Of a DNA stretch of 64,000 nucleotides, positions 1-64,000 are shown in pieces. The notes below the pieces were generated by a model. That model saw only the letters and a list, made by a program, of their open reading frames with translations. It was not told where the DNA came from and did not search any database. The translations under genes were made by a program, and so were the position numbers. The DNA lies in the NCBI GenBank assembly GCA_016183565.1, contig JACPEJ010000001.1:293241-357240 (forward strand), in the 5' to 3' direction. Each line of letters starts with the position of its first letter. Position 1 is the stretch's first letter. This stretch comes from Candidatus Blackburnbacteria bacterium. Its GTDB lineage: Bacteria; Patescibacteriota; Microgenomatia; UBA8517; UBA10165.

Positions 1-13
1 GATTACCTTGGGA

Positions 14-50
14 TTTCCACATCGGGAGTGGAACAGGTTTGCACATCGGG
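14..50. repeat. 37-nt direct repeat, copy A (tttccacatcgggagtggaaCaggtttgcacatcggg); 36/37 identical to 1740..1776
   Basis: Compared the two stretches directly: one C/T mismatch. On the minus strand the repeat encodes MCKP[V/I]PLPMWK plus leader, i.e. the start of an ORF running off the left window edge. Confidence 0.8.
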
Positions 51-82
51 GAATTCTGCTTTTCATGCTACTGATTTGAACC

Positions 83-418
83 TTAGGACAATGTGAATAG
101 TCTACGAACTTTTTGTAAAATCACATTTTTAATCTTTGTAGTTAACTTCCCTGCGATATTCTTAATAATAGATGCATCGGCTGTGAATAATTTATCTGGT
201 CTGACAAAGCTTACAACTGGTAGACCTCCTTGGGTAAAATCAGATGGTTTAATACAGATTGCTGTTTTACTGGAGTAAGGCTTTGAAGTGATTTGACATA
301 AAATCAAGTTATCGAATTCAACTTGAGCTAAAACCAGAGCTGGGCGGATTTTCTTACCCTTTAAATTAGAAAAAGGGAAAGTAACCAAAACAACACTACC
401 TACTGTAAACTTGCCCAT
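83..418 (-). CDS. mazF: MazF/PemK-family type II toxin (mRNA interferase)
   Basis: 111 aa; PemK/MazF-like sequence (GSVVLVTFPFSNLKGKKIRPALVL...). 19-nt overlap with the upstream antitoxin ORF. Confidence 0.7.
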   Translation of the reverse strand: MGKFTVGSVVLVTFPFSNLKGKKIRPALVLAQVEFDNLILCQITSKPYSSKTAICIKPSDFTQGGLPVVSFVRPDKLFTADASIIKNIAGKLTTKIKNVILQKVRRLFTLS

Positions 419-639
419 GCTTTATCCTCTTCTGGTTTATTCCAATCAGCTCCAAGTGTTTTTTCTGCCAGTAAAAGAATATCGTTTGCAGGACTCTTTT
501 TTTTGGGAGCTGCAATAATTCTTATTTCACCCTTTTTTACCTGTATCTCAACATCATTACCCAAACCACTTTCATTAAGAAGCGGTTTTGGAATACGGAC
601 ACCACGGGAATTTCCTATTGGAATTAATGTAGTTATCAT
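400..639 (-). CDS. mazE: AbrB/MazE-family antitoxin (SpoVT/AbrB swapped-hairpin domain)
   Basis: 79 aa; IGNSRGVRIPKPLL motif typical of the AbrB/MazE fold. Translationally coupled to the mazF-like ORF. Confidence 0.65.
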   Translation of the reverse strand: MITTLIPIGNSRGVRIPKPLLNESGLGNDVEIQVKKGEIRIIAAPKKKSPANDILLLAEKTLGADWNKPEEDKAWASLQ

Positions 640-844
640 AAGTAATTACATTGTACATACACGTAAAAAGGATGTCAAGTTTTCCTGTTGACTATATGGG
701 AACTTATTATTCCTCTTTTTCTTACTGGCTGGACAAATGGAACGATTTTAGGTTAGCAAACTGGTTAGACATCCTGGAATTTCTAGAAATAACACTGAAA
801 TTTACCCAGCAACTTCTGGCAGTAGCTTAAAATGCTTACAACAA

Positions 845-1510
845 TTAAAGCAGACCGCCCCTTAATAGCCTAAACTCCTTTTTGGTATTCCAGACCTTCT
901 GCAACTCCTCAAAATTGTCATCTGGCTTCTGCATGAGCTTTGCAAGACTATCAATCTCTGCTAATTGCTCTTCAGGAAGTTTTTCAAACTTTCCAAAGTG
1001 AGTTATTTCTGGAGTGTGGAAGTAAATAACTTCATCGTTCATTAGACAGTGGAAGTCATAGAACAGTCCCCATGCGATAACAATTAAGCCACCGTTGCCT
1101 CCAGCATTCCAAAAATGCTGACCATTAACTTTGCCACTTCTCACTGAAAGCCAAGCATCAGCAGAAAAGTCAAAAGTGCCTTCAGGAATATCGTATAGGT
1201 CAAACTTGATATAATTTTCCAAGCTCCTATCAACATCAATCATCACCCAGCGTGAGTCCTGCCCATTCCAATACTGGTTAATCCAATGGTCATCGCTTTT
1301 ACCGCCAGGCGACCCTTCAACCTTAAAATATGGGGCAAAACCAGAACGGACACGAGCTGGAGTACCCTTTATTTTCAAAAGCGAAGCCATAAGGATTGAT
1401 GTGAATCTGCAAGTAAGAATAAGTTTATTATCTGCTGCTCTATCCAAAGTGCCCCTTGGGGTCTCTTCGATACAACTCGGCAAGCATTGCTGAGGCGGTG
1501 ACGAAAACAT
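845..1510 (-). CDS. Transglutaminase-like cysteine protease superfamily protein (catalytic part)
   Basis: TCRFTSILMASLLKIKGTPARVRSGF matches the transglutaminase-core Cys motif (C..[FA]..L....R..GIPAR.V.G[FY]), followed by DHW (His) and DVD (Asp). Confidence 0.6.
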   Translation of the reverse strand: MFSSPPQQCLPSCIEETPRGTLDRAADNKLILTCRFTSILMASLLKIKGTPARVRSGFAPYFKVEGSPGGKSDDHWINQYWNGQDSRWVMIDVDRSLENYIKFDLYDIPEGTFDFSADAWLSVRSGKVNGQHFWNAGGNGGLIVIAWGLFYDFHCLMNDEVIYFHTPEITHFGKFEKLPEEQLAEIDSLAKLMQKPDDNFEELQKVWNTKKEFRLLRGGLL

Positions 1511-1772
1511 CGTCCTCTGGTTGCCTATACCAGGGAATTTTGGTCATGTCGCCATATCTCAAATCCTTATTTGATCCCGTATTGCCATTTTTCAGAGTCA
1601 TCCTGTGAATGAGCTGCTTTCTTACCAATAAACCAATCTCTCTAACATCATCAGGTAAGGTTTTTTTGAGAACATCACCATATAATCCAGGGTTAGTATA
1701 CTGGCTAAATTGAAGATAAAAGTCTTGATTTTTTGAGAGTTTCCACATCGGGAGTGGAATAGGTTTGCACAT
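1440..1772 (-). CDS. N-terminal segment of the same transglutaminase-like gene, in a different frame (probable frameshifted gene)
   Basis: 110-aa ORF overlaps the downstream 221-aa ORF by 70 nt. 1772-845+1 = 928 is not a multiple of 3. Its start codon lies inside repeat copy B. Confidence 0.45.
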   Translation of the reverse strand: MCKPIPLPMWKLSKNQDFYLQFSQYTNPGLYGDVLKKTLPDDVREIGLLVRKQLIHRMTLKNGNTGSNKDLRYGDMTKIPWYRQPEDDVFVTASAMLAELYRRDPKGHFG

Positions 1773-1776
1773 CGGG
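1740..1776. repeat. 37-nt direct repeat, copy B; 7 nt from the 3' end of tRNA-Gln
   Basis: Direct comparison with 14..50. Confidence 0.8.
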
Positions 1777-1783
1777 AGGTGAG

Positions 1784-1854
1784 TTCCGGGACAGGGAGTT
1801 GAACCCCAATTTCCGCTTCCAGAGAGCGGCGTCCGACCATTAGACGATCCCGGA
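1784..1854 (-). tRNA. tRNA-Gln (anticodon CTG)
   Basis: Reverse complement folds as a cloverleaf. Acceptor TCCGGGA/TCCCGGA; D stem GTCT/GGAC; anticodon stem CCGCT/AGCGG with loop CTCTGGA (U33, CTG, G37); T loop TTCAACT; T stem has two G-U pairs. Plus strand is GC-rich in an AT-rich region. Confidence 0.7.
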
Positions 1855-1863
1855 GTATATCTA

Positions 1864-1872
1864 ATTTTACCA
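1864..1872 (-). promoter_or_regulatory. Extended -10 (TGgTAAAAT) about 9 nt upstream of the tRNA-Gln 5' end
   Basis: Reverse complement of 1864..1872 reads CATGGTAAAAT. Confidence 0.35.
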
Positions 1873-1918
1873 TGTATGAGGTTGGAACGGAAGTATTGGG
1901 GTGTGGTAGACTGGGTTT

Positions 1919-2317
1919 ATGGAAAAGCCTAAGGCGCATTCGAAATCACTTCGTCTGTTTTTCTTTTGGTCAGGAATAATTGCGACGTTTGCTTATCGTA
2001 TTATCGTAGTGGTTAATAATTACAGTAAGTTTTGGGCACAGATAGCTTGGTATGTTGGAACGATAGGTTTTGTAATTTACTTTGCACATCGGTATCAGAT
2101 TTCTGAGAAACGGGCTCGGCTTATTAAAGAACACGGTTTGGAGGAGAAAATTAGCAAGGTTAGTTCTCTTAGTGAGGACGATCGTCTTATTATGTCTTAT
2201 ATTTTTTCTACTCTCAAGACTTCTTTGGAGAAGTGGAACTATATATTTATATTTGCAGCTTCAGCAGTTGCTTTATTTTTGGGGGTATACCTGGATTTTC
2301 TTCGACCCTTGCTCTAA
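1919..2317 (+). CDS. Hypothetical small membrane protein (3 predicted TM helices)
   Basis: 132-aa ORF with hydrophobic helices; converges on the LPXTG gene. Confidence 0.45.
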   Translation: MEKPKAHSKSLRLFFFWSGIIATFAYRIIVVVNNYSKFWAQIAWYVGTIGFVIYFAHRYQISEKRARLIKEHGLEEKISKVSSLSEDDRLIMSYIFSTLKTSLEKWNYIFIFAASAVALFLGVYLDFLRPLL

Positions 2318-2688
2318 TTTTTCTTGAAGCTGGAGAGTTTGAGGCCGCCTCCAAGGGCTAGGAGTAACACAGGGATTGCAAGGACTACTGGAAAGCCTGT
2401 TTTTGGGAGGTTTGATGTTACAGCTGTGGGTGTAGGTGTTGCTGTAGGTGTACCTCCTAGACTAATAGTTGCTTTTGGTTGTTCTGATTCTCCAAGAGGA
2501 GTGGGTGTAGGAGTGAGCGAAAGTCCTAATTGGTTTGGAGTGGGTTCTCCCACTTTGGGAAGGTTTCTCCAAACAGTATACCCTCCTACCAATAACAATA
2601 GGATAACGACAGCTCCGATTACTCTTGGCCCGTAGTAAGGCCAGCCTTCTACTAGCTGCTGCCTGACTATTTGAAATCTTTCTCGCAT
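2314..2688 (-). CDS. Small LPXTG-anchored cell-surface protein with Pro/Thr-rich linker
   Basis: N-terminal TM/signal (VIGAVVILLLLVGG). C-terminal sortase signal: LPKTG, then hydrophobic FPVVLAIPVLLLALGGGL, then basic tail KLSSFKKN. Confidence 0.6.
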   Translation of the reverse strand: MRERFQIVRQQLVEGWPYYGPRVIGAVVILLLLVGGYTVWRNLPKVGEPTPNQLGLSLTPTPTPLGESEQPKATISLGGTPTATPTPTAVTSNLPKTGFPVVLAIPVLLLALGGGLKLSSFKKN

Positions 2689-2818
2689 ATAGTCTTATGG
2701 CAGGTTAAAAGTATTATACCCCTCTTTTTTAAAATATCAAGCACTAGGCTTTTTTGTAAAATTGTCAAATTTGACAACTCGCAATAGAAGTCCTTACTAT
2801 GGAAGGCGAGGGGAAAAC

Positions 2819-3514
2819 GTGTCCAAATTTTTTAAGAAATCCTTTTTGTTTTTACTGCTCCCTGTTGTTTTAGTTGTTGCATTGGGAGTGTTGGTATTAA
2901 GTGGTCGTAGTACTGCGACTGTGACCACAGGTTGTACTTCATCTGATTTTTCGGGTCTTTTTAAGCCGGATGATAAACTAGCTTACATTGGAAGTGAGAG
3001 TGCTAAAGTTCCTCCGGAGGAGAAAGTTGGAAGAGAGGGTACGGAGATAGCAAGAGTTCTATCTTCTACTTCATTTTTAGGAGAACGTTGGGTTGAGGTG
3101 GATTTGTCGGAGCAAAAACTTACAGCTTGGGAAGGTGATAAGATGTTTTTAACTACGTCGATTTCTTCTGGTTTGCCTTGGACGCCGACCCCACAGGGAG
3201 AGTTTAAGGTTTGGATTAAGGTACGTTACACAAAGATGGAGGGCGGCGAGGGTAGATATTACTATTACTTACCCAATGTTCCTTATGTTATGTTTTTTGA
3301 GAATGGGGCAACTCCGGGGTTTCGCGGGTATGGTTTACATGGTACATATTGGCACAATGATTTTGGTACACCAAGGAGTCATGGTTGTGTGAATTTGCCC
3401 ACGCCAATTGCTAAGGAGATTTTCTATTGGTTGGGGCCAGTTTTGCCAGATGGTAAGTCTATTGTGAAGGCAAGTACTGATAATCCTGGTGGACGGATTG
3501 TTATTCACGATTAA
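2819..3514 (+). CDS. L,D-transpeptidase (YkuD domain) with N-terminal membrane anchor
   Basis: Catalytic motif HGT...SHGCVNL. The start is more likely GTG 2819 (GGAAGGCGAGGGG RBS just upstream) than the TTG at 2762 used by the ORF track. Confidence 0.8.
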   Translation: MSKFFKKSFLFLLLPVVLVVALGVLVLSGRSTATVTTGCTSSDFSGLFKPDDKLAYIGSESAKVPPEEKVGREGTEIARVLSSTSFLGERWVEVDLSEQKLTAWEGDKMFLTTSISSGLPWTPTPQGEFKVWIKVRYTKMEGGEGRYYYYLPNVPYVMFFENGATPGFRGYGLHGTYWHNDFGTPRSHGCVNLPTPIAKEIFYWLGPVLPDGKSIVKASTDNPGGRIVIHD

Positions 3515-3537
3515 CCTCTAATGTCCCAATTGATCCC

Positions 3538-3566
3538 TTGACACATAGCACTCATTATGCTAGACT
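3538..3566 (+). promoter_or_regulatory. Sigma70-like promoter for lon (TTGACA-N17-TAGACT)
   Basis: Seen in sequence 16 nt upstream of the lon ATG. Confidence 0.4.
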
Positions 3567-3581
3567 GCTAATCGTTTACAT

Positions 3582-6026
3582 ATGGCAGAAGTATCTCAAG
3601 ACCCAAAGGAATTTGTACTTCCAATAGTTGCTCTGCGCGGTTCTGTTGTTTTTCCCCGGACTGAGGCTATTTTAACTTTTGGTAGGTCGAAGACGAAGCT
3701 TGCTGTGAATGCCTCTTTCTCAGGCGATAGACTTCTGGGTATATTTACACAAAAGGATGCAAGGATATCTGATCCTGTTGCTGGTGATCTGTACCCTGTT
3801 GGAACTCTAGTTTCTATAAGTCAATTGATGCCAACTGAGAATGAAATTCATGTGTTGGTGCAGGGGAAATCAAGAATAAGGATAAAGGGAGTGGTGTCTC
3901 ATGATCCGTTTGCTATTTATAGAATAGAGGTTCTTCAGGAAAATATCGAGAGTTTTGGTGAAGAAGAAACGCAAGCTAAGCATTTGGTTGGACTTTTTGA
4001 AAAGGCTATTCGTTTAGGAAAGGCTGCTGATGTGCAAACGGTTATGCGGCTTCTTTCTAATAAAATTGATCCGGCAGAGCTTGTTGATCAAATTGCATAT
4101 CTTCTTGATATAAAAACTCCCCAAAAGCAGGAACTTCTAGAAACTTTGTCTTTGGAAACAAGACTTAAGAAAGTGGCTGACAATCTTTCTCGGGAAGTTG
4201 GGATATTGGAACTTGAGCGGACAATTTCCAGTAAAACCCAAAAGAGATTTGAGGAGCAGATGCGCAAGGCCATGTTGAAGGAGCATCAGAAGACTATTGA
4301 ACAGGAACTGAAGGGGTTAGGTGAGGAGGGAGGGGATGATGAGGCAGAGGAGTTAAGAAAGAGGGTAAGGGAAGCGCAAATGCCTAAGGATGTGCGCAAG
4401 AAGGCAGAGAAAGAACTTAAACGGCTTATACAAATGTCGCCAAACCATCCCGAAAGTGGTTATGTGAGGAATTATTTGGATTGGCTTGTTGATATGCCTT
4501 GGAGCAAGAGGACTCCCAACAATATTTCTATAAGACACGCTGCGACGATTTTAGATCAAGATCACTATGCTTTAGAGAAAACCAAAGAGAGAATATTGGA
4601 GTTTTTGGCGGTTATGAAACTTAAGAGTAGTCGTCCTGTGAAGGAAGATGTTGGTGAGTTAGAAAAAGGTATGGAGGGCGGAACTCCGACTATACTTTGT
4701 TTTATTGGGCCTCCTGGAGTGGGAAAAACCTCGATTGGTCGTTCAATAGCTCGTGCTTTGGGAAGGAAGTTTGTAAGAGTGTCTCTTGGGGGCGTGAGAG
4801 ATGAAGCGGAAATTAGAGGTCATAGGAGGACATATGTTGGGGCACTTCCTGGAAGGATTATACAGGGTATTAAAAATGTTGGGACTAAAAATCCTGTGTT
4901 TATGCTTGATGAGATTGATAAGTTAGGCAATGACTTTAGAGGAGATCCTTCTTCGGCACTTTTAGAGGTTTTAGATCCCGAGCAAAACAAAGAGTTTTCA
5001 GATCATTACCTTGAGGTGCCATTTGATCTTTCTGAGGTAATGTTTATATGTACTGGTAATGTTTTGGATACTATTCCTCCTGCTCTTCGTGATAGGATGG
5101 AGATAATTAGGTTTGCTGGTTACACTGAAGATGAGAAATATAATATTGCAAGGAGCTTTCTTTGGCCGAAGCAACTAAAGAATAATGGTTTGACTTCTAA
5201 TATTCAAATGACACCTTCGGCGTTTCGGGAGATAATAAATCGGTACACCCGGGAAGCTGGTGTAAGAAGTTTGGAAAGAAATCTTGCTACTGTGGCAAGA
5301 AAAATCGCAAGGGAAGTAGCGGAGGGTAAAAAGGCTCTAAAGATAATTCAAAAAGAAAATATCCGAAGGCTTTTGGGGCCAGCTCAGTTCTCTTCTCTTT
5401 TGGCTGAGAAAAAGGATGAGGTTGGAATTGCGACTGGACTTGGGGTGACTCCTGTTGGAGGGGAGATAATGTTTATTGAAACAGCCCTGATGCCTGGGAA
5501 GGGAAGTCTTACCTTGACGGGTCAGCTTGGTGACGTTATGCGCGAGTCTGCGATGGCGACCTTTTCTTATGCCAGGAGTCATTGGAAAGAGCTGGGGATA
5601 GATAATGAATTTGCAAAACGGACTGATGTGCATGTGCACGTTCCGGAGGGTGCGGTTCCGAAAGATGGTCCATCGGCAGGTGTTGCAATGGCAACTTCTC
5701 TAATTTCGGCTCTAACGGATGTTAAAACCAGAAAGGATATTGCGATGACAGGAGAGATTACGCTTAGAGGTAGGGTGATGGAAATAGGTGGAGTTAAGGA
5801 TAAGGTAATTGCTGCACACAGAGCTGGAATAAAGGTGGTTATTTTACCCAAAGATAACAGAAAAGATATGGAAGATGTGCCGGAGAAGGTAAAGAAAGAT
5901 ATAAAATTTGTTTTTGTAAATCACTTGGATCAGGTGCTTGATGTAGCGCTCCCTGGGTTTGCACAGCGGCAAATTCAACGGAAGATATCTACTCCGTCTC
6001 ATACCCCAACTTTTCTTGCAGGGTAG
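3582..6026 (+). CDS. lon: ATP-dependent protease Lon (La)
   Basis: 814 aa. Lon N-domain, AAA+ Walker A GPPGVGKTS, protease domain with PKDGPSAGVAMATSL catalytic Ser and downstream Lys. Confidence 0.95.
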   Translation: MAEVSQDPKEFVLPIVALRGSVVFPRTEAILTFGRSKTKLAVNASFSGDRLLGIFTQKDARISDPVAGDLYPVGTLVSISQLMPTENEIHVLVQGKSRIRIKGVVSHDPFAIYRIEVLQENIESFGEEETQAKHLVGLFEKAIRLGKAADVQTVMRLLSNKIDPAELVDQIAYLLDIKTPQKQELLETLSLETRLKKVADNLSREVGILELERTISSKTQKRFEEQMRKAMLKEHQKTIEQELKGLGEEGGDDEAEELRKRVREAQMPKDVRKKAEKELKRLIQMSPNHPESGYVRNYLDWLVDMPWSKRTPNNISIRHAATILDQDHYALEKTKERILEFLAVMKLKSSRPVKEDVGELEKGMEGGTPTILCFIGPPGVGKTSIGRSIARALGRKFVRVSLGGVRDEAEIRGHRRTYVGALPGRIIQGIKNVGTKNPVFMLDEIDKLGNDFRGDPSSALLEVLDPEQNKEFSDHYLEVPFDLSEVMFICTGNVLDTIPPALRDRMEIIRFAGYTEDEKYNIARSFLWPKQLKNNGLTSNIQMTPSAFREIINRYTREAGVRSLERNLATVARKIAREVAEGKKALKIIQKENIRRLLGPAQFSSLLAEKKDEVGIATGLGVTPVGGEIMFIETALMPGKGSLTLTGQLGDVMRESAMATFSYARSHWKELGIDNEFAKRTDVHVHVPEGAVPKDGPSAGVAMATSLISALTDVKTRKDIAMTGEITLRGRVMEIGGVKDKVIAAHRAGIKVVILPKDNRKDMEDVPEKVKKDIKFVFVNHLDQVLDVALPGFAQRQIQRKISTPSHTPTFLAG

Positions 6027-6061
6027 CTAAGGTCTCTTTTGCTTCTTAGTGGTGTGTTGAC

Positions 6062-6607
6062 TTGGGTTTGGAAAGATGGGTTAATCTAGTGGTGATGGGG
6101 AAAATTCAAGGGTGGTTTAAGGGAATGGGTGAGCATGGGAATTTGAGATTCATTGTTGGGGTTTCTTTGCTTTCTGTTTTTCTCAAGGTAGTAATACTGT
6201 CTGTTAGTGATACACTTTTTAGTTTGTTGGGTTTTGGGGAGCTTGTTGAGATTTCTTCGGATTTGCAAATACCGGACTTGACCATTTTTGACTTCTTTAT
6301 TTCTGTTTTGGCTGTGCCTCCTATAGAAACAATATTTGGTCAATGGCTTCCGATTGCTTTTGCTTCTATGTTTTCGAAGACTACGAGAGTGCTGGTGATT
6401 TTTTCAGCATCAGTTTTTGCACTTTTGCATTATCCGGCGATAGCGTTTTTCCCCGGTGCTTTTGTTGTTGGTTTGTTTTTAGCTTGGAGTTGGGTATTAA
6501 GACGTAAGAATGGTCGCTGGGAGGCGTTTTGGGTAACTACTTCTATACACATGACGCACAACCTGCTTGCTTTCCTTGCTCTTTTCCTTTTGGCTTCTTT
6601 GGAGTAA
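6062..6607 (+). CDS. CPBP-family (CAAX/Abi-like) intramembrane metalloprotease
   Basis: Polytopic. Motifs FALLHY (FxxxH) and HMTHNLLAF (HxxxN). The true start is probably an internal Met. Confidence 0.55.
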   Translation: MGLERWVNLVVMGKIQGWFKGMGEHGNLRFIVGVSLLSVFLKVVILSVSDTLFSLLGFGELVEISSDLQIPDLTIFDFFISVLAVPPIETIFGQWLPIAFASMFSKTTRVLVIFSASVFALLHYPAIAFFPGAFVVGLFLAWSWVLRRKNGRWEAFWVTTSIHMTHNLLAFLALFLLASLE

Positions 6608-7036
6608 GTTTGGTTACTTTGTGTCAACTAACTCTATTTTTTCCGCTGACTAAATCTATTTCAATAATGAGGTTGCCAACTATTGGATTGGCTTTTATCT
6701 AAATGCAGGGTTGGGCTCCATCGTTGCCTGTTGTCCAAGAGCCAGTGTGGTCCTGTAGCTTACCTTCTTCGTAATTGTCAACATCTTCCCCAAGGTACCA
6801 AACGTTTCCCTTTTTGTCTTGGGCTAAATAATCCCTAATGTTTTAACACCCACAATCTCTTTTGTCTTGTTTGTTACTGATTCTATAAAAGGTAAGGAAA
6901 GGATGTGGAACTATTCTTTCTCTATCTTCTGCCTCTTTTCCAAACACTGACAAAACTTCTTGGGTGACCCCGGAGGGATTTGCCCTCGCTGCAGGCGAGC
7001 CGAGCGAAGCGATTTACCCTCAGTCTGCTAAGTTTG

Positions 7037-7109
7037 TGACGCTACTGGGATTTGAACCCGGGTTTGTAGGATGAGAACCTACTGTCCTGGACCACTAGAC
7101 GATAGCGCC
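7037..7109 (-). tRNA. tRNA-Glu (anticodon CTC)
   Basis: Reverse complement GGCGCTATCGTCTAGTGGTCCAGGACAGTAGGTTCTCATCCTAC...TTCAAAT...TAGCGTCA. Its D-arm sequence (TCGTCTAGTGGTCCAGGACA) is close to the canonical tRNA-Glu D arm. Anticodon loop TTCTCAT. One C-A mismatch in the T stem. Confidence 0.75.
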
Positions 7110-7120
7110 TCACGCTCCCA

Positions 7121-7149
7121 ATTATATCTCTAATTTACTTTCCAGACAA
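7121..7149 (-). promoter_or_regulatory. Sigma70 promoter for tRNA-Glu (TTGTCT-N17-TATAAT)
   Basis: Read on the minus strand; the -10 ends about 11 nt before the tRNA 5' end. Confidence 0.5.
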
Positions 7150-7164
7150 ATTTTTGCCTTGATC

Positions 7165-7240
7165 TTGACACATCAAACGGATAGTCTTACAATATCCCTC
7201 TGTGGCACTCTTGACTTTTCTTAGGAGTTAAGCCTAATAT
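7165..7240 (+). promoter_or_regulatory. Two tandem sigma70-like promoters upstream of greA (TTGACA-N17-TACAAT and TTGACT-N18-TAATAT)
   Basis: Seen in sequence. P1 shares the extended -35 TTGACACAT with the lon promoter. Confidence 0.45.
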
Positions 7241-7351
7241 TAATTTTGTTTGGATTCACTTATTCTATAGCGTCAGTAAAATACAGGAACTAGTTTTCTT
7301 CTTAAGATTCCCTGATGTAAATGATTATTATATTGCCCTAATTTAGCTAAT

Positions 7352-7822
7352 ATGAACAAATTGAAAGGAATACAAATAACACGAGAGGGATACGAAAGGT
7401 TAAAAAAGGAACTCGATGAGCTAGTCAATAAAAAAAGACCGCTAGCTGTTGATCGGCTTTCTCATGCTCGTTCAATGGGAGATTTAGCAGAGAACAATGA
7501 TTATCATCAAGCTAAAGAGGCTTTAGAGTTCATAGATGGGAAGATCTCGGAACTAGAAAGCGTTATTGGACAGGCAGTTGTGATACGTTCTAATTCTGGT
7601 AAAAGGGCAGCGGTGGAGGTTGGTGCAAAGGTTAAAGTTGGTATAAACGGCAATCAGCAAACTTTTCATATTGTTGGTGAGTGGGAAGCAGATCCGAAGG
7701 AAAAAAAAATTTCTCATGAGTCGCCTCTTGGTAAGGCTTTAGTTGGTCGAAGAGTAGGCGAGAAAGTAATGGTTGAGGCTCCGGTTGGGAGTGTGGAATA
7801 CACTATTTTGGAGATAGAGTAG
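7352..7822 (+). CDS. greA: Transcription elongation factor GreA
   Basis: 156 aa; N-terminal coiled coil and C-terminal FKBP-like domain typical of GreA. Confidence 0.9.
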   Translation: MNKLKGIQITREGYERLKKELDELVNKKRPLAVDRLSHARSMGDLAENNDYHQAKEALEFIDGKISELESVIGQAVVIRSNSGKRAAVEVGAKVKVGINGNQQTFHIVGEWEADPKEKKISHESPLGKALVGRRVGEKVMVEAPVGSVEYTILEIE

Positions 7823-7857
7823 CTTTAGAAATTTCCCCCTGGTATACTATTCACGCT

Positions 7858-9300
7858 GTGGCAAAAAGACTGGATAATTTGCGAGAAGTGCGTCTGGCTA
7901 AGCTCCAAAAAGCACAAGCACGAGGTATTAACCCTTATCCTGCGAGTTATAACAAAACTCATACTGTTTTGGATGCTCGCGAGGTTTTGGGAGAGATTGT
8001 TAGTGTTGCTGGTAGGGTTTGGGGGTGGAGGGAGCATGGAGCTTTTGTTTTTGCAGATATTAGGGATGAGACAGGACAGATGCAACTTTGGTTTCAGAAA
8101 GGTGTACTTGGAGAAGATTTTGAAACACTTGAGCTTTTTGATATAGGGGATTTTATTGGAGTAAAAGGAGAAGTTGTTAAGACGCAGGCTGGAGAGGTAA
8201 CTATTAATGTTTCAACTTTTGCGCTTTTGGCGAAAGGTCTTCGGCCGCTTCCGTCTTCTTGGTATGGTCTAAAAGATGTAGAAGAGCGGTATAGAAAAAG
8301 ATACTTGGATCTTCTTTTGAATCCTGAGGTTCGTGAGAGATTTAATGTACGGACAAAACTTGTTCGGGAAACAAGGAGATATTTGGATAATTTGGGCTAC
8401 TGGGAAGTTGAGACGCCTGTTCTTCAACCTCTTTACGGAGGTGCTAATGCTAAACCTTTTAAGACCCATGTTAATGTGCTAGATGAGGATTTTTATTTGC
8501 GAATAGCTCCGGAGCTTTATCTCAAGCGATTGATTGTTGGAGGGTATGAGAAGGTTTATGAAATTGCAAAAGATTTTCGAAACGAGGGTATGGATTTAAC
8601 CCACAATCCGGAATTTACAATGATTGAGTATTACGAAGCGTACGTAGATTATCGACGTATGATGCAGGTGACGGAGGGTTTGTTCAAGCAGCTTGCAAAA
8701 GTAATTTTTGATGATACTAAAATGCAGGTAGGAGAGCATATGGTAGATATTGGTAAAGAATGGAGAAAAATTACGATGGTTGAACTTATGAAGGAGCAAT
8801 TGGGTATTGATGTGGAGAGTGCCACAGAGGAAGAACTGGTAGAGTATTGCCGAAAAGAGGAGATTGCTCTTTTAGGAGGAGAGACTAGGGGGCAGCTTAT
8901 TTTTGTTATTTTTGAACACAAGATTCCGGGGAGTTTAATAGAGCCAACCTGGGTGTTGGATTATCCGAAGGATGTTAGTCCTTTGGCCAAGGATCATCCG
9001 GTAAAAGAGGGTTGGGTGGAAAGGTTTGAAGGTTATATAGGTGGTAAGGAAATTTGTGATGGATGGTCAGAGTTGACAAACCCTATTGAACAAAGGGCGC
9101 GATTTGAGCGAGATGTTAAAGCGGCGAGGAAAGATAGGGAAGAAGCGCAGTATACGGATGAGGATTTTTTGGAGGCTATGGAGTATGGGATGCCTCCTCT
9201 TGGGGGAATAGGGATAGGGATTGATAGATTATCTATGTTTTATACGAACACTTGGTCAGTTAAGGAACTTATTTTATTTCCTACAATGCGCAAAAGATAA
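7858..9300 (+). CDS. lysS: Lysyl-tRNA synthetase (class II)
   Basis: 480 aa; OB-fold anticodon-binding domain plus class II core with motifs 1-3. GTG start; TGgTATACT extended -10 at 7841..7849. Confidence 0.95.
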   Translation: MAKRLDNLREVRLAKLQKAQARGINPYPASYNKTHTVLDAREVLGEIVSVAGRVWGWREHGAFVFADIRDETGQMQLWFQKGVLGEDFETLELFDIGDFIGVKGEVVKTQAGEVTINVSTFALLAKGLRPLPSSWYGLKDVEERYRKRYLDLLLNPEVRERFNVRTKLVRETRRYLDNLGYWEVETPVLQPLYGGANAKPFKTHVNVLDEDFYLRIAPELYLKRLIVGGYEKVYEIAKDFRNEGMDLTHNPEFTMIEYYEAYVDYRRMMQVTEGLFKQLAKVIFDDTKMQVGEHMVDIGKEWRKITMVELMKEQLGIDVESATEEELVEYCRKEEIALLGGETRGQLIFVIFEHKIPGSLIEPTWVLDYPKDVSPLAKDHPVKEGWVERFEGYIGGKEICDGWSELTNPIEQRARFERDVKAARKDREEAQYTDEDFLEAMEYGMPPLGGIGIGIDRLSMFYTNTWSVKELILFPTMRKR

Positions 9301-9864
9301 ATGATTAGAGAAGAAGCTTTAAAAATTCTTCATGACAATATGCAGTTTGTTAATCTGCGTCGACATTGTTATGCAGTTGAAGCGGTTATGCGGGCATTAG
9401 CAGGGCGCTTGGGTGGAGATATGGCGAAGTGGGGAGTTGTTGGATTGTTACACGATGGAGATTACGAAAAAACCAAAGACACAGCAGGAGAACATACACT
9501 TTTGATGCATGAGTGGCTTAAAAATGCTGGTGAGACTGATGAGGAGATATTAAATGCAATTCTCTCTCATAATTATTCAGTTACAGGTAAAAGAGCGCCT
9601 GGTTCAAGAATGGAATGGGCGTTGTACTGTTGTGATGAGTTAACTGGATTTATTGTTGCTGTAGCTCTGGTCCGGCCAGACAGGAAATTGGCGTCTGTTA
9701 CTGTTGAGTCTATAATGAAAAAGTGGGATCAACTTGCGTTTGCAGCAGCAGTTGATAGAAAGCAAATAGAGATGTGTGAAGAAAAATTGGGCATACCTTT
9801 GCAGGAGTTTGTAGGGATTGCTTTAGGAGCTATGCAGGGCATAGCTAATGATTTGGGATTGTAG
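9301..9864 (+). CDS. HD-domain (HDIG-type) phosphohydrolase
   Basis: RHCYAVE (His) and LLHDGDYE (HD) motifs. Starts right after the lysS stop. Confidence 0.65.
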   Translation: MIREEALKILHDNMQFVNLRRHCYAVEAVMRALAGRLGGDMAKWGVVGLLHDGDYEKTKDTAGEHTLLMHEWLKNAGETDEEILNAILSHNYSVTGKRAPGSRMEWALYCCDELTGFIVAVALVRPDRKLASVTVESIMKKWDQLAFAAAVDRKQIEMCEEKLGIPLQEFVGIALGAMQGIANDLGL

Positions 9865-9875
9865 CATATATTTTT

Positions 9876-11126
9876 ATGATCGATATTAATCTTATTAGAG
9901 AGAATCCGGAAAAGGTAAAAGAAGGAGTTAGGAGAAAACAGTATGATCCTTCTGTTGTTGACTGTGTTTTAGAACTTGACAAGAGGAGGTTGGGTTTACT
10001 TCAACAGACTGAAGAGCTGCGTCGTGAGAGGAATGAGATTAGCAAGGAAAAATCTGAGGAAAACATAGCAAGAGGCAAGGAAATTAAGGCGAAACTTCAG
10101 GAGTTAGAACCGCAACTTAAGGTTTTAGAAGGGGAGTATGTTGAGGCTTTAGCTGAGGTGCCAAACTTGCCGTTTGAAGATGTTCGAGTTGGGAAAGGGG
10201 AAGAGGAAAATGTGGAAATTAGAAAGTGGGGAGAAGTTCCGCAGTTTTCTTTCAGTCCAAAAGATCACGTAGATCTAGGTCGGCAATTGGACATAATCGA
10301 CTTTGAGGCAGGAGCTAAGGTTGCCGGGTCTGGATTTTATTATTTGAAAAACGAGGGAGCTTTGCTAGAAGTAGCATTAGTGCAGTACGGCTTTCAATTT
10401 TTGGTTAAGAAAGGTTTTACACCAATTGTTACACCCGATCTTGCTAAAGAAAGGTTTTACTTGGGGACTGGATATCAACCCCATGGGGAAGAGGCGCAGA
10501 CCTTTACTGTAATAGACTCTGATTTGGGGTTGATAGCAACAGCAGAGATAACACTTGCTGGTTACCATGCTGATGAGGTTTTGAATAAAAAAGATTTACC
10601 AAGAAAATATGCGGGCTATTCTCATTGTTTTCGTCAAGAGGCAGGGGCGTATGGAAAGTACTCAAAGGGTCTTTATAGAGTGCACCAGTTTACTAAGGTA
10701 GAGATGTTTGCTTTTACAACCCTTTATGGATCGCAAAAGGTGCATGAGGAGTTTCTAGCTCTTGAAGAAGAATTTTGGAAGAGTTTAGAGATTCCTTATC
10801 GAGTGATTGAGATGTGTACGGGGGATTTGGGTGCACAAGCTGCTCGGAAGTATGATTTGGAAGCTTGGATGCCTGGACGGAAAGATTATGGTGAGGTTAC
10901 TTCGACTTCTAATACGACCGATTACCAAGCAAGAAACTTGGGTGTAAGATATCGCGATGGAGATGAGACAGAGTATGTGCATACACTAAACGGAACTCTT
11001 GTTGCGACATCCCGTGCAATAATCGCGATTCTTGAAAACTACCAGCAAGAAGATGGATCTGTTGTTGTTCCTGAAGCTCTTCGCCAGTATATAGGTAAGG
11101 ATAAAATTATTCTACCTTCTGCTTGA
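9876..11126 (+). CDS. serS: Seryl-tRNA synthetase
   Basis: 416 aa; N-terminal coiled-coil arm plus class II catalytic core. Confidence 0.95.
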   Translation: MIDINLIRENPEKVKEGVRRKQYDPSVVDCVLELDKRRLGLLQQTEELRRERNEISKEKSEENIARGKEIKAKLQELEPQLKVLEGEYVEALAEVPNLPFEDVRVGKGEEENVEIRKWGEVPQFSFSPKDHVDLGRQLDIIDFEAGAKVAGSGFYYLKNEGALLEVALVQYGFQFLVKKGFTPIVTPDLAKERFYLGTGYQPHGEEAQTFTVIDSDLGLIATAEITLAGYHADEVLNKKDLPRKYAGYSHCFRQEAGAYGKYSKGLYRVHQFTKVEMFAFTTLYGSQKVHEEFLALEEEFWKSLEIPYRVIEMCTGDLGAQAARKYDLEAWMPGRKDYGEVTSTSNTTDYQARNLGVRYRDGDETEYVHTLNGTLVATSRAIIAILENYQQEDGSVVVPEALRQYIGKDKIILPSA

Positions 11127-12387
11127 GTTTGTTGGTGATGTATTTTTTACCTTTCAGTTTTTCTGGCAAGTAATTTATTTCAGATTTCTTTTCCCCAGTT
11201 GGGCTGTGGTAATAGTCATAATTTTTGCCGTATCCTAGTTCTTTCATAAGTTTTGTGGGAGTATTTCTTATATGCATGGGTACTGGTAAGTTACCATGCT
11301 GATGGACATCTGCTGCGGCTTGGTTGTATGCCATGTATAAAGCATTTGATTTAGGCGCTTTAGCCAAATAAACAACCGCTTGGGCTAAAATTACATTACA
11401 TTCCGGCATTCCGATTTTGTTGCACGACTCAAAAGCTGTGTTTGTTATCGCAAGTGCTTGAGGATCAGCAAGCCCAATGTCTTCCGCAGCAGCGCGTATA
11501 AGTCTCCGTGCAATATACAGAGGATCTTGTCCTGCTTCTAACATTCGGGCAAGCCAGTAAAGAGCAGCATCCGGGTCGGAACCGCGAATAGATTTGTGCA
11601 ATGCAGAGATTGTGTTGTAGAACTCTTCTCCTTGTAGGTCAAAAGATAGCTGTCTTTTCTGTAAAGCTTGTTCAAGTGTGGTAAGAGAAATTGGAGAACT
11701 GGGGGAAATTTGGACAGAAATTTCAAGGACATTGAGCATAACCCGAGCGTCGCCGTTTGAAGATCCAATTAAAAAGTTGTGTGCGTTTTCTTCGAGGGTA
11801 ACTTCTAGGTGTTTAGTCGCACGACTTAGAATGTTTTCTAAGTCTTCTGTGGAATGCTGATTTAAAACTAAAACACGGGTTCGAGATAAAAGTGGACCAA
11901 TAACTTCAAAGGAGGGGTTTTCTGTTGTTGCCCCAATAAATATCAAGTTTCCTTTTTCAATATGAGGAAGTAATTTATCTTGTTGAGCTTTGTTGAATCT
12001 ATGGATTTCGTCAATGAAAATCAGTGGTGGCTGCAGGACGCTTGTTGGGGAAGTAGGAGAAGAGAGCATTTCTAATTGGGGAGATGGATACCCTCGGACA
12101 GTGGGATGTTGGGGGCGCGGAATCACATTTTCGATTTCCTTGGTTGATGTATTGACCGCTGAGAATTCGTAAAAGGTTGTGCCTAGTTCTTTTGCAATAA
12201 GGCGTGCAAGAGTTGTTTTCCCTGTGCCAGGAGGACCCCAGAAAATTAGGGAAGGGAAACTGCCTGTTTTTTTTGCGTGATTTAGGAGTTTTGAGATGAT
12301 TGCATTTTTGCCTACTAGGTGCTCTTGGCCTGCATACTCGGAAAGAGTTTTTGGACGTAGTTGTTCTGCTAGGGGTGCTTGTGTCAT
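11107..12387 (-). CDS. rarA: Replication-associated recombination protein A (RarA/MgsA AAA+ ATPase)
   Basis: Walker [10 protein letters not shown], Walker [16 protein letters not shown], conserved C-terminal MgsA domains. About 30-aa Pro/Ser/Thr-rich insertion between Walker A and Walker B. Confidence 0.9.
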
Positions 12388-12461
12388 ATTTATATTGTAT
12401 ACCCCAAGAAAAGGCGAAGCAATGCCAGCTGTTTATGATTTTGTGGTAAACTCAAAGACGT

Positions 12462-13091
12462 ATGTCTTTGTTTTTTAAAGTTTTAGAAGAAATTGATTCG
12501 CCTTATAACGGTAATATAAGAGTAGTAAGCAACCTTGAGGGGGTTAGGATTTTAGTGGGAGGGATTTCGCAAAGCGGGTGGCTTGTAAGGAAAATTTGGC
12601 AGGCAGCCATAAGGAGGATAGCCAAAGAGAAGGAGAGTGTTGGTAGGGTTCTTGTACTTGGATTAGGGGGTGGTTCGGTTGCAGAGCTTGTGCAAAGACA
12701 GTGGCCTAAGTCGAAAAAGGTGGGGATTGATATTGACGGGACGATGGTTGAATTAGGAAAGAAGTATTTGGGGTTGGGAGAGGTTCAAAACTTGAAGGCA
12801 GAGATATTGGATGCAAGGAAGTGGTTGCGAGATAACAAGAACAAGAAGTTTGATCTTGTGCTGGTGGATATTTATAAAGGTGAAGATATTCCACAGGAGT
12901 TTAGGAAAGAAGGTTTTATAAGAGATGTTTTGAGGGTGTTAAAGAAAGACGGTATAGCTGCTTTTAATCACCTTTATTCAGCTAGGGAACGCAGGGGTGC
13001 GAATGAGTTTTCGCAAAAGTTGCATCATGTTTTTCCTTCTGTTACGGTAGTTACCCCAGAAGCAAATATTATCTTCCTCTGTCGTAGTTAA
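12462..13091 (+). CDS. Spermidine-synthase-family (polyamine aminopropyltransferase-like) methyltransferase-fold protein
   Basis: VLVLGLGGGSVAELV ... VGIDIDGTMVELGKKYL ... FDLVLVDIY pattern of the spermidine synthase family. Confidence 0.5.
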   Translation: MSLFFKVLEEIDSPYNGNIRVVSNLEGVRILVGGISQSGWLVRKIWQAAIRRIAKEKESVGRVLVLGLGGGSVAELVQRQWPKSKKVGIDIDGTMVELGKKYLGLGEVQNLKAEILDARKWLRDNKNKKFDLVLVDIYKGEDIPQEFRKEGFIRDVLRVLKKDGIAAFNHLYSARERRGANEFSQKLHHVFPSVTVVTPEANIIFLCRS

Positions 13092-13259
13092 AAAGATCGC
13101 ACTTTAAGGTATTTTGTTCCACCAATCATTTTAGGATCATTAAAGGTCAAAAAGGAACAAATATTATCAGACTAGTACTTTGATTGCTATTTCAATGGCC
13201 TATTACTTACGGACTGATTTGTCGCCCCGTTTGAGCTACTTTTGCCTCGGTGTTTTTTG

Positions 13260-13289
13260 TTGACATGAATTTCGAATAACTCGTTAAAT
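13260..13289 (+). promoter_or_regulatory. Sigma70-like promoter (TTGACA-N18-TTAAAT) upstream of the 26-aa basic peptide gene
   Basis: Seen in sequence. Confidence 0.35.
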
Positions 13290-13313
13290 GAATATGGAAA
13301 GGAGGATTGTTTA

Positions 13314-13394
13314 ATGCCTGCACGAAAGAAGCGCGCAACACGAAAGCGCACAACAACAAAAAAGAGAGCAACAACACGACGAAAGAGAAGATAA
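13314..13394 (+). CDS. 26-aa ultra-basic peptide (MPARKKRATRKRTTTKKRATTRRKRR); bS22-like ribosome-associated or protamine-like small protein candidate
   Basis: Not in the ORF track (under 60 aa). GGAGG RBS 8 nt upstream of the ATG. Own promoter upstream; strong intrinsic terminator follows at 13451..13482. Confidence 0.5.
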   Translation: MPARKKRATRKRTTTKKRATTRRKRR

Positions 13395-13450
13395 AGAGAT
13401 TTAGTCTTTTTCTTTCGTACACTCAAAAATATTTTTAGAGTGTTGTTTTT

Positions 13451-13482
13451 AGTGCCCGCAGAAAAGCGGGCACTAAGTTTTT
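13451..13482 (+). terminator. Rho-independent terminator (AGTGCCCGC-AGAAAA-GCGGGCACT followed by AAGTTTTT)
   Basis: 9-bp GC-rich stem plus T-tract, seen directly. The T-tract is on the plus strand only. Confidence 0.6.
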
Positions 13483-13504
13483 AAAAACAAGGTATAATTG
13501 GAGG

Positions 13505-16231
13505 ATGTTAAACATATTTTTTAGTGCATTTGACGCGAACAAAAGAGAAGTAGATCGGCTTACAGTAGTTCTTGAAAAAATAAACAGTTTTTCAAGCAAG
13601 GCTGAGGAGCTCAAAGGAGAGGATTTTTTGGAAAAAACTCAGGAGTTTAGGAGAAGGATTCAGAAAGGGGAAGTCTTAGAGGAGATTTTACCGGAGGTGT
13701 TTGCGGTGGGGCGTGAGGCGTCGTGGAAGGCTATTGGTCTTAGGCATTATGATACTCAGCTTATTGCAGGTGTTGCACTATCGCAAGGGAAGATAGCTGA
13801 GCAAAGAACCGGGGAGGGTAAGACGTTGTCGGCAATACTTCCTTTGTATTTACATGCGTTGACGGGTAAGAATGTGCATCTTGTTACTGTAAATGATTAC
13901 CTTGCAAGATTGGGAGCCGGGTGGAACGGCCCTGTGTTTAGTTTGCTTGGGATTTCTGTGGGGATAATAGTCCAAGAGGGAAAATCCTTTTTATATGATC
14001 CTGGTTACACGGACGACTCACACGGAGATGAACGTTTAGCACATCTCCGTCCTGTAGAAAGGCAAGAAGCGTACAAAGCAGACATTGTTTATGGAACTAA
14101 TAATGAATTTGGTTTTGATTATCTTCGTGACAATATGGTTTCGGATCTTTCGCAAATGGCTCAACGGGGTCATTACTATGCGATTGTTGATGAAGTTGAC
14201 TCGGTTTTGATTGATGAGGCTCGTACTCCTTTGATAATTTCTGCGCCAGACACTGAGCCTACTGATAAGTATTATAAATTTGCAGAGATTATAAATAGGT
14301 TGTCTTCTGATACAGATTACGTGATTGACGAGAAACTAAAAACTGCGAATTTAACAGAGCATGGAGTTACAAAGGTAGAAAAGATTCTTGGGGTAGATAA
14401 TCTTTATGAAAAAGATTTTGATGTTATCCACCATATTGAGAATGCATTGCGAGCAAGAACCTTATTTCTTATAGATAGGGACTATGTAGTTAAGGATGAT
14501 CAAGTTACTATAGTTGATGAATTTACAGGTAGGTTGATGTTTGGTCGACGCTGGAGTGATGGATTGCACCAGGCTGTTGAGGCAAAGGAAGGTGTTTCTA
14601 TACAACAGGAGAGTAAGACTCTTGCAACCATATCGTTTCAAAATTACTTTAGGATGTACGAGAAATTAGCAGGAATGACTGGTACTGCAGCAACTGAGGC
14701 AGAAGAATTTCACAAGATATATGGGTTAGATGTTGTAGTAGTTCCCACTTACAAACCGGTGGTTAGAAGAGATTATCCTGATGTTATATATAAGACTACT
14801 GGGGCTAAATATTCTGCGATCGTTGATGAAATAATTGAAGTTATAAAACTTGGTAGACCTGTCTTGGTGGGTACCACCTCTATTGAGAAAAATGAGATAG
14901 TTTCTAGTTTCTTAAAGAAAAAAGGTATTCGCCACAACGTACTTAATGCTAAGAATCACGAGAGAGAGGCCTTGATTATTGCGGAGGCGGGAGAGCCGGG
15001 TGCTGTAACAGTTGCTACAAATATGGCAGGTCGCGGGGTGGATATTATACTTGGTGGTGCAAAGCCGGATGTTCCTCCTGGAGTAGATCGAGAAAGGTAT
15101 AAAGAGAGTAAGGAGTATAAACAGTGGGAGAGTGATCATGAAAGTGTTGTTAGTAGAGGAGGCTTGCATGTTATTGGAACAGAGAGACATGAATCAAGAA
15201 GAATAGACAATCAACTTCGGGGAAGATCAGGTCGACTTGGTGATACTGGTTCTAGTAAGTTTTTCTTAGCACTTGATGATGATTTAATGCGAATATTTGG
15301 TGGAGAAAAAATTGCATCTCTTATGACTACCCTTCAGATACCGGAAGATCAACCTATAGAAAACGGTTTAATAACTCGAGCGATTCAACAAGCGCAAGTT
15401 AAAGTTGAGACTTTTCATTTTGATGCTAGAAAAAGGGTTGTAGAATATGACGACGTTGCTAACCAACAGCGTGAGATTATCTATAAACTTAGGAAGCAAG
15501 TATTAGAGGAGGAAAACTTTAAGGATAAAGTTGAAGGTAAACTGGAGGAACAAGTAAAAGGAGTAGTTAACCTTGTTTATTCAAACAAAGAGGATAAAAT
15601 AGGTAACGAACAACTTCTTTTGATGTTTTTGGAAATAGTTCCTTTTGATGATCAGTCTCATAAGTCATTGCTTCAGCAACTTGACCAGATTACGAGTGAA
15701 CAAAAAGCAGAGAAGTTCTTACTTCAATTAATTAAACAAGCGTATGAGTCGCGAGAGAAACAATTGGGATCTAACTGGATGCGACAAGTTGAAAGGTTTG
15801 CATATCTTTCAGCGATTGATTCGTTGTGGATTGAGCACTTGACTAATCTTGATGATTTAAGAGAAGGGGTGGGGTTGCGTGGATATGGCCAGAAAGATCC
15901 TCTTGTAGAGTTTAAAAATGAAGCGTTCGAATTGTTTGATAAGTTGATGGTGGATATTGATGCTGGCTTGGCTCGTAGGTTGTTTAGGATTGTTCCCGCA
16001 AATACTGCTTCTCCTACGATAGGTATTGATGAAGCGCAAACAAATATGGATACTGCGGATGACACGGGTTTGATGGAGACTCCTATCACGAAGACACTTT
16101 CGAAGAATAGTAATAATCAACAATCGAAAAAATTGGGTAGGAATGATCCTTGTTGGTGTGGGAGAAAAGATGCGAGTGGAAAGCCTATCAAGTGGAAGAA
16201 GTGTCATTATCCACAACTATCTTCTGGGTAA
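13505..16231 (+). CDS. secA: Preprotein translocase ATPase SecA
   Basis: 908 aa; DEAD-like motor domains and C-terminal zinc-binding CWCGRKDASGKPIKWKKCH. Confidence 0.97.
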   Translation: MLNIFFSAFDANKREVDRLTVVLEKINSFSSKAEELKGEDFLEKTQEFRRRIQKGEVLEEILPEVFAVGREASWKAIGLRHYDTQLIAGVALSQGKIAEQRTGEGKTLSAILPLYLHALTGKNVHLVTVNDYLARLGAGWNGPVFSLLGISVGIIVQEGKSFLYDPGYTDDSHGDERLAHLRPVERQEAYKADIVYGTNNEFGFDYLRDNMVSDLSQMAQRGHYYAIVDEVDSVLIDEARTPLIISAPDTEPTDKYYKFAEIINRLSSDTDYVIDEKLKTANLTEHGVTKVEKILGVDNLYEKDFDVIHHIENALRARTLFLIDRDYVVKDDQVTIVDEFTGRLMFGRRWSDGLHQAVEAKEGVSIQQESKTLATISFQNYFRMYEKLAGMTGTAATEAEEFHKIYGLDVVVVPTYKPVVRRDYPDVIYKTTGAKYSAIVDEIIEVIKLGRPVLVGTTSIEKNEIVSSFLKKKGIRHNVLNAKNHEREALIIAEAGEPGAVTVATNMAGRGVDIILGGAKPDVPPGVDRERYKESKEYKQWESDHESVVSRGGLHVIGTERHESRRIDNQLRGRSGRLGDTGSSKFFLALDDDLMRIFGGEKIASLMTTLQIPEDQPIENGLITRAIQQAQVKVETFHFDARKRVVEYDDVANQQREIIYKLRKQVLEEENFKDKVEGKLEEQVKGVVNLVYSNKEDKIGNEQLLLMFLEIVPFDDQSHKSLLQQLDQITSEQKAEKFLLQLIKQAYESREKQLGSNWMRQVERFAYLSAIDSLWIEHLTNLDDLREGVGLRGYGQKDPLVEFKNEAFELFDKLMVDIDAGLARRLFRIVPANTASPTIGIDEAQTNMDTADDTGLMETPITKTLSKNSNNQQSKKLGRNDPCWCGRKDASGKPIKWKKCHYPQLSSG

Positions 16232-16233
16232 TT

Positions 16234-16261
16234 TCCTACACTCCTACGTAGGAGTGTAGGA
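16234..16261. repeat. Perfect 28-nt palindrome (TCCTACACTCCTAC|GTAGGAGTGTAGGA) 3 nt after the secA stop; possible terminator or protein-binding site
   Basis: Seen in sequence. No clear T-tract on either side. Confidence 0.4.
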
Positions 16262-16393
16262 TAAGATTTATACGTAGCTGAAGACAAATTCCGATTTGTT
16301 TTATGACCTTGTGATTAATACGCAGGAATTGAATCCGCGAGCTGTTGCCCAAAGGGTGAAAGAGAAGGTTGATCAGCTTCTCTCATTCTAATG

Positions 16394-17929
16394 TTATATT
16401 TTCTGGCGTTTTTGAACAGTTACGGTTCCAAAGCTTTTTTCTTCTTCGATCCGTGTAAAGTAATTCTCCTCTTCAAAGAATTTTTCTATGGTTTGGTTTC
16501 TTATGCCAACAGTGGGCTCGATGATTAGAAATTGTGTTGAGGGCAAGGAAGATCTATTGTCTATAACAGGAATGTTTCCTGGGTACCCTTTTGCAACAGG
16601 TCCTATCCATAGTGGTAGTTTGCCGTATTTTTTATTCCCATACCATTCAAAAATGTAACTCCAGGTAGTATTTATATTAAACGGTATTGTTAAGCTGCGG
16701 ACGGCAAATGGTTCTCCTTTAGTATTTGTATAGATGTAATCTAACGCTTGTTTTTCGGAGGATAAAAGCATGCCGGGTTGAATAACTATATCGGAGTTTG
16801 GTCCTTTGTGGTTTATGGTTGATATTAGGTAAATATTGTTAACAATGATACCTATGGTAATTGTTAATGCAACTATTGAATATCTTTTGTAAAGCTTGTG
16901 GATTAGGTAGGCTGCCAACAAAAACAAGCTGACTGATGCAGCGGCGCTGTAATAGTAACTAGGGGTGCCAGATAGAAAATATGGGAGTAGTCCTCCTAAG
17001 AGCCAAATACATAGAAATGCCAGTTTTTTCCTAGTTTCTTTTTTGAAAAGAAGAAGACTAGCAGAGACTATAAGGAGGATACCTGGAATAAAAGTTAATG
17101 AGAAATTTGCGAGAAAACTGTCATGTAAAAATCGGTTTGTTGTAAAAATAATGGAACTAGGGTATATATCTGGACCGGATGTATTGCTTGTGGTGAACTT
17201 TGTTAGAAACCCTGAAAATAGTTCTAAGGTAAGGCGAAAATCAAATTTTATTTCAGACAAGATATATGTACTTACTGTTGTTAGAAAAGTGAATACTGAG
17301 ATGATGATGATTTTGTGGTTAATTCTTGGGAGCTTATGACGGAAAAGCAGAGCGAGGAGAAAGAGGCCTACTCCCAGAAGAATGTATACGTAGTGAAACT
17401 GTATTGATGTTCCCCAACCGAGGGTTGTTAAGATTAGACCTCGTTTGTCTTTTTTAAAAAATAGTAAATTTAAACCGAGATAAAATATTAGTACCGGAAT
17501 GACTGCCAATGGTTGGTGGCTAATAAAAAGAGAATACTGTGATTGTTCATATGAGACTGCAAAAAACAAAGCAGTTATTAAACCAATGTATCGGTTGAAC
17601 ATTAAGGAGCCAATAAGAAAGACCAGGAATATTCCTAATGCATTAAAGATTCGCAGGAATGCTGCTACTATCTCCGGGCTGTTTCCTCCGAGCCAGTATA
17701 GTGGTGCATAAACGTAAAAGATTAATGGACCAGGAAAGAGTTTGTCGCTTGCTGCAGAGGGAGGGCCGACTATCTTAAAATCTCCTTTTAAGATTTCTAG
17801 AGATGTGAAAGAATCACGTGCTTGGTCATACGCGAAGTAAATATTTTGGGGGAAGTACAAAAAGCGGATTATCAATCCAATGAAGAAAATTAGAAATATT
17901 AATTTGTTGTTTCTTGGGAAGTTTCTCAT
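16394..17929 (-). CDS. GT-C glycosyltransferase, GT39/PMT/ArnT-like polytopic membrane protein; paralog of 62064..63602
   Basis: 511 aa. N-terminal FxYDQARD...GPP...GPL motif shared with 38488, 41071 and 62064. Full-length similarity to 62064..63602, including C-terminal IEPT.G.R motifs. Confidence 0.75.
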   Translation of the reverse strand: MRNFPRNNKLIFLIFFIGLIIRFLYFPQNIYFAYDQARDSFTSLEILKGDFKIVGPPSAASDKLFPGPLIFYVYAPLYWLGGNSPEIVAAFLRIFNALGIFLVFLIGSLMFNRYIGLITALFFAVSYEQSQYSLFISHQPLAVIPVLIFYLGLNLLFFKKDKRGLILTTLGWGTSIQFHYVYILLGVGLFLLALLFRHKLPRINHKIIIISVFTFLTTVSTYILSEIKFDFRLTLELFSGFLTKFTTSNTSGPDIYPSSIIFTTNRFLHDSFLANFSLTFIPGILLIVSASLLLFKKETRKKLAFLCIWLLGGLLPYFLSGTPSYYYSAAASVSLFLLAAYLIHKLYKRYSIVALTITIGIIVNNIYLISTINHKGPNSDIVIQPGMLLSSEKQALDYIYTNTKGEPFAVRSLTIPFNINTTWSYIFEWYGNKKYGKLPLWIGPVAKGYPGNIPVIDNRSSLPSTQFLIIEPTVGIRNQTIEKFFEEENYFTRIEEEKSFGTVTVQKRQKI

Positions 17930-17936
17930 TCTGTTG

Positions 17937-18662
17937 TTATCTAGCGAAGAACTTGCCTCCTAGGCTTAGGTAGATTGCTAAATCGCGTAGAATTGAAAGT
18001 CCGTATACAAGTGATCTAGTGAGGTTTATAGAAGAGGCTTCAGGGAAGTATCGTACTGGGACTGGAGTTTCTCCGATTCTGGCGTTTCTGGCGATTGCGC
18101 CGAAAAGGATTTGTTGGTCGAAAACAAAATCATCTGAATATTTATGAAAGGGAATCTTTTGAAGGATTTCTCGACTGTAAGCTCTGAATCCGGTGTGGTA
18201 CTCAGAAAGATTCTGGCCTAATACGAGGTTTTCCGCAAGGGTTAAGAACCTGTTGGCAGTGTATTTCCAGGCGGGCATCCCTCCTTTTAATGCTTCTTCT
18301 CTGGTTCTGATTCGTGATCCCAGCATGACATCAAATCTTTTTTGCAAGATTGGGCGGATTAATTCGCCGGTTAGACTACTGTCATATTGGTAGTCCGGAT
18401 GGATCATTACCACAATGTCTGCTCCTTCGGAAAGTGCTAGTGTGTAGCAGGTTTTTTGATTTCCTCCGTATCCTCTGTTTTGGGGATGAACTGTGACCTT
18501 AAGACCAAGTTTTTTGGCGATTTTTACTGTGTGGTCGCTTGACCCATCATCTACAACTATTACTTCATCCACGGTGCCTTTGGGTATGTCTTTATATGTC
18601 TTAGCTATGGTTCTTGCGGCGTTATATGCTGGCATTACTGCGATGATTTTAGGTTTTCGCAT
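17937..18662 (-). CDS. GT2 glycosyltransferase, polyprenol-phosphate sugar synthase (DPM1/GtrB-like)
   Basis: AVMPAYNAA...VVDDGSSD...D.D motifs of a GT-A fold GT2 enzyme. Confidence 0.8.
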   Translation of the reverse strand: MRKPKIIAVMPAYNAARTIAKTYKDIPKGTVDEVIVVDDGSSDHTVKIAKKLGLKVTVHPQNRGYGGNQKTCYTLALSEGADIVVMIHPDYQYDSSLTGELIRPILQKRFDVMLGSRIRTREEALKGGMPAWKYTANRFLTLAENLVLGQNLSEYHTGFRAYSREILQKIPFHKYSDDFVFDQQILFGAIARNARIGETPVPVRYFPEASSINLTRSLVYGLSILRDLAIYLSLGGKFFAR

Positions 18663-20328
18663 GATTTTTCCTCCATAGGAAGAGGAGGGCTAGTATTGAA
18701 AAGATGCTAGTTAGTTTACTTATCTTTATTAAAAATGTCTCTTCGAATTTTACCACTATATTGTGCTGTCCGGCTTGGGTCTCAAATTGGATCCTTCCAC
18801 TTTTTTCTTTTGTAAAGGCCTTTTTTTGTTCGTCTTCATAGAGAACTATACCGGGAAAGACTAGGTGTTTAATGGTTACTGTTGTTTTTTCTGGAGCAGA
18901 AAAGGAAAACGCTAGAAGATTTGTGTTTCTTATTATTTTTTCTGGTTTAATATTTTCTGGTTCTATTAGAGGTACCTGGGGACCATAGATTAGGTTTAAG
19001 TTAGCAGTAAGTGGGAGGTATTCATGGAAAGAGTTTGTTGTTGTTTCTGCTGCAACATAGTCGGGAACAGAAAACGAAGTATACATATTGACTCTCAGAT
19101 GGTTGCGGTTTGTATAAAATGCTATAGCAAGCAAACTTGTGAATAAAAGAATTTTAAGTTTTTTGTTGGTAATAACATAGAGCGTTCCGCTCAAGATTGA
19201 TGCTGTAAAAGTTGCAGGCAGCATAAACATAGTTGGAGAATCTAGAGTGATGACTTTACTTAGAAGATCCCAAGCGGGGTGTGAGTAGTCGAGTATTGCG
19301 AAAATACTAAGTGCAAATCCGACTAATGAAGAAAGGATTAAGGGTGTAAATTTTTTATAGATCGATTCATTGACTAAGAATGTAAAAGTGGTTTTTAGTT
19401 TTTTGAACTCTTTAAATAAGAGAAACCACGTTACTACTAGTACTGAACTTAAAACAGTTAGCCATTGAGCGATGCCGATTTGCAGAGAGAAAGCACCTTC
19501 TTTGATGCTTTCTTTGTAAATTCCATAACCCCATTTGGAATAGATAAGTTGTGAGAAGTTTGCAAATCCGTGTTGGTAAAGATTGTCAAATGCGCCGGTT
19601 GAGACTTGTGTGAATTTACTGTAATAAACTGCGGGTATTAGATAAAAAGCTGACAGGCCGATTCCTAGAAGTAGCCCTTTTCCCGTAGCGGCTTTGTTGG
19701 TTTTTTGTGAAGACAGAATGAACAAAAATAGTATAGGAATAATTGAGAGGGTGGTCATCAGATGGGAAAGCAGTAGAGTACTTAATCCTACTGCTGTGAG
19801 TATTATTCCCGATCGTGTGGTTTTGTTGTTTGAAGTTTTTAATATTCCCAAGAACAGGAGAGGTAGGAAAGTGAATATGAAGGCTGTGCCGATAGAGCCG
19901 TAGACAAAAATAGTAACAAACCTGTAGGGTGCCCAGAGATAGAGCAGACTTGAAAGCAGGCTTGCCAATTTATTTTTAAGTAGATTGAATGCAAATATGT
20001 ACATAAAGATGCCAGATAGTAAATAGGAGATTACAAAGAGGGTTTTTAGGGAAATGGGTATGCTGTTGCTGATCCACAAGATGGGTAAGCCTATTATCCA
20101 GGGTAGATGGTAGGAGAAGAAAAATAGAGGGTAACCTAACCCGTGAGCTAGTGTTCCAATCCAGTAGGGTGGGTATTGACCTTCGCTTACTGCTTTTTGG
20201 TAGTGGTAAAACCGTGCAACTTGATGCCAGATATCGTGGGCTGAAAAAAGGCTGGTATGGAAGAGGGCCTTTGTGCCTATTAAGGCAAAGACTAAGATTA
20301 AGGTGAGAGGAATAGTGTGCTTTCTCAC
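18649..20328 (-). CDS. Polytopic membrane protein, YfhO/GT-C-like (HD..H..R...G.YP..W motif family)
   Basis: 559 aa, more than 10 TM helices. N-terminal loop HDIWHQVARFYHY...GQYPPYWIG...GYPLFFFSYHLP resembles the loop in 44900..46615 and YfhO proteins. Confidence 0.45.
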   Translation of the reverse strand: MRKHTIPLTLILVFALIGTKALFHTSLFSAHDIWHQVARFYHYQKAVSEGQYPPYWIGTLAHGLGYPLFFFSYHLPWIIGLPILWISNSIPISLKTLFVISYLLSGIFMYIFAFNLLKNKLASLLSSLLYLWAPYRFVTIFVYGSIGTAFIFTFLPLLFLGILKTSNNKTTRSGIILTAVGLSTLLLSHLMTTLSIIPILFLFILSSQKTNKAATGKGLLLGIGLSAFYLIPAVYYSKFTQVSTGAFDNLYQHGFANFSQLIYSKWGYGIYKESIKEGAFSLQIGIAQWLTVLSSVLVVTWFLLFKEFKKLKTTFTFLVNESIYKKFTPLILSSLVGFALSIFAILDYSHPAWDLLSKVITLDSPTMFMLPATFTASILSGTLYVITNKKLKILLFTSLLAIAFYTNRNHLRVNMYTSFSVPDYVAAETTTNSFHEYLPLTANLNLIYGPQVPLIEPENIKPEKIIRNTNLLAFSFSAPEKTTVTIKHLVFPGIVLYEDEQKKAFTKEKSGRIQFETQAGQHNIVVKFEETFLIKISKLTSIFSILALLFLWRKNHAKT

Positions 20329-22098
20329 AAGGTAATTCTACTCTTTTGTGATTTGCTGAGGTATTATATTTTTATGATGGTGGAGAAGATTGACTCCTTA
20401 AAAACTTCTACTGTGGTACTTATTATCGCAATTGTTGGGTTTTTGGCTTTTGCGAATATGCTTGGCAATGAGTTTGTATGGGATGACGAGGAACTTATTG
20501 TCGGAAATTCTGCACTTTTGCAACTTAGAAACGTGCCAGCTCTTTTTTCTCAATCAGTGTTTAATACTGGTGGGCCGAGCCTTTCAGGATGGGTTTATCG
20601 CCCGTTGCTTATGACCTTTTTCTCGTTGATTAATAGTTTGTTTGGATTGTGGCCGCCTGGTTTCCATCTAGTTCAACTTGCTTTTCATCTTACTAATGCG
20701 AGTCTCTTGTTTGTTCTATTAAAGAGGCTTTTGGGAGAGGTGAATAGGAAATTTGCAAAACCAGTTGCTTTTTTAATGGCGTTGATTTTTGCTGTTCATC
20801 CGGCTGGTGTCGAGGCAATATCTTATATTGCTCAACTTCCAGAATCTCTTCATACTTTTTTTGTGTTACTCTCATTTATCTTACTGCTTAATTCACTAGA
20901 CTGTCCTTCGAGGAATCGCTTGGTTGTGGTAGGATTTCTTTTTTTGCTTGGGTTGTTAACTAAAGAAAATGCGGTTGTATTTTTACCCATAGTTTTTTTC
21001 TATTTATTTTTGTTTGCAAGGGAAAAGCTTAAGGTATGGGGGTCTCTTTTTGTCGGTAGTTTTATTACCTACCTTGGAATAAGATTTGTTTTTTACGGGA
21101 TTCAAACTGAAAGACCACATTTTATTGCGCCGATATCTGATGCAAGTTTTTTTGAGAGATTGCTGACAGCTCCTTTTATATTCTTTACTTATTTAAAGAT
21201 ATTCTTTTTCCCTAATGTCTTATCAATTGCACAACATAATGTTATAAAGGACATGGTAGATAGTTCCTTTTTGGTTTCTCTGGTAGTTGTAGTTTTGTTT
21301 TGTTTAGTTTGCTTAGGGATTATATACAAGAAAAAATCTAAACTCGGGCTTTTCTTTTTTGTTTCTTTTCTTATCTCGCTTGGACCAACTCTTAATATAA
21401 TAATGCCTCTTGATATGTCTATAGCGGAACATTGGTTTTATTTTCCAATGACTCTCTTGATTGGGTTTTTGAGTGTGGTAGTGATTTCGACTAAGTTTTT
21501 GGTAAAACATTCTTCGGTTTTTGTAGTGGTTCTGTCAATGTTAATTGTTTTATTGGCAGGAAGAACCGTTGTGCGCAATGCAAACTGGAAAAATGGCCTT
21601 ACGCTTTACGGACATGATTTGCAATATCAACCAAATAATTTTGATTTAGAGAATAATTATGGTGTTGAAATTTTTAGAGTGGGGAGAGCGGAGGAGGCAT
21701 TAGTTCATTTTCAAAAGTCAGTAGAATTGCGTCCTCAATGGGATGTGTCAAATAATAATTTGGGGGCGGTATACGAACGTTTAGGAGACATTGGAAACGC
21801 GAAAGTTTATTACAAGCGATCAGTGCAACTTTCAGATTACTATATTGCTTATGATAATCTTTCTTCTTTGTTTGCTAAAACAGAGGAGCCGGATGAGGCG
21901 TTGAAATTTTTGGATGTGGCAATACGCAAGTTTCCGAACAGCGAACGTGTGAATAGTGCTTTGGCAATTACTTATTATAAAAAAGGTAATGTTGAGTCTG
22001 CTCTATACTTTGCTCGACAGGCAGTTTCTGTTTCTCCTACACAGCAGAATTTGTTTATATATGACACTATACTAAATAAGAAGAAGCTTGAGTTGTGA
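20317..22098 (+). CDS. TMTC/PMT-like GT-C membrane glycosyltransferase with C-terminal TPR repeats
   Basis: N-terminal FVWDDEELIVGN motif (DUF1736/PMT-like loop), multiple TM helices, then TPR-like repeats. Confidence 0.55.
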   Translation: MLSHKVILLFCDLLRYYIFMMVEKIDSLKTSTVVLIIAIVGFLAFANMLGNEFVWDDEELIVGNSALLQLRNVPALFSQSVFNTGGPSLSGWVYRPLLMTFFSLINSLFGLWPPGFHLVQLAFHLTNASLLFVLLKRLLGEVNRKFAKPVAFLMALIFAVHPAGVEAISYIAQLPESLHTFFVLLSFILLLNSLDCPSRNRLVVVGFLFLLGLLTKENAVVFLPIVFFYLFLFAREKLKVWGSLFVGSFITYLGIRFVFYGIQTERPHFIAPISDASFFERLLTAPFIFFTYLKIFFFPNVLSIAQHNVIKDMVDSSFLVSLVVVVLFCLVCLGIIYKKKSKLGLFFFVSFLISLGPTLNIIMPLDMSIAEHWFYFPMTLLIGFLSVVVISTKFLVKHSSVFVVVLSMLIVLLAGRTVVRNANWKNGLTLYGHDLQYQPNNFDLENNYGVEIFRVGRAEEALVHFQKSVELRPQWDVSNNNLGAVYERLGDIGNAKVYYKRSVQLSDYYIAYDNLSSLFAKTEEPDEALKFLDVAIRKFPNSERVNSALAITYYKKGNVESALYFARQAVSVSPTQQNLFIYDTILNKKKLEL

Positions 22099-22152
22099 TT
22101 TAGGGTGGTGCTTGATGAATGTTCTTAAGTGCGGTAACATTGTGGTGTAAAT

Positions 22153-23382
22153 ATGCGATATTCAGATCTTTTTCCAAAGACGCGAAGAAATGCACCTAAA
22201 GAAGCGGAGTCTTTGAACCATCGGATTCTTGTTCGCGGGGGTTTTATAGATCAACTTATGAGTGGTTCTTGGACCCTTCTTCCGTTGGGTTTTAAAGTGG
22301 TTCAAAAGGTAGTCGATATTATTCGGGAGGAGATGAATGCAACGGGTGCACAAGAAGTTTTAATGCCCCTGTTGCATCCTAAGGAGATTTGGAATCAGAC
22401 AGGTAGGTGGGAAACGGCTCGTGATGTGATGTATCAGTTTAAGGATTCTAGAGACCGTGAGTATGCACTTTCGTTTACACATGAAGAAGTCGTAATGGAC
22501 TTAGTAAGAAAACACCTTCGATCATACAAGGATTTGCCAATTAAGATTTATCATTTTTCTACTAAGTTTAGAAATGAACCAAGAGCAAGATCTGGTATAT
22601 TACGAGGTCGAGAGTTTCTTATGAAAGATTTGTATAGTGTTCATTCTAATGAAGAAGATATGTATAAGTACTACTGGGAAGTGAAAGATGCATATCTTCG
22701 ATCTTTTGGAAGAATTGGTTTTAAGGACGTTAAGGTGGTGGAGGCAGCGGGCGGTGTTTTTACAGATAAACATACTCACGAATTTCAGGTGTTATCAGAA
22801 GGTGGGGAGGATGTTGTTTATTATTGCGACAGATGCGATTGGGCGCAGAATAAAGAAATTTTTCAAGATAAAGCTGGAGATTCTTGTCCGTCCTGTAAAA
22901 AAGGAAAGGCTGTAGAAGCTCGTTCTATTGAGGTGGGGAATATTTTTCCACTGGGTGTATGGTATGCAGAGAAGATGGGTGTTTATTTCATTGACGAGGA
23001 TGGGAGACAAAAGCTTCCTTGGTTTGCAAGTTATGGTATAGGTCCTTCGAGGATACTGGGTACGTTGGTTGAAGTTTACGGTACTGAAAAAGGGATGCTT
23101 TGGCCCGATTCAGTATCTCCCTTTACTGTTCACCTTATAAACATTAACACAGATGCCTTGTTTGTGTATGAGCAGTTGCAGAAGGTAGGTATAGATGTTC
23201 TATATGATGATAGAGATGTTTCTGCTGGGGAGAAATTTGCCGACAGTGATCTTATAGGGATTCCGATAAGACTTGTTGTTTCCAAAGAGACAGGCGAGAA
23301 AATTGAATGGAAGAGACGAGATACTGAGGAAATAGAAATTTTGGGAATTGAAGATGTGATAGAAAGATTAAAAAACAAGTAA
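22153..23382 (+). CDS. proS: Prolyl-tRNA synthetase, minimal form without INS editing domain
   Basis: 409 aa, collinear with bacterial ProRS catalytic core motifs. No editing-domain insertion. Cys cluster CDRCDW...CPSCKKG. Confidence 0.9.
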   Translation: MRYSDLFPKTRRNAPKEAESLNHRILVRGGFIDQLMSGSWTLLPLGFKVVQKVVDIIREEMNATGAQEVLMPLLHPKEIWNQTGRWETARDVMYQFKDSRDREYALSFTHEEVVMDLVRKHLRSYKDLPIKIYHFSTKFRNEPRARSGILRGREFLMKDLYSVHSNEEDMYKYYWEVKDAYLRSFGRIGFKDVKVVEAAGGVFTDKHTHEFQVLSEGGEDVVYYCDRCDWAQNKEIFQDKAGDSCPSCKKGKAVEARSIEVGNIFPLGVWYAEKMGVYFIDEDGRQKLPWFASYGIGPSRILGTLVEVYGTEKGMLWPDSVSPFTVHLININTDALFVYEQLQKVGIDVLYDDRDVSAGEKFADSDLIGIPIRLVVSKETGEKIEWKRRDTEEIEILGIEDVIERLKNK

Positions 23383-23400
23383 TGCAAGATTTTTCTAGAG

Positions 23401-24573
23401 ATGTTATCGAAAACAATAACTTCCTCTTGCTGGAAAAGGAGTGGATGCAGTAAAAAGAGTTTAGTGATTCCTTACTCTAAGCTAGGAAAGTATTTTATAG
23501 CCTCAAGAATCCTTTTTCTTCTTTTTGCCTTTCTTGCGATTTTTTTTGTTCCACTTCAGGAGGGGTATATCGGGAGGCAAGTTTCTACTCAGGAAGCTTC
23601 CTTTTTAACGTGGTCTTGGGCTAATTTTGATGGTAGGCATTTTATAAATATTGCAAGGCTTGGCTATAGAAATTTTGATTTTGCATACTTTCCTTTATAC
23701 CCGATCTTGATTTCCTTACTTGGTTATATAGTACCGCATGTTTGGGCGGGAATTATTATTTCCACTGTTGCCTTGGTGTTGGCAATTTATGTTGTATATA
23801 AACTAATTGAACTTGATTTTAGCAAGGAGACTGCCAATTTAGCAGTGTTTTTAATTCTTCTTTTTCCATTAAGTTTTTTTTATCATTCGGTTTATCCGGA
23901 TTCACTTTTCTTGCTTTTTTCAACTACCTCTTTTTATTTTGCAAGGAAAGACAAATGGTGGTTGGCTGGGATTTTTTGCGGGTTGACTATCGTAACAAGA
24001 TTATCGGGTGTTGCACTAGTAACCGCTTTAGCAGTTGAGTGGTATCTGCAATACAAGAATAGACCTCTTTATTTAAATAAACTGGTTGGTGCCTTGACAC
24101 TAGGAACATCGGGCCTTGTTGGTTACATGGTTTACCTGTGGTACTACTTTGGTGACCCGCTTCTGTTCCAAAAATCGATGAGTGCTTGGAATCAAGGTGC
24201 TTGGGTGTTTCCTCCACAGGTAGTTTTTAGATATCTTAAGATTTTCTTTTTCGTTAACAAAAATCTTGTAGTTTATTGGATAGCAGCTTTGGAATTTGTA
24301 AGTTTTTTTGCTTATTTGCTACTCGCGTTTTTTGTGTATAAGAGAGTAAGGAGGTCTTATGGGGTGTTTATGTTTGTTCTTCTTTTATTGGTAACTTTTA
24401 CAGGAACTTTTGCGGGAACTCCACGCTACATGCTTCATCTTTTCCCAGGTTTTATAGGAATGTCTTTGATTTTTCAAAAAAGTAATGTGGTGAAGTATGG
24501 CTTATTAGTATTATTCTTGGCGCTTGGTTTTGTGTTGACAGGCTTATTTACTCGGGGCTATTTTGTTGGGTAA
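23401..24573 (+). CDS. GT-C-type polytopic membrane protein (PIG-V/DUF2029-like mannosyltransferase family)
   Basis: 390 aa. FLTWSWANFDGRHFINIARLGY...YFPLYPILI pattern; 9-10 TM helices. Confidence 0.4.
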   Translation: MLSKTITSSCWKRSGCSKKSLVIPYSKLGKYFIASRILFLLFAFLAIFFVPLQEGYIGRQVSTQEASFLTWSWANFDGRHFINIARLGYRNFDFAYFPLYPILISLLGYIVPHVWAGIIISTVALVLAIYVVYKLIELDFSKETANLAVFLILLFPLSFFYHSVYPDSLFLLFSTTSFYFARKDKWWLAGIFCGLTIVTRLSGVALVTALAVEWYLQYKNRPLYLNKLVGALTLGTSGLVGYMVYLWYYFGDPLLFQKSMSAWNQGAWVFPPQVVFRYLKIFFFVNKNLVVYWIAALEFVSFFAYLLLAFFVYKRVRRSYGVFMFVLLLLVTFTGTFAGTPRYMLHLFPGFIGMSLIFQKSNVVKYGLLVLFLALGFVLTGLFTRGYFVG

Positions 24574-24595
24574 TACAAAAGTGCTAAAATGAAAT

Positions 24596-25042
24596 GTGAT
24601 AGATTCACTGCCCCAGGATATACTAGTTAATTTGCCTGCATTTGAAACCCTAGATCCCTCTGTTCTTAAGATAGCGTTTGTTGTAGTGTTTGTTTTTATT
24701 TTCCTCCTTCTTCTTGCTTTCACTCGTCATCATATAATTCACACGTCGCTTAAGGGGTTGAGAGCTGGGTTGATAACGGGAGTTCTTGGTGTACTTATTA
24801 TAGAGGGTGCTCTTCTTGTTGTGGTTAAAGATTATATTCTTGGAGAAAAAGCCGCTGTATTGCCTCAGAATGTGCAGACTGTTCTTGAAGATAGCAGGTC
24901 TAGTGTGACTAAGGTTATGGGTACAAGCACTGAGAGAAAGAGGCCGACTGCGCAAGAAGTAGTTTCTGATTATAAGATTTTGTCTCCAATAGACGCGGAG
25001 CTTGTTCGGAGTTCTGTTTGTAAACAAGAAGATGGGTATTGA
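24596..25042 (+). CDS. Hypothetical membrane protein
   Basis: 148 aa with 2 strong TM helices. Confidence 0.3.
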   Translation: MIDSLPQDILVNLPAFETLDPSVLKIAFVVVFVFIFLLLLAFTRHHIIHTSLKGLRAGLITGVLGVLIIEGALLVVVKDYILGEKAAVLPQNVQTVLEDSRSSVTKVMGTSTERKRPTAQEVVSDYKILSPIDAELVRSSVCKQEDGY

Positions 25043-25373
25043 TTTTGTCTGGAAAGCTTTATTATTATTGTCAGCTGGTGCGTTGGGTGCTTTGGTGTTG
25101 GTTAAGGTTTTGTCTCCAGGTTCTACCAATCCGGTTCTGGGTCAGAAGGTTTCGATTAGTGAGCGAGTAAGAAGTACTGTGCAAAAGCAAGAGAAAGATC
25201 AGATAAATTCTATTAAGAGTAGAATTGTGGATAAAGTTTTGCCAGCAATTACTGAAAATCCTATTCTTTCACCAATTCTCCGGACGTCGCGGGAAGTAGA
25301 GGAAGCGGTCCAAACGGTTAGGAGTTTACCTGACGACCAAAAGAATGCGATTTGTCAGCAAGTTTGTCAGTAG
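25002..25373 (+). CDS. Hypothetical membrane-anchored protein
   Basis: ORF with one TM; probable start at the internal Met (MGIDFVW...). Confidence 0.3.
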   Translation: MFGVLFVNKKMGIDFVWKALLLLSAGALGALVLVKVLSPGSTNPVLGQKVSISERVRSTVQKQEKDQINSIKSRIVDKVLPAITENPILSPILRTSREVEEAVQTVRSLPDDQKNAICQQVCQ

Positions 25374-25414
25374 CCTCTCTTGCTTGTTGTATTAGGTGGT
25401 AAAATGTCATTCAT

Positions 25415-26494
25415 ATGGAATCGTTGCGCGAAAAATTAGGTGAGTTGAGGGGCCGTTTGGGTGTGCTTCTTACTGCTTCAGATTTGGACCAGAAGCGCAA
25501 AAGTTTGCGGGAACTTGAAGCGCGAGCGATAAAACCTGACTTTTGGGATGATGCTGAACAAGCAAGAGGGGTGATGTCGGAGATAAGCGTGCTTCAAGAG
25601 GAAATTGCGATTCTAGAGGGTTTGGAGCAGCAAATTTCGGATGCTTTTTCTGTTGTAGATGAGCCTGAACTTGAGCAAGAGTTATACGAAGCGATTGGAA
25701 AAATAAATAGAGATATTTCCCGGCTTGAGGTTTCTACTTTTCTTTCTGGTGAATACGATAAGAATGATGCGATTCTTGCAATTCATTCTGGCCAGGGTGG
25801 AACGGAAGCTATGGATTGGGCACAGATGCTTTTTCGTATGTATGTGAGGTATGCACAGAGTAGAGATTGGAAAGTGGAGGTTTTGGAAGAGAATTCGGGT
25901 GAGGAAGCTGGAATAAAATCTGCAACTCTTCTTGTCTCTGGTCGTTGGGCGTATGGTTATTTACGGGGAGAATCGGGTACTCATCGGCTTGTTCGACAAT
26001 CACCTTTTAATGCGGATAAATTGCGTCAAACATCGTTTGCTTTGGTTGAAGTGTTGCCGAAGATTGAGGAGGCCCCGGATATAGAGATAAAGGAGGATGA
26101 TCTCGAGTGGCAGTTCTTCCGCGCCTCAAGCCAGGGTGGGCAGAATGTGCAAAAGGTTTCAACAGCTGTAAGGGTTGTACACAAGCCAACTGGAATTATT
26201 GTTACTTCTCAGACTGAGAGATACCAGGAACAAAACAGGAAGATAGCCTTGAGTCTTTTGCGGGCAAAGCTTTGGTTGCGACAAAAGATACAGAGGGAGG
26301 AGAATCTTAAGGAGATTAAGGGGGATTATCGTCCTGCTGCTTGGGGTACACAAATTCGTTCGTATGTGCTGCATCCATACAAAATGGTTAAGGATTTGCG
26401 TACTAGCGTTGAGACTGGTGACACAGAGGGAGTTTTGGATGGGAAACTTGATGAGTTTATCGATGCAGAGCTTCGCTTATTGGCCGGTGTTTAA
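25415..26494 (+). CDS. prfB: Peptide chain release factor 2; contiguous ORF, no programmed +1 frameshift
   Basis: SPF tripeptide motif (RQSPFNA), GGQ motif (SSQGGQNVQKV). Collinear with E. coli RF2. Confidence 0.9.
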   Translation: MESLREKLGELRGRLGVLLTASDLDQKRKSLRELEARAIKPDFWDDAEQARGVMSEISVLQEEIAILEGLEQQISDAFSVVDEPELEQELYEAIGKINRDISRLEVSTFLSGEYDKNDAILAIHSGQGGTEAMDWAQMLFRMYVRYAQSRDWKVEVLEENSGEEAGIKSATLLVSGRWAYGYLRGESGTHRLVRQSPFNADKLRQTSFALVEVLPKIEEAPDIEIKEDDLEWQFFRASSQGGQNVQKVSTAVRVVHKPTGIIVTSQTERYQEQNRKIALSLLRAKLWLRQKIQREENLKEIKGDYRPAAWGTQIRSYVLHPYKMVKDLRTSVETGDTEGVLDGKLDEFIDAELRLLAGV

Positions 26495-26519
26495 AAGGGT
26501 GTTGTTGCAATTTCTTTAA

Positions 26520-26984
26520 TTGTGGTATATTAAAGTGATGGTAGATCAAAATGTTCCTTTGGGATCAGTTCCCCAGGAGGGAAATTTGCTAAAAGATATT
26601 CTGTTGCCTTCTGTACTTATACTTTTTGTGATAACAGTAGGGATAGGAACTGGTTGGAAGCTGTCGGGGAGTACGAGTTTCATTCCTGGTTCTGTGTTGA
26701 ACTCTAATGCGAAAGCCCCTGATCCGGGGAAAGAAGTTGGGTCTAAGGATGAGAAGACTTTTAGGGATAGGGCGGAGGGTGTTATGGAAAAGGGGGGAGT
26801 GGATGGAGAGGGGACACATCATTTGACTCGAGATGGTGGACCGTCACAAAATGTTTACTTAACATCTTCGGTGGTTGATCTTGACCAGTTTGTGGGTAAA
26901 AAGGTTGAAGTTTGGGGAGAAACGTTTAATGGTGAGAAAGCTGGGTGGTTGATGGATGTGGGGCGAATTAAAGTTTTAGAGTGA
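26520..26984 (+). CDS. Hypothetical membrane-anchored protein
   Basis: 154 aa; one TM then a soluble domain. Confidence 0.35.
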   Translation: MWYIKVMVDQNVPLGSVPQEGNLLKDILLPSVLILFVITVGIGTGWKLSGSTSFIPGSVLNSNAKAPDPGKEVGSKDEKTFRDRAEGVMEKGGVDGEGTHHLTRDGGPSQNVYLTSSVVDLDQFVGKKVEVWGETFNGEKAGWLMDVGRIKVLE

Positions 26985-27007
26985 GCCTCCTTAAGTAGAA
27001 TATATGT

Positions 27008-27691
27008 TTGTGTATGATCAAGTTCGAGAATGTAACGAAAAAGTTTGGTTCTACTGTAGCACTTGAAGATATTTCCTTCGAAATAGAAAAGGGAGAGTTT
27101 GTATTTTTGACTGGTCATTCTGGTAGTGGAAAAACTACCCTGATTCGTCTTTTATTGAGGGAACTTTCTCCGACTTCAGGCAAGATTTTAATAGAAGGTA
27201 AAGAGTTGGGTATGGTGAGAAAGCATGAACTCCCTTTTTACAGGAGAAAGGTAGGTGTTGTTTTTCAGGACTTCAAGTTGTTATCTAATATGACGGTTTA
27301 TGAGAATGTGCGTTTGGCTTGTGAGATTGATGGCCACGTAAGCGATGTTGAAGAGAAAAAGATTCAAGAGGTGTTGCACGAGGTTGGTATGACAGCTAAG
27401 CAAGGTCTTTTTCCACGACAGCTTTCTGGGGGTGAAACACAACGGGCGGTTATTGCTCGAGTTTTGGTTATGCAGCCGAAAGTGATTTTGGCTGATGAAC
27501 CCACTGGCAATCTAGATCCTCAAACTGCACGGCAAATTATCGATCTTCTTGAAAAAGCCAGTGAAGGGGAGACTACGGTTCTTGTTGCTACACACAACGC
27601 TCTTATAGTTAATGATCTCAAGCGTCGTGTAATACAGCTTAAAGAAGGTAAGTTAGTTGGAGATTGTAAAAAGGGAAAGTATATTGATTAA
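27008..27691 (+). CDS. ftsE: Cell-division ABC ATPase FtsE
   Basis: Walker [13 protein letters not shown] signature LSGGETQR, Walker [12 protein letters not shown]. Confidence 0.9.
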
Positions 27692-28592
27692 TATGCATAC
27701 TGCCTGGAAACATATTAGGCGTTCTCCTTATCAAGCACTTACTGCGGTGTTTATAATGACGCTGACCTTTTTTGTAGCAACTGTGTTGGTTGTGTTGGCT
27801 TACGGTACTTCGACTGTTTTGCGTTACTATGAAACTCGGCCTCAAGTTATAGCCTATCTTAAGGCGGACGTAACTCCTTCTGATGTTTCTTCGCTCCAGG
27901 TGAAACTTGAGTCGGATTCGAGGGTGGAGGGAGTGAAGTATGTTTCAAAAGAGCAAGCTTTGGATATATATAAGCAAGCTACTTCTAGTAATCCACTCCT
28001 TGCGGAATTTGTAAGTCCTAAGATATTTCCTGCTAGCTTGGAGTTTTCTGTTCGTGATCTTGCTTTTGCGCAAGAAGTTATTTCCCAGCTTGGTGAAGAA
28101 GCGACAATAGAGGAAGTTGCGTTTACTGCTAATTTAGGTGATTCTAAAAATTTAAATCAAGTTGTGGAGAGATTAAGTAGTGTGGCTAATTACGTTAGGA
28201 TAGGAGGAGCAGTGGTTTTGGGCTTTCTTCTTGCGTCATCCTTTCTTGTACTTTTGATAATTATTGGGATGCGGATATCTTCTAGGCGGGAGGAGATAGA
28301 AATACTTCAGTTGATAGGGGCAACCTCTGGTTTTATCAGGAGCCCTTTTATTCTAGAAGGCATGTTTTATGTTGTTGTGGGAAGCGTTGTTGGTTGGCTT
28401 TTGACTCTTTTGCTAACTCTTTATGTGTCGCCGTCGTTGATTTCCTTTTTTCAGGGAGTTCCTTTTTTACCACAGGATCTTTTTTCTTTGTTGGAACTTT
28501 TTGGGGTAGTGCTTGCTGGAGAGTTTTTGCTTGCTATAATACTGGGTGCTTTAGGTAGTTTAATAGCGATTAAGAGATATCTTAAAATATGA
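27657..28592 (+). CDS. ftsX: Cell-division permease FtsX
   Basis: N-terminal TM, periplasmic domain, 3 C-terminal TMs. Overlaps and is coupled to ftsE. Confidence 0.85.
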   Translation: MEIVKRESILINMHTAWKHIRRSPYQALTAVFIMTLTFFVATVLVVLAYGTSTVLRYYETRPQVIAYLKADVTPSDVSSLQVKLESDSRVEGVKYVSKEQALDIYKQATSSNPLLAEFVSPKIFPASLEFSVRDLAFAQEVISQLGEEATIEEVAFTANLGDSKNLNQVVERLSSVANYVRIGGAVVLGFLLASSFLVLLIIIGMRISSRREEIEILQLIGATSGFIRSPFILEGMFYVVVGSVVGWLLTLLLTLYVSPSLISFFQGVPFLPQDLFSLLELFGVVLAGEFLLAIILGALGSLIAIKRYLKI

Positions 28593-28593
28593 T

Positions 28594-29790
28594 ATGGGTT
28601 TTCGAAAAATTCATTTAAACAGAATACTTCTTGTAGTTTTTACCTCATTTGCAATTGCACTTTTGTCATTTTCTCAGGTAATAGATCCGCCTCTAACTTT
28701 GGCGCTGGAGAATGAGTCGCCCGACCAAAAACTTGAGAGGATAAGAAAGCAGATTGAGGAAGCACAAAAGCTTCTTGATCAAACAAAACTTCGGAAAGTA
28801 ACTCTTCAAAACGAGATTGTATACCAGGATCAGCAAATTCAGCTGACTACACTTAAGATTCAAGAAACCGAGGAGGAAATAACTGCTCTTACGGGACAGA
28901 TTAGTCGCTTGGAGAACGCGTTGACAGACTTGTCGGAGATTTTTACACAACGTGTTGTAGAGACTTACAAAATAAAGAGGTTGGGGGATTCTCTTACATT
29001 ACTTATTTCTTCGAGTAATGTTTCAGATTTTATTTCGCGTTTTTATTACCTTCAAAAAATTGCTCAACAGGATAGAAATACTTTAATCCAGATGCAGACC
29101 ACTCAGACAAATTACGAGGGACAGAGAGAGAAGAGAGAGGAGTTACGTAAAAAGTTGGAGGGTCAAAAAACTCAATTGGCAGCTCAAAAGATCCAAAAAC
29201 AGAATCTTTTGGAGGTTACAAAAAATGACGAGAAGCGCTTCCAACAAATGTTATCGGCGGCTAGGGCGGAGCTGGAGGCTATTCAGGCAATTATTGCTGG
29301 TCGGGGGAAGGAGACAGAGGTGGGTAAAGTTAGTGCGGGGCAAAGGATTGCTTCGATGATACCTGGTACTTCCTGTAATTCTAGTGGGACCCACCTCCAT
29401 TTTATAGTTAGTCAAAATGGGGCAACGCAAAATCCGTTTGGGCATCTAAGGGGAGGAATAGATTATGAAAATTGTTCGGGTTCAGGTGCTTGTTCGGAAG
29501 GGGATCCATTTAATCCTAGTGGTTTTTGGGATTGGCCGATAAGTCCCAAAATCCGCTTTTTCCAAGGTTACGGATCTACGTGGGCGGTTACAAATACTTG
29601 GGTTGGAGGTATTTATAAGTTTCACAATGGTATTGATGTAAATAGTGCATCTTCTAGTGAAGTAAGAGCAGTAAGGTCTGGAACACTTTATAGGGGAAGT
29701 TATGCTGGTAGTAGTTGTAGTCTAAGGTACGTTCGGGTAGATCACGAAGATTCAGATTTAGATACGTTTTATTTGCATGTGGATTATTAG
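28594..29790 (+). CDS. EnvC/PcsB-like coiled-coil protein with C-terminal M23/LytM-like domain
   Basis: Long N-terminal coiled coil. C-terminal SGTHLHF... M23-like motif. Immediately downstream of ftsEX. Confidence 0.65.
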   Translation: MGFRKIHLNRILLVVFTSFAIALLSFSQVIDPPLTLALENESPDQKLERIRKQIEEAQKLLDQTKLRKVTLQNEIVYQDQQIQLTTLKIQETEEEITALTGQISRLENALTDLSEIFTQRVVETYKIKRLGDSLTLLISSSNVSDFISRFYYLQKIAQQDRNTLIQMQTTQTNYEGQREKREELRKKLEGQKTQLAAQKIQKQNLLEVTKNDEKRFQQMLSAARAELEAIQAIIAGRGKETEVGKVSAGQRIASMIPGTSCNSSGTHLHFIVSQNGATQNPFGHLRGGIDYENCSGSGACSEGDPFNPSGFWDWPISPKIRFFQGYGSTWAVTNTWVGGIYKFHNGIDVNSASSSEVRAVRSGTLYRGSYAGSSCSLRYVRVDHEDSDLDTFYLHVDY

Positions 29791-30648
29791 GTGAGAATGC
29801 TGAAACTTTTTAGGGCGACAATAATAAGTGGAATATTATTTTTTTTGATGGTTTCTCCTGCTTTTGCTGCTTTCGCCATCAGCGGTGTACCTGCAAGTAT
29901 AACTTCTGAGCAGGAGTTCCAGGTTACGGTTTCACTATCCATTAGCGGTTCTGCTGGTAACGTCTACTACTTGAGAGCTGCCTTTGCTCATCTGGACACC
30001 CCGAGTTCATATTTTGGTTACACAAAGGATAATGTCGGTGCTTGGTACAATGGAACACCATCGATCGATCACACAAAGTTTTACCAAGTTACAATGGACT
30101 CTTCAGGAACTTGGAATGGAACTGTTTCAGTTAAACCGGATTCACAAAGTTCTGCTTTCAAAGGTTCTGGAGATTATACACTTAAGGTGGGGAGGTATAC
30201 GGCGGCAGGTAGTGGTCCAACTTGGTCTGATGATTCGGTAACCATAACGATCTCTGCACCACCCACTTCTACTCCTACACCAACATCTACCCCGACGCCT
30301 ACTTCCGGGCCTACGTCAACTCCTACTCCGACTAATACTCCCACCCCTACGATGGGAAGTTTGGCGACTCCGACGCCTACTCGGGTGCCTACGAAAAAAC
30401 CGACTCCTACTCCGACTAAAGAATCCGTTGAGGAAGAGGACGGAGAAGTCTTTGTACTTGGTGCTCAAGACGTAAGTGCTTCTGTGACATCTACGCCGGA
30501 AGTAGTGGTTGAGGCGACAACTTCTGCGCAAGGAAAGAATTGGAAAACTCCTGTGTTTGCTGGTGTTTTGATAGTTGCTGGTGTTTCTCTTATTGGAATT
30601 TCTGCTTATTCCTTCCTTGCGAAGGGTAAAACTGGTAGAATTATGTGA
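29791..30648 (+). CDS. Secreted/cell-surface protein with signal peptide, Pro/Thr-rich repeat linker and C-terminal TM anchor
   Basis: Signal peptide ending PAFAAFA. (PTxTPT)n linker encoded by imperfect 18-nt repeats. C-terminal hydrophobic helix plus KGKTGR. Confidence 0.55.
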   Translation: MRMLKLFRATIISGILFFLMVSPAFAAFAISGVPASITSEQEFQVTVSLSISGSAGNVYYLRAAFAHLDTPSSYFGYTKDNVGAWYNGTPSIDHTKFYQVTMDSSGTWNGTVSVKPDSQSSAFKGSGDYTLKVGRYTAAGSGPTWSDDSVTITISAPPTSTPTPTSTPTPTSGPTSTPTPTNTPTPTMGSLATPTPTRVPTKKPTPTPTKESVEEEDGEVFVLGAQDVSASVTSTPEVVVEATTSAQGKNWKTPVFAGVLIVAGVSLIGISAYSFLAKGKTGRIM

Positions 30649-31061
30649 GTATGAAGCATGTGGTGTATTGGGTGCCGGTTTTTGTTTGGGCCGGCGTTAT
30701 TTTTTTCTTTTCATCTTTGCAGGTGGAGATTTCTCCTGAGTTTGATTTGCAAGATTTTTTGGTTAAGAAGACTGCTCACATTATTGAATATGCAATTCTT
30801 TTTACACTTATCTATAGAGCTTTAATCAATGCGGCTGGTTTTACTGTTAGCAAGTCATTCAAGGTTGCATTTATACTTATTTTTCTTTATGCAATAAGTG
30901 ATGAGTATCATCAATCGTTTACTCCAGGGAGAACTCCAAGCATACGAGATGTTGGTTTTGACAGTTCAGGGGCTGTTCTTGCGTGGATAGGATTATGGAA
31001 GTATTTACCAAAAGCGCCCAAGAAACTTTTGAGTTGGGCAAGAACTTTGCAGCTTCTTTAA
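30645..31061 (+). CDS. VanZ-family membrane protein
   Basis: 138 aa; conserved DEYHQSFTPGR and D.GFD..G motifs of the VanZ-like family. Confidence 0.6.
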   Translation: MSMKHVVYWVPVFVWAGVIFFFSSLQVEISPEFDLQDFLVKKTAHIIEYAILFTLIYRALINAAGFTVSKSFKVAFILIFLYAISDEYHQSFTPGRTPSIRDVGFDSSGAVLAWIGLWKYLPKAPKKLLSWARTLQLL

Positions 31062-31459
31062 AAGGCGGGGAGGTAGTAGCTCTTGTGGGAGATTTAGGGA
31101 GCGGTAAGACTACATTTGTTCAAGGTCTTGCTCGTGGTTTAGGAATAAAAGAGAGAATTTTGAGCCCCACTTTTATTTTGATGCGCCAGTACGATATAAA
31201 AACCAAAAATCAAAACAAAAATGCTTCCTTCGGAAGGGCAAAACTTAAAAATTTGTACCATATTGACTTGTACCGATTGGTTGGGAATATTGAGCAAGAA
31301 TATAGAAGTCTTGGGTTGGAAGAAATTGTAGGGGAGAAGGAAAATATAGTTGTGATTGAGTGGGCGGAGAAGGTGAGGGGGTTGCTGCCTGCTGATACGA
31401 TTTGGATTAGGTTTGGGATTGTGGGTGAGGATGGCAGAAAGATTATTATTAAGCGATAA
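30983..31459 (+). CDS. tsaE: tRNA t6A37 threonylcarbamoyl-adenosine biosynthesis ATPase TsaE (YjeE) with about 14-aa inserted segment
   Basis: Walker A GDLGSGKTTF, SPTFILM, LYHIDLYRL motifs. Inserted segment DIKTKNQNKNASFGRAKLKN is encoded by the repeat element 31197..31254. Confidence 0.8.
   Translation: MDRIMEVFTKSAQETFELGKNFAASLKGGEVVALVGDLGSGKTTFVQGLARGLGIKERILSPTFILMRQYDIKTKNQNKNASFGRAKLKNLYHIDLYRLVGNIEQEYRSLGLEEIVGEKENIVVIEWAEKVRGLLPADTIWIRFGIVGEDGRKIIIKR
31197..31254. repeat. Repeat element copy 1: 22-nt hairpin core TGCTTCCTTCGGAAGGGCAAAA flanked by degenerate CAAAA(A)T heptamers, inside tsaE
   Basis: Core 31222..31243 is identical to 38519..38540. Stem CTTCC/GGAAG. Confidence 0.7.
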
Positions 31460-31460
31460 C

Positions 31461-31500
31461 GCTATGGAGCTATAGAGCTATGAGGCTATGAAGCTATATA
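31461..31500. repeat. Tandem 8-nt repeat (GCTATRRR x5) at the tsaE/tsaB junction, overlapping the tsaB start codon
   Basis: gctatgga gctataga gctatgag gctatgaa gctatata. The ATG of tsaB (31488) lies inside the 4th unit. Confidence 0.7.
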
Positions 31501-31799
31501 TAGATACAAGCAATTCTGAAGAGATTGTTGTGGGTGTAGATCATGAGCTTATTCACGACACGGCTCGAGAGCAGAGAGCGCAAAGGCTTTTGGGTTTGAT
31601 AAGAGAAGAACTAGAAAAAAGGAATTTGGGGTTAGAGGATGTAACTGAGATAAAAGTTAATACTGGCCCAGGTTCTTTTACAGGTCTTAGAGTTGGTGTG
31701 GCAGTTGCTAATTCCCTAGGGTGGTCTTTGGGAGTGCCTGTTAACGATAAAGATATCAGTGGGGATGGTCCAATAGAGCCGCGATACGCAAACACTTAA
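31488..31799 (+). CDS. tsaB: TsaB (YeaZ) homolog, N-terminal domain only (103 aa)
   Basis: GPGSFTGLRVGVAVANSLGWSLGVPV motif of YeaZ/Kae1 family N-lobe. About half the length of E. coli YeaZ. Confidence 0.65.
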   Translation: MKLYIDTSNSEEIVVGVDHELIHDTAREQRAQRLLGLIREELEKRNLGLEDVTEIKVNTGPGSFTGLRVGVAVANSLGWSLGVPVNDKDISGDGPIEPRYANT

Positions 31800-31822
31800 A
31801 GTGTGCTATAACTTATAAAGAG

Positions 31823-32689
31823 ATGTCTTTTTTCGGAACATTAGTCCATCTTTTTATACCGCATTCAAGTAACAACCATAGAGCCAAATTTCTTCATCCT
31901 TTCTTTGTCGGGATTTTTATTTCTGTTTTTGTAGGTAGCCAGTTACTCGCATCATTTTTGCCTTTTTTTGCGCCTATTGTTTTAGGATATTCCTCGAAAA
32001 TAACACCGGAGAAGATAGTTGAGCTTACTAACCAAGAAAGGACAAAAAGTGGCCGGAAGGTTTTGCAGATGGACGATGATCTTAATAGAGCTGCTCTTCT
32101 TAAGGCTGCGGATATGTTCGCGAGGGACTATTGGGCTCACAACTCGCCAGATGGGCAAGAACCTTGGCATTTTTTTATAGAGGCTGATTATCAGTATAAA
32201 TATGCGGGGGAAAATTTAGCTCGGGATTTTACGAAAGATGAAGATGTGGTTCTAGCTTGGATAGCATCTCCTTCTCATAAGGAAAACTTGCTTTCGTCAC
32301 GTTATGAGGATATGGGGATTGCTGTTGTTGAAGGGGAGTTGGGGGGGATAAAGACAACGCTAGTTGTTCAGTTATTTGGAACAAGGATTAATTTGGCGGC
32401 TGTGTTGCCGAGAGTAGAGGCTCAGACTGAGAAATCTTCGGTTGTACCATATTTGAATTTGGGCAGCGAGCAAGTAGCAGGTAAAATTGTGAGTATTTCG
32501 CCGTTTTCTATTAAAAAGTCTTTGGCGATTTTCCTTATTTCTGTTTTTGTTTTTATTTTTGTTTTAGACATACTTCTTATTTCCAGGAACAATGTACAAA
32601 GACGCTCGTCAAGAAGTTTTGCACATCTTTCCTTTTTGGTAGTGATACTTGCAATAGTTTTGCTTTCGCGTTCGGGGGTTATAATGTAG
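31823..32689 (+). CDS. CAP-domain (SCP/PR-1-like) protein with N- and C-terminal TM segments
   Basis: DYWAHNSPDG...YAGENLAR...W..SP.H..N CAP signature motifs. Confidence 0.65.
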   Translation: MSFFGTLVHLFIPHSSNNHRAKFLHPFFVGIFISVFVGSQLLASFLPFFAPIVLGYSSKITPEKIVELTNQERTKSGRKVLQMDDDLNRAALLKAADMFARDYWAHNSPDGQEPWHFFIEADYQYKYAGENLARDFTKDEDVVLAWIASPSHKENLLSSRYEDMGIAVVEGELGGIKTTLVVQLFGTRINLAAVLPRVEAQTEKSSVVPYLNLGSEQVAGKIVSISPFSIKKSLAIFLISVFVFIFVLDILLISRNNVQRRSSRSFAHLSFLVVILAIVLLSRSGVIM

Positions 32690-32702
32690 AAGCTATTTCA
32701 AA

Positions 32703-32966
32703 ATGAAAAATGTTTTTCACGATATTACTCGTCATATGCCCCATTATCTGAGTCTTTTTGGGATAGTTGGGCTGGGGTGCTTAGGGCTTATAGTCTTTTC
32801 TTATGATCAGGGTTTTCGAATGGCGGTGACTGTTGCCTTGGGTGCGGCCTTTGTTGCTTGGGGGGTGGTTCATCATTGGTTGCACGATGACTTGCATTTT
32901 AAGATTGTACTTGAATACCTTTTTACAGCGATCTTGGGAGTTATTGTTCTTCTTTCGCTCATTTGA
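32703..32966 (+). CDS. Small hypothetical membrane protein (3 TM)
   Basis: 87-aa hydrophobic ORF. Confidence 0.3.
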   Translation: MKNVFHDITRHMPHYLSLFGIVGLGCLGLIVFSYDQGFRMAVTVALGAAFVAWGVVHHWLHDDLHFKIVLEYLFTAILGVIVLLSLI

Positions 32967-33001
32967 AAGGAGATGTGAAGTAGGCGATTTAGCTTCGAAA
33001 T

Positions 33002-33529
33002 ATGCTATACTACTCTTATCTTAATATGGGTGGTGATACGGGTGAAAAATTTATTAGTCCTACCTTGGGTGAGTTATCGATAAGTGAAGTTGTTAATGAG
33101 GTCTGCAAGTTTGTAGGTCTTGATTGCTATGCTTTCTACCGTCTTATTATAGGTACTGACTCTCAAACCAGAAAATCAAACAGCGAGGCAGAGATTGATT
33201 TTGTTACTGCAATTGTTATTCATAGACGAGGGAGCGGAGGCCGTTATTTTTGGATACGAGAAAGACAGAGGAAACACTACGTGCTAAGGCAAAAGATATA
33301 TACCGAGACTGCCAAGTCGCTTGCGCTTGCCGAGGAACTTGTGCCTTTGATAAGAAGTAAGATACCTCCGGGTGTCTATGATTTGGAAATTCATATAGAC
33401 GTAGGGACTGTGGGGCCGACGAGGGAGATGATAAAAGAGGTTGTGGGAATGGTTACTGGTAGTGGTTATACTGCAAAAACAAAACCTGAGTCATATGGGG
33501 CTTCATCTGTTGCGGATAGACATACATGA
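33002..33529 (+). CDS. DUF458/YkuK-like RNase-H-fold protein
   Basis: IGTDSQ....A.VIHRRG.GG..F pattern. Confidence 0.45.
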   Translation: MLYYSYLNMGGDTGEKFISPTLGELSISEVVNEVCKFVGLDCYAFYRLIIGTDSQTRKSNSEAEIDFVTAIVIHRRGSGGRYFWIRERQRKHYVLRQKIYTETAKSLALAEELVPLIRSKIPPGVYDLEIHIDVGTVGPTREMIKEVVGMVTGSGYTAKTKPESYGASSVADRHT

Positions 33530-33537
33530 TGAGTTAG

Positions 33538-34245
33538 CTATTTTAGGAGGTCTGGGCGGTTTTGACGAGTTCGTTCGATTGAAGCGCTCTTTTTCCACCC
33601 CTCAATTTTTTTGTGGTTCCCTGACAGAAGAGTTTCTGGTACTTTCCACCCTTTAAAATCTTCAGGTCTTGTGTACTGTGGATACTCCAGTAAACCACTC
33701 GCTTTGCTCGGGACTGTTTTCTGCGAAAATAAATTTTCAGTTAATCCAGAAAATGACTCGAACTGTGTGGCCTCGACTTTTGCAAGAACCCCAGGGATTA
33801 ACCTGACTACTGCGTCGACGATTACCATTGCGGGGAGTTCTCCGCCTGTTAGAACATAGTCTCCTATTGAAATTTCTTCGTCTATCAGGTGTTCGCGTAC
33901 TCTGTGATCGACTGTTTCATAGTGACCTGCGATAAGGATTAGGTGGTCAAGTTGTGCAAACCCTCTTGCTTTTTCCTGGTTAAAAACTTTTCCACCGGGA
34001 TCAAGTAGAATTGTTTTTCGTTTTGCCTTTTTCGTTTTGCGTTTTAGCTCTGTGAGAGCTTTATATAAGGGTTCTACCATTAAGACCATGCCAACTCCAC
34101 CTCCGTAGGGTTTGTCGTCCACTGTTTTGTGTCGACCTTTAGCCCAATCTCGTAGATTGTGGATATTGATTTCCACTAGTGACCTGTCCTGCGCTCGCCG
34201 GATAATACTTTCCCTGAACGGACCCTCAAACATTTCAGGAAACAA
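33538..34245 (-). CDS. trmD: tRNA (guanine37-N1)-methyltransferase TrmD
   Basis: SPOUT knot motifs (DPGGK, ILIAGHYETVDHRV, TGGELPAMVIVDAVVRLIPGVL). True N-terminus extends about 8 codons upstream (in-frame ...YIDILTLFPEMF, non-ATG start). Confidence 0.9.
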   Translation of the reverse strand: MFPEMFEGPFRESIIRRAQDRSLVEINIHNLRDWAKGRHKTVDDKPYGGGVGMVLMVEPLYKALTELKRKTKKAKRKTILLDPGGKVFNQEKARGFAQLDHLILIAGHYETVDHRVREHLIDEEISIGDYVLTGGELPAMVIVDAVVRLIPGVLAKVEATQFESFSGLTENLFSQKTVPSKASGLLEYPQYTRPEDFKGWKVPETLLSGNHKKIEGWKKSASIERTRQNRPDLLK

Positions 34246-34334
34246 TGTTAGGATATCTATATATTGCGTATGGTATATTTTACCATTACCGTTGGTACTT
34301 GTGATACATTTGGTGTCTGTGTTACCTTTCTATC

Positions 34335-35291
34335 ATGCGACTTGTGATAGTTATTCCCACTTATAACGAGAAAGAGAATATAGTAAACCTTTTGCACAGG
34401 ATCAATTTAACTTTTCGTGATATACGCGGTTGGACGTTGCGGGTTTTGATTGTTGATGACAATTCTCCTGATGGAACTGCGGATGCTGTGAGAGATGTTA
34501 TGAGACGTAATAGAAAAGTGTTTTTGTTATCTCGGAGTAAAAAAACTGGTTTAGGAGGGGCATACTTTTCGGGTATGGAAAGGGCGTTTAAGGAGATGGG
34601 TGCTGATGTAGTTGGGATAATGGACGCTGATTTATCGCACAACCCTGCCTATATTCCCGCTTTCTTAGGGAAGATACAGAGAGGATATGAGTTTGTGGTT
34701 GGGGCTCGGTATGTTCGAGGGGGTTCGATTCCTTCTGATTGGCCGTTATATCGGAAATTTCTTTCGGTATTTGGTAATACTATGGTTTCGGTTTTTCTTG
34801 GTAAGACTACACTAACTGATTGGACGTCCGGATATCGCTTTTTTAATAAAGACGTGTATGTGAAGGTGAGGCCTGAGATAATTGAAGATCGTGCGGAGTA
34901 TAGGGGGTATACGTTTAACATTTCTTTTGCGTATCATGCTGTGAGTGAGGGTTTTAAGATTGGCCAGGTTCCTATTAAGTTTTCCGATAGGAAAAAGGGG
35001 AAATCGAAACTTGGGTTGGAGTATCTTTTCCACACCCCTATTTTTTTATTGAAGACTCGACTTTCTATATTGAGAAAAGGTATAGTGAAAAGATCGAGAG
35101 TTGTAATTAGAGTTTGTTCCAGAACTCAATCTGTGGGGCCTGTCGGGAGCTCGTCCTCGGCCCGTATATCCTCGTCCGCCAGCTGGCGGACTGCGGGCGC
35201 TCGGCGGGACTCCTCGTTCGAGTCTGAGCCTGAGGGCTCATCCCTCAGAGTCGAAGACCTCCGCTCCCGACACCCACTTAGAAATTTTTAG
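34335..35291 (+). CDS. GT2 polyprenol-phosphate mannose/glucose synthase (DPM1/Ppm1-like), 3' end replaced by a GC-rich element; probably truncated
   Basis: VIVIPTYNEKENI...VDDNSPDGT...DAD motifs. Collinear with 35293..36519 to about residue 255, then a low-complexity Ser/Arg/Ala tail encoded by the GC-rich element. Lacks the paralog's GtrA-like TM domain. Confidence 0.75.
   Translation: MRLVIVIPTYNEKENIVNLLHRINLTFRDIRGWTLRVLIVDDNSPDGTADAVRDVMRRNRKVFLLSRSKKTGLGGAYFSGMERAFKEMGADVVGIMDADLSHNPAYIPAFLGKIQRGYEFVVGARYVRGGSIPSDWPLYRKFLSVFGNTMVSVFLGKTTLTDWTSGYRFFNKDVYVKVRPEIIEDRAEYRGYTFNISFAYHAVSEGFKIGQVPIKFSDRKKGKSKLGLEYLFHTPIFLLKTRLSILRKGIVKRSRVVIRVCSRTQSVGPVGSSSSARISSSASWRTAGARRDSSFESEPEGSSLRVEDLRSRHPLRNF
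35133..35278. other. GC-rich (~65%) palindrome-dense structured element; candidate ncRNA or small inserted element
   Basis: 10-bp closing helix TGTCGGGAGC (35141..35150) / GCTCCCGACA (35263..35272). Internal hairpins: perfect 16-nt palindrome TCCGCCAGCTGGCGGA (35175..35190), GACTC/GAGTC (35208..35224), CTGAGGG/CCCTCAG (35230..35248). Translation in the host ORF frame is low-complexity. Confidence 0.45.
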
Positions 35292-35292
35292 T

Positions 35293-36519
35293 ATGAAAAT
35301 TGTTGTTATTATTCCAACTTACAATGAGCGAGAAAATATTGGCCGGATGCTTGATATTTTGGTGAAAGATGAATTTTCCAAGATTAAAAACCATAAGATG
35401 GAGGTGTTGGTAGTTGATGGTCAATCCCCTGATGGTACCTCGGAGGTAGTTAATGAGAAGATGAAGAAATATAAGCAGGTTAATCTTCTTTTGACTAATA
35501 AGGGTGGTTTGGGTGCTGATTATGCGAAGGGAATGAAATATGCTATTGAGAAAATGAAAGCGGATGCGGTGTTTGAGTTTGATGCGGATTTTCAGCATGA
35601 CCCAGGGGATATAAAGCGGTTAGTTGCGGCAATGGATCTTGGTGCTGATTATGTTATTGGATCTCGGTATATTCCCGGGGGGGCAATACCGAAAGAGTGG
35701 GGGATGCATAGAAAGTTCTTAAGTTTTTTTGGAAGTCTTTTTGCGCGAGTAGTTCTTCTTATGCTTAATGTTCATGATATGACTTCTGGTTTTAAGTTAA
35801 CCAAGACTGAGTTTTTGAAGAAGGTGGATTTGGATCATTTGTTGTCAAGGTATTATGCGTACAAGATTCATATATTGCACGATGTAGTGAAACTTGGGGC
35901 CAAGATTGTGGAGGTGCCGATTGTTTTTTACGAAAGGAAAGAAGGTTCAAGCAAGATAAGTCGGAAGGATTTGTTTGACTCTTTTCGTGTGGTGATTTTG
36001 TTGAGGCTGCGTGATTCTAAACGTTTTATCAAGTTTGGCATAGTTGGGACGGTCGGTTATATGTTGAATGCTCTTGGGTTAGAGTTTTTCTCTGGGGTGA
36101 AGGTTACCCAGGATTTGGCAAATTTCTTTCTTGAGTGGAAGGGAAGTTGGCCTCTTAGTATAGCTTCTGAGCCTTCGGCTTGGGCGGCGGCTTTTGCCGC
36201 GGAGGTAGCTATATTGTCTAATTTTATCCTGAACAATTATTGGACGTTTGCTTCTAAGAGAATTACAAATCCTTTGCGTTTCCTTTGGAAGTTTAGCCAT
36301 TTTAATTTGACGTCGGCGGGTGCTGTTGTGATACAGTTTTTGGTTGTTGGTTTAGCTGTTAGTTTGTTTGGTGACACTCCACTTGTGCGTCAGCTTTCTT
36401 TGGTTGTTGCAGTAGGGGTGTTTATCGTTCCGTATAACTATACGATGTACAATGTTTTTATCTGGAAAACATGGAAAGTTCCAGGGCTTCGGTGGCTACA
36501 GAATCGCAGAGTGGATTAG
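35293..36519 (+). CDS. GT2 polyprenol-phosphate mannose synthase (Ppm1-like) with C-terminal GtrA-like TM domain
   Basis: 408 aa. VVIIPTYNERENI...VVDGQSPDGT...DADFQHDP GT2 core plus 4 C-terminal TMs. Tandem paralog of 34335. Confidence 0.8.
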   Translation: MKIVVIIPTYNERENIGRMLDILVKDEFSKIKNHKMEVLVVDGQSPDGTSEVVNEKMKKYKQVNLLLTNKGGLGADYAKGMKYAIEKMKADAVFEFDADFQHDPGDIKRLVAAMDLGADYVIGSRYIPGGAIPKEWGMHRKFLSFFGSLFARVVLLMLNVHDMTSGFKLTKTEFLKKVDLDHLLSRYYAYKIHILHDVVKLGAKIVEVPIVFYERKEGSSKISRKDLFDSFRVVILLRLRDSKRFIKFGIVGTVGYMLNALGLEFFSGVKVTQDLANFFLEWKGSWPLSIASEPSAWAAAFAAEVAILSNFILNNYWTFASKRITNPLRFLWKFSHFNLTSAGAVVIQFLVVGLAVSLFGDTPLVRQLSLVVAVGVFIVPYNYTMYNVFIWKTWKVPGLRWLQNRRVD

Positions 36520-37697
36520 AGCAGGGGTCCCCAGTCTGCAATTGGAGTTACGTTGTTTGTTATAAAAGTAATAGAAAAAAGATAGATTGGTAGGAGTAGT
36601 AGTAATGAGATCCACTTGAATTCTGGGCTTTCTAGGACTTTGTGAAATGCTATAAAAAGGAATGGTATTATTGGTAGACTGTAACGTGCTATGTCTCTGT
36701 GGGATACAAATAAGAGAGATAGGAAGAATATGCCTACAAAGGATGCTATAGCGATTTGTTTCTGTTTAATTAAATAAACTACTCCTACTGCTGCGAATAG
36801 ATAGATCCATATGACTTCTTCCAGCCAAAAAGTTCCCACCCAAGTTTGTTTGGGGTTGAAAATTTGAAAAGGTGGAAACATTAGGTGGACATTGTCGCCC
36901 GAGTTGAAATAGGCAAAAAAGTTGCCATATTGTTTGCCGTACCAAAAATAAAGTCCAACCAGACTTAAGGGAATTAAGAGAAGTGGGTAGGATTTCCACG
37001 GTAGTTTTTTGACCCATGCTGCTGCATTAGTTAGAGCTAGTTGATTCCAGGAGGAAACTATTATGGCTACAGTGTAAGAAAAGAATAAAAGTATTGCTGG
37101 AGGTTTAGTCCATTGGGCTAGAATTCCAAAAAGTGCGGCGAGCCAGAAGTTGTTTTTTCTAAAAAAGAAAATAGACGCCATGATTACCAGTAGGAACAGT
37201 GGTTCAGGAGAGCCGATGGAGCGGGTGATTAGCCAACGTGCAGGAAAAAATGAAAACAAAGTTGCTAACCATAAGCTGTGTTTTTGTAGTCCAATGTCTT
37301 CTAGTAAGAAGTAGAACATCCAGACTGCTAATATTGATGTTACTACTGTTACTGTGATCATTGCATATGGGTAACCCATAAAAGGAAAGGCTGTGGTGAC
37401 ACTTCTTATTAAGAGAGGGAAAAGAGGATAGTGTGCTGAGTAATAGATAGAGGGAAGGGGAAAAGAGAAGTTATTTTCGATTTGTTCAGGATTATAGAGG
37501 GTTTTTGCGGCAACTATATAGTAGGGTCCGTCGTAATTGCGAATTATAGTTGCCATACCCTCTTGGTTTAGTTTAATTCCCCAAATGGTAGGAATGTTTA
37601 ATATAAAGGGTAACCACAGAGCCATAATTCCTGCCAAGGATACGATAGCTAAGAGTAGGGGATTTTGGAATTTGATAAAAATTTCAGAAATCTTCAT
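36516..37697 (-). CDS. Polytopic membrane protein (about 11 TM), probable GT-C-type glycosyltransferase
   Basis: 393 aa, highly hydrophobic, in a glycosyltransferase context. No definitive motif. Confidence 0.4.
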   Translation of the reverse strand: MKISEIFIKFQNPLLLAIVSLAGIMALWLPFILNIPTIWGIKLNQEGMATIIRNYDGPYYIVAAKTLYNPEQIENNFSFPLPSIYYSAHYPLFPLLIRSVTTAFPFMGYPYAMITVTVVTSILAVWMFYFLLEDIGLQKHSLWLATLFSFFPARWLITRSIGSPEPLFLLVIMASIFFFRKNNFWLAALFGILAQWTKPPAILLFFSYTVAIIVSSWNQLALTNAAAWVKKLPWKSYPLLLIPLSLVGLYFWYGKQYGNFFAYFNSGDNVHLMFPPFQIFNPKQTWVGTFWLEEVIWIYLFAAVGVVYLIKQKQIAIASFVGIFFLSLLFVSHRDIARYSLPIIPFLFIAFHKVLESPEFKWISLLLLLPIYLFSITFITNNVTPIADWGPLL

Positions 37698-37771
37698 ACT
37701 AGCTAAGTATACAACAGCACGGAGAGTTTGTGATGGCCTGACGGCTTTTTGTGTGGTATGATTTTTGAAGT

Positions 37772-38515
37772 ATGGCTCAGAAACTTACGTTGAGTGTTAT
37801 TTTGCCTGTTTATAATGAGGAGAAGGATGTACCTAGAAATGTTCCTATTCTCTATAAGTATCTGAAAGAGAATTTTACTCAATATTCTTGGGAACTTATC
37901 ATTGCTGATAATGGTCCTTCTAAAGATAGAACTCCGGAAATCTCGAAAGAACTAACTAAGAACTATAGGAGTTTGTTTTATATTTGTATTCCACGGCCAG
38001 GGCGTGGGGGTGCGTTAAAAGAAGTTTGGCAAAAGCGAAAAAGTGACTACCTTTGCTATATGGATGTTGATTTGTCTTCAGATCTTTCCTTTTTGTCTCA
38101 ACTTATTTCCTTTCTAGAGAATGGTGCTGATATTGCTATCGGTTCACGTCTTAAGAGGGGGGCTAAGGTGTATGGTCGGACACTCTTACGTGAGATAATG
38201 TCCAGAGGCTATAATATCTTGATCCGAACCTTCTTTTGGACAAGCTTCTGCGATGCTCAGTGTGGATTCAAAGCGATTAGAAAAGAAGCAGCGATGAAGC
38301 TTTTACCGTATGTGGAGGATAAAGGTTGGTTTTTTGATTCAGAACTTTTGATAACTGGCGAGAAAGCGGGGTTTAAAATTAAAGAAGTTCCTATAGTTTG
38401 GCGTGATGATCCTGCTTCAACTGTTAAGGTTGCAAAAACTGCTTGGGGGGATATTAAGGGACTAGCAAGGCTTTTTATCACCAGGCCATGGAAAAAAATT
38501 CAAAATTCAAAATAA
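37772..38515 (+). CDS. GT2 glycosyltransferase (DPM/DPG-synthase-like); last 7 codons and stop lie in heptamer repeats
   Basis: ILPVYNEEKD...IIADNGPSKD...DVDLS motifs. C-terminus ...PWKKIQNSK* is encoded by AAAATTC repeats. Confidence 0.85.
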   Translation: MAQKLTLSVILPVYNEEKDVPRNVPILYKYLKENFTQYSWELIIADNGPSKDRTPEISKELTKNYRSLFYICIPRPGRGGALKEVWQKRKSDYLCYMDVDLSSDLSFLSQLISFLENGADIAIGSRLKRGAKVYGRTLLREIMSRGYNILIRTFFWTSFCDAQCGFKAIRKEAAMKLLPYVEDKGWFFDSELLITGEKAGFKIKEVPIVWRDDPASTVKVAKTAWGDIKGLARLFITRPWKKIQNSK

Positions 38516-40074
38516 AATTGCTTCCTTCGGAAGGGCAAAATTCAAAATTAAAATTCAAAATTCAAAATTTTCAGAAGTGGATGTCAACAAACAGATATGA
38601 ATTTGCTCTTCTAGTTTTTATCCTCATTCTGGCCACCCTTTTTAGACTTTGGAGAATAGATGAGTACTTGCCATTTTTAGGTGACGAGGGGCGAGACGTA
38701 AGGGTAGTAAGACGTTTTGTGACGGATTTTGATTTGATGTTTATAGGGCCGAGAACTTCGATTGGTGATATGTACCTTGGCCCCTTGTTTTACTATCTTA
38801 TTGCCCCTGGGCTTTTGTTTGCTAATTTCTCACCAGCTGGCCCAGCTACCACTGTAGCACTTTTTGGTGTTGCAACGGTTTTTTTGATTTGGCGGGTTGC
38901 TCGCGAATGGTTTGGTAGGGAAGCTGCAATTATTTCATCTTTTCTTTTTGCGATTTCTCCCTTGGTGGTAAATCTATCGAAGCATTCCTGGAATCCGAAC
39001 ATCATGCCCTTTTTTGCTCTTTTGTCAGTTTATAGTATTTGGAGGGTGTGGAGTAAAGGAGAGTATCTGTGGTTTTTAGTACTTGGAGGAGCGTACGCTT
39101 TTGTTCTTCAGTCTCACTATCTGGGTTTGCTTCTGGGACCTGTGTTAGGGCTGTCGGGGTTGTTAGGGTGGTTGGGAGCAAGAAGGGCACGCACAACAAA
39201 AAGTTTTCTTGTTTTCTTGTTTTCAGGTTCCTTAGTTTTTATCGTTTTAATGTCCCCTTTGTTTATTTTTGATTCCAAGCATGGTTGGCATAATACGCAG
39301 GCTATAGCCACTTTTTTTACCAAGAGACAAGAAACTGTTTCTGTCAAGCCGTGGAATGCTGTACCTCTAACATGGCCTATTTGGAAAGATAAGGTTGTTA
39401 ATGATCTTTTGACAGCTGGTAATCAAAACCTGGCTTTATATGTAGCGTTAGGTTTGTTGCTTGCTTGTCTTTGTGTGTTTCTCGAAAGCAGGAGAAAGCT
39501 TTCCTCTCTTGTACCTTTTGGTCTGACTGTTTTTTGGATATTAGTGGGTCTTTTGGGTTTGGGGTCTCTTAAACAAAATGTTTATAGCCATTATTTTGGA
39601 TTTATGTTTCCGGCGGTATTTCTTTTGATTGGGGCTATTACCGGGTTTTTTTGGAAAGGCAGGACGAGATGGGTGGTTGTACTTGCTATAGCTGTGTTGA
39701 TAACGATCAACTTACAAAAAAATCCCCTTTTCCTGCCTCCCCAGAGGCAGATGCAGAGAGTTCAAGAAATTGATAAAAAAATTCTCAAAGAAGCGGATAG
39801 CGAGCCCTTTAATTTTGCTTTAATTGCTAAGAGAAATTATGAGGAAGGTTATCTTTATTTCTTTGAATTATGGAATTCGCCGGTTCGGGAAATCAACGCT
39901 CAGAATACTCGTGATACTTTAACTGAGCAACTTTTTGTTGTTTGCGAAGACCCTGTTTGTGAGCCGATTAATAATGCTAAAGCTGAAATTGCGAATTTTG
40001 GTTGGGCGAAAATAGAAAGTGAAGAGCAAATTGGGGGTGTAAAATTGTACAAACTAGTTCACACAAAACAATGA
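38488..40074 (+). CDS. GT-C glycosyltransferase, GT39/ArnT-like
   Basis: FLGDEGRD...IGP.TSIGD...GPLFYYLIAPG motif and 11+ TMs. The ATG at 38488 adds a Lys-rich 31-aa leader from the repeat element; the native start may be the Met at ~38581 (MSTNRYEF...). Confidence 0.75.
   Translation: MEKNSKFKIKLLPSEGQNSKLKFKIQNFQKWMSTNRYEFALLVFILILATLFRLWRIDEYLPFLGDEGRDVRVVRRFVTDFDLMFIGPRTSIGDMYLGPLFYYLIAPGLLFANFSPAGPATTVALFGVATVFLIWRVAREWFGREAAIISSFLFAISPLVVNLSKHSWNPNIMPFFALLSVYSIWRVWSKGEYLWFLVLGGAYAFVLQSHYLGLLLGPVLGLSGLLGWLGARRARTTKSFLVFLFSGSLVFIVLMSPLFIFDSKHGWHNTQAIATFFTKRQETVSVKPWNAVPLTWPIWKDKVVNDLLTAGNQNLALYVALGLLLACLCVFLESRRKLSSLVPFGLTVFWILVGLLGLGSLKQNVYSHYFGFMFPAVFLLIGAITGFFWKGRTRWVVVLAIAVLITINLQKNPLFLPPQRQMQRVQEIDKKILKEADSEPFNFALIAKRNYEEGYLYFFELWNSPVREINAQNTRDTLTEQLFVVCEDPVCEPINNAKAEIANFGWAKIESEEQIGGVKLYKLVHTKQ
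38494..38572. repeat. Repeat element copy 2: AAAATTC-type heptamer repeats on both sides of the hairpin core TGCTTCCTTCGGAAGGGCAAAA (38519..38540)
   Basis: Seen in sequence. Spans the stop of GT2 37772..38515 and the first ~28 codons of ORF 38488..40074. Confidence 0.75.
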
Positions 40075-41069
40075 CGACCTACAATGAGGCAAAACCGATT
40101 TTGGGAAAAATTAGGGCTGCGCGAAGGATTTTGCTTTCCTTGCATCGTAGTCCAGACGCTGATAGTGTTGGTTCGAACCTAGCCTTGCTGTTGGCCCTTG
40201 AAAAAATTGGCAAAACAGACGTGGAGGTAATTTCTCCTGATAAAGTACCAGAGTATGTTTTGTTTTTGCACGGTGCAGATAGGGTTAGACAGGAGGATAT
40301 TGTTTATAAGGATTTGCAGGGTTTTGACCTTTTTATAACTCTTGACGCATCTGCTCCTCATATGCTGACTCGTAATGTTGCAGTGCCCACTTTTCCGGAT
40401 ACTTTGGCAGTTATCGTTATTGACCATCACGCCACAAACACAAAATACGGTCAAATTAACCTAGTTGATGATAAGGTTAGTTCAACGTCGGAGTTGTTGT
40501 TTAATTTGACTGACCAGTGGAATGTTGAACTGGATAAGGATATAGCAACATGCTTGTTGACAGGTATAGCTGGGGATACAGGAACTTTTAGGTGGGCTAT
40601 AACAAAGGATACGTTATCTGCTGCGGGTAGTCTCTTAGAGTGTGGAGCTGACTTTGGGGAAATTAACTTTAACCTTTACCAGAGGGTACCAATTGAATGT
40701 TTTCGCTTTGCTGCAAAGGTTTTTGAAAAGCTTCAATTTGAGAAGATGGGAAAGTGCACTTTTGCTTGGGTTTCTATTTCAGCAGCAGAGGGGGACGGAC
40801 GGGTGGAAAAAGACAGTTCGTTTAGAGTTATTGATCTTCTAAAAAGCATAGAGGGGGTGGATTTTGCCTTACTGGTTACACAAGATAAAGATGAGCCGGG
40901 GCTTATAAAAGGCAATTTGCGTTCGAGAACTGATTTTGATGTGTCCAAGATTGCAGTTTCTTTGGGTGGAGGGGGGCACAAGGCAGCGGCCGGTTTTGCA
41001 ATAAGGGGAGAGTTTGAAGATGTTGTTAAGAGAGTTTTGGGGACAATCAAAGATGTTGTGAAAGGTTGA
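40071..41069 (+). CDS. nrnA: DHH-family phosphoesterase NrnA (oligoribonuclease / pAp phosphatase)
   Basis: DHH motifs (PDADSVGS, DHHATN) and DHHA1 GGGGH motif. Confidence 0.8.
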   Translation: MTTYNEAKPILGKIRAARRILLSLHRSPDADSVGSNLALLLALEKIGKTDVEVISPDKVPEYVLFLHGADRVRQEDIVYKDLQGFDLFITLDASAPHMLTRNVAVPTFPDTLAVIVIDHHATNTKYGQINLVDDKVSSTSELLFNLTDQWNVELDKDIATCLLTGIAGDTGTFRWAITKDTLSAAGSLLECGADFGEINFNLYQRVPIECFRFAAKVFEKLQFEKMGKCTFAWVSISAAEGDGRVEKDSSFRVIDLLKSIEGVDFALLVTQDKDEPGLIKGNLRSRTDFDVSKIAVSLGGGGHKAAAGFAIRGEFEDVVKRVLGTIKDVVKG

Positions 41070-41070
41070 T

Positions 41071-42633
41071 ATGATTGAGAAAACAGCGAGAGGGTGGCAA
41101 AAATCTTTAGGGAAAGAAATTTCTAGAAATAAGCTTTTGTATTTTTTGCTCTTTTTGGTTTTGGCCTTAGGGTTTTTCTTCCGGGTTTATCGAACAGATG
41201 AGATTTTGGGTTTTTATTATGATCAGGGTCGGGATGGTTTAGTTATCTGGGACTTTTTGCATAAAGGTAAGCTGTTTTTGATAGGACCAACAACAGGGAT
41301 AGAGGGAATTTTTAGAGGGCCTTGGTACTACTGGCTTATTGCGCCTTTTTACTTCTTCGGAGGAGGTGATCCTGTTTGGCCAGCAGTGTTTTTGGCGTTT
41401 ACCACTATTGTTGCCACAATACTAGCTTATTACTTTGGAACTCTAATATCAGGAAGGCTTACGGGTTTTGTCGCTGCGGTAATCTCTGCTTTCTCCTTTT
41501 TCTTTATAGTTGGGGCCCGGTGGCTTTCAAACCCAACTCCAATGTTTCTTATAAGTATGCTTTTTGTTTGTTCGCTTTTTCTTATTATGACAGGCAAGCG
41601 TTGGGCATGGATTGCTGTTGGGTTTTTCTTGGGTATGGCAATGCAATTTGGGAGTGCAGCGGAAATATTTTACTTTCCTGTTGTATTAGGGTTTGCTGTT
41701 TGGCTCGCCTCGCGAAGCGGGCAAAGACGGAATTTGCCATCCTTGAGAGTGCTGGTTGTGGCTTTGGCAGCGTTTGTTGTAGCTTTTCTTCCTCAGATAG
41801 TTTTTGACTTAAAGCACGATGGTGTTTTGAGTGTAGCTATTAAAAAGTTTTTGTTTAGCGGGGAAAGTTTTAAGTTGTCATTTTGGGAAATAGTGAAAGT
41901 TCGTTCTTTGTTCTACTTTACGACTTTTTCTGCGAAACTATTTCCGACGAATTCTGAACTTAGGGAGATTTTTGGTTGGTTTCTCATTCCGATTTTTTTG
42001 ATAAATATAAAATCTTTATTCAGAAACTCACGTTTTGTGTTGGTGTTGGCTTTGTTGGTTACTCCTATGGTTGGTATGTTTTTTTTCCAGGGGAATTACA
42101 AAAATGTTTATGACTATTATTTTACTGGTTATTATTTGATCTTTGTTCTTGTTTTTTCGGTCATTTTGACAAGCTTTGGCAAAAGAGAGATAACGAAATT
42201 GTTAGTTGGATTATTTTTAGTATTTTTCTTATTTGACAACTTATCTATGGTTAAAAAGCTTATTTATACGGATGTTAACCGTGAGACAAGTATCGTACTA
42301 GGTAGTCAGCTTCAAGCTATCACTTGGGTTTTTAATAATTCACGAGGAGAGCTTTTTAATGTGGATGTTTATGTACCTCCTGTTATTCCTTGGGCGTACG
42401 ACTATCTTTTTCTGTGGCAGGCAAACAGACGCTGTGGCCAAAACCTATGTCAAATGCAGATGGTCGAGCAAGCCCCGTTACTATATACTTTATACGAGAT
42501 TGACCCGCCACATCCCGAGAGACTTGAGGCATGGCTTGAGAGACAAAGGGGGATAGGGAAAGTTGAGGATAGAATCAAGTTTGGCGGGATTACTGTTGAA
42601 AGGAGAACTCGTTTAGTAAATGTCCAAGAGTAA
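41071..42633 (+). CDS. GT-C glycosyltransferase, GT39/ArnT-like (paralog family of 38488/16394/62064)
   Basis: FYYDQGRD...IGPTTGIEG..GPWYYWLIAP motif; 12+ TMs. Confidence 0.75.
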   Translation: MIEKTARGWQKSLGKEISRNKLLYFLLFLVLALGFFFRVYRTDEILGFYYDQGRDGLVIWDFLHKGKLFLIGPTTGIEGIFRGPWYYWLIAPFYFFGGGDPVWPAVFLAFTTIVATILAYYFGTLISGRLTGFVAAVISAFSFFFIVGARWLSNPTPMFLISMLFVCSLFLIMTGKRWAWIAVGFFLGMAMQFGSAAEIFYFPVVLGFAVWLASRSGQRRNLPSLRVLVVALAAFVVAFLPQIVFDLKHDGVLSVAIKKFLFSGESFKLSFWEIVKVRSLFYFTTFSAKLFPTNSELREIFGWFLIPIFLINIKSLFRNSRFVLVLALLVTPMVGMFFFQGNYKNVYDYYFTGYYLIFVLVFSVILTSFGKREITKLLVGLFLVFFLFDNLSMVKKLIYTDVNRETSIVLGSQLQAITWVFNNSRGELFNVDVYVPPVIPWAYDYLFLWQANRRCGQNLCQMQMVEQAPLLYTLYEIDPPHPERLEAWLERQRGIGKVEDRIKFGGITVERRTRLVNVQE

Positions 42634-43375
42634 TTTACCATTTTTGTCTGTTGTTGTACCAGCATATAACGAAGAACAGAACATTAGGAAAGGTGCTCCT
42701 GATCGGCTGATCTCGTATTTGGAAAAGCAGAACTATTCTTGGGAGGTACTTTTCGTTGATGACGGCTCGGTTGATGATACAGCAAAACTTCTTGAGAAAT
42801 ATAAAGACAAGAATAAGCGAATTTGTCTGATTAAAAATGCTCACCAAGGCAAGGCGGCGACAGTAATGACAGGGGTTATGGCTGCAACAGGACAGATTAT
42901 TTTGTTTACGGACACAGATCAGGCAACCCCAATAAAAGAGGTTGAAAAGTTCCTGCCTTATTTTGAGCAAGGATATGATGTGGTTATTGGTTCAAGACAC
43001 GGCAGGGCAGGGATGCCGTTTTTAAGAAAGGTAATGGCGTATGGATTTGTGATTCTAAGGACATTGGTATTGCGGCTTCCGTTTAAAGATACGCAAACTG
43101 GGTTTAAAGCTTTTTCAAAAGTTGCTGCTCATAAAATATTTAAGTCCTTGAGAATTTTTGGGCAAAGTGGAGTTATTAAAGGGGCTGCAGTGAAGGCAGG
43201 ATTTGACATAGAAATTCTTTTTGTGGCGAGAAAATTAGGACATAAAATTAGAGAAGTGCCTGTTGAGTGGCACCATCCTGGAACTACGAGAGTAAACCCC
43301 CTGAAGGATTCTATTGAGGCCTTAGGTGATATGCTACGTATTCGCTGGTATGCTCTTAGAGGTGAGTACAAATGA
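42620..43375 (+). CDS. GT2 polyprenol-phosphate sugar transferase (ArnC/DPM-like)
   Basis: VVVPAYNEEQNI...FVDDGSVDDT...DTDQ motifs. Directly upstream of and overlapping the ArnT-like GT83 gene. Confidence 0.85.
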   Translation: MSKSNLPFLSVVVPAYNEEQNIRKGAPDRLISYLEKQNYSWEVLFVDDGSVDDTAKLLEKYKDKNKRICLIKNAHQGKAATVMTGVMAATGQIILFTDTDQATPIKEVEKFLPYFEQGYDVVIGSRHGRAGMPFLRKVMAYGFVILRTLVLRLPFKDTQTGFKAFSKVAAHKIFKSLRIFGQSGVIKGAAVKAGFDIEILFVARKLGHKIREVPVEWHHPGTTRVNPLKDSIEALGDMLRIRWYALRGEYK

Positions 43376-44946
43376 GGAAAGCTGCTTTGCCCAATTTGTT
43401 CGATCACTGGAAAGAATTTACTATCGTAGGAGTTGGTATTTTGGTAGTTGCTTTCTTTCTTCGTACTTATAACTTGCTGTCAATTCCGATTTTTGCTGAT
43501 GAGGCAATTTATGTTCGTTGGGCTCAAGTTATGAAAGCGGAGCCTGCACTCCGTTTCTTGCCGCTTTCTGATGGGAAACAACCTTTGTTTATGTGGGTCA
43601 CTATGCCCTTTTTTAAGATCTTCTCTGATCCTTTGGTGGCAGGAAGGATGGTTTCGGTTTTTGCTGGAATGGGGAGTATAGTGGGATTATTTTTGGTAGG
43701 TTTTTTTCTTTTTCGTAGTTTAAGGGTTGGGATTTTGGCATCACTTCTTTGGTCTGTTTCTCCCTTTTCTGTATTTTTTGACAGAATGGCTTTGGTTGAT
43801 GCTTTGCTTGCATCTTTTGGGATTTGGGTATTGCTTTTTGCTGTTTTGACAGCACGGACTATGCGTCTTGATTTTGCAATGATAACTGGTTTTTTTCTAG
43901 GGGGTGCTTGGCTTACGAAATCTCCTGCGATTTTCTTTCTTCTTCTTTTGCCTTCCACTGCTTTAGTGGCTGATTGGACCAAACGGTGGAGGTGGGGGAG
44001 ATTAGGGAAGTTGGGGGGATTATGGATAGTTTCTTGGGTTATAGCTTTTGCGATGTATAATATTTTGCGCCTTGGAACGAATTTCCATATGATAGCTCTT
44101 CGCAACAAGGATTATGTTTTTGGTTTTGAGGAAGTTTTAAAGCATCCCCTTGATCCGTTCCAATTCCATGTAAAAGAGATAGTCCAGTGGTTTTGGATAC
44201 TTTTGCCGGGTACTGTTTTAATTGCTTTTCTTGTGGGTTTGTTTTTATGTTATAGAAAATATTGGAGAGAGATTCTACTTCTTCTTTCTTGGATGCTGTT
44301 TCCGCTTTTGGTTCAATCAGAGTTTGCAAAAGTGTTTACTGCTCGCTATATATTGTTTACGAGTCCCCCTTTGTTTTTGATTGCGGCGCTTGGTTTGACC
44401 TATATTCCCAAGAAGTTTTTCCTACCTCTTGTTCTTCCTATGCTTATTGTGCCTTTGTATCTTGATTATCTTTTATTGGTTCAGACAGAGAAGGCGTTGT
44501 TGCCGCGGGTTGAACGGTCCGGATATCTTGAGGAGTGGACATCTGGGACGGGAATTCGCGAGGTTGCAACTTATGTCAAGAAAGAGAGGGAGCAAAACCC
44601 TAATCAGAAAATAATAGTTGGTACTGAGGGTTTTTTTGGTACTCTGCCTGATGGACTTCAGATTTATGTTTCGGATATACCGGGTGTAGTTGTAAAAGGA
44701 GTTGGGATTTCTATATCAGAGGTTGATGAGTCCCTAGTGAATGCTAAAAAAGCAGGGGATAGAGTGCTCCTTGTAGTTAATTCTTCTAGGTTTAACGTTG
44801 TGAAGCCGGAGGATATTGGGACACAGCTTCTAGAGTCATATCATAAGGCGCAGAGGCCAAATGGTACTCGTGATAGTTTATTGTTGCTGGAAGTAACAAA
44901 TGAGGCTATTAAATTTTATGATATTAAACATGGTAAAACTGGTTAG
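43372..44946 (+). CDS. GT83 ArnT-like lipid-linked glycosyltransferase
   Basis: PIFADEAIYVRWAQ motif (ArnT DEaxY loop); 12+ TMs; C-terminal soluble domain. Confidence 0.8.
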   Translation: MRKAALPNLFDHWKEFTIVGVGILVVAFFLRTYNLLSIPIFADEAIYVRWAQVMKAEPALRFLPLSDGKQPLFMWVTMPFFKIFSDPLVAGRMVSVFAGMGSIVGLFLVGFFLFRSLRVGILASLLWSVSPFSVFFDRMALVDALLASFGIWVLLFAVLTARTMRLDFAMITGFFLGGAWLTKSPAIFFLLLLPSTALVADWTKRWRWGRLGKLGGLWIVSWVIAFAMYNILRLGTNFHMIALRNKDYVFGFEEVLKHPLDPFQFHVKEIVQWFWILLPGTVLIAFLVGLFLCYRKYWREILLLLSWMLFPLLVQSEFAKVFTARYILFTSPPLFLIAALGLTYIPKKFFLPLVLPMLIVPLYLDYLLLVQTEKALLPRVERSGYLEEWTSGTGIREVATYVKKEREQNPNQKIIVGTEGFFGTLPDGLQIYVSDIPGVVVKGVGISISEVDESLVNAKKAGDRVLLVVNSSRFNVVKPEDIGTQLLESYHKAQRPNGTRDSLLLLEVTNEAIKFYDIKHGKTG

Positions 44947-46615
44947 AGATCCTCTTTTGATACTAGTGGTATTGCTTGGTCTATGGGCTGGGTGGTGGCT
45001 TCTTAAACCTGGCTATTTTAATATGCACGATGATCTTCAAATGATGAGACAGCTTGCCATGGAGGGGTGTTTTAAAGACTTGCAATTCCCCTGTCGGTGG
45101 ACACAATATATGGGTTATGGTTTTGGTTTTCCCCTTTTTAATTATTATCCGCCACTCCCCTATCTAGTAGGGGAGGTAATCAGGCTTGCAGGATTTTCTT
45201 TTGTGACGACCGTCAAGATAACTTTTTTGTTGTCGGTTGTTATTTCAGGTGTGGCAATGTATATATTTGTGCGTGAGCTTTGGGGTCGTCTTGGTGGTTT
45301 GGTGTCGGCAGCTTTCTATATTTGGGCGCCTTATCATTCTTTGGATGTGTTTGTGAGAGGGGCAATGAATGAGGCGTGGGCGCTTTCTTGGTTTCCGCTT
45401 ATTCTTTGGTCCTCGTATAAATTAGTTAAAGAACATCGATTTAAATACATTGTTATTCTCGCCTTGTCGTGGTTTGCATTGTTTACGTCGCACAATCTTA
45501 TGGTGATGATCTTCGCTCCTGTTTTTGCTGGGTGGGTTTTACTTTGGCTTGTGCGAGAAAAGGCGTGGTTTGTTATCCCTCGGCTTGTAGTTTCGGGAAT
45601 TTGGAGTTTTGGCCTTGCTGCGTTTTTTACCCTACCGGTGTTTTTAGAAAAAGGGTTAGTTAAGGTCGAAAGCATGTTTGTTGGCTATTATGAATATGTT
45701 GCGCACTTTGCGAGTATTCGCCAGCTTCTATTTTCCCGCTTTTGGGGTTATGGTGCATCGGCCTGGACAGAAGCCGATGGTATGTCTTTTTATGTGGGTC
45801 ATACCCATTGGGTTTTGGCTATTGTCATATTTCTTTTGGTACTATTACGTTATCTTAAAAGAAGAAAGCTGGACAATTTGTTACTTATTACTTGTTATTT
45901 TTTTGCTCTAGGTTGGTTTGCAACCTTTATGGCTCATTCGCGTTCGACGCCGATTTGGCTGGCCTTCCCTTTTCTTAAGTTTGTTCAGTTCCCGTGGCGT
46001 TTTATAACTTTGTCTATATTTTCTTTCTCTATTTTGGCTGGTGGCTTAATTATGCTCTTGCAGAGTTTGAAAAGGTCGACTTTGCTTGGGTTTGTTACGG
46101 TGGTTTTAGTTGTTACTGTAATTGTTGCCAACAGAGAGTTTTTTCGCCCTGAGAAAATGGGGCCTTTGACTGATAAGGAGAAATTTTCGGCGGCTGCTTG
46201 GGAGTTGCAGCAGACAGCTGGTATTTATGATTATCTTCCAAGAGGTGCGAAAACTGCTCCTAAAGAATCACAGAAAACGGTTGCTGACGTGATTTATAGC
46301 GAAGGCCAGATAACTGATTCCTCGCAAGGGACTAGCTGGGCAAAATTTAATGTAAATATTGGAAGCGATGAAGCGAAAGTGAGAATTAATATTTTTCAAT
46401 TTCCAAATTGGAAAGTTTTTGTTGACAAGAAGGAGGTAGAGACTTATATCGACGAGAAGGAGGAATGGGGGCGTATGTATATAACTATTCCTCAAGGTGA
46501 ACATGAGATTGCTGTGCATTTATATAACACTCCTGTTCGAACTCTAGGAAATACTATCTCTCTAGTTTCTTGGCTTGCACTTTTGACGGCTCCTGTTTGG
46601 AGAAAAAAGAGGTAG
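44900..46615 (+). CDS. Polytopic membrane protein, YfhO/GT-C-like
   Basis: MHDDLQMMRQLAME...GYGFGFPLFNYYPPLPYLVG loop resembles 18649..20328. C-terminal extracytoplasmic beta-rich domain. Confidence 0.45.
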   Translation: MRLLNFMILNMVKLVRDPLLILVVLLGLWAGWWLLKPGYFNMHDDLQMMRQLAMEGCFKDLQFPCRWTQYMGYGFGFPLFNYYPPLPYLVGEVIRLAGFSFVTTVKITFLLSVVISGVAMYIFVRELWGRLGGLVSAAFYIWAPYHSLDVFVRGAMNEAWALSWFPLILWSSYKLVKEHRFKYIVILALSWFALFTSHNLMVMIFAPVFAGWVLLWLVREKAWFVIPRLVVSGIWSFGLAAFFTLPVFLEKGLVKVESMFVGYYEYVAHFASIRQLLFSRFWGYGASAWTEADGMSFYVGHTHWVLAIVIFLLVLLRYLKRRKLDNLLLITCYFFALGWFATFMAHSRSTPIWLAFPFLKFVQFPWRFITLSIFSFSILAGGLIMLLQSLKRSTLLGFVTVVLVVTVIVANREFFRPEKMGPLTDKEKFSAAAWELQQTAGIYDYLPRGAKTAPKESQKTVADVIYSEGQITDSSQGTSWAKFNVNIGSDEAKVRINIFQFPNWKVFVDKKEVETYIDEKEEWGRMYITIPQGEHEIAVHLYNTPVRTLGNTISLVSWLALLTAPVWRKKR

Positions 46616-46618
46616 AAA

Positions 46619-47209
46619 TTATTCAACTTTCAGGAGTTCTACTTCGAAGATAAGTGGGGAATTTGGAGGGATGTTGCCCACGCCTCTTTCGCCGTATGCG
46701 AGATTAGCAGGGATTAAAAGTTTTCTTTTGCCTCCGACCTTCATTCCCAAAACTCCCATGTCCCAACCTTGTATAACTTCGCCTGCTCCCAGATTGAAAG
46801 TAAAAGGAGCGTTTCGGTCATAGGAACTATCGAATTTTTGTCCGTTTGTCAGAGTTCCTACATAATTTACTGTAACTCTTGCGCCGGAGGTTGCTTCGGG
46901 TCCTTCTCCGACTACAAGGTCTGCGGCTTTTAGTTGGGTAATTTGTTCTTCTGTTTTCATTTCTTTGTCTGGTTCTGGTGTGGTTTTATTTTTTTGACTG
47001 GTTTGGTTTTGCTCGGCGGATAACTGGGTGGACAAGACAGGATTTGCTGATGCATTGGTGGATTCTTCTCCAAGTATAGTACTTGGCTGTTTTTTAGTAC
47101 TGTTTTGTCCGAAAACAAGTGCTCCAATGCCTCCAATTGCAATAATCATTACGAGGATCAGTATGGTATTTCTTGCAACTTGATCCGATCTTGATTCCTC
47201 CACGCTCAA
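46619..47209 (-). CDS. FKBP-type peptidyl-prolyl cis-trans isomerase with N-terminal TM anchor
   Basis: C-terminal FKBP domain (GQKFDSSYDRNAPFTFNLGAGEVIQGWDMG...LIFEVELL). Confidence 0.85.
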   Translation of the reverse strand: MSVEESRSDQVARNTILILVMIIAIGGIGALVFGQNSTKKQPSTILGEESTNASANPVLSTQLSAEQNQTSQKNKTTPEPDKEMKTEEQITQLKAADLVVGEGPEATSGARVTVNYVGTLTNGQKFDSSYDRNAPFTFNLGAGEVIQGWDMGVLGMKVGGKRKLLIPANLAYGERGVGNIPPNSPLIFEVELLKVE

Positions 47210-47247
47210 AATACTATCACTATTTCTTTTTCTTAGGAAGTGGTAAA

Positions 47248-48099
47248 TTAGGTAATGATGAAAATGTCTTGTTTTGAGTCACTTGTTCCTATGAATTCTC
47301 CTCCTCTACGATAGACTATCTCGAAGGGTTGGCATACGAAACAACCCACCTCTCCTTTTGGACACTTAAAACTTTGAAGTTGTCTTGCGAGTTTCATCCT
47401 TTTTGCAGTTTCGAGGACTTTTTCGTAGGCTTCGCTTGCATTGGGTAATCCAACTTCTTTTGGTGTGTTTTCTCGATCTAGGTACCAGTAACTTGCTTTG
47501 CTGACTTTTCTTTTTTGGAGGTTTGTTGCAAGGAGAAGATAGATGGGTAGTTGTAGAGAGTTTTCATCTTCGTCATGCTTCCCAGTTTTGAAGTCAACAA
47601 CATGGACGCTATCCTCTTCTTGTAGATATTCTAACCAATCGATTTTTCCACAAAGGATGATATTGTCTTTTTCCGATAGTAAGTAGTGTGGAGGGAGCCC
47701 TGAATCTTGTTTAATCTTTATGGCTTTATTGAGGAGCATACCGGGGTTTTCTAAAACTCTTTTTATCATACCCTTACCTCTTTCTTTGTACTCTGACTCC
47801 TCGTTCTCGTTTTTAAACCCTCCCGCTTTTCCTGAGATTTTACTCCACACTTCCTCAAATTGGTTGTGAAGCGATCTGTTAAGTCGCTGTTGGGCAGGTA
47901 GAACTGATAAGGATTCCAGTACGTCATGAACTGCTTGGCCTAAAGCCAGAGGTGGTTGCATTATGCTTATTCGATTGCCTGTTTTTGGGTTTTTGTAAAC
48001 GTGAGCAAGATAGTAGGCGCGCGGACACTGAAGGAACTTTACGATTGATGAGTGCGATACCCAGACAGTAGAATAGGGGTCCCGATTCACAAGCCTCAA
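47248..48099 (-). CDS. Cas4-like / RecB-family PD-(D/E)XK nuclease with 4-Cys (Fe-S) cluster, stand-alone
   Basis: N-terminal Cys in VKFLQCPRAYYL. Motifs IDWLEY and VVDFKTGK (D...D/ExK). QLPIYLLL (QhxxY). C-terminal CPKGEVGCFVC. No CRISPR array nearby. Confidence 0.6.
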   Translation of the reverse strand: MRLVNRDPYSTVWVSHSSIVKFLQCPRAYYLAHVYKNPKTGNRISIMQPPLALGQAVHDVLESLSVLPAQQRLNRSLHNQFEEVWSKISGKAGGFKNENEESEYKERGKGMIKRVLENPGMLLNKAIKIKQDSGLPPHYLLSEKDNIILCGKIDWLEYLQEEDSVHVVDFKTGKHDEDENSLQLPIYLLLATNLQKRKVSKASYWYLDRENTPKEVGLPNASEAYEKVLETAKRMKLARQLQSFKCPKGEVGCFVCQPFEIVYRRGGEFIGTSDSKQDIFIIT

Positions 48100-48250
48100 T
48101 TTACTCTTGGATTAATCAACCGTCAATTGGGTCAAACTGGGTCTTTTTAGTGCATTGACTGGGTGGTTTTAGACCGTTCGGGGAGTAAACAGGTAGACTA
48201 GAACCCCGAGGGCTAATACAACTCGTTTCAAAACTTGTAGATTAGTCTTA

Positions 48251-48451
48251 TTAGATTTTTTGAAACGAGATTGGAGAATTGGTTCTGATTATCATGATTG
48301 GTATTTCATTGTCTGATGTAATCACGACCGGTCTATCGAGCCCAGGCCTGTCATATATTAGATGGTCCCCTTTTGTTCTTTTTAATTTACACCCGATAAA
48401 CTTAAGAAACTTTTCAAATTTTCTTCTTTTGATTGGGGACAGCTGAGGCAT
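48251..48451 (-). CDS. hicA: HicA-family type II toxin (mRNA interferase)
   Basis: FLKFIGCKLKRTKGDHLIYDRPG...PVVIT resembles the HicA KGSHxxY core. 1-nt gap from the upstream hicB-like gene. Confidence 0.65.
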   Translation of the reverse strand: MPQLSPIKRRKFEKFLKFIGCKLKRTKGDHLIYDRPGLDRPVVITSDNEIPIMIIRTNSPISFQKI

Positions 48452-48452
48452 T

Positions 48453-48743
48453 TCAACAAGTTGGGTGGATTGTAAAATCTTGAGTTGCGCTTTCTACTAC
48501 GATTGGAGGGACCCACTCTTTCCTCTGTTTTTGCCAGCCTAGTTCAGACAGGACTTTATTGAGAGTACCCTTTTCTGATAACTCCTCGAGAAATACTTCG
48601 ACAACTTCTGCAAATCTTTTTTTCGCCTGGCCGAATGTTTTTCCTGAAGTGGCAAGATCCAGAGCTGGTGTATAGGCAACATAGTGTTTGCCTTCCTTAA
48701 GGACTAGAACGTGCAGAGAGATGTTGTAGTTTAACTGTGGCAT
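48453..48743 (-). CDS. hicB: HicB-family antitoxin (UPF0150 RNase-H-like fold)
   Basis: VLKEGKHYVAYTPALDLATSGKTFGQAKKRFAEVVEVFLEEL matches the HicB N-domain pattern. TTATACT -10 just upstream. Confidence 0.65.
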   Translation of the reverse strand: MPQLNYNISLHVLVLKEGKHYVAYTPALDLATSGKTFGQAKKRFAEVVEVFLEELSEKGTLNKVLSELGWQKQRKEWVPPIVVESATQDFTIHPTC

Positions 48744-48927
48744 GGTGAGTTTAGTATAACACTGGTTTGTAAGGATTGCATTTTTATCGTACCTGGAACC
48801 CTAATTTAAACCTTTTCCACATGTCTTCGGAGACTACGGAGACCTCCTCGCCGTCTACCCTAATTGCGTCTTGATCGTCGGGAGCATAGAAAGTTAAGGG
48901 TTGGGTTAGAATTTGGTAAGTACGTGG

Positions 48928-49737
48928 CTAATTTTTCTTTTGAAGATTTATCTTAAGCTGGTTAAGCCTTTTTATAGATAGGTCTAGATATTTTTGATTT
49001 ACGTCAATTCCTACAAACTTTCTGCCGTAAAGGTATGCTTCAAGGCCTGTGGTTGAGCTGCCGGTAAAAGGATCAAGGACGAGATCGCCTTGAAGGGTCG
49101 ATGCAAGAATGATTCTTCGCAAAAGTGCTGTGGGTTTTTGAGTTGGGTGTTTTCCAAATTTTTGCTCTTCTGGTCTAACGGAGTTTATTGCCCAAACACT
49201 TCTCATTTGCTCTCCAGGACTTTTTAGAAAATCTTCATTCCAGTTTGCATCTTTTACATATTTGTAATTGAATCTGTGTTTGGCGTTTTTATTTTTCTTT
49301 GCCCAGATGAGGGTTTCGTGGCTTGCTGTAAAAAACCTTTGACTTAAGTTGTAAGGAGCATTGGGTTTATACCACACAATTTCATTTAGTATGTGGAACC
49401 CTAGTTTTTGGAGCGCAAAGCCACAGGTGTGGATTGAGTGATAAGTGCCGCTTACCCAGATAGTGCCGTTGGGCTTTAAAACTCTTTGGCATTCCTTGAG
49501 CCAGGTCCGGTGGAATTCGAAATCTTTCTCTAGTCCTTGGCTCTTGTCCCATCCTCCCTTGTTGACAATTGTTTTGTGTCCAGAGTAAACACTAAATCCG
49601 TTATTTGATAGTCTATATGGAGGATCGACAAAGATAAGATCGAATTGTTCTCCAGTAAAATGGGGTAGTAGTTTTATGCAATCGCCAAGATAGAGTTTGA
49701 AGTTGTTGTTTTCAAAGTATGCTTTTGGCATGCTCAA
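48928..49737 (-). CDS. Beta-class DNA methyltransferase (N6-adenine or N4-cytosine), orphan
   Basis: Motif IV FVDPPY precedes motif I DPFTGSSTTG (beta-class order). ParB-less MTase_D12/N6_N4 family. Confidence 0.85.
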   Translation of the reverse strand: MSMPKAYFENNNFKLYLGDCIKLLPHFTGEQFDLIFVDPPYRLSNNGFSVYSGHKTIVNKGGWDKSQGLEKDFEFHRTWLKECQRVLKPNGTIWVSGTYHSIHTCGFALQKLGFHILNEIVWYKPNAPYNLSQRFFTASHETLIWAKKNKNAKHRFNYKYVKDANWNEDFLKSPGEQMRSVWAINSVRPEEQKFGKHPTQKPTALLRRIILASTLQGDLVLDPFTGSSTTGLEAYLYGRKFVGIDVNQKYLDLSIKRLNQLKINLQKKN

Positions 49738-49745
49738 ATATATAA

Positions 49746-51290
49746 TTGTGTCCAGTTATTGTCAAAGTGATGCTAAAATTAAGTGTGAGGAAAATATTAC
49801 CTTTTGTTGTAATTTTTGGTGTGGTTCTAGCGTTTTATTATCCGGCTCTTTCTACTTTTTTTAGCCAGGATGATTTCTTTCATATTAAGATAAGTCAAAC
49901 TGATGGGAGTATTAAAAGTTTTCTTGGTCTTTTTGGTTTTTACCCTTTTGAAGAAAAAGGGATTGCTTTTTACAGACCGGTTTTTCGTGAACTCTTGTTT
50001 AATGTTTTTTATTCCATTTTTGGTTTAAATCCTTTTCCGTATAGGGTTTTATCTTTTGGAATACATTTTATAAACATTATTCTTGTTTATTGTTTGATCA
50101 AAAGACTTTTTAACAAAACTGCCATTTCTTTGTTTACTGCTTTTTTCTTTAGCATAAGTTCGGCAAACGTTGCGACTTTTTATTACTTCACTGGAGGTAT
50201 ACAGATATTAGGGGCAACAATGTTCATGCTTTTGGCTTTGATTTTGTTTTGGGATTACCTAAAAACAAATAATAAAAATAGGAAGAAGCTTGCATTAGCT
50301 CTATCGATACTTGCACTGGGTTCTCACGAACTTTCTGTTGTTACGCCCGTTTTGTTGTCGGGGATGATTTTCATATTTAAACCTTTTAAGAAGACATTAA
50401 GGCAGATAGTAAAGGACTTGTGGCCGCTTGGAGTTTTAATTATTATATATCTGTGGTTAGAGGTAAATGTAATTGGTTTTTCTAAAGCAGAGGAACAGTA
50501 CCAAACTGTTTTTTCAATTAAAAGAACCCTAAATACTTTATCTTGGTATTATGTTTGGGCGTTAGGATTGCCTGAGATGTTGATAGATTTTGTTTTTCCA
50601 GGGTTGAAGTTAAATCCCAGCCTGATAAGATACTGGGGTGGATATTTTAAAATAATTTTCCCAACTTTTTTTGTATCTACTATAATTTTTTTGTCTTCGT
50701 GTTTTTATTTGCTTTCTAAACACTTTTCTGTTTTAAAAAACAGGCGATTGGTTTTTTTGGTAGTTTGGTTTCCTTTGGTAATGTTGCCTGTTCTTTTATT
50801 GCCACTTCATAAATCCACATATTATCTGATGCCGGCATTGACTGCTTTTTGGGGAGTAGTTGGGTTTATTACCCTTTCAGCCTACTCTTTATTTTCGAAG
50901 AAGTGCCGAATGTTAGGAAGGTTTATATTGGGGGTTCTTTTGGTAGCGCTTTTTCTTTTGTCTGGAACATCTGCGGTTCTTGGTCGAACTACTTATTGGG
51001 CGGCATCTAGGGGTAAAATTGCCGCGGGAATTATTGGGCAAGTGAAATCTCTTTATCCAGATATTCCAAAAGGGAGTGTTTTTTATTTTACTAACGACCC
51101 CTCTTATCCTTTTGTTGCAAAAGATTGGGGAGGGACATCAAAGCAAGCCGCGTTTGTTTTAAATGGAAGTGATGCCTTACAGCTTCTTTACAAAGATCCC
51201 ACTATTCAAGTTTTTTATGAAGATCTAGGTAAACCTTCTTTTTATATTCCTCCGGAGAAGATATATACGCTGGTTGCCAGGATCCGGTAG
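49746..51290 (+). CDS. GT-C-type polytopic membrane protein (PMT/TMTC-like DD motif)
   Basis: FSQDDFFHI motif in the first loop (compare FVWDDEEL in 20317). 12+ TMs. Confidence 0.45.
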   Translation: MCPVIVKVMLKLSVRKILPFVVIFGVVLAFYYPALSTFFSQDDFFHIKISQTDGSIKSFLGLFGFYPFEEKGIAFYRPVFRELLFNVFYSIFGLNPFPYRVLSFGIHFINIILVYCLIKRLFNKTAISLFTAFFFSISSANVATFYYFTGGIQILGATMFMLLALILFWDYLKTNNKNRKKLALALSILALGSHELSVVTPVLLSGMIFIFKPFKKTLRQIVKDLWPLGVLIIIYLWLEVNVIGFSKAEEQYQTVFSIKRTLNTLSWYYVWALGLPEMLIDFVFPGLKLNPSLIRYWGGYFKIIFPTFFVSTIIFLSSCFYLLSKHFSVLKNRRLVFLVVWFPLVMLPVLLLPLHKSTYYLMPALTAFWGVVGFITLSAYSLFSKKCRMLGRFILGVLLVALFLLSGTSAVLGRTTYWAASRGKIAAGIIGQVKSLYPDIPKGSVFYFTNDPSYPFVAKDWGGTSKQAAFVLNGSDALQLLYKDPTIQVFYEDLGKPSFYIPPEKIYTLVARIR

Positions 51291-51305
51291 TGGTACAATC
51301 ATTCT

Positions 51306-52796
51306 GTGGTACAAGTTGAGGCTGCCTCGCATCTTGATTCTGTGGAAGTTTCTTTGGATGTTGTTAAAAAAAGAGCGATTTCTGGTGTATTGACGCTTAC
51401 TGGAAGAACATTTATTTTACAAGCTGTTAATCTTGTGGCGTTTTCCTTGCTCACGGTCTTCTTGGATCCAGTACAGTATGGGTTGTTTTTTTTGATTTCT
51501 GCGGTGGTGAACTTTTTTAATTATTTTTCCGATGTTGGCCTGGCGGCGGCACTTATTCAAAAGAAAGATAGAGTTACAAAAGAGGATTTACGAACAACTT
51601 TTACTGTTCAACAGGTGCTTATTGGGGTTTTGCTGATTGCTGTTTTTTTGCTTACTCCACTGTTTCGTCGATGGTACAACTTAGAAAATGAAGCAGTGTC
51701 TCTTCTTTGGGTACTTGCCTTTTCTTTGTTCTTGTCGTCACTAAAGACAATTCCATCTGTTCTTCTTGAGAGGCGTCTTGATTTTAACAAACTTGTTCTA
51801 CCACAAATAGTTGAAACTATACTTTTTAATGTTGTGGCAGTTTACCTTGCTTGGAAGGGATTTGGCATAACAAGTTTTACTATTGCTGTTTTAGTTAGAG
51901 GGATTTCTGGTCTTGTGTTGATTTATGTACTCCAGCCATGGGTTCCAGGTTTTGGGTTTGCAAAAGACTCTCTTAAGGGCTTGTTGCGATTTGGACTTCC
52001 TTATCAGGTAAATACATTTTTGGCACTTCTGAAGGATGATGGAATTACAATAGTGTTAGGGGGAATATTAGGACCTGCGGGAGTTGGACTGTTGGGCTGG
52101 GCACAGAAATGGGCTTTTGCTCCTTTGCGTTTTTTTATGGATCAGGTTATAAAAGTCACTTTTCCTGCGTTTTCTAGGATGCAGGATGGCAAGGAGGCTT
52201 TAATTCGAGCTGTTTCTCATGCAATCTTTTTTGTCTGTTTTTTAGTTTTTCCATCTTTGGTGGGTCTTTTGACTGTTGCGCCACTTTTGACGGAAATTAT
52301 TCCTCGGTATGAAAAGTGGCAGCCGGCGCTTGTTGCATTGGGGCTTTTTGGTGTTAACGCTGCCTTTGCTGCTATTACAACCCCCTTGACTAATATGTTT
52401 AGTGCAATTGGGAAAATAACTACTACGTTTCGGTTGATGATTATGTGGACTATTTTGACTTGGCTTTCTGTTCCGATACTGGCTATAAAGATGGGAGTTA
52501 ATGGAGCTGCTTGGGGAGCTGCCCTTGTTGGCTCAAGTTCGATAGTTGCTATTTGGATTGCTTATCGAGTTGTTCGGTTTAATTTTCTCTCTTCGGTTGG
52601 CAAGCCCTTTCTTGCGTCCGTCGTTATGGGTTTGGCTGTTTTGACTGCTCGTTCTGTACTTCCTGTTTCTGGTTATTCGGTAGCTGTAATTATTTTTTTG
52701 GGTATGTCTATATATAGTATAGTGAGTTTTGTTTTGATTGGGCCTACTTTGGTTTTGGATGCCAGAAAGGTTTGGAATGCGGTTCTTAAGAAGTGA
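51306..52796 (+). CDS. Wzx-like polysaccharide/oligosaccharide flippase (MOP/PST family)
   Basis: 496 aa, 12-14 TMs, typical PST-family topology and charged loops. Confidence 0.75.
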   Translation: MVQVEAASHLDSVEVSLDVVKKRAISGVLTLTGRTFILQAVNLVAFSLLTVFLDPVQYGLFFLISAVVNFFNYFSDVGLAAALIQKKDRVTKEDLRTTFTVQQVLIGVLLIAVFLLTPLFRRWYNLENEAVSLLWVLAFSLFLSSLKTIPSVLLERRLDFNKLVLPQIVETILFNVVAVYLAWKGFGITSFTIAVLVRGISGLVLIYVLQPWVPGFGFAKDSLKGLLRFGLPYQVNTFLALLKDDGITIVLGGILGPAGVGLLGWAQKWAFAPLRFFMDQVIKVTFPAFSRMQDGKEALIRAVSHAIFFVCFLVFPSLVGLLTVAPLLTEIIPRYEKWQPALVALGLFGVNAAFAAITTPLTNMFSAIGKITTTFRLMIMWTILTWLSVPILAIKMGVNGAAWGAALVGSSSIVAIWIAYRVVRFNFLSSVGKPFLASVVMGLAVLTARSVLPVSGYSVAVIIFLGMSIYSIVSFVLIGPTLVLDARKVWNAVLKK

Positions 52797-54480
52797 TTTT
52801 TCAGCAATATGCTTGGTTCTCCTCGGCTCTCTTGTATGGAGCCTTACTATGGTTAAGAGCGGTTGGGTTTACTCTTTTGGTATGGGGTTTTGGGGACCGA
52901 ATGGACACGATGGTGTTTGGCATTTGGCGCTTATTAATCATCTGGCTAAAAATTCTTTTCAGATGCCTGTTTTTGCAGGTGAAGTTTTGAAAAATTACCA
53001 CATTGGTTTTGATTTGTTACTAGCTCTGATTTATAAACTTACGCGTGTGCCTGTCAATATCCTGTACTTTCAGTTAATCCCTGTTTTTATAGCGGTTTCG
53101 ACTGGGGTATTAACGTACAAGTTCACCTATTTTTGGAGAAAATCCAATATTCAGGCATTTTGGGCAACTTTCTTTGTTTACTTTGGTGGAAGTTTTGGAC
53201 CATTTGTTACTCTAGCAAGAAGTGGAGAAATTGGTGGGGAGTCTATGTTTTGGGCTCAACAGTCTATCTCGACTTTGTTGAATCCTTCTTTTGCGCTTTC
53301 GTTTATTCTTTTATTAGCAGGACTGTTTATTTTATTGAAGTACGAGAGCCAACGGACAAGCAAGTTGTTGTTTTTAGCAGTTGTAGTTTTTGGGATTTTA
53401 GGACAAGTAAAAGTATATGCGGGTATTCTTTCGTTAGGGGCTCTTTTTATGGCTGGTGTTTTTCAGTTTTTGAAAGATAAGCGATTTGAATATTTAAAAG
53501 TTTTTGTTGGGTCCAGTGTATTTTTTGTACTTTTGTTTATTCCCTTAAACAGGAGTTCTTCGTCTCTTGTAGTTTTTCAACCATTTTGGTTTTTGGAAAC
53601 GATGATGGCAGTCTCTGATCGCTTTAGTTGGCCGAAGTTTTATGAGGCGATGATAAATTATCGGTTTGGAAATATTTGGTACAAGGCGTTTCCTGCATAT
53701 GTTATTGCATTTCTTATTTTTTGGATTGGGAATATGGGCACTAGGTTAATTAATGTATTTGCGGTTTTGGAGTGGGTAAAAAATCCTAAAAAGTTACTGC
53801 CGATTGAGATTTTTGTTTTGACAGTTATTGTTGCCGGGGTTATTTTTCCTATGCTATTTCTTCAGCGTGGAACTCCTTGGAATACAATTCAATTCTTTTA
53901 TTATTCCTTAATGCTTTCAGGTATCCTTGCCGGAATTGCCTTTGGGAATTGGGTTGACAAGAAAAGCAGTAGTGTGAGGAAAGCGAGTATAGTACTCTTG
54001 CTTGTTCTGACATTGCCGACTACTTATGCAACTCTTAAGCACTACTTGCCTTCACGTCCGCCGGCTAAATTATCTCAGGGCGAACTTGAGGCACTAAACT
54101 TTTTACGCAAACAGAAAGACGGTGTTGTTCTTACTTATCCGTTTGATTCTCATGCTTCTTCGGAGGCAGTTTCTAATCCTCCGAGGCCGCTTTATCTTTA
54201 TGAGTCGACTGCCTATGTTGCTGCTTTCTCTGGAAAGTCGGTTTTTCTTGAGGATGAGGTTAATTTAAATATCACTGGGTATGATTGGCGATCCCGACGC
54301 GAACAGACAGAGACATTTTTAGAGAGTTTGGATCAAGGAGAAGTAAGAAAATTCCTTGGAGAGAATGATATACGTTATATATATTGGATTGGGAAGCAGC
54401 GAGCAAGGTTGGGGGAAACTCAGCTGGGGATTACGCAAATTTTTGAAAACAAGGAAGTAAAGATTTACCAAGTTAACTAA
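52738..54480 (+). CDS. Large polytopic membrane protein with C-terminal soluble domain; candidate polymerase/ligase or GT-C
   Basis: 580 aa. N-terminal GFWGPNGHDGVWHLALINHL loop, 12+ TMs, in the glycan cluster next to Wzx. Confidence 0.4.
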   Translation: MGLLWFWMPERFGMRFLRSDFSAICLVLLGSLVWSLTMVKSGWVYSFGMGFWGPNGHDGVWHLALINHLAKNSFQMPVFAGEVLKNYHIGFDLLLALIYKLTRVPVNILYFQLIPVFIAVSTGVLTYKFTYFWRKSNIQAFWATFFVYFGGSFGPFVTLARSGEIGGESMFWAQQSISTLLNPSFALSFILLLAGLFILLKYESQRTSKLLFLAVVVFGILGQVKVYAGILSLGALFMAGVFQFLKDKRFEYLKVFVGSSVFFVLLFIPLNRSSSSLVVFQPFWFLETMMAVSDRFSWPKFYEAMINYRFGNIWYKAFPAYVIAFLIFWIGNMGTRLINVFAVLEWVKNPKKLLPIEIFVLTVIVAGVIFPMLFLQRGTPWNTIQFFYYSLMLSGILAGIAFGNWVDKKSSSVRKASIVLLLVLTLPTTYATLKHYLPSRPPAKLSQGELEALNFLRKQKDGVVLTYPFDSHASSEAVSNPPRPLYLYESTAYVAAFSGKSVFLEDEVNLNITGYDWRSRREQTETFLESLDQGEVRKFLGENDIRYIYWIGKQRARLGETQLGITQIFENKEVKIYQVN

Positions 54481-54490
54481 TTAGGCTACA

Positions 54491-55408
54491 ATGGCATATC
54501 AAATGGCAAAAATTTCAGTTGTAATAAATACAAGAAATGAAGAGAATAACCTCCCGCGTGCACTTGCTTCAGTTAGAAAATTGGCCGATGAGATTGTGGT
54601 TGTGGATATGGAGTCTTCAGATAAAACTGTTGAGATAGCAAAAGAAGAAGGAGCTAGGGTATGGAACCATCCGCAACTTGGATATGTTGAACCGGCAAGG
54701 AATTTTGCAATTGGGAAAGCTGTTGGAGATTGGATTTTAATACTTGATGCGGATGAGGAGATTGGACCAACTCTTATTAAAAAGTTGAGGGAAATTGTCT
54801 CAAAGAAGAAATCAGCAGACTTTTACCGTTTACCTCGGAAGAATTTGATTTTTGGTAAGTGGATAAGGCATGCAAGATGGTGGCCGGATTATAACATTAG
54901 GTTTTTTAAAAGAGGTGTAGTTTCTTGGAGCGAGATTATTCATTCTGTACCTGAGACCCATGTGGAAGGGATGGACCTGTTGGCACAGGAGAAGTTTGCT
55001 ATTATTCATCACAATTATACGACTGTTTCTCAGTACTTGGAGAGGATGATGCGGTATACAGATATACAGGCAAAGTTTCAGGTAAAAGATGGGTATGTTT
55101 TTGCGTGGCAGGATTTGATTAAAAGACCGGCAAGTGAATTTATTAGTCGCTTTTTTGCAGGTGGGGGTTATAAAGATGGAACACATGGACTTGTCTTGGG
55201 TATTTTGCAGGCTTTTTCGGAAGCAGTGGTGTGTGTAAGAGTGTGGGAGATTCAGAAATTCAGGGATATGCCCATAAAAGATGAAGATCTAAACAAAGAA
55301 TTGAATAAGATTGCTTTGGAATTTGATCATTGGCTAATACAAACAGGCATGAAGACGTATACTTTAACGAATCGCTTCTTAAGAAAACTTCTGAGTACCG
55401 GAAACTAA
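54491..55408 (+). CDS. GT2 glycosyltransferase
   Basis: SVVINTRNEENNL...VVDMESSD...DADEE motifs. Confidence 0.85.
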   Translation: MAYQMAKISVVINTRNEENNLPRALASVRKLADEIVVVDMESSDKTVEIAKEEGARVWNHPQLGYVEPARNFAIGKAVGDWILILDADEEIGPTLIKKLREIVSKKKSADFYRLPRKNLIFGKWIRHARWWPDYNIRFFKRGVVSWSEIIHSVPETHVEGMDLLAQEKFAIIHHNYTTVSQYLERMMRYTDIQAKFQVKDGYVFAWQDLIKRPASEFISRFFAGGGYKDGTHGLVLGILQAFSEAVVCVRVWEIQKFRDMPIKDEDLNKELNKIALEFDHWLIQTGMKTYTLTNRFLRKLLSTGN

Positions 55409-55414
55409 TCTAAT

Positions 55415-56335
55415 ATGATTAAAGTTTTTGCTGTTATCCTAAATTGGAACAGAAAGCAGGATACTATTGAATGTCTCGAGAGTATTAAAAAGTTAACTAT
55501 TTCTGGTTTTCAGTTTTCGGTTGTAGTTGTAGACAATGGTTCGATGGATGGATCTTGGGAGGTTCTTCAGTCTATCAAACTGCCGAGGATAGATTATCAC
55601 TTTATAGAAAACAAAGAGAATCTTGGGTATGCTGGGGGAAATAATGTTGGAATGAAGTATGCGCTTGACGCGGGGGCTGATTATGTTTTGGTGCTTAACA
55701 ACGATACTATTGTTAGTAGGGATTTAGTTGCCAATTTTTTGAATGCTGCAGAAGAACATAAAGAAGTGGGGATATTTTCACCCAAGATCTATTTTGCTCC
55801 TGGGTTTGAGTTTCATCAGGAAAGATACAAGAAGGATGAAACCGGAAGAGTTATTTGGTATGCAGGTGGTAAGTTTGATTGGAAGAATATTTTAGGGACA
55901 AACAGGGGGGTGGATGAGGTTGATAAAGGGCAATATAACAAGAGGATCAAGATAGATTTTGCCACAGGTGCATGTATGTTTATACGAAGAGAGTTGTTGG
56001 AGGCAGTGGGGTTATTTGATGAGAAGTATTTTTTGTATCTCGAGGATGTTGATCTTTCTAGTAGAGCAAAAAGACACAACTGGAAAATACTTTATTTGCC
56101 TAAAGCCCAACTTTGGCATAAAGTTTCTAGAAGTTCTGGTATTGGCAGTCAATTGAATGATTATTATATAACTCGTAACCGTCTCTTGTTTGGCAGGCGG
56201 TATGCTTCCTTCAGAGCTAAAATTGCATTGTTTCGTGAAGCTTTAGTGTTGCTTGTTTTTGGGCGAGAGTGGCAAAAGATTGGTGTTGCTGATTTTCTTT
56301 TGGGAAAGTTTGGTAGAGGCAGTTATTCTCCATGA
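55415..56335 (+). CDS. GT2 glycosyltransferase (rhamnosyltransferase WbbL-like)
   Basis: AVILNWNRKQDT...VVVDNGSMDGS...NNDT motifs. Confidence 0.85.
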   Translation: MIKVFAVILNWNRKQDTIECLESIKKLTISGFQFSVVVVDNGSMDGSWEVLQSIKLPRIDYHFIENKENLGYAGGNNVGMKYALDAGADYVLVLNNDTIVSRDLVANFLNAAEEHKEVGIFSPKIYFAPGFEFHQERYKKDETGRVIWYAGGKFDWKNILGTNRGVDEVDKGQYNKRIKIDFATGACMFIRRELLEAVGLFDEKYFLYLEDVDLSSRAKRHNWKILYLPKAQLWHKVSRSSGIGSQLNDYYITRNRLLFGRRYASFRAKIALFREALVLLVFGREWQKIGVADFLLGKFGRGSYSP

Positions 56336-57093
56336 AGACCAATGTGTCTGTGATTATTATTGCCAAAAATGCTGCAGATAAAATAGGTGATGCGATAGAT
56401 TCTGCAAAGGGTTTAACTTCTGATGTAGTTGTACTGGAGGGCGGTTCAGTCGATCAAACAGTTATGGTGTCTAAGAGTCATAATGCTCGTGTTGTAAAAC
56501 AGACTGGAAAGAATTTTTCGGAGTGGAGAAATCAGGGTATGGAAATATCTAAGGCCCCTTGGGTTCTTTATCTAGATCATGATGAGCGATTGATACCAGA
56601 GCTCAAGACGGAGGTAGAGAAACAGATAGAGGGCAGCAAGTTTGTGGCTTATGCTATACCAAGAAGGAATTTTATTTTAGGGAGAGAGTTTAAACATGGA
56701 GGTGAGTGGCCAGATTACCAACAACGATTGTTTTTTAGGGAAAGGTTTAAGAGGTGGGAAAAAGAATTACACGAGGAACCTCGGTTTGAGGGTAAACTTG
56801 GGTATCTTAAAAGCCCACTTATTCACTTGAAGCATGATAGTATTTCTGAGATGGTGGAGAAAACTAACAATTGGTCTGAAGTTGAGGCAAAACTACTTTT
56901 TGGGGCGAAGCATCCTCGGATGTCTTGGTGGAGATTTATACGGATTATGCTGATGGAGTTGTGGGATAGGTTGATATTGAAAAAAGGGATTTTAGATGGC
57001 GGAGAAGGGGTGGTATATTCACTTTATCAAATGTGGAGTAGGTATTTGACATATGCTAAATTGTGGGAAATACAACAAGGAGGTGGTAGGTGA
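56332..57093 (+). CDS. GT2 glycosyltransferase
   Basis: SVIIIAKNAADKI...YLDHDE motifs. Confidence 0.8.
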   Translation: MKTNVSVIIIAKNAADKIGDAIDSAKGLTSDVVVLEGGSVDQTVMVSKSHNARVVKQTGKNFSEWRNQGMEISKAPWVLYLDHDERLIPELKTEVEKQIEGSKFVAYAIPRRNFILGREFKHGGEWPDYQQRLFFRERFKRWEKELHEEPRFEGKLGYLKSPLIHLKHDSISEMVEKTNNWSEVEAKLLFGAKHPRMSWWRFIRIMLMELWDRLILKKGILDGGEGVVYSLYQMWSRYLTYAKLWEIQQGGGR

Positions 57094-58123
57094 TATGCGT
57101 GCTGTAATTTATGATCCCTATCTTGATACTGGTGGTGGCGGGGAGCGTTATATTTTAACTGTTGCCAGCCTTTTAATAAAAAAGGGTTGGCAGGTTGACG
57201 TATGCTGGCCGGATCCTAAGATAGGCAATTGGCTTAAGGAAAGACTAGGTATCGATCTTTCAAAAGTTACTTTTGTAGACAATACGTCACGAGGGGCTGG
57301 TTATGATTTAGTTTTCTGGCTTTCGGATGGGAGCATTCCTTTGTTGTTTGGTAAGAAAAATATTTTACACTTTCAGACGCCTTTTCAAAATGTAGGAGGT
57401 AAATCTATTTTAAATAAGGTAAAGTTCTTAAGGGTTAGTAGTGTTGTTTGTAATTCAAAGTTTACAAAGAGTTTTATAGATAAGGAATATGGAGTAACGA
57501 GCGTTGTTGTTTACCCGCCGGTTGATACCGAATTATTTAAACCGGGGAGGAAAGAAAATATTATTCTTTTTGTTGGTAGGTTTTCCCAATTGCAACAGTT
57601 AAAGCGCCAGGATGTTTTAGTTGAAAATTTTGGAAGGATGTGTGGTGCGGGTCTTAAGAATTGGAGACTGGTTTTGATTGGTGGTAGTGAAGTTGGTGGT
57701 AGGGAGTATGTTAAAGAACTAAGAGAGAAGGCAGTTTCTTTGCCGATTGATATCCTTGAGAATTTGCCTCTTCAAGAGGTGCAAAAATATTATGCTGAGT
57801 CAAAGATATTTTGGTCTGCTGTTGGGTATGGGGTAGATGAATTAGAATCACCTTATCAAGTCGAGCATTTTGGAATGAGTGTTGTGGAGGCACAGGCGGC
57901 TGGTTGTGTTCCTGTGGTTATTTCTAAGGGTGGACACAAAGAGATAATAGTAAATGGAGAGAATGGGTTGTTGTGGGTGGAAGACGGGGAGTTGAGAGAA
58001 GCAACACTTCAATTGATTAAAGACGAAAGGAGGATGAGAGAAATTGCCAAGAAAGCAAAAGAGGATGCGGAGAGATTCTCAGTCCAAGAGTTCAAGAGGA
58101 AAATTTTGGAAACTATTAGTTAG
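57053..58123 (+). CDS. GT4 glycosyltransferase (GT-B fold)
   Basis: C-terminal E...FGMSVVEAQAAGCVPVVISKGGHKEII GT4 signature. Confidence 0.85.
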   Translation: MLNCGKYNKEVVGDMRAVIYDPYLDTGGGGERYILTVASLLIKKGWQVDVCWPDPKIGNWLKERLGIDLSKVTFVDNTSRGAGYDLVFWLSDGSIPLLFGKKNILHFQTPFQNVGGKSILNKVKFLRVSSVVCNSKFTKSFIDKEYGVTSVVVYPPVDTELFKPGRKENIILFVGRFSQLQQLKRQDVLVENFGRMCGAGLKNWRLVLIGGSEVGGREYVKELREKAVSLPIDILENLPLQEVQKYYAESKIFWSAVGYGVDELESPYQVEHFGMSVVEAQAAGCVPVVISKGGHKEIIVNGENGLLWVEDGELREATLQLIKDERRMREIAKKAKEDAERFSVQEFKRKILETIS

Positions 58124-59207
58124 AATATGGCCGACATTTGCAATTATCGCAGTTGTATTAATTTTCTTCTATCCTGTTTGGGTTAAAAATTTAATACCTC
58201 TTCCTGCTGACTTTGTTGTGGGTGTTTATTATCCTTGGCTTGACTATAAGTGGGGGTTTTCTGTAGGGGTACCGGTTAAGAACCCCATGACTACGGATGT
58301 TGTTTCGTTTGTATATCCAATGCAAATGTTGGCTATTGATCTTATTAAGAGTGGACAATGGCCTTTGTGGAATCCTTATATCTTAACCGGAACTCCTCTT
58401 CTTGCTAATTTTCAGTCAGCTCCGTTTTCTCCAACGAACTTTGTTTATTTCCTTTTTGACAGATTGACGGCGTGGAGTGTGCAGGTTGCTTTGCAGCATT
58501 TTTTGGCGGCGATATTTACCTATCTCCTGCTTCGTTACTGGAAAGTTTCAAGATTGTCATCTGTTTTAGGAGGTGTGATTTTTGCTTTTAGCGGATTTAA
58601 TACTATTTGGTCTCAGTGGAATGGGCATGCCTTATCAGGAGCGTTTATACCTTTATTAATTCTTCTTGAAGATAGGTGGTTAAAAATTGGCAAATGGCGA
58701 GATGGTGCGTTGTTTTCGGTTGTACTATCGGCACAAATCTTGTCAGGTTATCCACAAGTGGTTTTTTATACAGGAGTTGCGTTAGTGTTATTGGCAATTT
58801 TTAGGTTTGAGAAAACAACAAGATGGTTGGGAAGATTGGGTGGATTGGGGATATTTGGATTGTTGGGAATTGGGTTGTCGTCTTTTCAAATTTTACCCGG
58901 TGCGGAGCTTCTTTCTCTATCTCAGCGAGAGATAGAGCCACATCCTTATGGGTGGGCTTTTTTGCCTTGGGTTAAAATAATTACATTTTTGGCTCCTGAT
59001 TACTTTGGAAATCATGCAACTCAGAATTACTGGGGGCCTCAAGATTATACGTCAAATACTGGTTTTGTAGGGGTAGTGGCATTTAGCTTAGCTGTGGCGG
59101 GAGCTATGCTATTGAGAAAAAAGCGAGAAGTTATTTACATTGTGCTTGTGTTAGTGTTTGCACTCCTTTTATCTTTTCCTACCCCAATCTCAGTGTTTTT
59201 ATGGTAA
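58044..59207 (+). CDS. YfhO-family membrane protein, N-terminal part (ends at in-frame TAA 59205..59207)
   Basis: GQWPLWNPYILTGTPLLANFQSAPFSP matches the YfhO LPLWNPY..G.P motif. Confidence 0.6.
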   Translation: MPRKQKRMRRDSQSKSSRGKFWKLLVRIWPTFAIIAVVLIFFYPVWVKNLIPLPADFVVGVYYPWLDYKWGFSVGVPVKNPMTTDVVSFVYPMQMLAIDLIKSGQWPLWNPYILTGTPLLANFQSAPFSPTNFVYFLFDRLTAWSVQVALQHFLAAIFTYLLLRYWKVSRLSSVLGGVIFAFSGFNTIWSQWNGHALSGAFIPLLILLEDRWLKIGKWRDGALFSVVLSAQILSGYPQVVFYTGVALVLLAIFRFEKTTRWLGRLGGLGIFGLLGIGLSSFQILPGAELLSLSQREIEPHPYGWAFLPWVKIITFLAPDYFGNHATQNYWGPQDYTSNTGFVGVVAFSLAVAGAMLLRKKREVIYIVLVLVFALLLSFPTPISVFLW

Positions 59208-59279
59208 AGCGGTCTCTTTGGTTTTCAAGCTGCGTCAGCACATAGGGCGTTAGTCCTATTTAATTTAAGTGTTGCTCTT

Positions 59280-60512
59280 TTGGCAGCGTTTGGAGCGGAC
59301 TGTTTTTTGGAGACAGGAAAACTGCGACTGAGAACACTTTTGCCGGCTTTTTCGATTTTGATAGTTTTTAGTGTTATATCTGTCTATTTTTATCTTAACC
59401 CTCCTTCTGTTATTGATCCTACCAACAACAATCTTTTTGGGGCGGAGCGGGCTGATTACCGGGTAGGATTGCGGAACTTAGTTTTGCCAATTCTTGCATT
59501 TTTTTCGTCTCTCCTGGTTTTTAAGGTGACTGGTGGCGTGAACAGAGTTCGTCAGTTGAGTCTTGTACTAGTTTTTTTGATTATGCTAACAGAGCTTTAC
59601 TGGTTTTGGGCGAAATTTACGCCTTTTTCTCCAAGAAGGATTGTATTCCCCAAAACACCAGTTTTAGAGTTTTTGGAAAAACAGGAAAAGCCCTTTAGAA
59701 CTACTGGTTATAAAGTAATTCCGATAAACATGAGGATGCCGTACAAAATTGAAACTTTAGAAGGTTATGATGCAATCTATCCACTTTCGCTATCGCAGTT
59801 TGTTGCCGCTATAACTAGTGGAAAAAGTGGGACTCAGCCTGTTGGTAGGTATGCCACAATAGGTGACGAAACGGTCAAAGCGTTGGATTTGGTGAATGTT
59901 AAGTATGTTATTGCTGTAAAAAGAGATGAGCGGAGTAGGCCGTCTCCCGAAGGGAAGATTGCTTCCTCTTTGGAGAATCCAAAGCTGCAATTGGCTTACG
60001 AGGATAAATCAGTTGTAGTTTTGGAGAGCCGGAATGTTTTACCTCGTGCTTTTGTGGTTTACTCTTGGGAAAGGTCATTAGGGAACAAGACGCTAGATCG
60101 TTTTCTTGATCCAGATTTTCCGATTAGTGAAAAAGTTTTTCTAGAGGAAGAACTTGGGTTTGTAAATAAGGCAGCAGGAAAAGGAGAATCTAGTGTGCTC
60201 TACGAAAAATATAGTGATCAAGAAAGTATGTTTAAGGTGAGAACCTCAAAGGATGGTCTTTTGTTTGTTTCTGATACATACTATCCAGGTTGGAAGGCAT
60301 ATGTAGATGATGTTGAAACGAAGATATATAAGGCCAATTTCGCGTTTAGGGCTATAGCAGTTCCAGCTGGAGAGCATGTTGTGAAGATGACTTATAAACC
60401 TGACTCCTTTTTTAATGGATTGAGGCTATCAGCTATTTCTTTGACGTTTCTTTTGTTGGGTGGAGTTACTAAGGTACTTATTGGCAGGAAACATGGAAAA
60501 GCCTATACTTGA
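59280..60512 (+). CDS. YfhO-family membrane protein, C-terminal part; same frame as 58044..59207
   Basis: 59280-58044 = 1236 = 3x412. No other stop between 59208 and 59279 (SGLFGFQAASAHRALVLFNLSVALLAAFGA...). Combined length 822 aa is typical for YfhO. Confidence 0.55.
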   Translation: MAAFGADCFLETGKLRLRTLLPAFSILIVFSVISVYFYLNPPSVIDPTNNNLFGAERADYRVGLRNLVLPILAFFSSLLVFKVTGGVNRVRQLSLVLVFLIMLTELYWFWAKFTPFSPRRIVFPKTPVLEFLEKQEKPFRTTGYKVIPINMRMPYKIETLEGYDAIYPLSLSQFVAAITSGKSGTQPVGRYATIGDETVKALDLVNVKYVIAVKRDERSRPSPEGKIASSLENPKLQLAYEDKSVVVLESRNVLPRAFVVYSWERSLGNKTLDRFLDPDFPISEKVFLEEELGFVNKAAGKGESSVLYEKYSDQESMFKVRTSKDGLLFVSDTYYPGWKAYVDDVETKIYKANFAFRAIAVPAGEHVVKMTYKPDSFFNGLRLSAISLTFLLLGGVTKVLIGRKHGKAYT

Positions 60513-60520
60513 ACAGTTAA

Positions 60521-61195
60521 ATGGGGAACTTAGCTGTTTCGGTAACTTACAAGAGAGCTGTAGATTTGCATCAACACGTGCCTCCTGATTGGTATGCAAG
60601 ATCTATTAAAGAGAATGTCCTTCAATGGTTTTGGCACACAACGAGGTTTAAGGAAGTGAGTGGTTTAATTGAGAAGGCTGGAGGTAGGGTACTTGATATT
60701 GGTTGTGCAGATGGAACTTTTACAAAGGTAGTTCTTAGTCAGTCTGGTGCTTCGGAAGTTGTGGGTATAGATATACTTCCAAAGTCGGTTGCTTATGCAA
60801 AACGTCGTTTTGCCCGAAGCAAAAAACTTTCTTTTAGGGTTGCTGATGCTCATAAGTTGCCATTTCCCAGTAGATCCTTTGATGCTGTATTTTGTCTTGA
60901 GACGCTGGAACATGTAGCAGATCCGGATATGGTAATTTCTGAAATCTACAGAGTTTTAAAAGATGATGGTTATGCAATAATTTTAGTACCCTCCGAAAAT
61001 CTTATTTTTCGCTTTGCGGTCTGGCCTCTGTGGACGCTTTGGCGTGGTAGAATCTGGAAAGGTACCCATATACAAAATCTATCTACAAAGGAGCTTCTTG
61101 CAAAAATGGATAACGGAAAATTTGAGATTAAGGAATATAAAAAGTTTTTATTGGGGATGCTTCAAGTAATTAAAGTAGCCAAAAAACAGTTATGA
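60521..61195 (+). CDS. Class I SAM-dependent methyltransferase
   Basis: VLDIGCADGTF (motif I), DAVFCLETLEHVADP. Confidence 0.8.
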   Translation: MGNLAVSVTYKRAVDLHQHVPPDWYARSIKENVLQWFWHTTRFKEVSGLIEKAGGRVLDIGCADGTFTKVVLSQSGASEVVGIDILPKSVAYAKRRFARSKKLSFRVADAHKLPFPSRSFDAVFCLETLEHVADPDMVISEIYRVLKDDGYAIILVPSENLIFRFAVWPLWTLWRGRIWKGTHIQNLSTKELLAKMDNGKFEIKEYKKFLLGMLQVIKVAKKQL

Positions 61196-62070
61196 CAACT
61201 GTAGTTGTAATTCCAAATTGGAATGGTCTGGTGCTTTTAGAAAGGAACCTGCCGGCGGTAATGAAGCTAAAAGCTGACGAGATTATTGTTGTTGATGATT
61301 GCTCTTCTGATGAAAGTGTTGCTTTTTTGGAAAAGAATTATCCTCAAGTTATTCTGATTAAAAATGAGAAAAATTTAGGGTTTTCGAGAAGCGTCAACAA
61401 AGGAGTATTGGCAGCTTCTTCAGACATAGTGTTTTTACTTAACTCTGATGTTATTCCAAGTTTGGGAATTGTAAAACCTGTTCTTGCTCATTTTAAAAAG
61501 CCCGATGTTTTTGGTGTGTCGTTTGCGGAGGTTGGGTATTCTTGGGCGAAGCCGAAGCTCACGCATGGTTATTTAGGGCATGAGTCTGGCGAGAAGACAA
61601 ACAAAGCGCATGACACTTTTTGGGTAAGTGGTGGTAGTGGAGCTTTCAGGCGATCTATGTGGTTAGAACTTGGTGGGATGGATACTCTTTTTACCCCATT
61701 TTATTGGGAGGATGTTGATCTTTCTTTAAGGGCTCTTAAAAAGGGGTGGAAACTTATTTGGGAGCCTAAGGCGATAGTGGAACACAAACACGAGTCAACG
61801 ATTAATACTACTTACTTTTCCAGAAGATATTTGCATTATATTAAAGAAAGAAACGAGCTTTTGTTTAATTGGAAATACTTAGACAAAAAATATCTTTTTC
61901 GACAGCATTTTCCAGGGATTATTTGGAGGTTGAAACATCCGGGTTATTTGATAGTTTTATTGTTGGCTCTTTCCAAATTGCCTTTTGTTTTACGCCAGCG
62001 AGTACTGGTGAGACAAGAGAGCTTCTTGAGTATTAAGGATGTATTGTTGAAATTTGGTGTTAAATGTTAA
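61192..62070 (+). CDS. GT2 glycosyltransferase
   Basis: VVVIPNWNG...VVDDCSSDES...NSD motifs. Confidence 0.85.
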   Translation: MTTVVVIPNWNGLVLLERNLPAVMKLKADEIIVVDDCSSDESVAFLEKNYPQVILIKNEKNLGFSRSVNKGVLAASSDIVFLLNSDVIPSLGIVKPVLAHFKKPDVFGVSFAEVGYSWAKPKLTHGYLGHESGEKTNKAHDTFWVSGGSGAFRRSMWLELGGMDTLFTPFYWEDVDLSLRALKKGWKLIWEPKAIVEHKHESTINTTYFSRRYLHYIKERNELLFNWKYLDKKYLFRQHFPGIIWRLKHPGYLIVLLLALSKLPFVLRQRVLVRQESFLSIKDVLLKFGVKC

Positions 62071-63602
62071 AAAGCAAAAGCTGTTTTCTTCTTTTGGCAA
62101 TATTTATACTAGGTGTTGTCCTGCGAGTTTTATTTTTTCCTGGGAATATTTATTTTGGTTTTGATCAAGCAAGAGATGCATACGAGTCCCAAAATATTTA
62201 CGAAAACTTTGACTTAAAGTTAATTGGACCGTCGACAGCTTTGGAAAACCTATTTCATGGTCCTCTTTACTGGTATTTGATTGGTCCATTGTATCTGATG
62301 GGGAATGGAAATCCAGAATTTCCTGCGCTTTTTCTTTTGATTCTTAATGCCGTTGGGGTGTTTATAATTTATTGTATTGGTGCTGTTTTGGCAAATAAAC
62401 TAGTTGGGTTTTTGGCAGCTTTCCTTTACGCTGTTTCTTTTGAACAAACGCAATATGCCCTTTATTTTGGCAACCCTGGCCCTGCGGTTATCTGCATACT
62501 TTTGTTTTATTTGGGCATCTTGCTTTTTGGGATTAGGAAAAAATGGTGGGGTATTCCTCTTTCGATGTTTGCATGGGGAATGTCGATCCAGTTTGAGTTT
62601 TTCCTTGTATATCTAGGTGTTATTTTTTTGGCGTTGGTTTTTGTTTTCAGGAGAAGGTTACCAGTGGTTCTTAGGCCATCGAGAATTTTTGTTTCTGTCC
62701 TCTCTTTTTTAGTTCCACTTTCCACTTTTATACTGGCGGAGATTAAATATGGTTGGAGGACTGTATTGACGCTAGCTCATTTGATAAGTAGTAGTGGGGG
62801 TTCTAGAGATTTGGGCAAGATAATAACAGTTTACTTTTCTAATTTGACTTTGCACATACGGCACAATCTCTTTTCCTTTAATGAAAATTTAGCACGAGTG
62901 GTATTGATTTTTTTGGTGGGTTTGGGATTTTACTTTTTGTTAAGGAGAGGAAAAGAGAGACGAGTAGCTGTGTTTTTGTTAATTTGGTTTTTTTCGAGTA
63001 GTGTTATATTAATATTTGGCAATCCTGAGTTGTATTATTCTGATATCGGTGTTTCGGCGGGAGTATTGCTTTTAGTGGCATATTTTCTTGTAAAATTGTT
63101 TAAGAAAAGCGTGTTAATTTCTAGCGTTTTATTGGGAGTTTTAGTTATAAGTAATTTCTCTTTGATTCGTAAGCAGAATCCGCAGGGAATAATAAATGGT
63201 ATTTATGTTCAGGAAGGGATGTTGTTGTCTAGGGAAAAAGAGATGATAGATTACATCTATAGGGAGGCCCGTGGTCGACCAATTGTGGTTTCTGGGAGCA
63301 CGATGCCTTTGAAAATCAACACAACTTGGGCGTATTTGTTTAACTGGTATGGAAAGGGGGAATATGGATATTTACCGTACTGGACAGGAGAGGTGGCACT
63401 TGGATATCCGGGTAGTTTGCCTTCTTGGAAGTCCCAAGAAACGGAGTATGTGATGTTTAGCATAATAGAGCCTACAAGAGGTGTGAGAGGAGCGTTTATA
63501 GAAAACTTTTTAGTGGAACAAGAACAATATGGTGTTGTACGAGAAGAGAGGATTTTTGGCGTGAATCCCCAAGCGCAGTTTGTTGTGCAAAGAAGGCAAT
63601 AA
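62064..63602 (+). CDS. GT-C glycosyltransferase GT39/ArnT-like; inverted paralog of 16394..17929
   Basis: FGFDQARD...IGPSTALENLFHGPLYWYLIGP and C-terminal IIEPTRGVRG motifs, collinear with 16394..17929. Confidence 0.75.
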   Translation: MLKSKSCFLLLAIFILGVVLRVLFFPGNIYFGFDQARDAYESQNIYENFDLKLIGPSTALENLFHGPLYWYLIGPLYLMGNGNPEFPALFLLILNAVGVFIIYCIGAVLANKLVGFLAAFLYAVSFEQTQYALYFGNPGPAVICILLFYLGILLFGIRKKWWGIPLSMFAWGMSIQFEFFLVYLGVIFLALVFVFRRRLPVVLRPSRIFVSVLSFLVPLSTFILAEIKYGWRTVLTLAHLISSSGGSRDLGKIITVYFSNLTLHIRHNLFSFNENLARVVLIFLVGLGFYFLLRRGKERRVAVFLLIWFFSSSVILIFGNPELYYSDIGVSAGVLLLVAYFLVKLFKKSVLISSVLLGVLVISNFSLIRKQNPQGIINGIYVQEGMLLSREKEMIDYIYREARGRPIVVSGSTMPLKINTTWAYLFNWYGKGEYGYLPYWTGEVALGYPGSLPSWKSQETEYVMFSIIEPTRGVRGAFIENFLVEQEQYGVVREERIFGVNPQAQFVVQRRQ

Positions 63603-64000
63603 TGAAGGAACTATCTGTAGTAATTGTTAATTATAATACTGGTGAGTTGTTGGGAAAATGTGTTGATTCAGTCAAAAAAACAGCAGGGTTCGCTGAAATT
63701 ATAGTTGTTGATAATGCATCGACTGATGGATCGGGCCGCGCTTTGCGGAATTTTCAATTTTCAATTTTCAATTTTCAATTTATAGAAAACAAAAAGAACT
63801 TGGGGTTTGCAAGGGCTGTAAATCAGGGAATAAAAAAAGCGAAGGGGGAATATATTCTGCTTCTCAACCCTGATACTGTTGTTGAGCCAAAGGCGATTGA
63901 TAATATGCTTCAGTTTGCAAAGCTGGAACCTTCTGTGGGTGCAATAGGTGCTAGGTTGTTGAATCCAGACGGTTCGGTTCAGGGGTCTGTTATGCACTTT
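63602..64000 (+). CDS. GT2 glycosyltransferase (3'-truncated by window edge) containing an in-frame heptanucleotide repeat tract
   Basis: ATG at 63602 overlaps the upstream TAA (TAATG). MKELSVVIVNYNTGELL...VVDNASTDGS...ENKKNLGFARAVNQG. Not in the ORF track because there is no stop within the window. Confidence 0.8.
   Translation, partial: MKELSVVIVNYNTGELLGKCVDSVKKTAGFAEIIVVDNASTDGSGRALRNFQFSIFNFQFIENKKNLGFARAVNQGIKKAKGEYILLLNPDTVVEPKAIDNMLQFAKLEPSVGAIGARLLNPDGSVQGSVMHF
63740..63772. repeat. Heptanucleotide tandem repeat (AATTTTC)x4 plus a partial unit inside the GT2 coding sequence
   Basis: Encodes NFQFSIFNFQF between the DGS and ENKKNLGFA motifs. Unit length is not a multiple of 3. Confidence 0.85.

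What the first reader, a model, noticed from the sequence alone, without database searches (positions are those of the whole stretch)
59205..59207. Single in-frame TAA splits an otherwise intact 822-aa YfhO-family glycosyltransferase gene
ORFs 58044..59207 and 59280..60512 are in the same frame, separated only by TAA at 59205..59207; the 72 nt after it have no further stop. Both halves match YfhO family architecture: the LPLWNPY motif in the N-part and a hydrophobic continuation ...FNLSVALLAAFGADCF in the C-part. This could be a recent nonsense pseudogene, a sequencing or assembly error, a programmed readthrough/recoding site, or a regulatory split. RF2 (prfB) is present and intact in the window, so UGA is a stop here. 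UAA readthrough would be unusual.
Basis: seen in the sequence. Interest (0 to 1): 0.55.

Follow-up and report, generated by a model that had tools for sequence, protein, structure and literature searches.

The report
One-base stop private to this assembly
The stop codon that splits this membrane glycosyltransferase gene is a single G-to-T difference found only in the deposited genome; other assemblies of the same groundwater bacterium carry an intact gene, so this is an ordinary mutation or an assembly error, not a special decoding signal.

Summary
TAA at 59205-59207 lies in frame inside a YfhO-family (GT-C fold) glycosyltransferase gene. The likely start is ATG 58065, giving 815 codons rather than 822.

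The cause is trivial. Twelve per-run public (Logan) contigs from seven sequencing runs of the same population cover 56,678 of the 64,000 window bases. They are identical to the window except at 59205, where they have G (GAA, Glu381). All four contigs that span the site encode an intact 815-aa protein. The split form exists only in the NCBI MAG (Candidatus Blackburnbacteria, 686-kb contig), where it is annotated as two CDSs.

All 120 best homologues are single ~800-aa proteins with K/E/R/Q at this column. The 24 residues after the stop include near-invariant G..A..AHR and precede any possible restart codon.

Recoding is not supported:
- TAA is the commonest terminator in the window (29/59 ORFs).
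- RF2 is present.
- There is no suppressor tRNA in the window.
- There is no significant RNA structure after the stop.

Verdict: a non-programmed, private nonsense base. It is either a real, very recent or rare loss-of-function allele or a consensus error; only the reads can decide. Low interest.

The parts
58065..60512 (+). YfhO-family GT-C glycosyltransferase gene: 815 codons plus stop when codon 381 is read as GAA, as it is in sister assemblies
   Evidence: An intact 815-aa gene is called at the matching coordinates in Logan loci L001, L002 and L005. It scores 91 bits against PF09586, cut-off 28.5. The AlphaFold model has pLDDT 86.1 and pTM 0.90. The top 27 Foldseek PDB hits are all GT-C enzymes: AftD, ArnT, STT3/PglB/AglB, Emb, ALG9.
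59205..59207 (+). In-frame TAA. Base 59205 is T in the window and G (GAA, Glu381) in other assemblies of the same population
   Evidence: Searches show the sequence. Searches show that 59205 is the only internal mismatch across 56,678 covered window bases. At this column the homologues have K 78, E 14, R 9, Q 7 of 120.
58065..59207 (+). N-terminal fragment ORF (380 aa), annotated in the source MAG as MBI2268186.1 'YfhO family protein'
   Evidence: One search found an exact match to the NCBI protein, on one contig of 686,250 bp. In the model this fragment covers the helices up to residue 382.
59208..59279 (+). 72 nt (24 codons) left untranslated in the TAA allele. It encodes the most conserved block of the family (SGLFGFQAASAHRALVLFNLSVAL)
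   Evidence: Five columns that are at least 95% conserved lie here: G, A, A, H, R, with R in 120/120. There is no in-frame ATG/GTG/TTG.
59280..60512 (+). C-terminal ORF as annotated (410 aa, TTG start; MBI2268187.1). It is probably not translated independently
   Evidence: One search confirms the annotation. The 13 nt before the TTG (AAGTGTTGCTCTT) contain no Shine-Dalgarno-like purine run. The ORF contains four membrane helices, a beta-rich domain (about residues 540-777) and a terminal TM helix.
25415..26494 (+). prfB (release factor 2), context only. RF2 reads UAA and UGA
   Evidence: TIGR00020 scores 434.9 bits against a cut-off of 370. PCRF and RF-1 domains are present. It is a single ORF.

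Best explanation
The locus encodes one ordinary 815-codon YfhO-family GT-C membrane glycosyltransferase, sitting in a large cell-surface glycan gene cluster. The deposited MAG differs from every other available assembly of the same, otherwise monomorphic, groundwater population by one base: G to T at 59205, changing GAA (Glu381) to TAA.

Nothing is programmed here. UAA is read as a normal stop by the release factors. If the base is real, translation ends after residue 380. The product then lacks the conserved G..AASAHR segment, four further membrane helices, the roughly 240-residue beta-rich extracytoplasmic domain and the C-terminal anchor. That would be a null allele that arose very recently, since the gene carries no other lesion.

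Shown: the single-base difference, the intact allele elsewhere, and the lack of any recoding signature.

Inferred: loss of function of the truncated product.

Not resolvable here: whether the T is a genuine rare or sample-specific allele that the assembler captured, or a consensus/assembly error. I put these near 45:55. Every spanning per-run assembly shows G, and the MAG shows no other sign of being a distinct strain.
For: - L001/L005 (SRR12113422) and L002 (SRR12113385) match the window base for base apart from 59205, G against T.
- Twelve Logan loci from seven runs cover 56,678 window bases (98,191 run-bases) with no other internal mismatch.
- The intact 815-aa product is on 4 Logan contigs. 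That is every contig that spans the site: of the 5 contigs carrying the adjacent methyltransferase, the fifth (L003) does not reach the gene.
- The 380-aa and 410-aa products occur only on the single NCBI contig.
- 120 of 120 homologues are unsplit, with K/E/R/Q at the column.
- The window gene keeps 139 of 140 columns that are at least 95% conserved: 93/93 before the stop and 46/47 after it.
- TAA ends 29 of 59 ORFs in the window, and RF2 is present.
- The only tRNAs in the window are Gln-CTG and Glu-CTC.
- The RNA after the stop folds no better than shuffled sequence (z = -1.06).
- The runs lie in the same accession block as SRR12113421, which belongs to PRJNA640378. In that project each filter was assembled separately with MEGAHIT (PMC7906910).
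Against: - No reads were available, so the allele frequency in the MAG's own source sample is unknown.
- The link between the MAG and BioProject PRJNA640378 is inferred from sequence identity and run numbering, not read from a record.
- Only 64 kb of the 686-kb genome was visible, so a suppressor tRNA or other in-frame TAAs elsewhere cannot be formally excluded.
- Loss of function of the 380-aa fragment is inferred from conservation and a predicted structure, not tested.
Confidence: 0.93

Rival explanations
1. Programmed UAA readthrough or codon reassignment: the ribosome inserts an amino acid at TAA and makes the full-length enzyme.
For: The frame stays open for 72 nt after the stop, and both halves are perfectly conserved. 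Some other Patescibacteria lineages do use an altered code (UGA as Gly; own knowledge).
Against: - The same population has GAA here in all 4 spanning contigs.
- No homologue has a stop at the column.
- TAA is the most used terminator in the window, 29/59 ORFs.
- RF2 is intact.
- There is no suppressor tRNA in the window.
- There is no significant downstream structure.
- No other gene in the window is interrupted in frame.
Confidence: 0.02
2. A natural or regulatory split: the enzyme is made as two polypeptides (380 aa and 410 aa) that assemble, as the NCBI annotation of two CDSs implies.
For: NCBI annotates two 'YfhO family protein' CDSs. The cut falls in a short helix between membrane helices.
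Against: - All 120 homologues and the sister assemblies are single polypeptides.
- The first possible start for part 2 is TTG 59280. It has no Shine-Dalgarno-like sequence and would drop 24 residues, including near-invariant G, A, A, H, R.
- The nearest ATG (59201) is out of frame and runs into a TAG within about 14 codons.
Confidence: 0.02
3. An established pseudogene: the gene has been dead in this lineage for some time and is decaying.
For: A premature stop lies in the middle of the gene.
Against: Apart from the one base, the gene is identical to the intact allele over its whole length. It keeps 139/140 highly conserved columns. The intact allele is the one seen in all other assemblies.
Confidence: 0.02

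Closest known systems
YfhO GT-C glycosyltransferases of Firmicutes (B. subtilis BSU08610, S. aureus SAOUHSC_01213, L. monocytogenes Lmo1079). These are the extracytoplasmic component of three-part CsbB/GtcA/YfhO systems that add GlcNAc to lipoteichoic or wall teichoic acid (PMC5836110, PMC8035078)
   Same: It belongs to the same Pfam family, PF09586 (91 bits). It has a GT-C fold. It has the same overall build: an N-terminal multi-helix membrane module plus a large extracytoplasmic C-terminal domain. It sits among GT2, GT4 and flippase genes.
   Different: The sequence relationship is distant. The host is a Patescibacteria (Blackburnbacteria) organism whose acceptor polymer is unknown. No adjacent CsbB-type GT2 with C-terminal TM helices or GtrA-type flippase was identified. 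In this record the gene carries a premature stop.
Streptococcus mutans PgfM1/PgfM2 (YfhO-type protein-glycosylation enzymes)
   Same: There is weak similarity at the C-terminal end, about 70 residues (NF047590 34.8 bits, NF047589 20.8 bits).
   Different: The scores are far below the equivalog cut-offs of 1500 and 1400 bits, so it is not a member.
Ordinary nonsense alleles or consensus errors in metagenome-assembled genomes that annotation pipelines turn into two adjacent CDSs with the same name
   Same: There is one base change and otherwise perfect conservation. The two halves are annotated separately as 'YfhO family protein'. The intact allele appears in sister assemblies.
   Different: Nothing differs in kind. 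The only open point is whether the base is real.
Stop-codon reassignment in Patescibacteria (genetic code 25, UGA = Gly, in Gracilibacteria/Absconditabacteria; own knowledge)
   Same: The superphylum is the same, and there is an in-frame stop inside a conserved gene.
   Different: The codon is different (UAA). All three stop codons terminate ORFs in this window: TAA 29, TAG 16, TGA 14. RF2 is present. The stop is not shared even by the same population.

Membership tests
YfhO family (Pfam PF09586) | Scores above the Pfam gathering cut-off (28.5 bits) | tested here: met
   The restored 815-aa protein scores 91.0 bits, with a stretch at residues 122-665 crossing the junction. The C part alone scores 59.1 bits. 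The N part alone scores 27.3 bits, just under the cut-off.
YfhO family (Pfam PF09586) | A single polypeptide of about 750-850 aa with an N-terminal polytopic membrane module, an extracytoplasmic C-terminal domain and a terminal TM helix | tested here: met
   Homologues are 713-825 aa. The model shows long helices up to residue 518, a beta-rich domain at about 540-777, and a helix at 780-811.
GT-C fold glycosyltransferases | Three-dimensional similarity to solved GT-C enzymes | tested here: met
   Foldseek against the PDB returns only GT-C enzymes in the top 27 hits: AftD 6w98 (E = 3e-7), ArnT 5ezm (E = 2e-6, TM-score 0.53 normalised to the target), STT3, PglB, AglB, EmbA/B/C and ALG9. The model has pLDDT 86.1 and pTM 0.90.
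GT-C fold glycosyltransferases | Transfer of a sugar from a polyprenyl-phosphate donor to an extracytoplasmic acceptor | not testable with these tools
   This is a biochemical property, inferred only from family membership (PMC8035078).
PgfM1 / PgfM2 equivalogs (NCBIfam NF047589 / NF047590) | Score above the equivalog cut-off | tested here: not met
   20.8 and 34.8 bits against cut-offs of 1400 and 1500.
Programmed stop-codon readthrough / codon reassignment | The stop is conserved at the site in orthologues and in the same population | tested here: not met
   0 of 120 homologues have a stop at the column. All 4 other contigs that span the site have GAA.
Programmed stop-codon readthrough / codon reassignment | The codon is not used as an ordinary terminator, or the cognate release factor is missing | tested here: not met
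   TAA ends 29 of 59 ORFs of at least 100 aa. RF2 is present and full length.
Programmed stop-codon readthrough / codon reassignment | A suppressor tRNA that reads UAA | tested here: inconclusive
   The window holds only tRNA-Gln(CTG) and tRNA-Glu(CTC). The other ~620 kb of the genome was not available.
Programmed stop-codon readthrough / codon reassignment | A stimulatory RNA structure just after the stop | tested here: not met
   Region 59195-59300 folds at -26.7 kcal/mol, z = -1.06, and 30 of 200 shuffles fold at least as well.
Naturally split two-ORF gene | Orthologues are also two ORFs, and the second ORF has its own start and keeps all conserved residues | tested here: not met
   Orthologues are single ORFs. 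The first start is TTG 59280, with no SD-like sequence, and it loses five columns that are at least 95% conserved.
Decayed pseudogene | Several lesions or relaxed constraint | tested here: not met
   There is one base difference from the intact allele over the whole gene. 139 of 140 conserved columns are retained.

The most novel reading that the evidence does not exclude
The TAA is a real allele that reached high frequency in one filter or time-point sample of an otherwise clonal episymbiotic Blackburnbacteria population. It did so because knocking out this surface-glycan GT-C enzyme is advantageous, for example by allowing escape from a phage or changing host attachment. That would be a natural loss-of-function sweep caught in a groundwater time and size-fraction series.
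Probability: 0.08. Interest if true: 0.3.

Novelty: already known. Interest (0 to 1): 0.06.

Why it matters
It matters mostly as a quality-control point. The public record annotates two 'YfhO family protein' CDSs (MBI2268186.1 and MBI2268187.1), whereas the population's gene is a single 815-aa protein. Users of this MAG should treat the pair as one gene with a questionable base.

It also shows that in-frame stops in Patescibacteria MAGs should be checked against sister assemblies before recoding is invoked. If the allele is real, it is a very young null mutation in a surface-glycosylation gene. That is of modest interest for the population genetics of host-attached ultrasmall bacteria.

Tried and rejected
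- Exact-pattern scans, with N at the variable codon or base, of GTDB species-representative genomes and JGI metagenome contigs found nothing. Neither collection holds this organism.
- The look-up of encoding contigs for the 380-aa and 410-aa products returned nothing. The listing of cluster members later showed that they exist only in the NCBI record.
- The look-up of the 908-aa product of 13505-16231 returned nothing. Logan contigs break inside that gene at 14127, so it says nothing about variation.
- Recoding was considered and rejected on stop-codon usage, RF2, the tRNAs and the RNA fold.
- I asked whether the TAG between 28594-29790 and 29791-30648 is a second in-frame break. It is not: the downstream ORF starts with its own signal peptide.
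- A PDB sequence search with the restored protein found no solved relative. Fold comparison was needed to show the GT-C fold.
- A literature search for 'Blackburnbacteria' gave nothing relevant.
- I looked for CsbB-like C-terminal TM helices in the neighbouring GT2 proteins and found none that were convincing.

Full report
**1. The observation**

The window reads ...TTA TGG TAA AGC GGT CTC..., with TAA at 59205-59207. Translating 58044-60512 in one frame gives a single internal stop...TPISVFLW*SGLFGFQAASAHRALVLFNLSVALLAAFGADCF.... The 72 nt after the stop contain no stop and no ATG/GTG/TTG. The next possible start is TTG 59280.

Both halves match Pfam YfhO (PF09586). The N part matches profile positions 74-326 and the C part matches positions 755-835.

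Two minor corrections apply. The motif is WPLWNPY. The start used by gene callers is ATG 58065, giving 815 codons when restored.

**2. It is one gene in all relatives**

A search with the joined sequence returned more than 1,000 hits. The best 120 are single proteins of 713-825 aa, up to 62% identical, from Patescibacteria (Blackburnbacteria, Woesebacteria).

In their alignment the stop column holds K (78), E (14), R (9) and Q (7). It is preceded by an almost invariant W and followed by the most conserved block of the family, G..AASAHR, with R in 120/120.

The window gene keeps 139 of the 140 columns that are at least 95% conserved: 93/93 before the stop and 46/47 after it. Five of those columns lie in the 24 residues between the TAA and TTG 59280. 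So the second ORF could not be a self-sufficient natural subunit, and the gene shows no decay.

**3. The decisive result: the same population elsewhere has GAA**

I looked up exact products of neighbouring window genes in public per-run (Logan) assemblies. This brought in 12 loci from seven runs: SRR12113383, -384, -385, -420, -422, -424 and -430.

Together they cover 56,678 of the 64,000 window bases (98,191 run-bases). They are identical to the window everywhere except for two things. One is an 18-nt contig-end artefact in L002. The other is position 59205, where both fetched spanning contigs (SRR12113422 and SRR12113385) have G where the window has T. GAA encodes Glu, the second commonest residue at that column.

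The intact 815-aa product is recorded on 4 Logan contigs, which is every contig that spans the site. The 380-aa and 410-aa products exist only on one NCBI contig of 686,250 bp from 'Candidatus Blackburnbacteria bacterium'. There they are annotated as two 'YfhO family protein' CDSs, MBI2268186.1 and MBI2268187.1.

The runs lie in the accession block of SRR12113421, which belongs to PRJNA640378. That project is the groundwater study of He et al. 2021. Each physical filter was assembled separately with MEGAHIT and scaffolded with IDBA-UD (PMC7906910). That the MAG comes from this project is an inference from sequence identity.

**4. No sign of recoding**

- TAA is the commonest terminator in the window. 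Of 59 ORFs of at least 100 aa, 29 end in TAA, 16 in TAG and 14 in TGA.
- RF2 is present as a full-length single ORF at 25415-26494.
- The only tRNAs are Gln(CTG) and Glu(CTC).
- The RNA after the stop folds no better than shuffled sequence (z = -1.06).
- The six other '+'-strand same-frame ORF pairs separated by one stop are neighbouring genes with their own start codons: a class II aaRS with an HD protein, an aaRS with PMT_2, M23/PcsB with a secreted protein, PMT_2 with a Wzx-like flippase, two complete GT2 genes, and one short pair with no family hit.

**5. What the gene is and what the stop would do**

The restored protein scores 91 bits on PF09586. Its AlphaFold model has pLDDT 86.1 and pTM 0.90. 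The model matches only GT-C glycosyltransferases at the top of a PDB fold search: AftD, ArnT, STT3/PglB/AglB, Emb and ALG9.

In Firmicutes, YfhO is the GT-C component that transfers a sugar from an undecaprenyl-phosphate carrier to teichoic acids outside the membrane (PMC5836110, PMC8035078). Here the gene sits in a dense cluster of GT2, GT4, PMT_2-type GT-C, flippase and methyltransferase genes. A role in surface glycan or protein glycosylation is therefore the reasonable inference. The acceptor is unknown.

Codon 381 lies in a short helix (374-382) between membrane helices. A stop there removes:
- the conserved AASAHR segment;
- four long helices (392-518);
- the beta-rich domain (about 540-777);
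- the C-terminal anchor.

The truncated product is thus very probably inactive. This is inferred, not tested.

**6. Interpretation**

The TAA is a non-programmed, single-base (G to T) difference private to the deposited MAG. Two sub-readings remain and cannot be separated without reads.

(a) It is a real, very young or rare nonsense allele that the assembler captured in one filter sample.

(b) It is a consensus or assembly error.

Reading (b) is favoured, or at least a minority allele is, for three reasons:
- All spanning per-run assemblies show G.
- The MAG shows no other difference in 56.7 kb that would mark it as a distinct strain.
- The change destroys a strongly conserved gene.

Reading (a) has support too. 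Consensus errors at high Illumina coverage are rare, and loss-of-function variants in surface-glycan genes are common in nature (own knowledge).

I put it near 45:55 for (a):(b). Either way the finding is ordinary. Readthrough, a natural split and an old pseudogene each get about 2%.

**7. Novelty and score**

This is a known gene family, a known kind of lesion or artefact, and no new mechanism. Interest is low (0.06).

The most novel reading still open is a selected loss-of-function sweep in an otherwise clonal episymbiont population, with probability about 0.08. It would be of modest interest.

Noticed in passing
window 27008-30648: An ftsE/ftsX pair (27008-28592) is followed by a PcsB-like protein (28594-29790). 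Its M23 peptidase match covers only profile positions 1-53 of 96 and ends at the protein's C-terminus (...FYLHVDY*), so the HxH half of the domain is missing. The next ORF, in the same frame straight after the TAG, starts with its own signal peptide, so this is not a split gene. The arrangement is identical in Logan loci L008 and L009. It may be a degenerate, EnvC-like regulatory M23 domain.
   Followed up: partly
window 23401-63602: There is an unusually dense run of membrane GT-C-type glycosyltransferases. Six are PMT_2-like genes, starting at 23401, 38488, 41071, 43372, 49746 and 62064. The seventh is the YfhO gene. They are interleaved with at least six GT2 genes, one GT4, a Wzx-like flippase (51306-52796) and a methyltransferase. 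Two short GT2 genes (37772-38515 and 42620-43375) overlap the start of a PMT_2 gene, like GT-A/GT-C pairs.
   Followed up: partly
window 25415-26494: prfB is encoded as one uninterrupted 359-aa ORF that matches the whole TIGR00020 profile. It lacks the programmed +1 frameshift found in many bacteria.
   Followed up: no
window 14127, 33720, 35246, 63775: Independent per-run Logan contigs from different runs break at the same window positions. The break at 63775 coincides with an (AATTTTC)n tandem repeat. The break at 14127 lies inside the 908-aa ORF 13505-16231, whose exact product is not on record. The others are unexplained; they may be repeats shared with other parts of the genome or with other community members.
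   Followed up: partly
window 47248-49737: A small block sits on the minus strand in the middle of the glycan cluster. It holds a PD-(D/E)XK/Cas4-like nuclease (47248-48099), a 96-aa ORF and an N6/N4 DNA methyltransferase (48928-49737). It may be a restriction-modification or mobile insertion.
   Followed up: no
L002 positions 1-18 (window 57453-57470): The first 18 bases of the SRR12113385 contig do not match the window, while the remaining 3,889 bases do, apart from 59205. This looks like a contig-end assembly artefact or a junction with another sequence.
   Followed up: no

What the first reader, a model, noticed from the sequence alone, without database searches (positions are those of the whole stretch)
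63740..63772. In-frame heptanucleotide microsatellite in a GT2 glycosyltransferase; candidate phase-variation switch
(AATTTTC)x4.7 sits inside the GT2 ORF starting at 63602, between the DxD-region motif VVDNASTDGS and ENKKNLGFA. A 7-nt unit cannot be added or lost without frameshifting the gene. This is the classic architecture of slipped-strand contingency loci controlling surface glycan genes (e.g. Haemophilus, Campylobacter, Helicobacter, Mycoplasma). Related AAAATTC-type heptamer arrays occur at 38494..38572, where they form the last codons and stop of GT2 37772..38515 and the N-terminus or leader of the following GT39-like gene. Repeat-number changes there would alter the GT2 C-terminus, the stop position, and coupling to the downstream GT-C. 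Phase-variable glycosylation has not, to my knowledge, been described in Patescibacteria-like genomes.
Basis: partly seen in the sequence, partly recalled or inferred. Interest (0 to 1): 0.65.

Follow-up and report, generated by a model that had tools for sequence, protein, structure and literature searches.

The report
Heptamer repeat inside a glycosyltransferase gene
A perfect 33-base run of a 7-base unit sits inside a sugar-transferase gene of a Patescibacteria (Blackburnbacteria) genome; one slipped unit would kill the enzyme and the run has been kept across species, but its copy number never differed in any comparison I could make, so it is a candidate slow switch, not a shown one.

Summary
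The repeat is real, but it lies at 63749..63781, 9 nt right of the stated coordinates. It is (AATTTTC)x4.7, perfect, and the longest simple repeat in the window (simulated maximum 18 nt). It encodes NFQFSIFNFQF, the end of helix a2 and start of strand b3 of a 270-aa GT2 (MBI2268191.1, Candidatus Blackburnbacteria). A change of 1 or 2 units gives a stop at residue 58-92.

Diverged GT2 genes carry heptamer arrays at this site.
- Arrays are identical at synonymous sites between species of 67-70% protein identity (p=0.007 and 0.0004).
- The unit differs between lineages in all copies at once (AATTTTC, AATTTCC, AAATTYC), which points to array turnover.
- A Saccharibacteria-like contig has three AATTTTC arrays in two adjacent GT genes.

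Copy number never varied.
- Four such strains (98-99.3% identical) show no change at three arrays.
- Six Woesebacteria variants differ only by point changes.
- The second site (38495..38569) is identical in at least five runs.
- Predicted frameshift products are absent from 15 billion proteins, a weak test.
- Logan contigs break at array base 27, which fits a variant at base 28 rather than a 7-nt allele.

Verdict: a plausible low-rate frameshift toggle. Fast phase variation is not supported.

The parts
63749..63781 (+). (AATTTTC)x4.71 perfect heptanucleotide array. It encodes NFQFSIFNFQF, residues 50-60 of the GT2.
   Evidence: 33 nt against a simulated maximum of 18; a change of 1 or 2 units gives stops at residues 58-92, and a change of 3 units stays in frame.
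63602..64000 (+). 5' part (133 codons) of a 270-aa family-2 glycosyltransferase. The gene runs off the window. The full protein is P0121 (MBI2268191.1, MAG Candidatus Blackburnbacteria bacterium).
   Evidence: Pfam PF00535, E=5.9e-29. The first 133 residues are identical to P0121. AlphaFold2 model with mean pLDDT 85.3: helix 44-54 and strand 58-63, so the array spans the end of a2, a turn and the start of b3. In PDB 2z87 the aligned segment is EEIVREFE-SLLNIKYVRQ.
63736..63748 (+). Small G+C hairpin CCGCG-CTT-TGCGG directly abutting the 5' end of the array. It is terminator-like only by a simple consensus scan.
   Evidence: It is not conserved in sequence in orthologs. Significance unknown.
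62064..63602 (+). Upstream PMT_2 (GT-C) membrane glycosyltransferase whose stop overlaps the GT2 start (TAATG). It was used as an anchor to fetch other assemblies.
38495..38513 (+). (AAAATTC)x2.7 array forming the last codons (KKIQNSK) and TAA stop of GT2 37772..38515. A gain of 1 or loss of 2 units fuses the GT2 in frame to the downstream GT-C.
   Evidence: Natural GT2-PMT_2 fusion homologs of 717-741 aa exist.
38521..38533 (.). Short hairpin CTTCC-TTC-GGAAG between the two site-2 arrays.
   Evidence: No Rfam match in 38300..38750.
38536..38569 (+). (CAAAATT)x5 array with one 6-nt unit, ending 11 nt before ATG 38581, the probable true start of the GT-C gene.
   Evidence: Homologs of the GT-C align from query residue about 25-42, so the array-encoded 31-residue leader from ATG 38488 has no counterpart.
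37772..38515 (+). GT2 (DPM-synthase-like, 247 aa) whose 3' end is the first site-2 array.
   Evidence: Pfam PF00535, E=2.7e-24. Identical in 4 Logan contigs.
38581..40074 (+). PMT_2 / GT-C glycosyltransferase. The ORF is open upstream to ATG 38488, across the arrays.
   Evidence: The 528-aa product is identical in 6-7 Logan contigs from at least 5 sequencing runs.

Best explanation
The array is a short coding heptanucleotide microsatellite at the a2/b3 junction of a GT-A-fold GT2 enzyme, in a large glycan gene cluster of a Candidatus Blackburnbacteria (Patescibacteria) genome.

Shown: it is perfect, non-random and in frame. A slip of one or two units truncates the enzyme at residues 58-92, which is a null allele. 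Arrays at this codon position persist in several diverged GT2 lineages. They are identical at synonymous sites between species. The unit differs between lineages in all copies at once.

Inferred: the array turns over by slipped-strand gain and loss of units on evolutionary time scales. Because each single step is a frameshift, the gene passes through reversible OFF states. I therefore read it as a low-rate frameshift toggle, a slow contingency locus, held at one in-frame length because the peptide is part of the fold. I do not read it as a fast phase-variation switch. Every sampled genome shows the ON state with a fixed copy number.

At 38495..38513 the same kind of one-unit step separates a split GT2 + GT-C pair from a fused GT2-GT-C protein, an architecture that exists in relatives.
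For: - The array is real and non-random.
- A change of 1 or 2 units gives stops at residues 58-92.
- The ortholog P0134 / L004 (70% protein identity, 66% nt identity) has the same array start and the same gene length. The longest identical nt run is 24 nt and covers the array. Codons are identical at 8 of 9 conserved residues in the tract against 33 of 81 outside (Fisher p=0.007).
- The second species pair, L048 / L049 (67% protein identity), has identical codons at 11 of 11 against 77 of 165, and a 34-nt identical run (p=0.00035).
- The unit differs in all copies between lineages: AATTTTC (window, L004, L042), AATTTCC (L048, L049), AAATTYC (L203). Decayed arrays are seen in L050 and P0275. 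This is the pattern expected from concerted evolution.
- Intergenic (AATTTTC)n arrays do differ by whole units between related Prevotella genomes (L005 against L039), so this unit can slip.
- L043 / L060 carries three AATTTTC arrays in two adjacent GT genes, and L004 has (ACAAGTC)x3.9 in another GT2.
- At site 2, a gain of 1 or loss of 2 units gives an in-frame fusion, and natural fusions exist.
Against: - No copy-number difference was seen anywhere:
  - the window and L004 have the same length;
  - four Saccharibacteria-like strains at 98-99.3% nt identity show no change at three arrays;
  - six Woesebacteria variants and five P0335-cluster members all keep the same array length, the former differing only by point changes F>Y and S>P;
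  - site 2 is identical in at least 5 runs.
- No OFF allele appears among the GT2 hits of the frame-blind DNA pattern scans.
- Predicted products of 1-, 2- and 3-unit changes are absent from the 15-billion-protein collection. This test is weak, because the 58-aa partial product called on the Logan contig is absent too.
- 4.7 units is far below proven heptanucleotide switches.
- The array replaces, without any length change, the KLQKKLSNL-type segment of its nearest non-array relatives. Simple expansion does not explain that.
- Homogenisation could occur by conversion within the array without any OFF intermediate.
Confidence: 0.4

Rival explanations
1. Passive coding microsatellite. The array arose once from the N-F-Q/P codons (AAT TTT CAA TT...) at this position. 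It is tolerated because the segment is the most variable part of the GT2 N-terminal domain. It has no switching role, and slipped alleles are simply purged. Its persistence would reflect constraint on length and hydrophobic pattern, plus occasional conversion among units without length change.
For: - Copy number is invariant in every comparison.
- Close strains differ by point substitutions inside the array, including non-synonymous ones.
- Decayed arrays exist (L050, P0275, L004 units 4-5).
- NFQL/NFQF at the start of b3 already gives an 11-nt period-7 proto-repeat in non-array relatives such as P0191.
- Heptanucleotide repeats are the most abundant long SSR class in many bacteria (Mrazek 2007, as cited in PMC4679880).
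- AATTTTC arrays are no commoner than control heptamers in viral contigs: 35 against 18, 48 and 41.
Against: - Perfect arrays are identical at synonymous sites in two independent species pairs whose flanks are saturated (p=0.007 and 0.00035). A hazardous repeat with no function should be broken up by synonymous changes.
- The unit changes in all copies at once between lineages.
- The same 30-nt array occurs at non-homologous sites of two adjacent GT genes in L043.
Confidence: 0.27
2. Classical fast phase variation. The tract is hypermutable, populations are ON/OFF mixtures, and the GT2-dependent glycan epitope switches stochastically, as with lic2A/lgtC in Haemophilus or neuO in E. coli K1.
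For: - Non-triplet perfect SSR in the 5' third of a glycan GT gene, with null products on slippage.
- Above the threshold of 3 units used to nominate heptanucleotide SSRs in H. influenzae (PMC2651432).
- The same unit occurs in several GT genes of one genome (L043), as with (CAAT)n in Haemophilus LOS genes (my knowledge of that system).
- Two Logan assemblies break inside the array.
- A nonsense polymorphism in a neighbouring YfhO-like gene shows that loss-of-function variation exists in this cluster.
Against: - At 0.7-2% strain divergence, three arrays are unchanged in four strains. True contingency loci differ between near-clonal isolates; 65.6% of neuO genomes are OFF (PMC13001214).
- There are only 4.7 units.
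- The Logan break at base 27 is reproduced by a variant at base 28. Alleles of -1, +1, +2, -2 or -3 units predict breaks at 26, 30, 30, 19 and 12.
- No OFF allele was found.
Confidence: 0.13
3. Sequence-specific element. The array, or its peptide NFQFSIF, is a shared module of glycosyltransferase genes. It could be a binding array for a single-strand nucleic-acid-binding regulator, one protein per heptamer as proposed for Csp/S1 proteins and TAACTGA repeats. It could instead be a peptide motif copied between GT genes by recombination.
For: - The same unit, phase and length (30-33 nt) occur in GT2 genes of different Patescibacteria lineages: Blackburnbacteria (the window) and a contig group titled Candidatus Saccharibacteria (L025/L043). 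L042 and L047 carry it in unplaced contigs.
- Two identical 30-nt arrays plus a third sit at non-homologous positions in adjacent GT genes, all followed by AAC.
- Conservation is at the DNA level.
- The site-2 array ends 11 nt before the probable start codon, like TAACTGA repeats (PMC4679880).
Against: - The unit is not conserved: AATTTCC and AAATTYC variants occupy the same site, so a sequence-specific partner would have to co-evolve.
- Strain variants change the peptide.
- No Rfam family matches, though only site 2 was scanned.
- No candidate binding protein was identified.
- The antisense promoter-like match TTGAAA-17-GAAAAT is lost in the variant units.
Confidence: 0.15
4. Assembly or sequencing artefact.
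For: Logan contigs end inside the array.
Against: - The same array start is present in an NCBI MAG and two independent Logan assemblies.
- The gene is full length and in frame, with the same length as its ortholog.
- Homologous arrays occur in JGI, ENA, GTDB and Logan data from unrelated projects.
Confidence: 0.01

Closest known systems
neuO (E. coli K1 capsule O-acetyltransferase, CUS-3 prophage): heptanucleotide (AAGACTC)n in the 5' coding region
   Same: It has a 7-nt unit inside the ORF of a surface-glycan-modifying enzyme. Full-length translation occurs only at in-frame copy numbers. The array is translated as a 7-residue periodic peptide (PMC13001214).
   Different: neuO has 3-53 units, most often 20. 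65.6% of complete genomes are OFF, and single cultures hold alleles one unit shorter or longer at 2-5% (PMC13001214). [quoted passage not shown] Here there are 4.7 units, inside the catalytic GT-A fold (end of a2, start of b3), with no length variation observed.
Haemophilus influenzae SSR contingency loci, including LOS glycosyltransferase genes with tetranucleotide repeats and (AATTTTG)14 inside hmw1A of strain PittAA
   Same: SSRs inside surface-structure genes, with frameshift ON/OFF. One unit is shared by several GT genes of a genome (my knowledge of lic1A/lic2A/lic3A). The hmw1A unit AATTTTG is the reverse complement of the window's site-2 unit CAAAATT (PMC2651432).
   Different: Those tracts are long, differ between strains, and tetranucleotide tracts switch at about 1e-4 per generation (PMC2651432). 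The arrays here are short and invariant between strains.
Intergenic heptamer direct repeats (TAACTGA sets of 2-6 copies just upstream of start codons) in Beggiatoaceae, Cyanobacteria and Bacteroidetes
   Same: Short heptamer arrays of a few copies, immediately upstream of a start codon, like 38536..38569. Their phylogenetic distribution is patchy (PMC4679880).
   Different: Different unit. [quoted passage not shown] The main array here is translated.
Long simple sequence repeats of 5-11 nt in prokaryotes (Mrazek et al. 2007, as summarised in PMC4679880 and PMC4692102)
   Same: Heptanucleotide repeats are the most abundant class in most genomes, attributed to polymerase slippage. L060 has six period-7 tracts of at least 20 nt in 11.7 kb and none of at least 18 nt at periods 5, 6, 8 or 9.
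   Different: That work notes that coding regions favour units that are multiples of three. Here non-triplet arrays sit inside intact ORFs.

Membership tests
SSR contingency locus (phase-variable gene) | Uninterrupted tandem repeat of a 1-9 nt unit within the ORF or promoter | tested here: met
   (AATTTTC)x4.71, 100% perfect, at 63749..63781, inside the ORF.
SSR contingency locus (phase-variable gene) | Gain or loss of a unit shifts the frame and gives a truncated, inactive product | tested here: met
   -1 unit: stop at residue 58. -2: 85. +1: 92. +2: 65. A change of 3 units stays in frame.
SSR contingency locus (phase-variable gene) | Repeat number differs between closely related strains or within a population | tested here: not met
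   No unit-number difference in window against L004, 4 Saccharibacteria-like strains at 3 arrays, 6 Woesebacteria variants, or site 2 in at least 5 runs. Predicted slipped products were not found, a weak test. Raw reads could not be examined.
SSR contingency locus (phase-variable gene) | Tract long enough to be hypermutable | tested here: inconclusive
   4.7 units exceeds the screening threshold of 3 for heptamers (PMC2651432). It is well below proven heptamer switches: hmw 13-38 units, neuO mostly about 20 (PMC2651432, PMC13001214).
SSR contingency locus (phase-variable gene) | Measured reversible switching of the phenotype | not testable with these tools
   Uncultured organism; no reads or cultures available.
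SSR contingency locus (phase-variable gene) | Gene acts on a surface structure | tested here: met
   GT2 within a cluster of more than 30 kb holding GT2, GT4, PMT_2/GT-C, YfhO and flippase-like (Polysacc_synt) genes. The surface role is inferred from these families.
Family 2 glycosyltransferase (GT-A fold) | Match to PF00535, conserved Asp-containing motifs, Rossmann-like b-a-b core | tested here: met
   PF00535 E=5.9e-29. D37, D42, N89 and D91 are invariant in alignments. AF2 model pLDDT 85.3, pTM 0.86. PDB chondroitin synthase 2z87, E=1.1e-15.
neuO-type translated heptad extension | Repeat lies in a variable 5'/N-terminal region of the coding sequence, and its length can vary in frame and tunes activity | tested here: not met
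   The array encodes the end of helix 44-54, a turn and the start of strand 58-63 of the catalytic domain. All array-bearing orthologs keep one length class.
Heptamer direct repeats upstream of start codons (TAACTGA type), for site 2 only | Array of a few heptamers within several nt upstream of a start codon, non-coding | tested here: inconclusive
   38536..38569 ends 11 nt before ATG 38581, and homologs do not align to the array-encoded leader. But the ORF is open from ATG 38488, and gene callers chose that start.

The most novel reading that the evidence does not exclude
Short heptanucleotide arrays (AATTTTC and its concerted variants) are a selectively maintained feature of glycosyltransferase genes across Patescibacteria, seen here in Blackburnbacteria, Woesebacteria and a Saccharibacteria-like lineage. 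They would act as low-frequency reversible frameshift toggles. At one locus they would act as a split/fused toggle between a GT2 and a GT-C enzyme. This would give these ultra-small, host-dependent cells stochastic surface-glycan diversity. It would be the first SSR contingency system in the candidate phyla radiation, and one that works with unusually short tracts.
Probability: 0.2. Interest if true: 0.7.

Novelty: new member of a known kind. Interest (0 to 1): 0.5.

Why it matters
Patescibacteria live attached to host cells and devote much of their small genomes to glycosyltransferases. How they vary their surface is largely unknown apart from diversity-generating retroelements (my knowledge).

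I found no paper in the searchable library that links phase variation or contingency loci to this group itself.

If the arrays toggle GT genes, even slowly, they give a directly testable handle on surface variation in uncultured episymbionts: amplicon length profiling of one 33-nt tract in existing samples.

Even if they do not switch, one pattern is unusual and asks for a mechanism. Perfect non-triplet arrays are kept at synonymous sites across species while the unit itself drifts in concert.

Tried and rejected
1. Searching with the 133-aa fragment gave only hits of 54% identity or less, because the tool appears to filter by length ratio. A chimera query, the window N-terminus plus the C-terminus of P0061, recovered the true full-length protein P0121.

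2. The gene-position index has no entry for P0121. Sequence beyond 64000 and the right-hand Logan contig could therefore not be fetched.

3. The upstream GT-C has no relatives in GTDB species genomes or JGI metagenomes.

4. The genome-wide pattern scan for the array followed by GGNTTYGC gave 35 hits. All but one (L025) were intergenic arrays in Bacteroidales, Thermoanaerobaculia, Planctomycetota and others, not GT2 genes.

5. I rejected the idea that AATTTTC is an intrinsically favoured unit. Viral-contig counts are 35, against 18, 48 and 41 for control heptamers.

6. I rejected the idea that the Logan contig break shows alleles differing by 7 nt.

7. The idea that length differences in the P0335 cluster reflect array variants was wrong. 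They are N-terminal truncations or alternative start calls.

8. The RNA fold of site 2 is not more stable than shuffles (z=+1.4), and there is no Rfam match.

9. The period-7 peptide SLITNYQSLIT in P0124, P0126 and P0156 cannot be encoded by a 7-nt unit (worked out by hand), so it is not part of this phenomenon.

11. The imperfect period-7 hit at 34013..34045 lies in trmD and is a 14-nt imperfect duplication.

Full report
**Observation**

The window holds a perfect (AATTTTC)x4.71 array at 63749..63781. This is 9 nt to the right of the stated 63740..63772. It is the longest perfect simple repeat in the 64 kb. In 300 first-order Markov simulations the longest period-7 tract averaged 15.3 nt and never exceeded 18. 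No other period from 1 to 12 exceeds 22 nt in the real sequence.

The array lies in an ORF that starts at ATG 63602. That start overlaps the stop of the upstream PMT_2 gene (TAATG), and the ORF runs off the window. The 133 codons present match Pfam PF00535 (E=5.9e-29). They read ...VVDNASTDGSGRALRNFQFSIFNFQFIENKKNLGFA....

**Source and full-length gene**

A search with the fragment alone found nothing above 54% identity, apparently because of a length-ratio filter. A chimeric query recovered the exact full-length protein, P0121. It is 270 aa, accession MBI2268191.1, named 'MAG: Candidatus Blackburnbacteria bacterium', from a 686-kb contig. The lineage is Patescibacteria group, Microgenomates group.

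An AlphaFold2 model (pLDDT 85.3, pTM 0.86) places residues 44-54 in a helix and 58-63 in a strand. The array-encoded NFQFSIFNFQF (residues 50-60) is therefore the end of a2, a turn and the start of b3 of the GT-A fold. It is not a disordered linker. The alignment to chondroitin synthase 2z87 agrees.

The gene sits in a cluster of more than 30 kb holding GT2, GT4, PMT_2/GT-C, YfhO, methyltransferase and flippase-like genes.

**Consequence of slippage**

In silico, a loss of 1 or 2 units, or a gain of 1 or 2 units, gives stops at residues 58, 85, 92 and 65. These fall before or at the NPD (DxD-equivalent) motif. A change of 3 units stays in frame.

**Comparative evidence that the array is maintained**

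The closest ortholog is P0134 (70% protein identity, also 270 aa), in a syntenic cluster on Logan contig L004. At the same codons it has AATTTTC AATTTTC AATTTTC AACTTTA AAACA. The two genes align without gaps. Overall nt identity is 66%, yet the longest identical run (24 nt) is the array. At conserved residues, 8 of 9 codons in the tract are identical against 33 of 81 outside (Fisher p=0.007).

Other GT2 genes carry heptamer arrays at the same structural site:
- L042 has (AATTTTC)x4.4.
- L048 / P0256 and L049 / P0266 (the latter in a cluster named Woesebacteria/Microgenomates) have a perfect (AATTTCC)x4.6.
- L203 / P0298 has (AAATTYC)x4.7.
- L050 / P0318 and P0275 have decayed arrays.

L048 and L049 are 67% identical in protein. 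Their array is identical over 34 nt, with 11 of 11 codons the same against 77 of 165 outside (p=0.00035).

So arrays stay perfect at synonymous sites for long periods, while the unit itself differs between lineages in all copies at once. This is the signature of concerted evolution, meaning turnover of units within the array. A repeat that was only a mutational hazard should show the opposite pattern.

A different GT2 subfamily also carries AATTTTC arrays at the analogous site, in L043, L044 and L025 (the last from a MAG titled Candidatus Saccharibacteria) and in L047. L043 has three arrays. Two identical 30-nt arrays lie at non-homologous positions of one GT2, and a 24-nt array lies in the adjacent GT4-like gene. 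All are in frame. L004 has (ACAAGTC)x3.9 in another GT2, where the window's ortholog is 5 residues shorter.

The unit is not intrinsically common. In viral contigs, AATTTTC arrays number 35, against 18, 48 and 41 for control heptamers.

**Evidence against fast switching**

Every comparison that could have revealed a change in unit number was negative.
- Four strains of the Saccharibacteria-like organism (L043, L044, L025, L060; 98.0-99.3% nt identity, 11-66 SNPs) have identical lengths at all three arrays. Their few indels lie elsewhere.
- Six members of the Woesebacteria 90% cluster are all 270 aa. In the array they differ only by point substitutions, F>Y and S>P.
- Five members of the P0335 cluster carry both arrays unchanged.
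- All GT2 hits of the frame-blind DNA pattern scans were in frame.
- Exact look-ups of the predicted products of 1-, 2- and 3-unit changes, for several of these genes, found nothing among about 15 billion proteins, while a wild-type control was found. This is weak evidence, because the 58-aa partial product called on the Logan contig is absent from the collection too.

By contrast, intergenic arrays of the same unit do differ by whole units between related Prevotella genomes (L005 against L039). Proven heptanucleotide switches are much longer and very polymorphic (PMC13001214, PMC2651432).

**The assembly break**

Two Logan (k=31) contigs from different runs end after exactly 27 array bases. 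A de Bruijn simulation shows that a homogeneous 33-nt array is passable. Alleles of -1, +1 or +2, -2 and -3 units would stop the contig at 26, 30, 19 and 12 bases. A foreign longer array would stop it at 30. Only a variant at array base 28 gives 27; that is the first base of the CAA codon for Q59, or an extra T.

So the population is heterogeneous at or beyond that base, but not in the way phase variation predicts. I could not fetch the right-hand contig.

**Origin**

The nearest non-array relatives have ...LRKLQKK(L/V)SN(F/L)x(L)IEN over the same number of residues. NFQ(L/F) at the start of b3 is already an 11-nt period-7 proto-repeat (AAT TTT CAA TT). The array thus occupies the same length as the segment it replaces. 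Plain expansion does not explain this, and it remains unexplained.

**Second site**

(AAAATTC)x2.7 at 38495..38513 supplies the last codons and the TAA of GT2 37772..38515. A hairpin follows, and then a (CAAAATT)x5 array at 38536..38569 that ends 11 nt before ATG 38581.

Homologs of the downstream GT-C align from about residue 25-42 of the long ORF, so the array-encoded leader is probably not part of the protein.

A gain of 1 or loss of 2 units in the first array fuses the GT2 in frame to the GT-C, giving 769 or 762 aa. Natural GT2-PMT_2 fusions of 717-741 aa exist among the homologs.

This site is identical in 6-7 Logan contigs from at least five runs. The region has no Rfam match and no unusual RNA stability.

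**Conclusion**

The best reading (confidence about 0.4) is a short coding heptanucleotide array that is maintained and turns over on evolutionary time. It can only change through frameshifted intermediates, which makes it a slow contingency locus. Its length in the ON state is fixed by its place in the fold.

A passive tolerated microsatellite (0.27), a sequence-specific element shared by GT genes (0.15) and true fast phase variation (0.13) remain open. Read-level length profiling of existing samples would decide between them.

I found no publication in the searchable library linking SSR phase variation to Patescibacteria.

Noticed in passing
window 59205: The window has T here, giving TGG TAA and splitting a YfhO-like gene (58044..60512) into ORFs of 387 and 410 aa. 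Logan contigs L001, L054 and L055 have G (GAA) and one 815-aa ORF. This is either a nonsense polymorphism or a MAG consensus error in the same glycan cluster.
   Followed up: partly
L043 2524-2553, 2827-2856, 3513-3536 (same in L060 10082-10111, 10385-10414, 11071-11094): Three (AATTTTC)n arrays lie in two adjacent GT genes of a Saccharibacteria-like genome. Two are identical 30-nt arrays at non-homologous positions of one GT2. All are followed by AAC. All are unchanged in four strains at 98-99.3% identity.
   Followed up: partly
L004 2644-2670: A perfect (ACAAGTC)x3.9 array lies inside another GT2, the ortholog of window 56332..57093. It encodes ITSHKSQVTSF and coincides with a 5-residue insertion relative to the window.
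   Followed up: partly
window 38495..38581; proteins P0346, P0357, P0394, P0401: Homologs of the GT-C at 38581..40074 exist as natural GT2-PMT_2 fusions of 717-741 aa. In the window, the split pair differs from a fusion by one heptamer unit.
   Followed up: yes
window 35246: Logan contigs from several runs (L003, L057, L058) all begin exactly here, inside the 3' arm of a small hairpin (CTGAGGG-CTCAT-CCCTCAG). This is at the unusually G+C-rich 3' end of GT2 34335..35291. It suggests strain-level structural variation upstream.
   Followed up: no
L005-L039, L045 3223-3325: Intergenic (AATTTTC)n arrays of 3.3-7.7 units occur in many unrelated MAGs (Prevotella, other Bacteroidales, Thermoanaerobaculia, Planctomycetota, Chloroflexota). 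L045 / L046 carry four different heptamer arrays back to back (GAAAATT, TCTAAAC, CTCTAAT, TCTTAAT).
   Followed up: no
window 39203..39224: A perfect (GTTTTCTT)x2.75 octamer tract lies inside the GT-C gene. It is longer than any simulated period-7 tract; simulations were not run for period 8.
   Followed up: no
L060 5915-5934, 6013-6032, 8899-8918: The Saccharibacteria-like contig has six period-7 tracts of at least 20 nt in 11.7 kb and none of at least 18 nt at periods 5, 6, 8 or 9. This points to a genome-wide bias towards heptamer arrays.
   Followed up: no
proteins P0279, P0124, P0126, P0156: Other tandem peptide repeats occur in the same N-terminal region of GT2 homologs. TKLTKLTKLIKL (3-residue period) is at the same a2/b3 site, and SL(I/V)T(N/S)Y(Q/Y)SL(I/V)T lies between a1 and b2. 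The latter cannot come from a 7-nt unit.
   Followed up: no
window 63736..63748 and 38521..38533: Both heptamer sites abut a short G+C hairpin. CCGCG-CTT-TGCGG lies directly 5' of the main array, and CTTCC-TTC-GGAAG lies between the site-2 arrays. This may be coincidence or a stall site that favours slippage.
   Followed up: no
L060 8954-9319 / L043 1395-1760: A 121-aa protein of the 23S rRNA-intervening-sequence / bAvd family (PF05635, PF22296) lies about 600-700 nt upstream of the array-bearing GT2.
   Followed up: no
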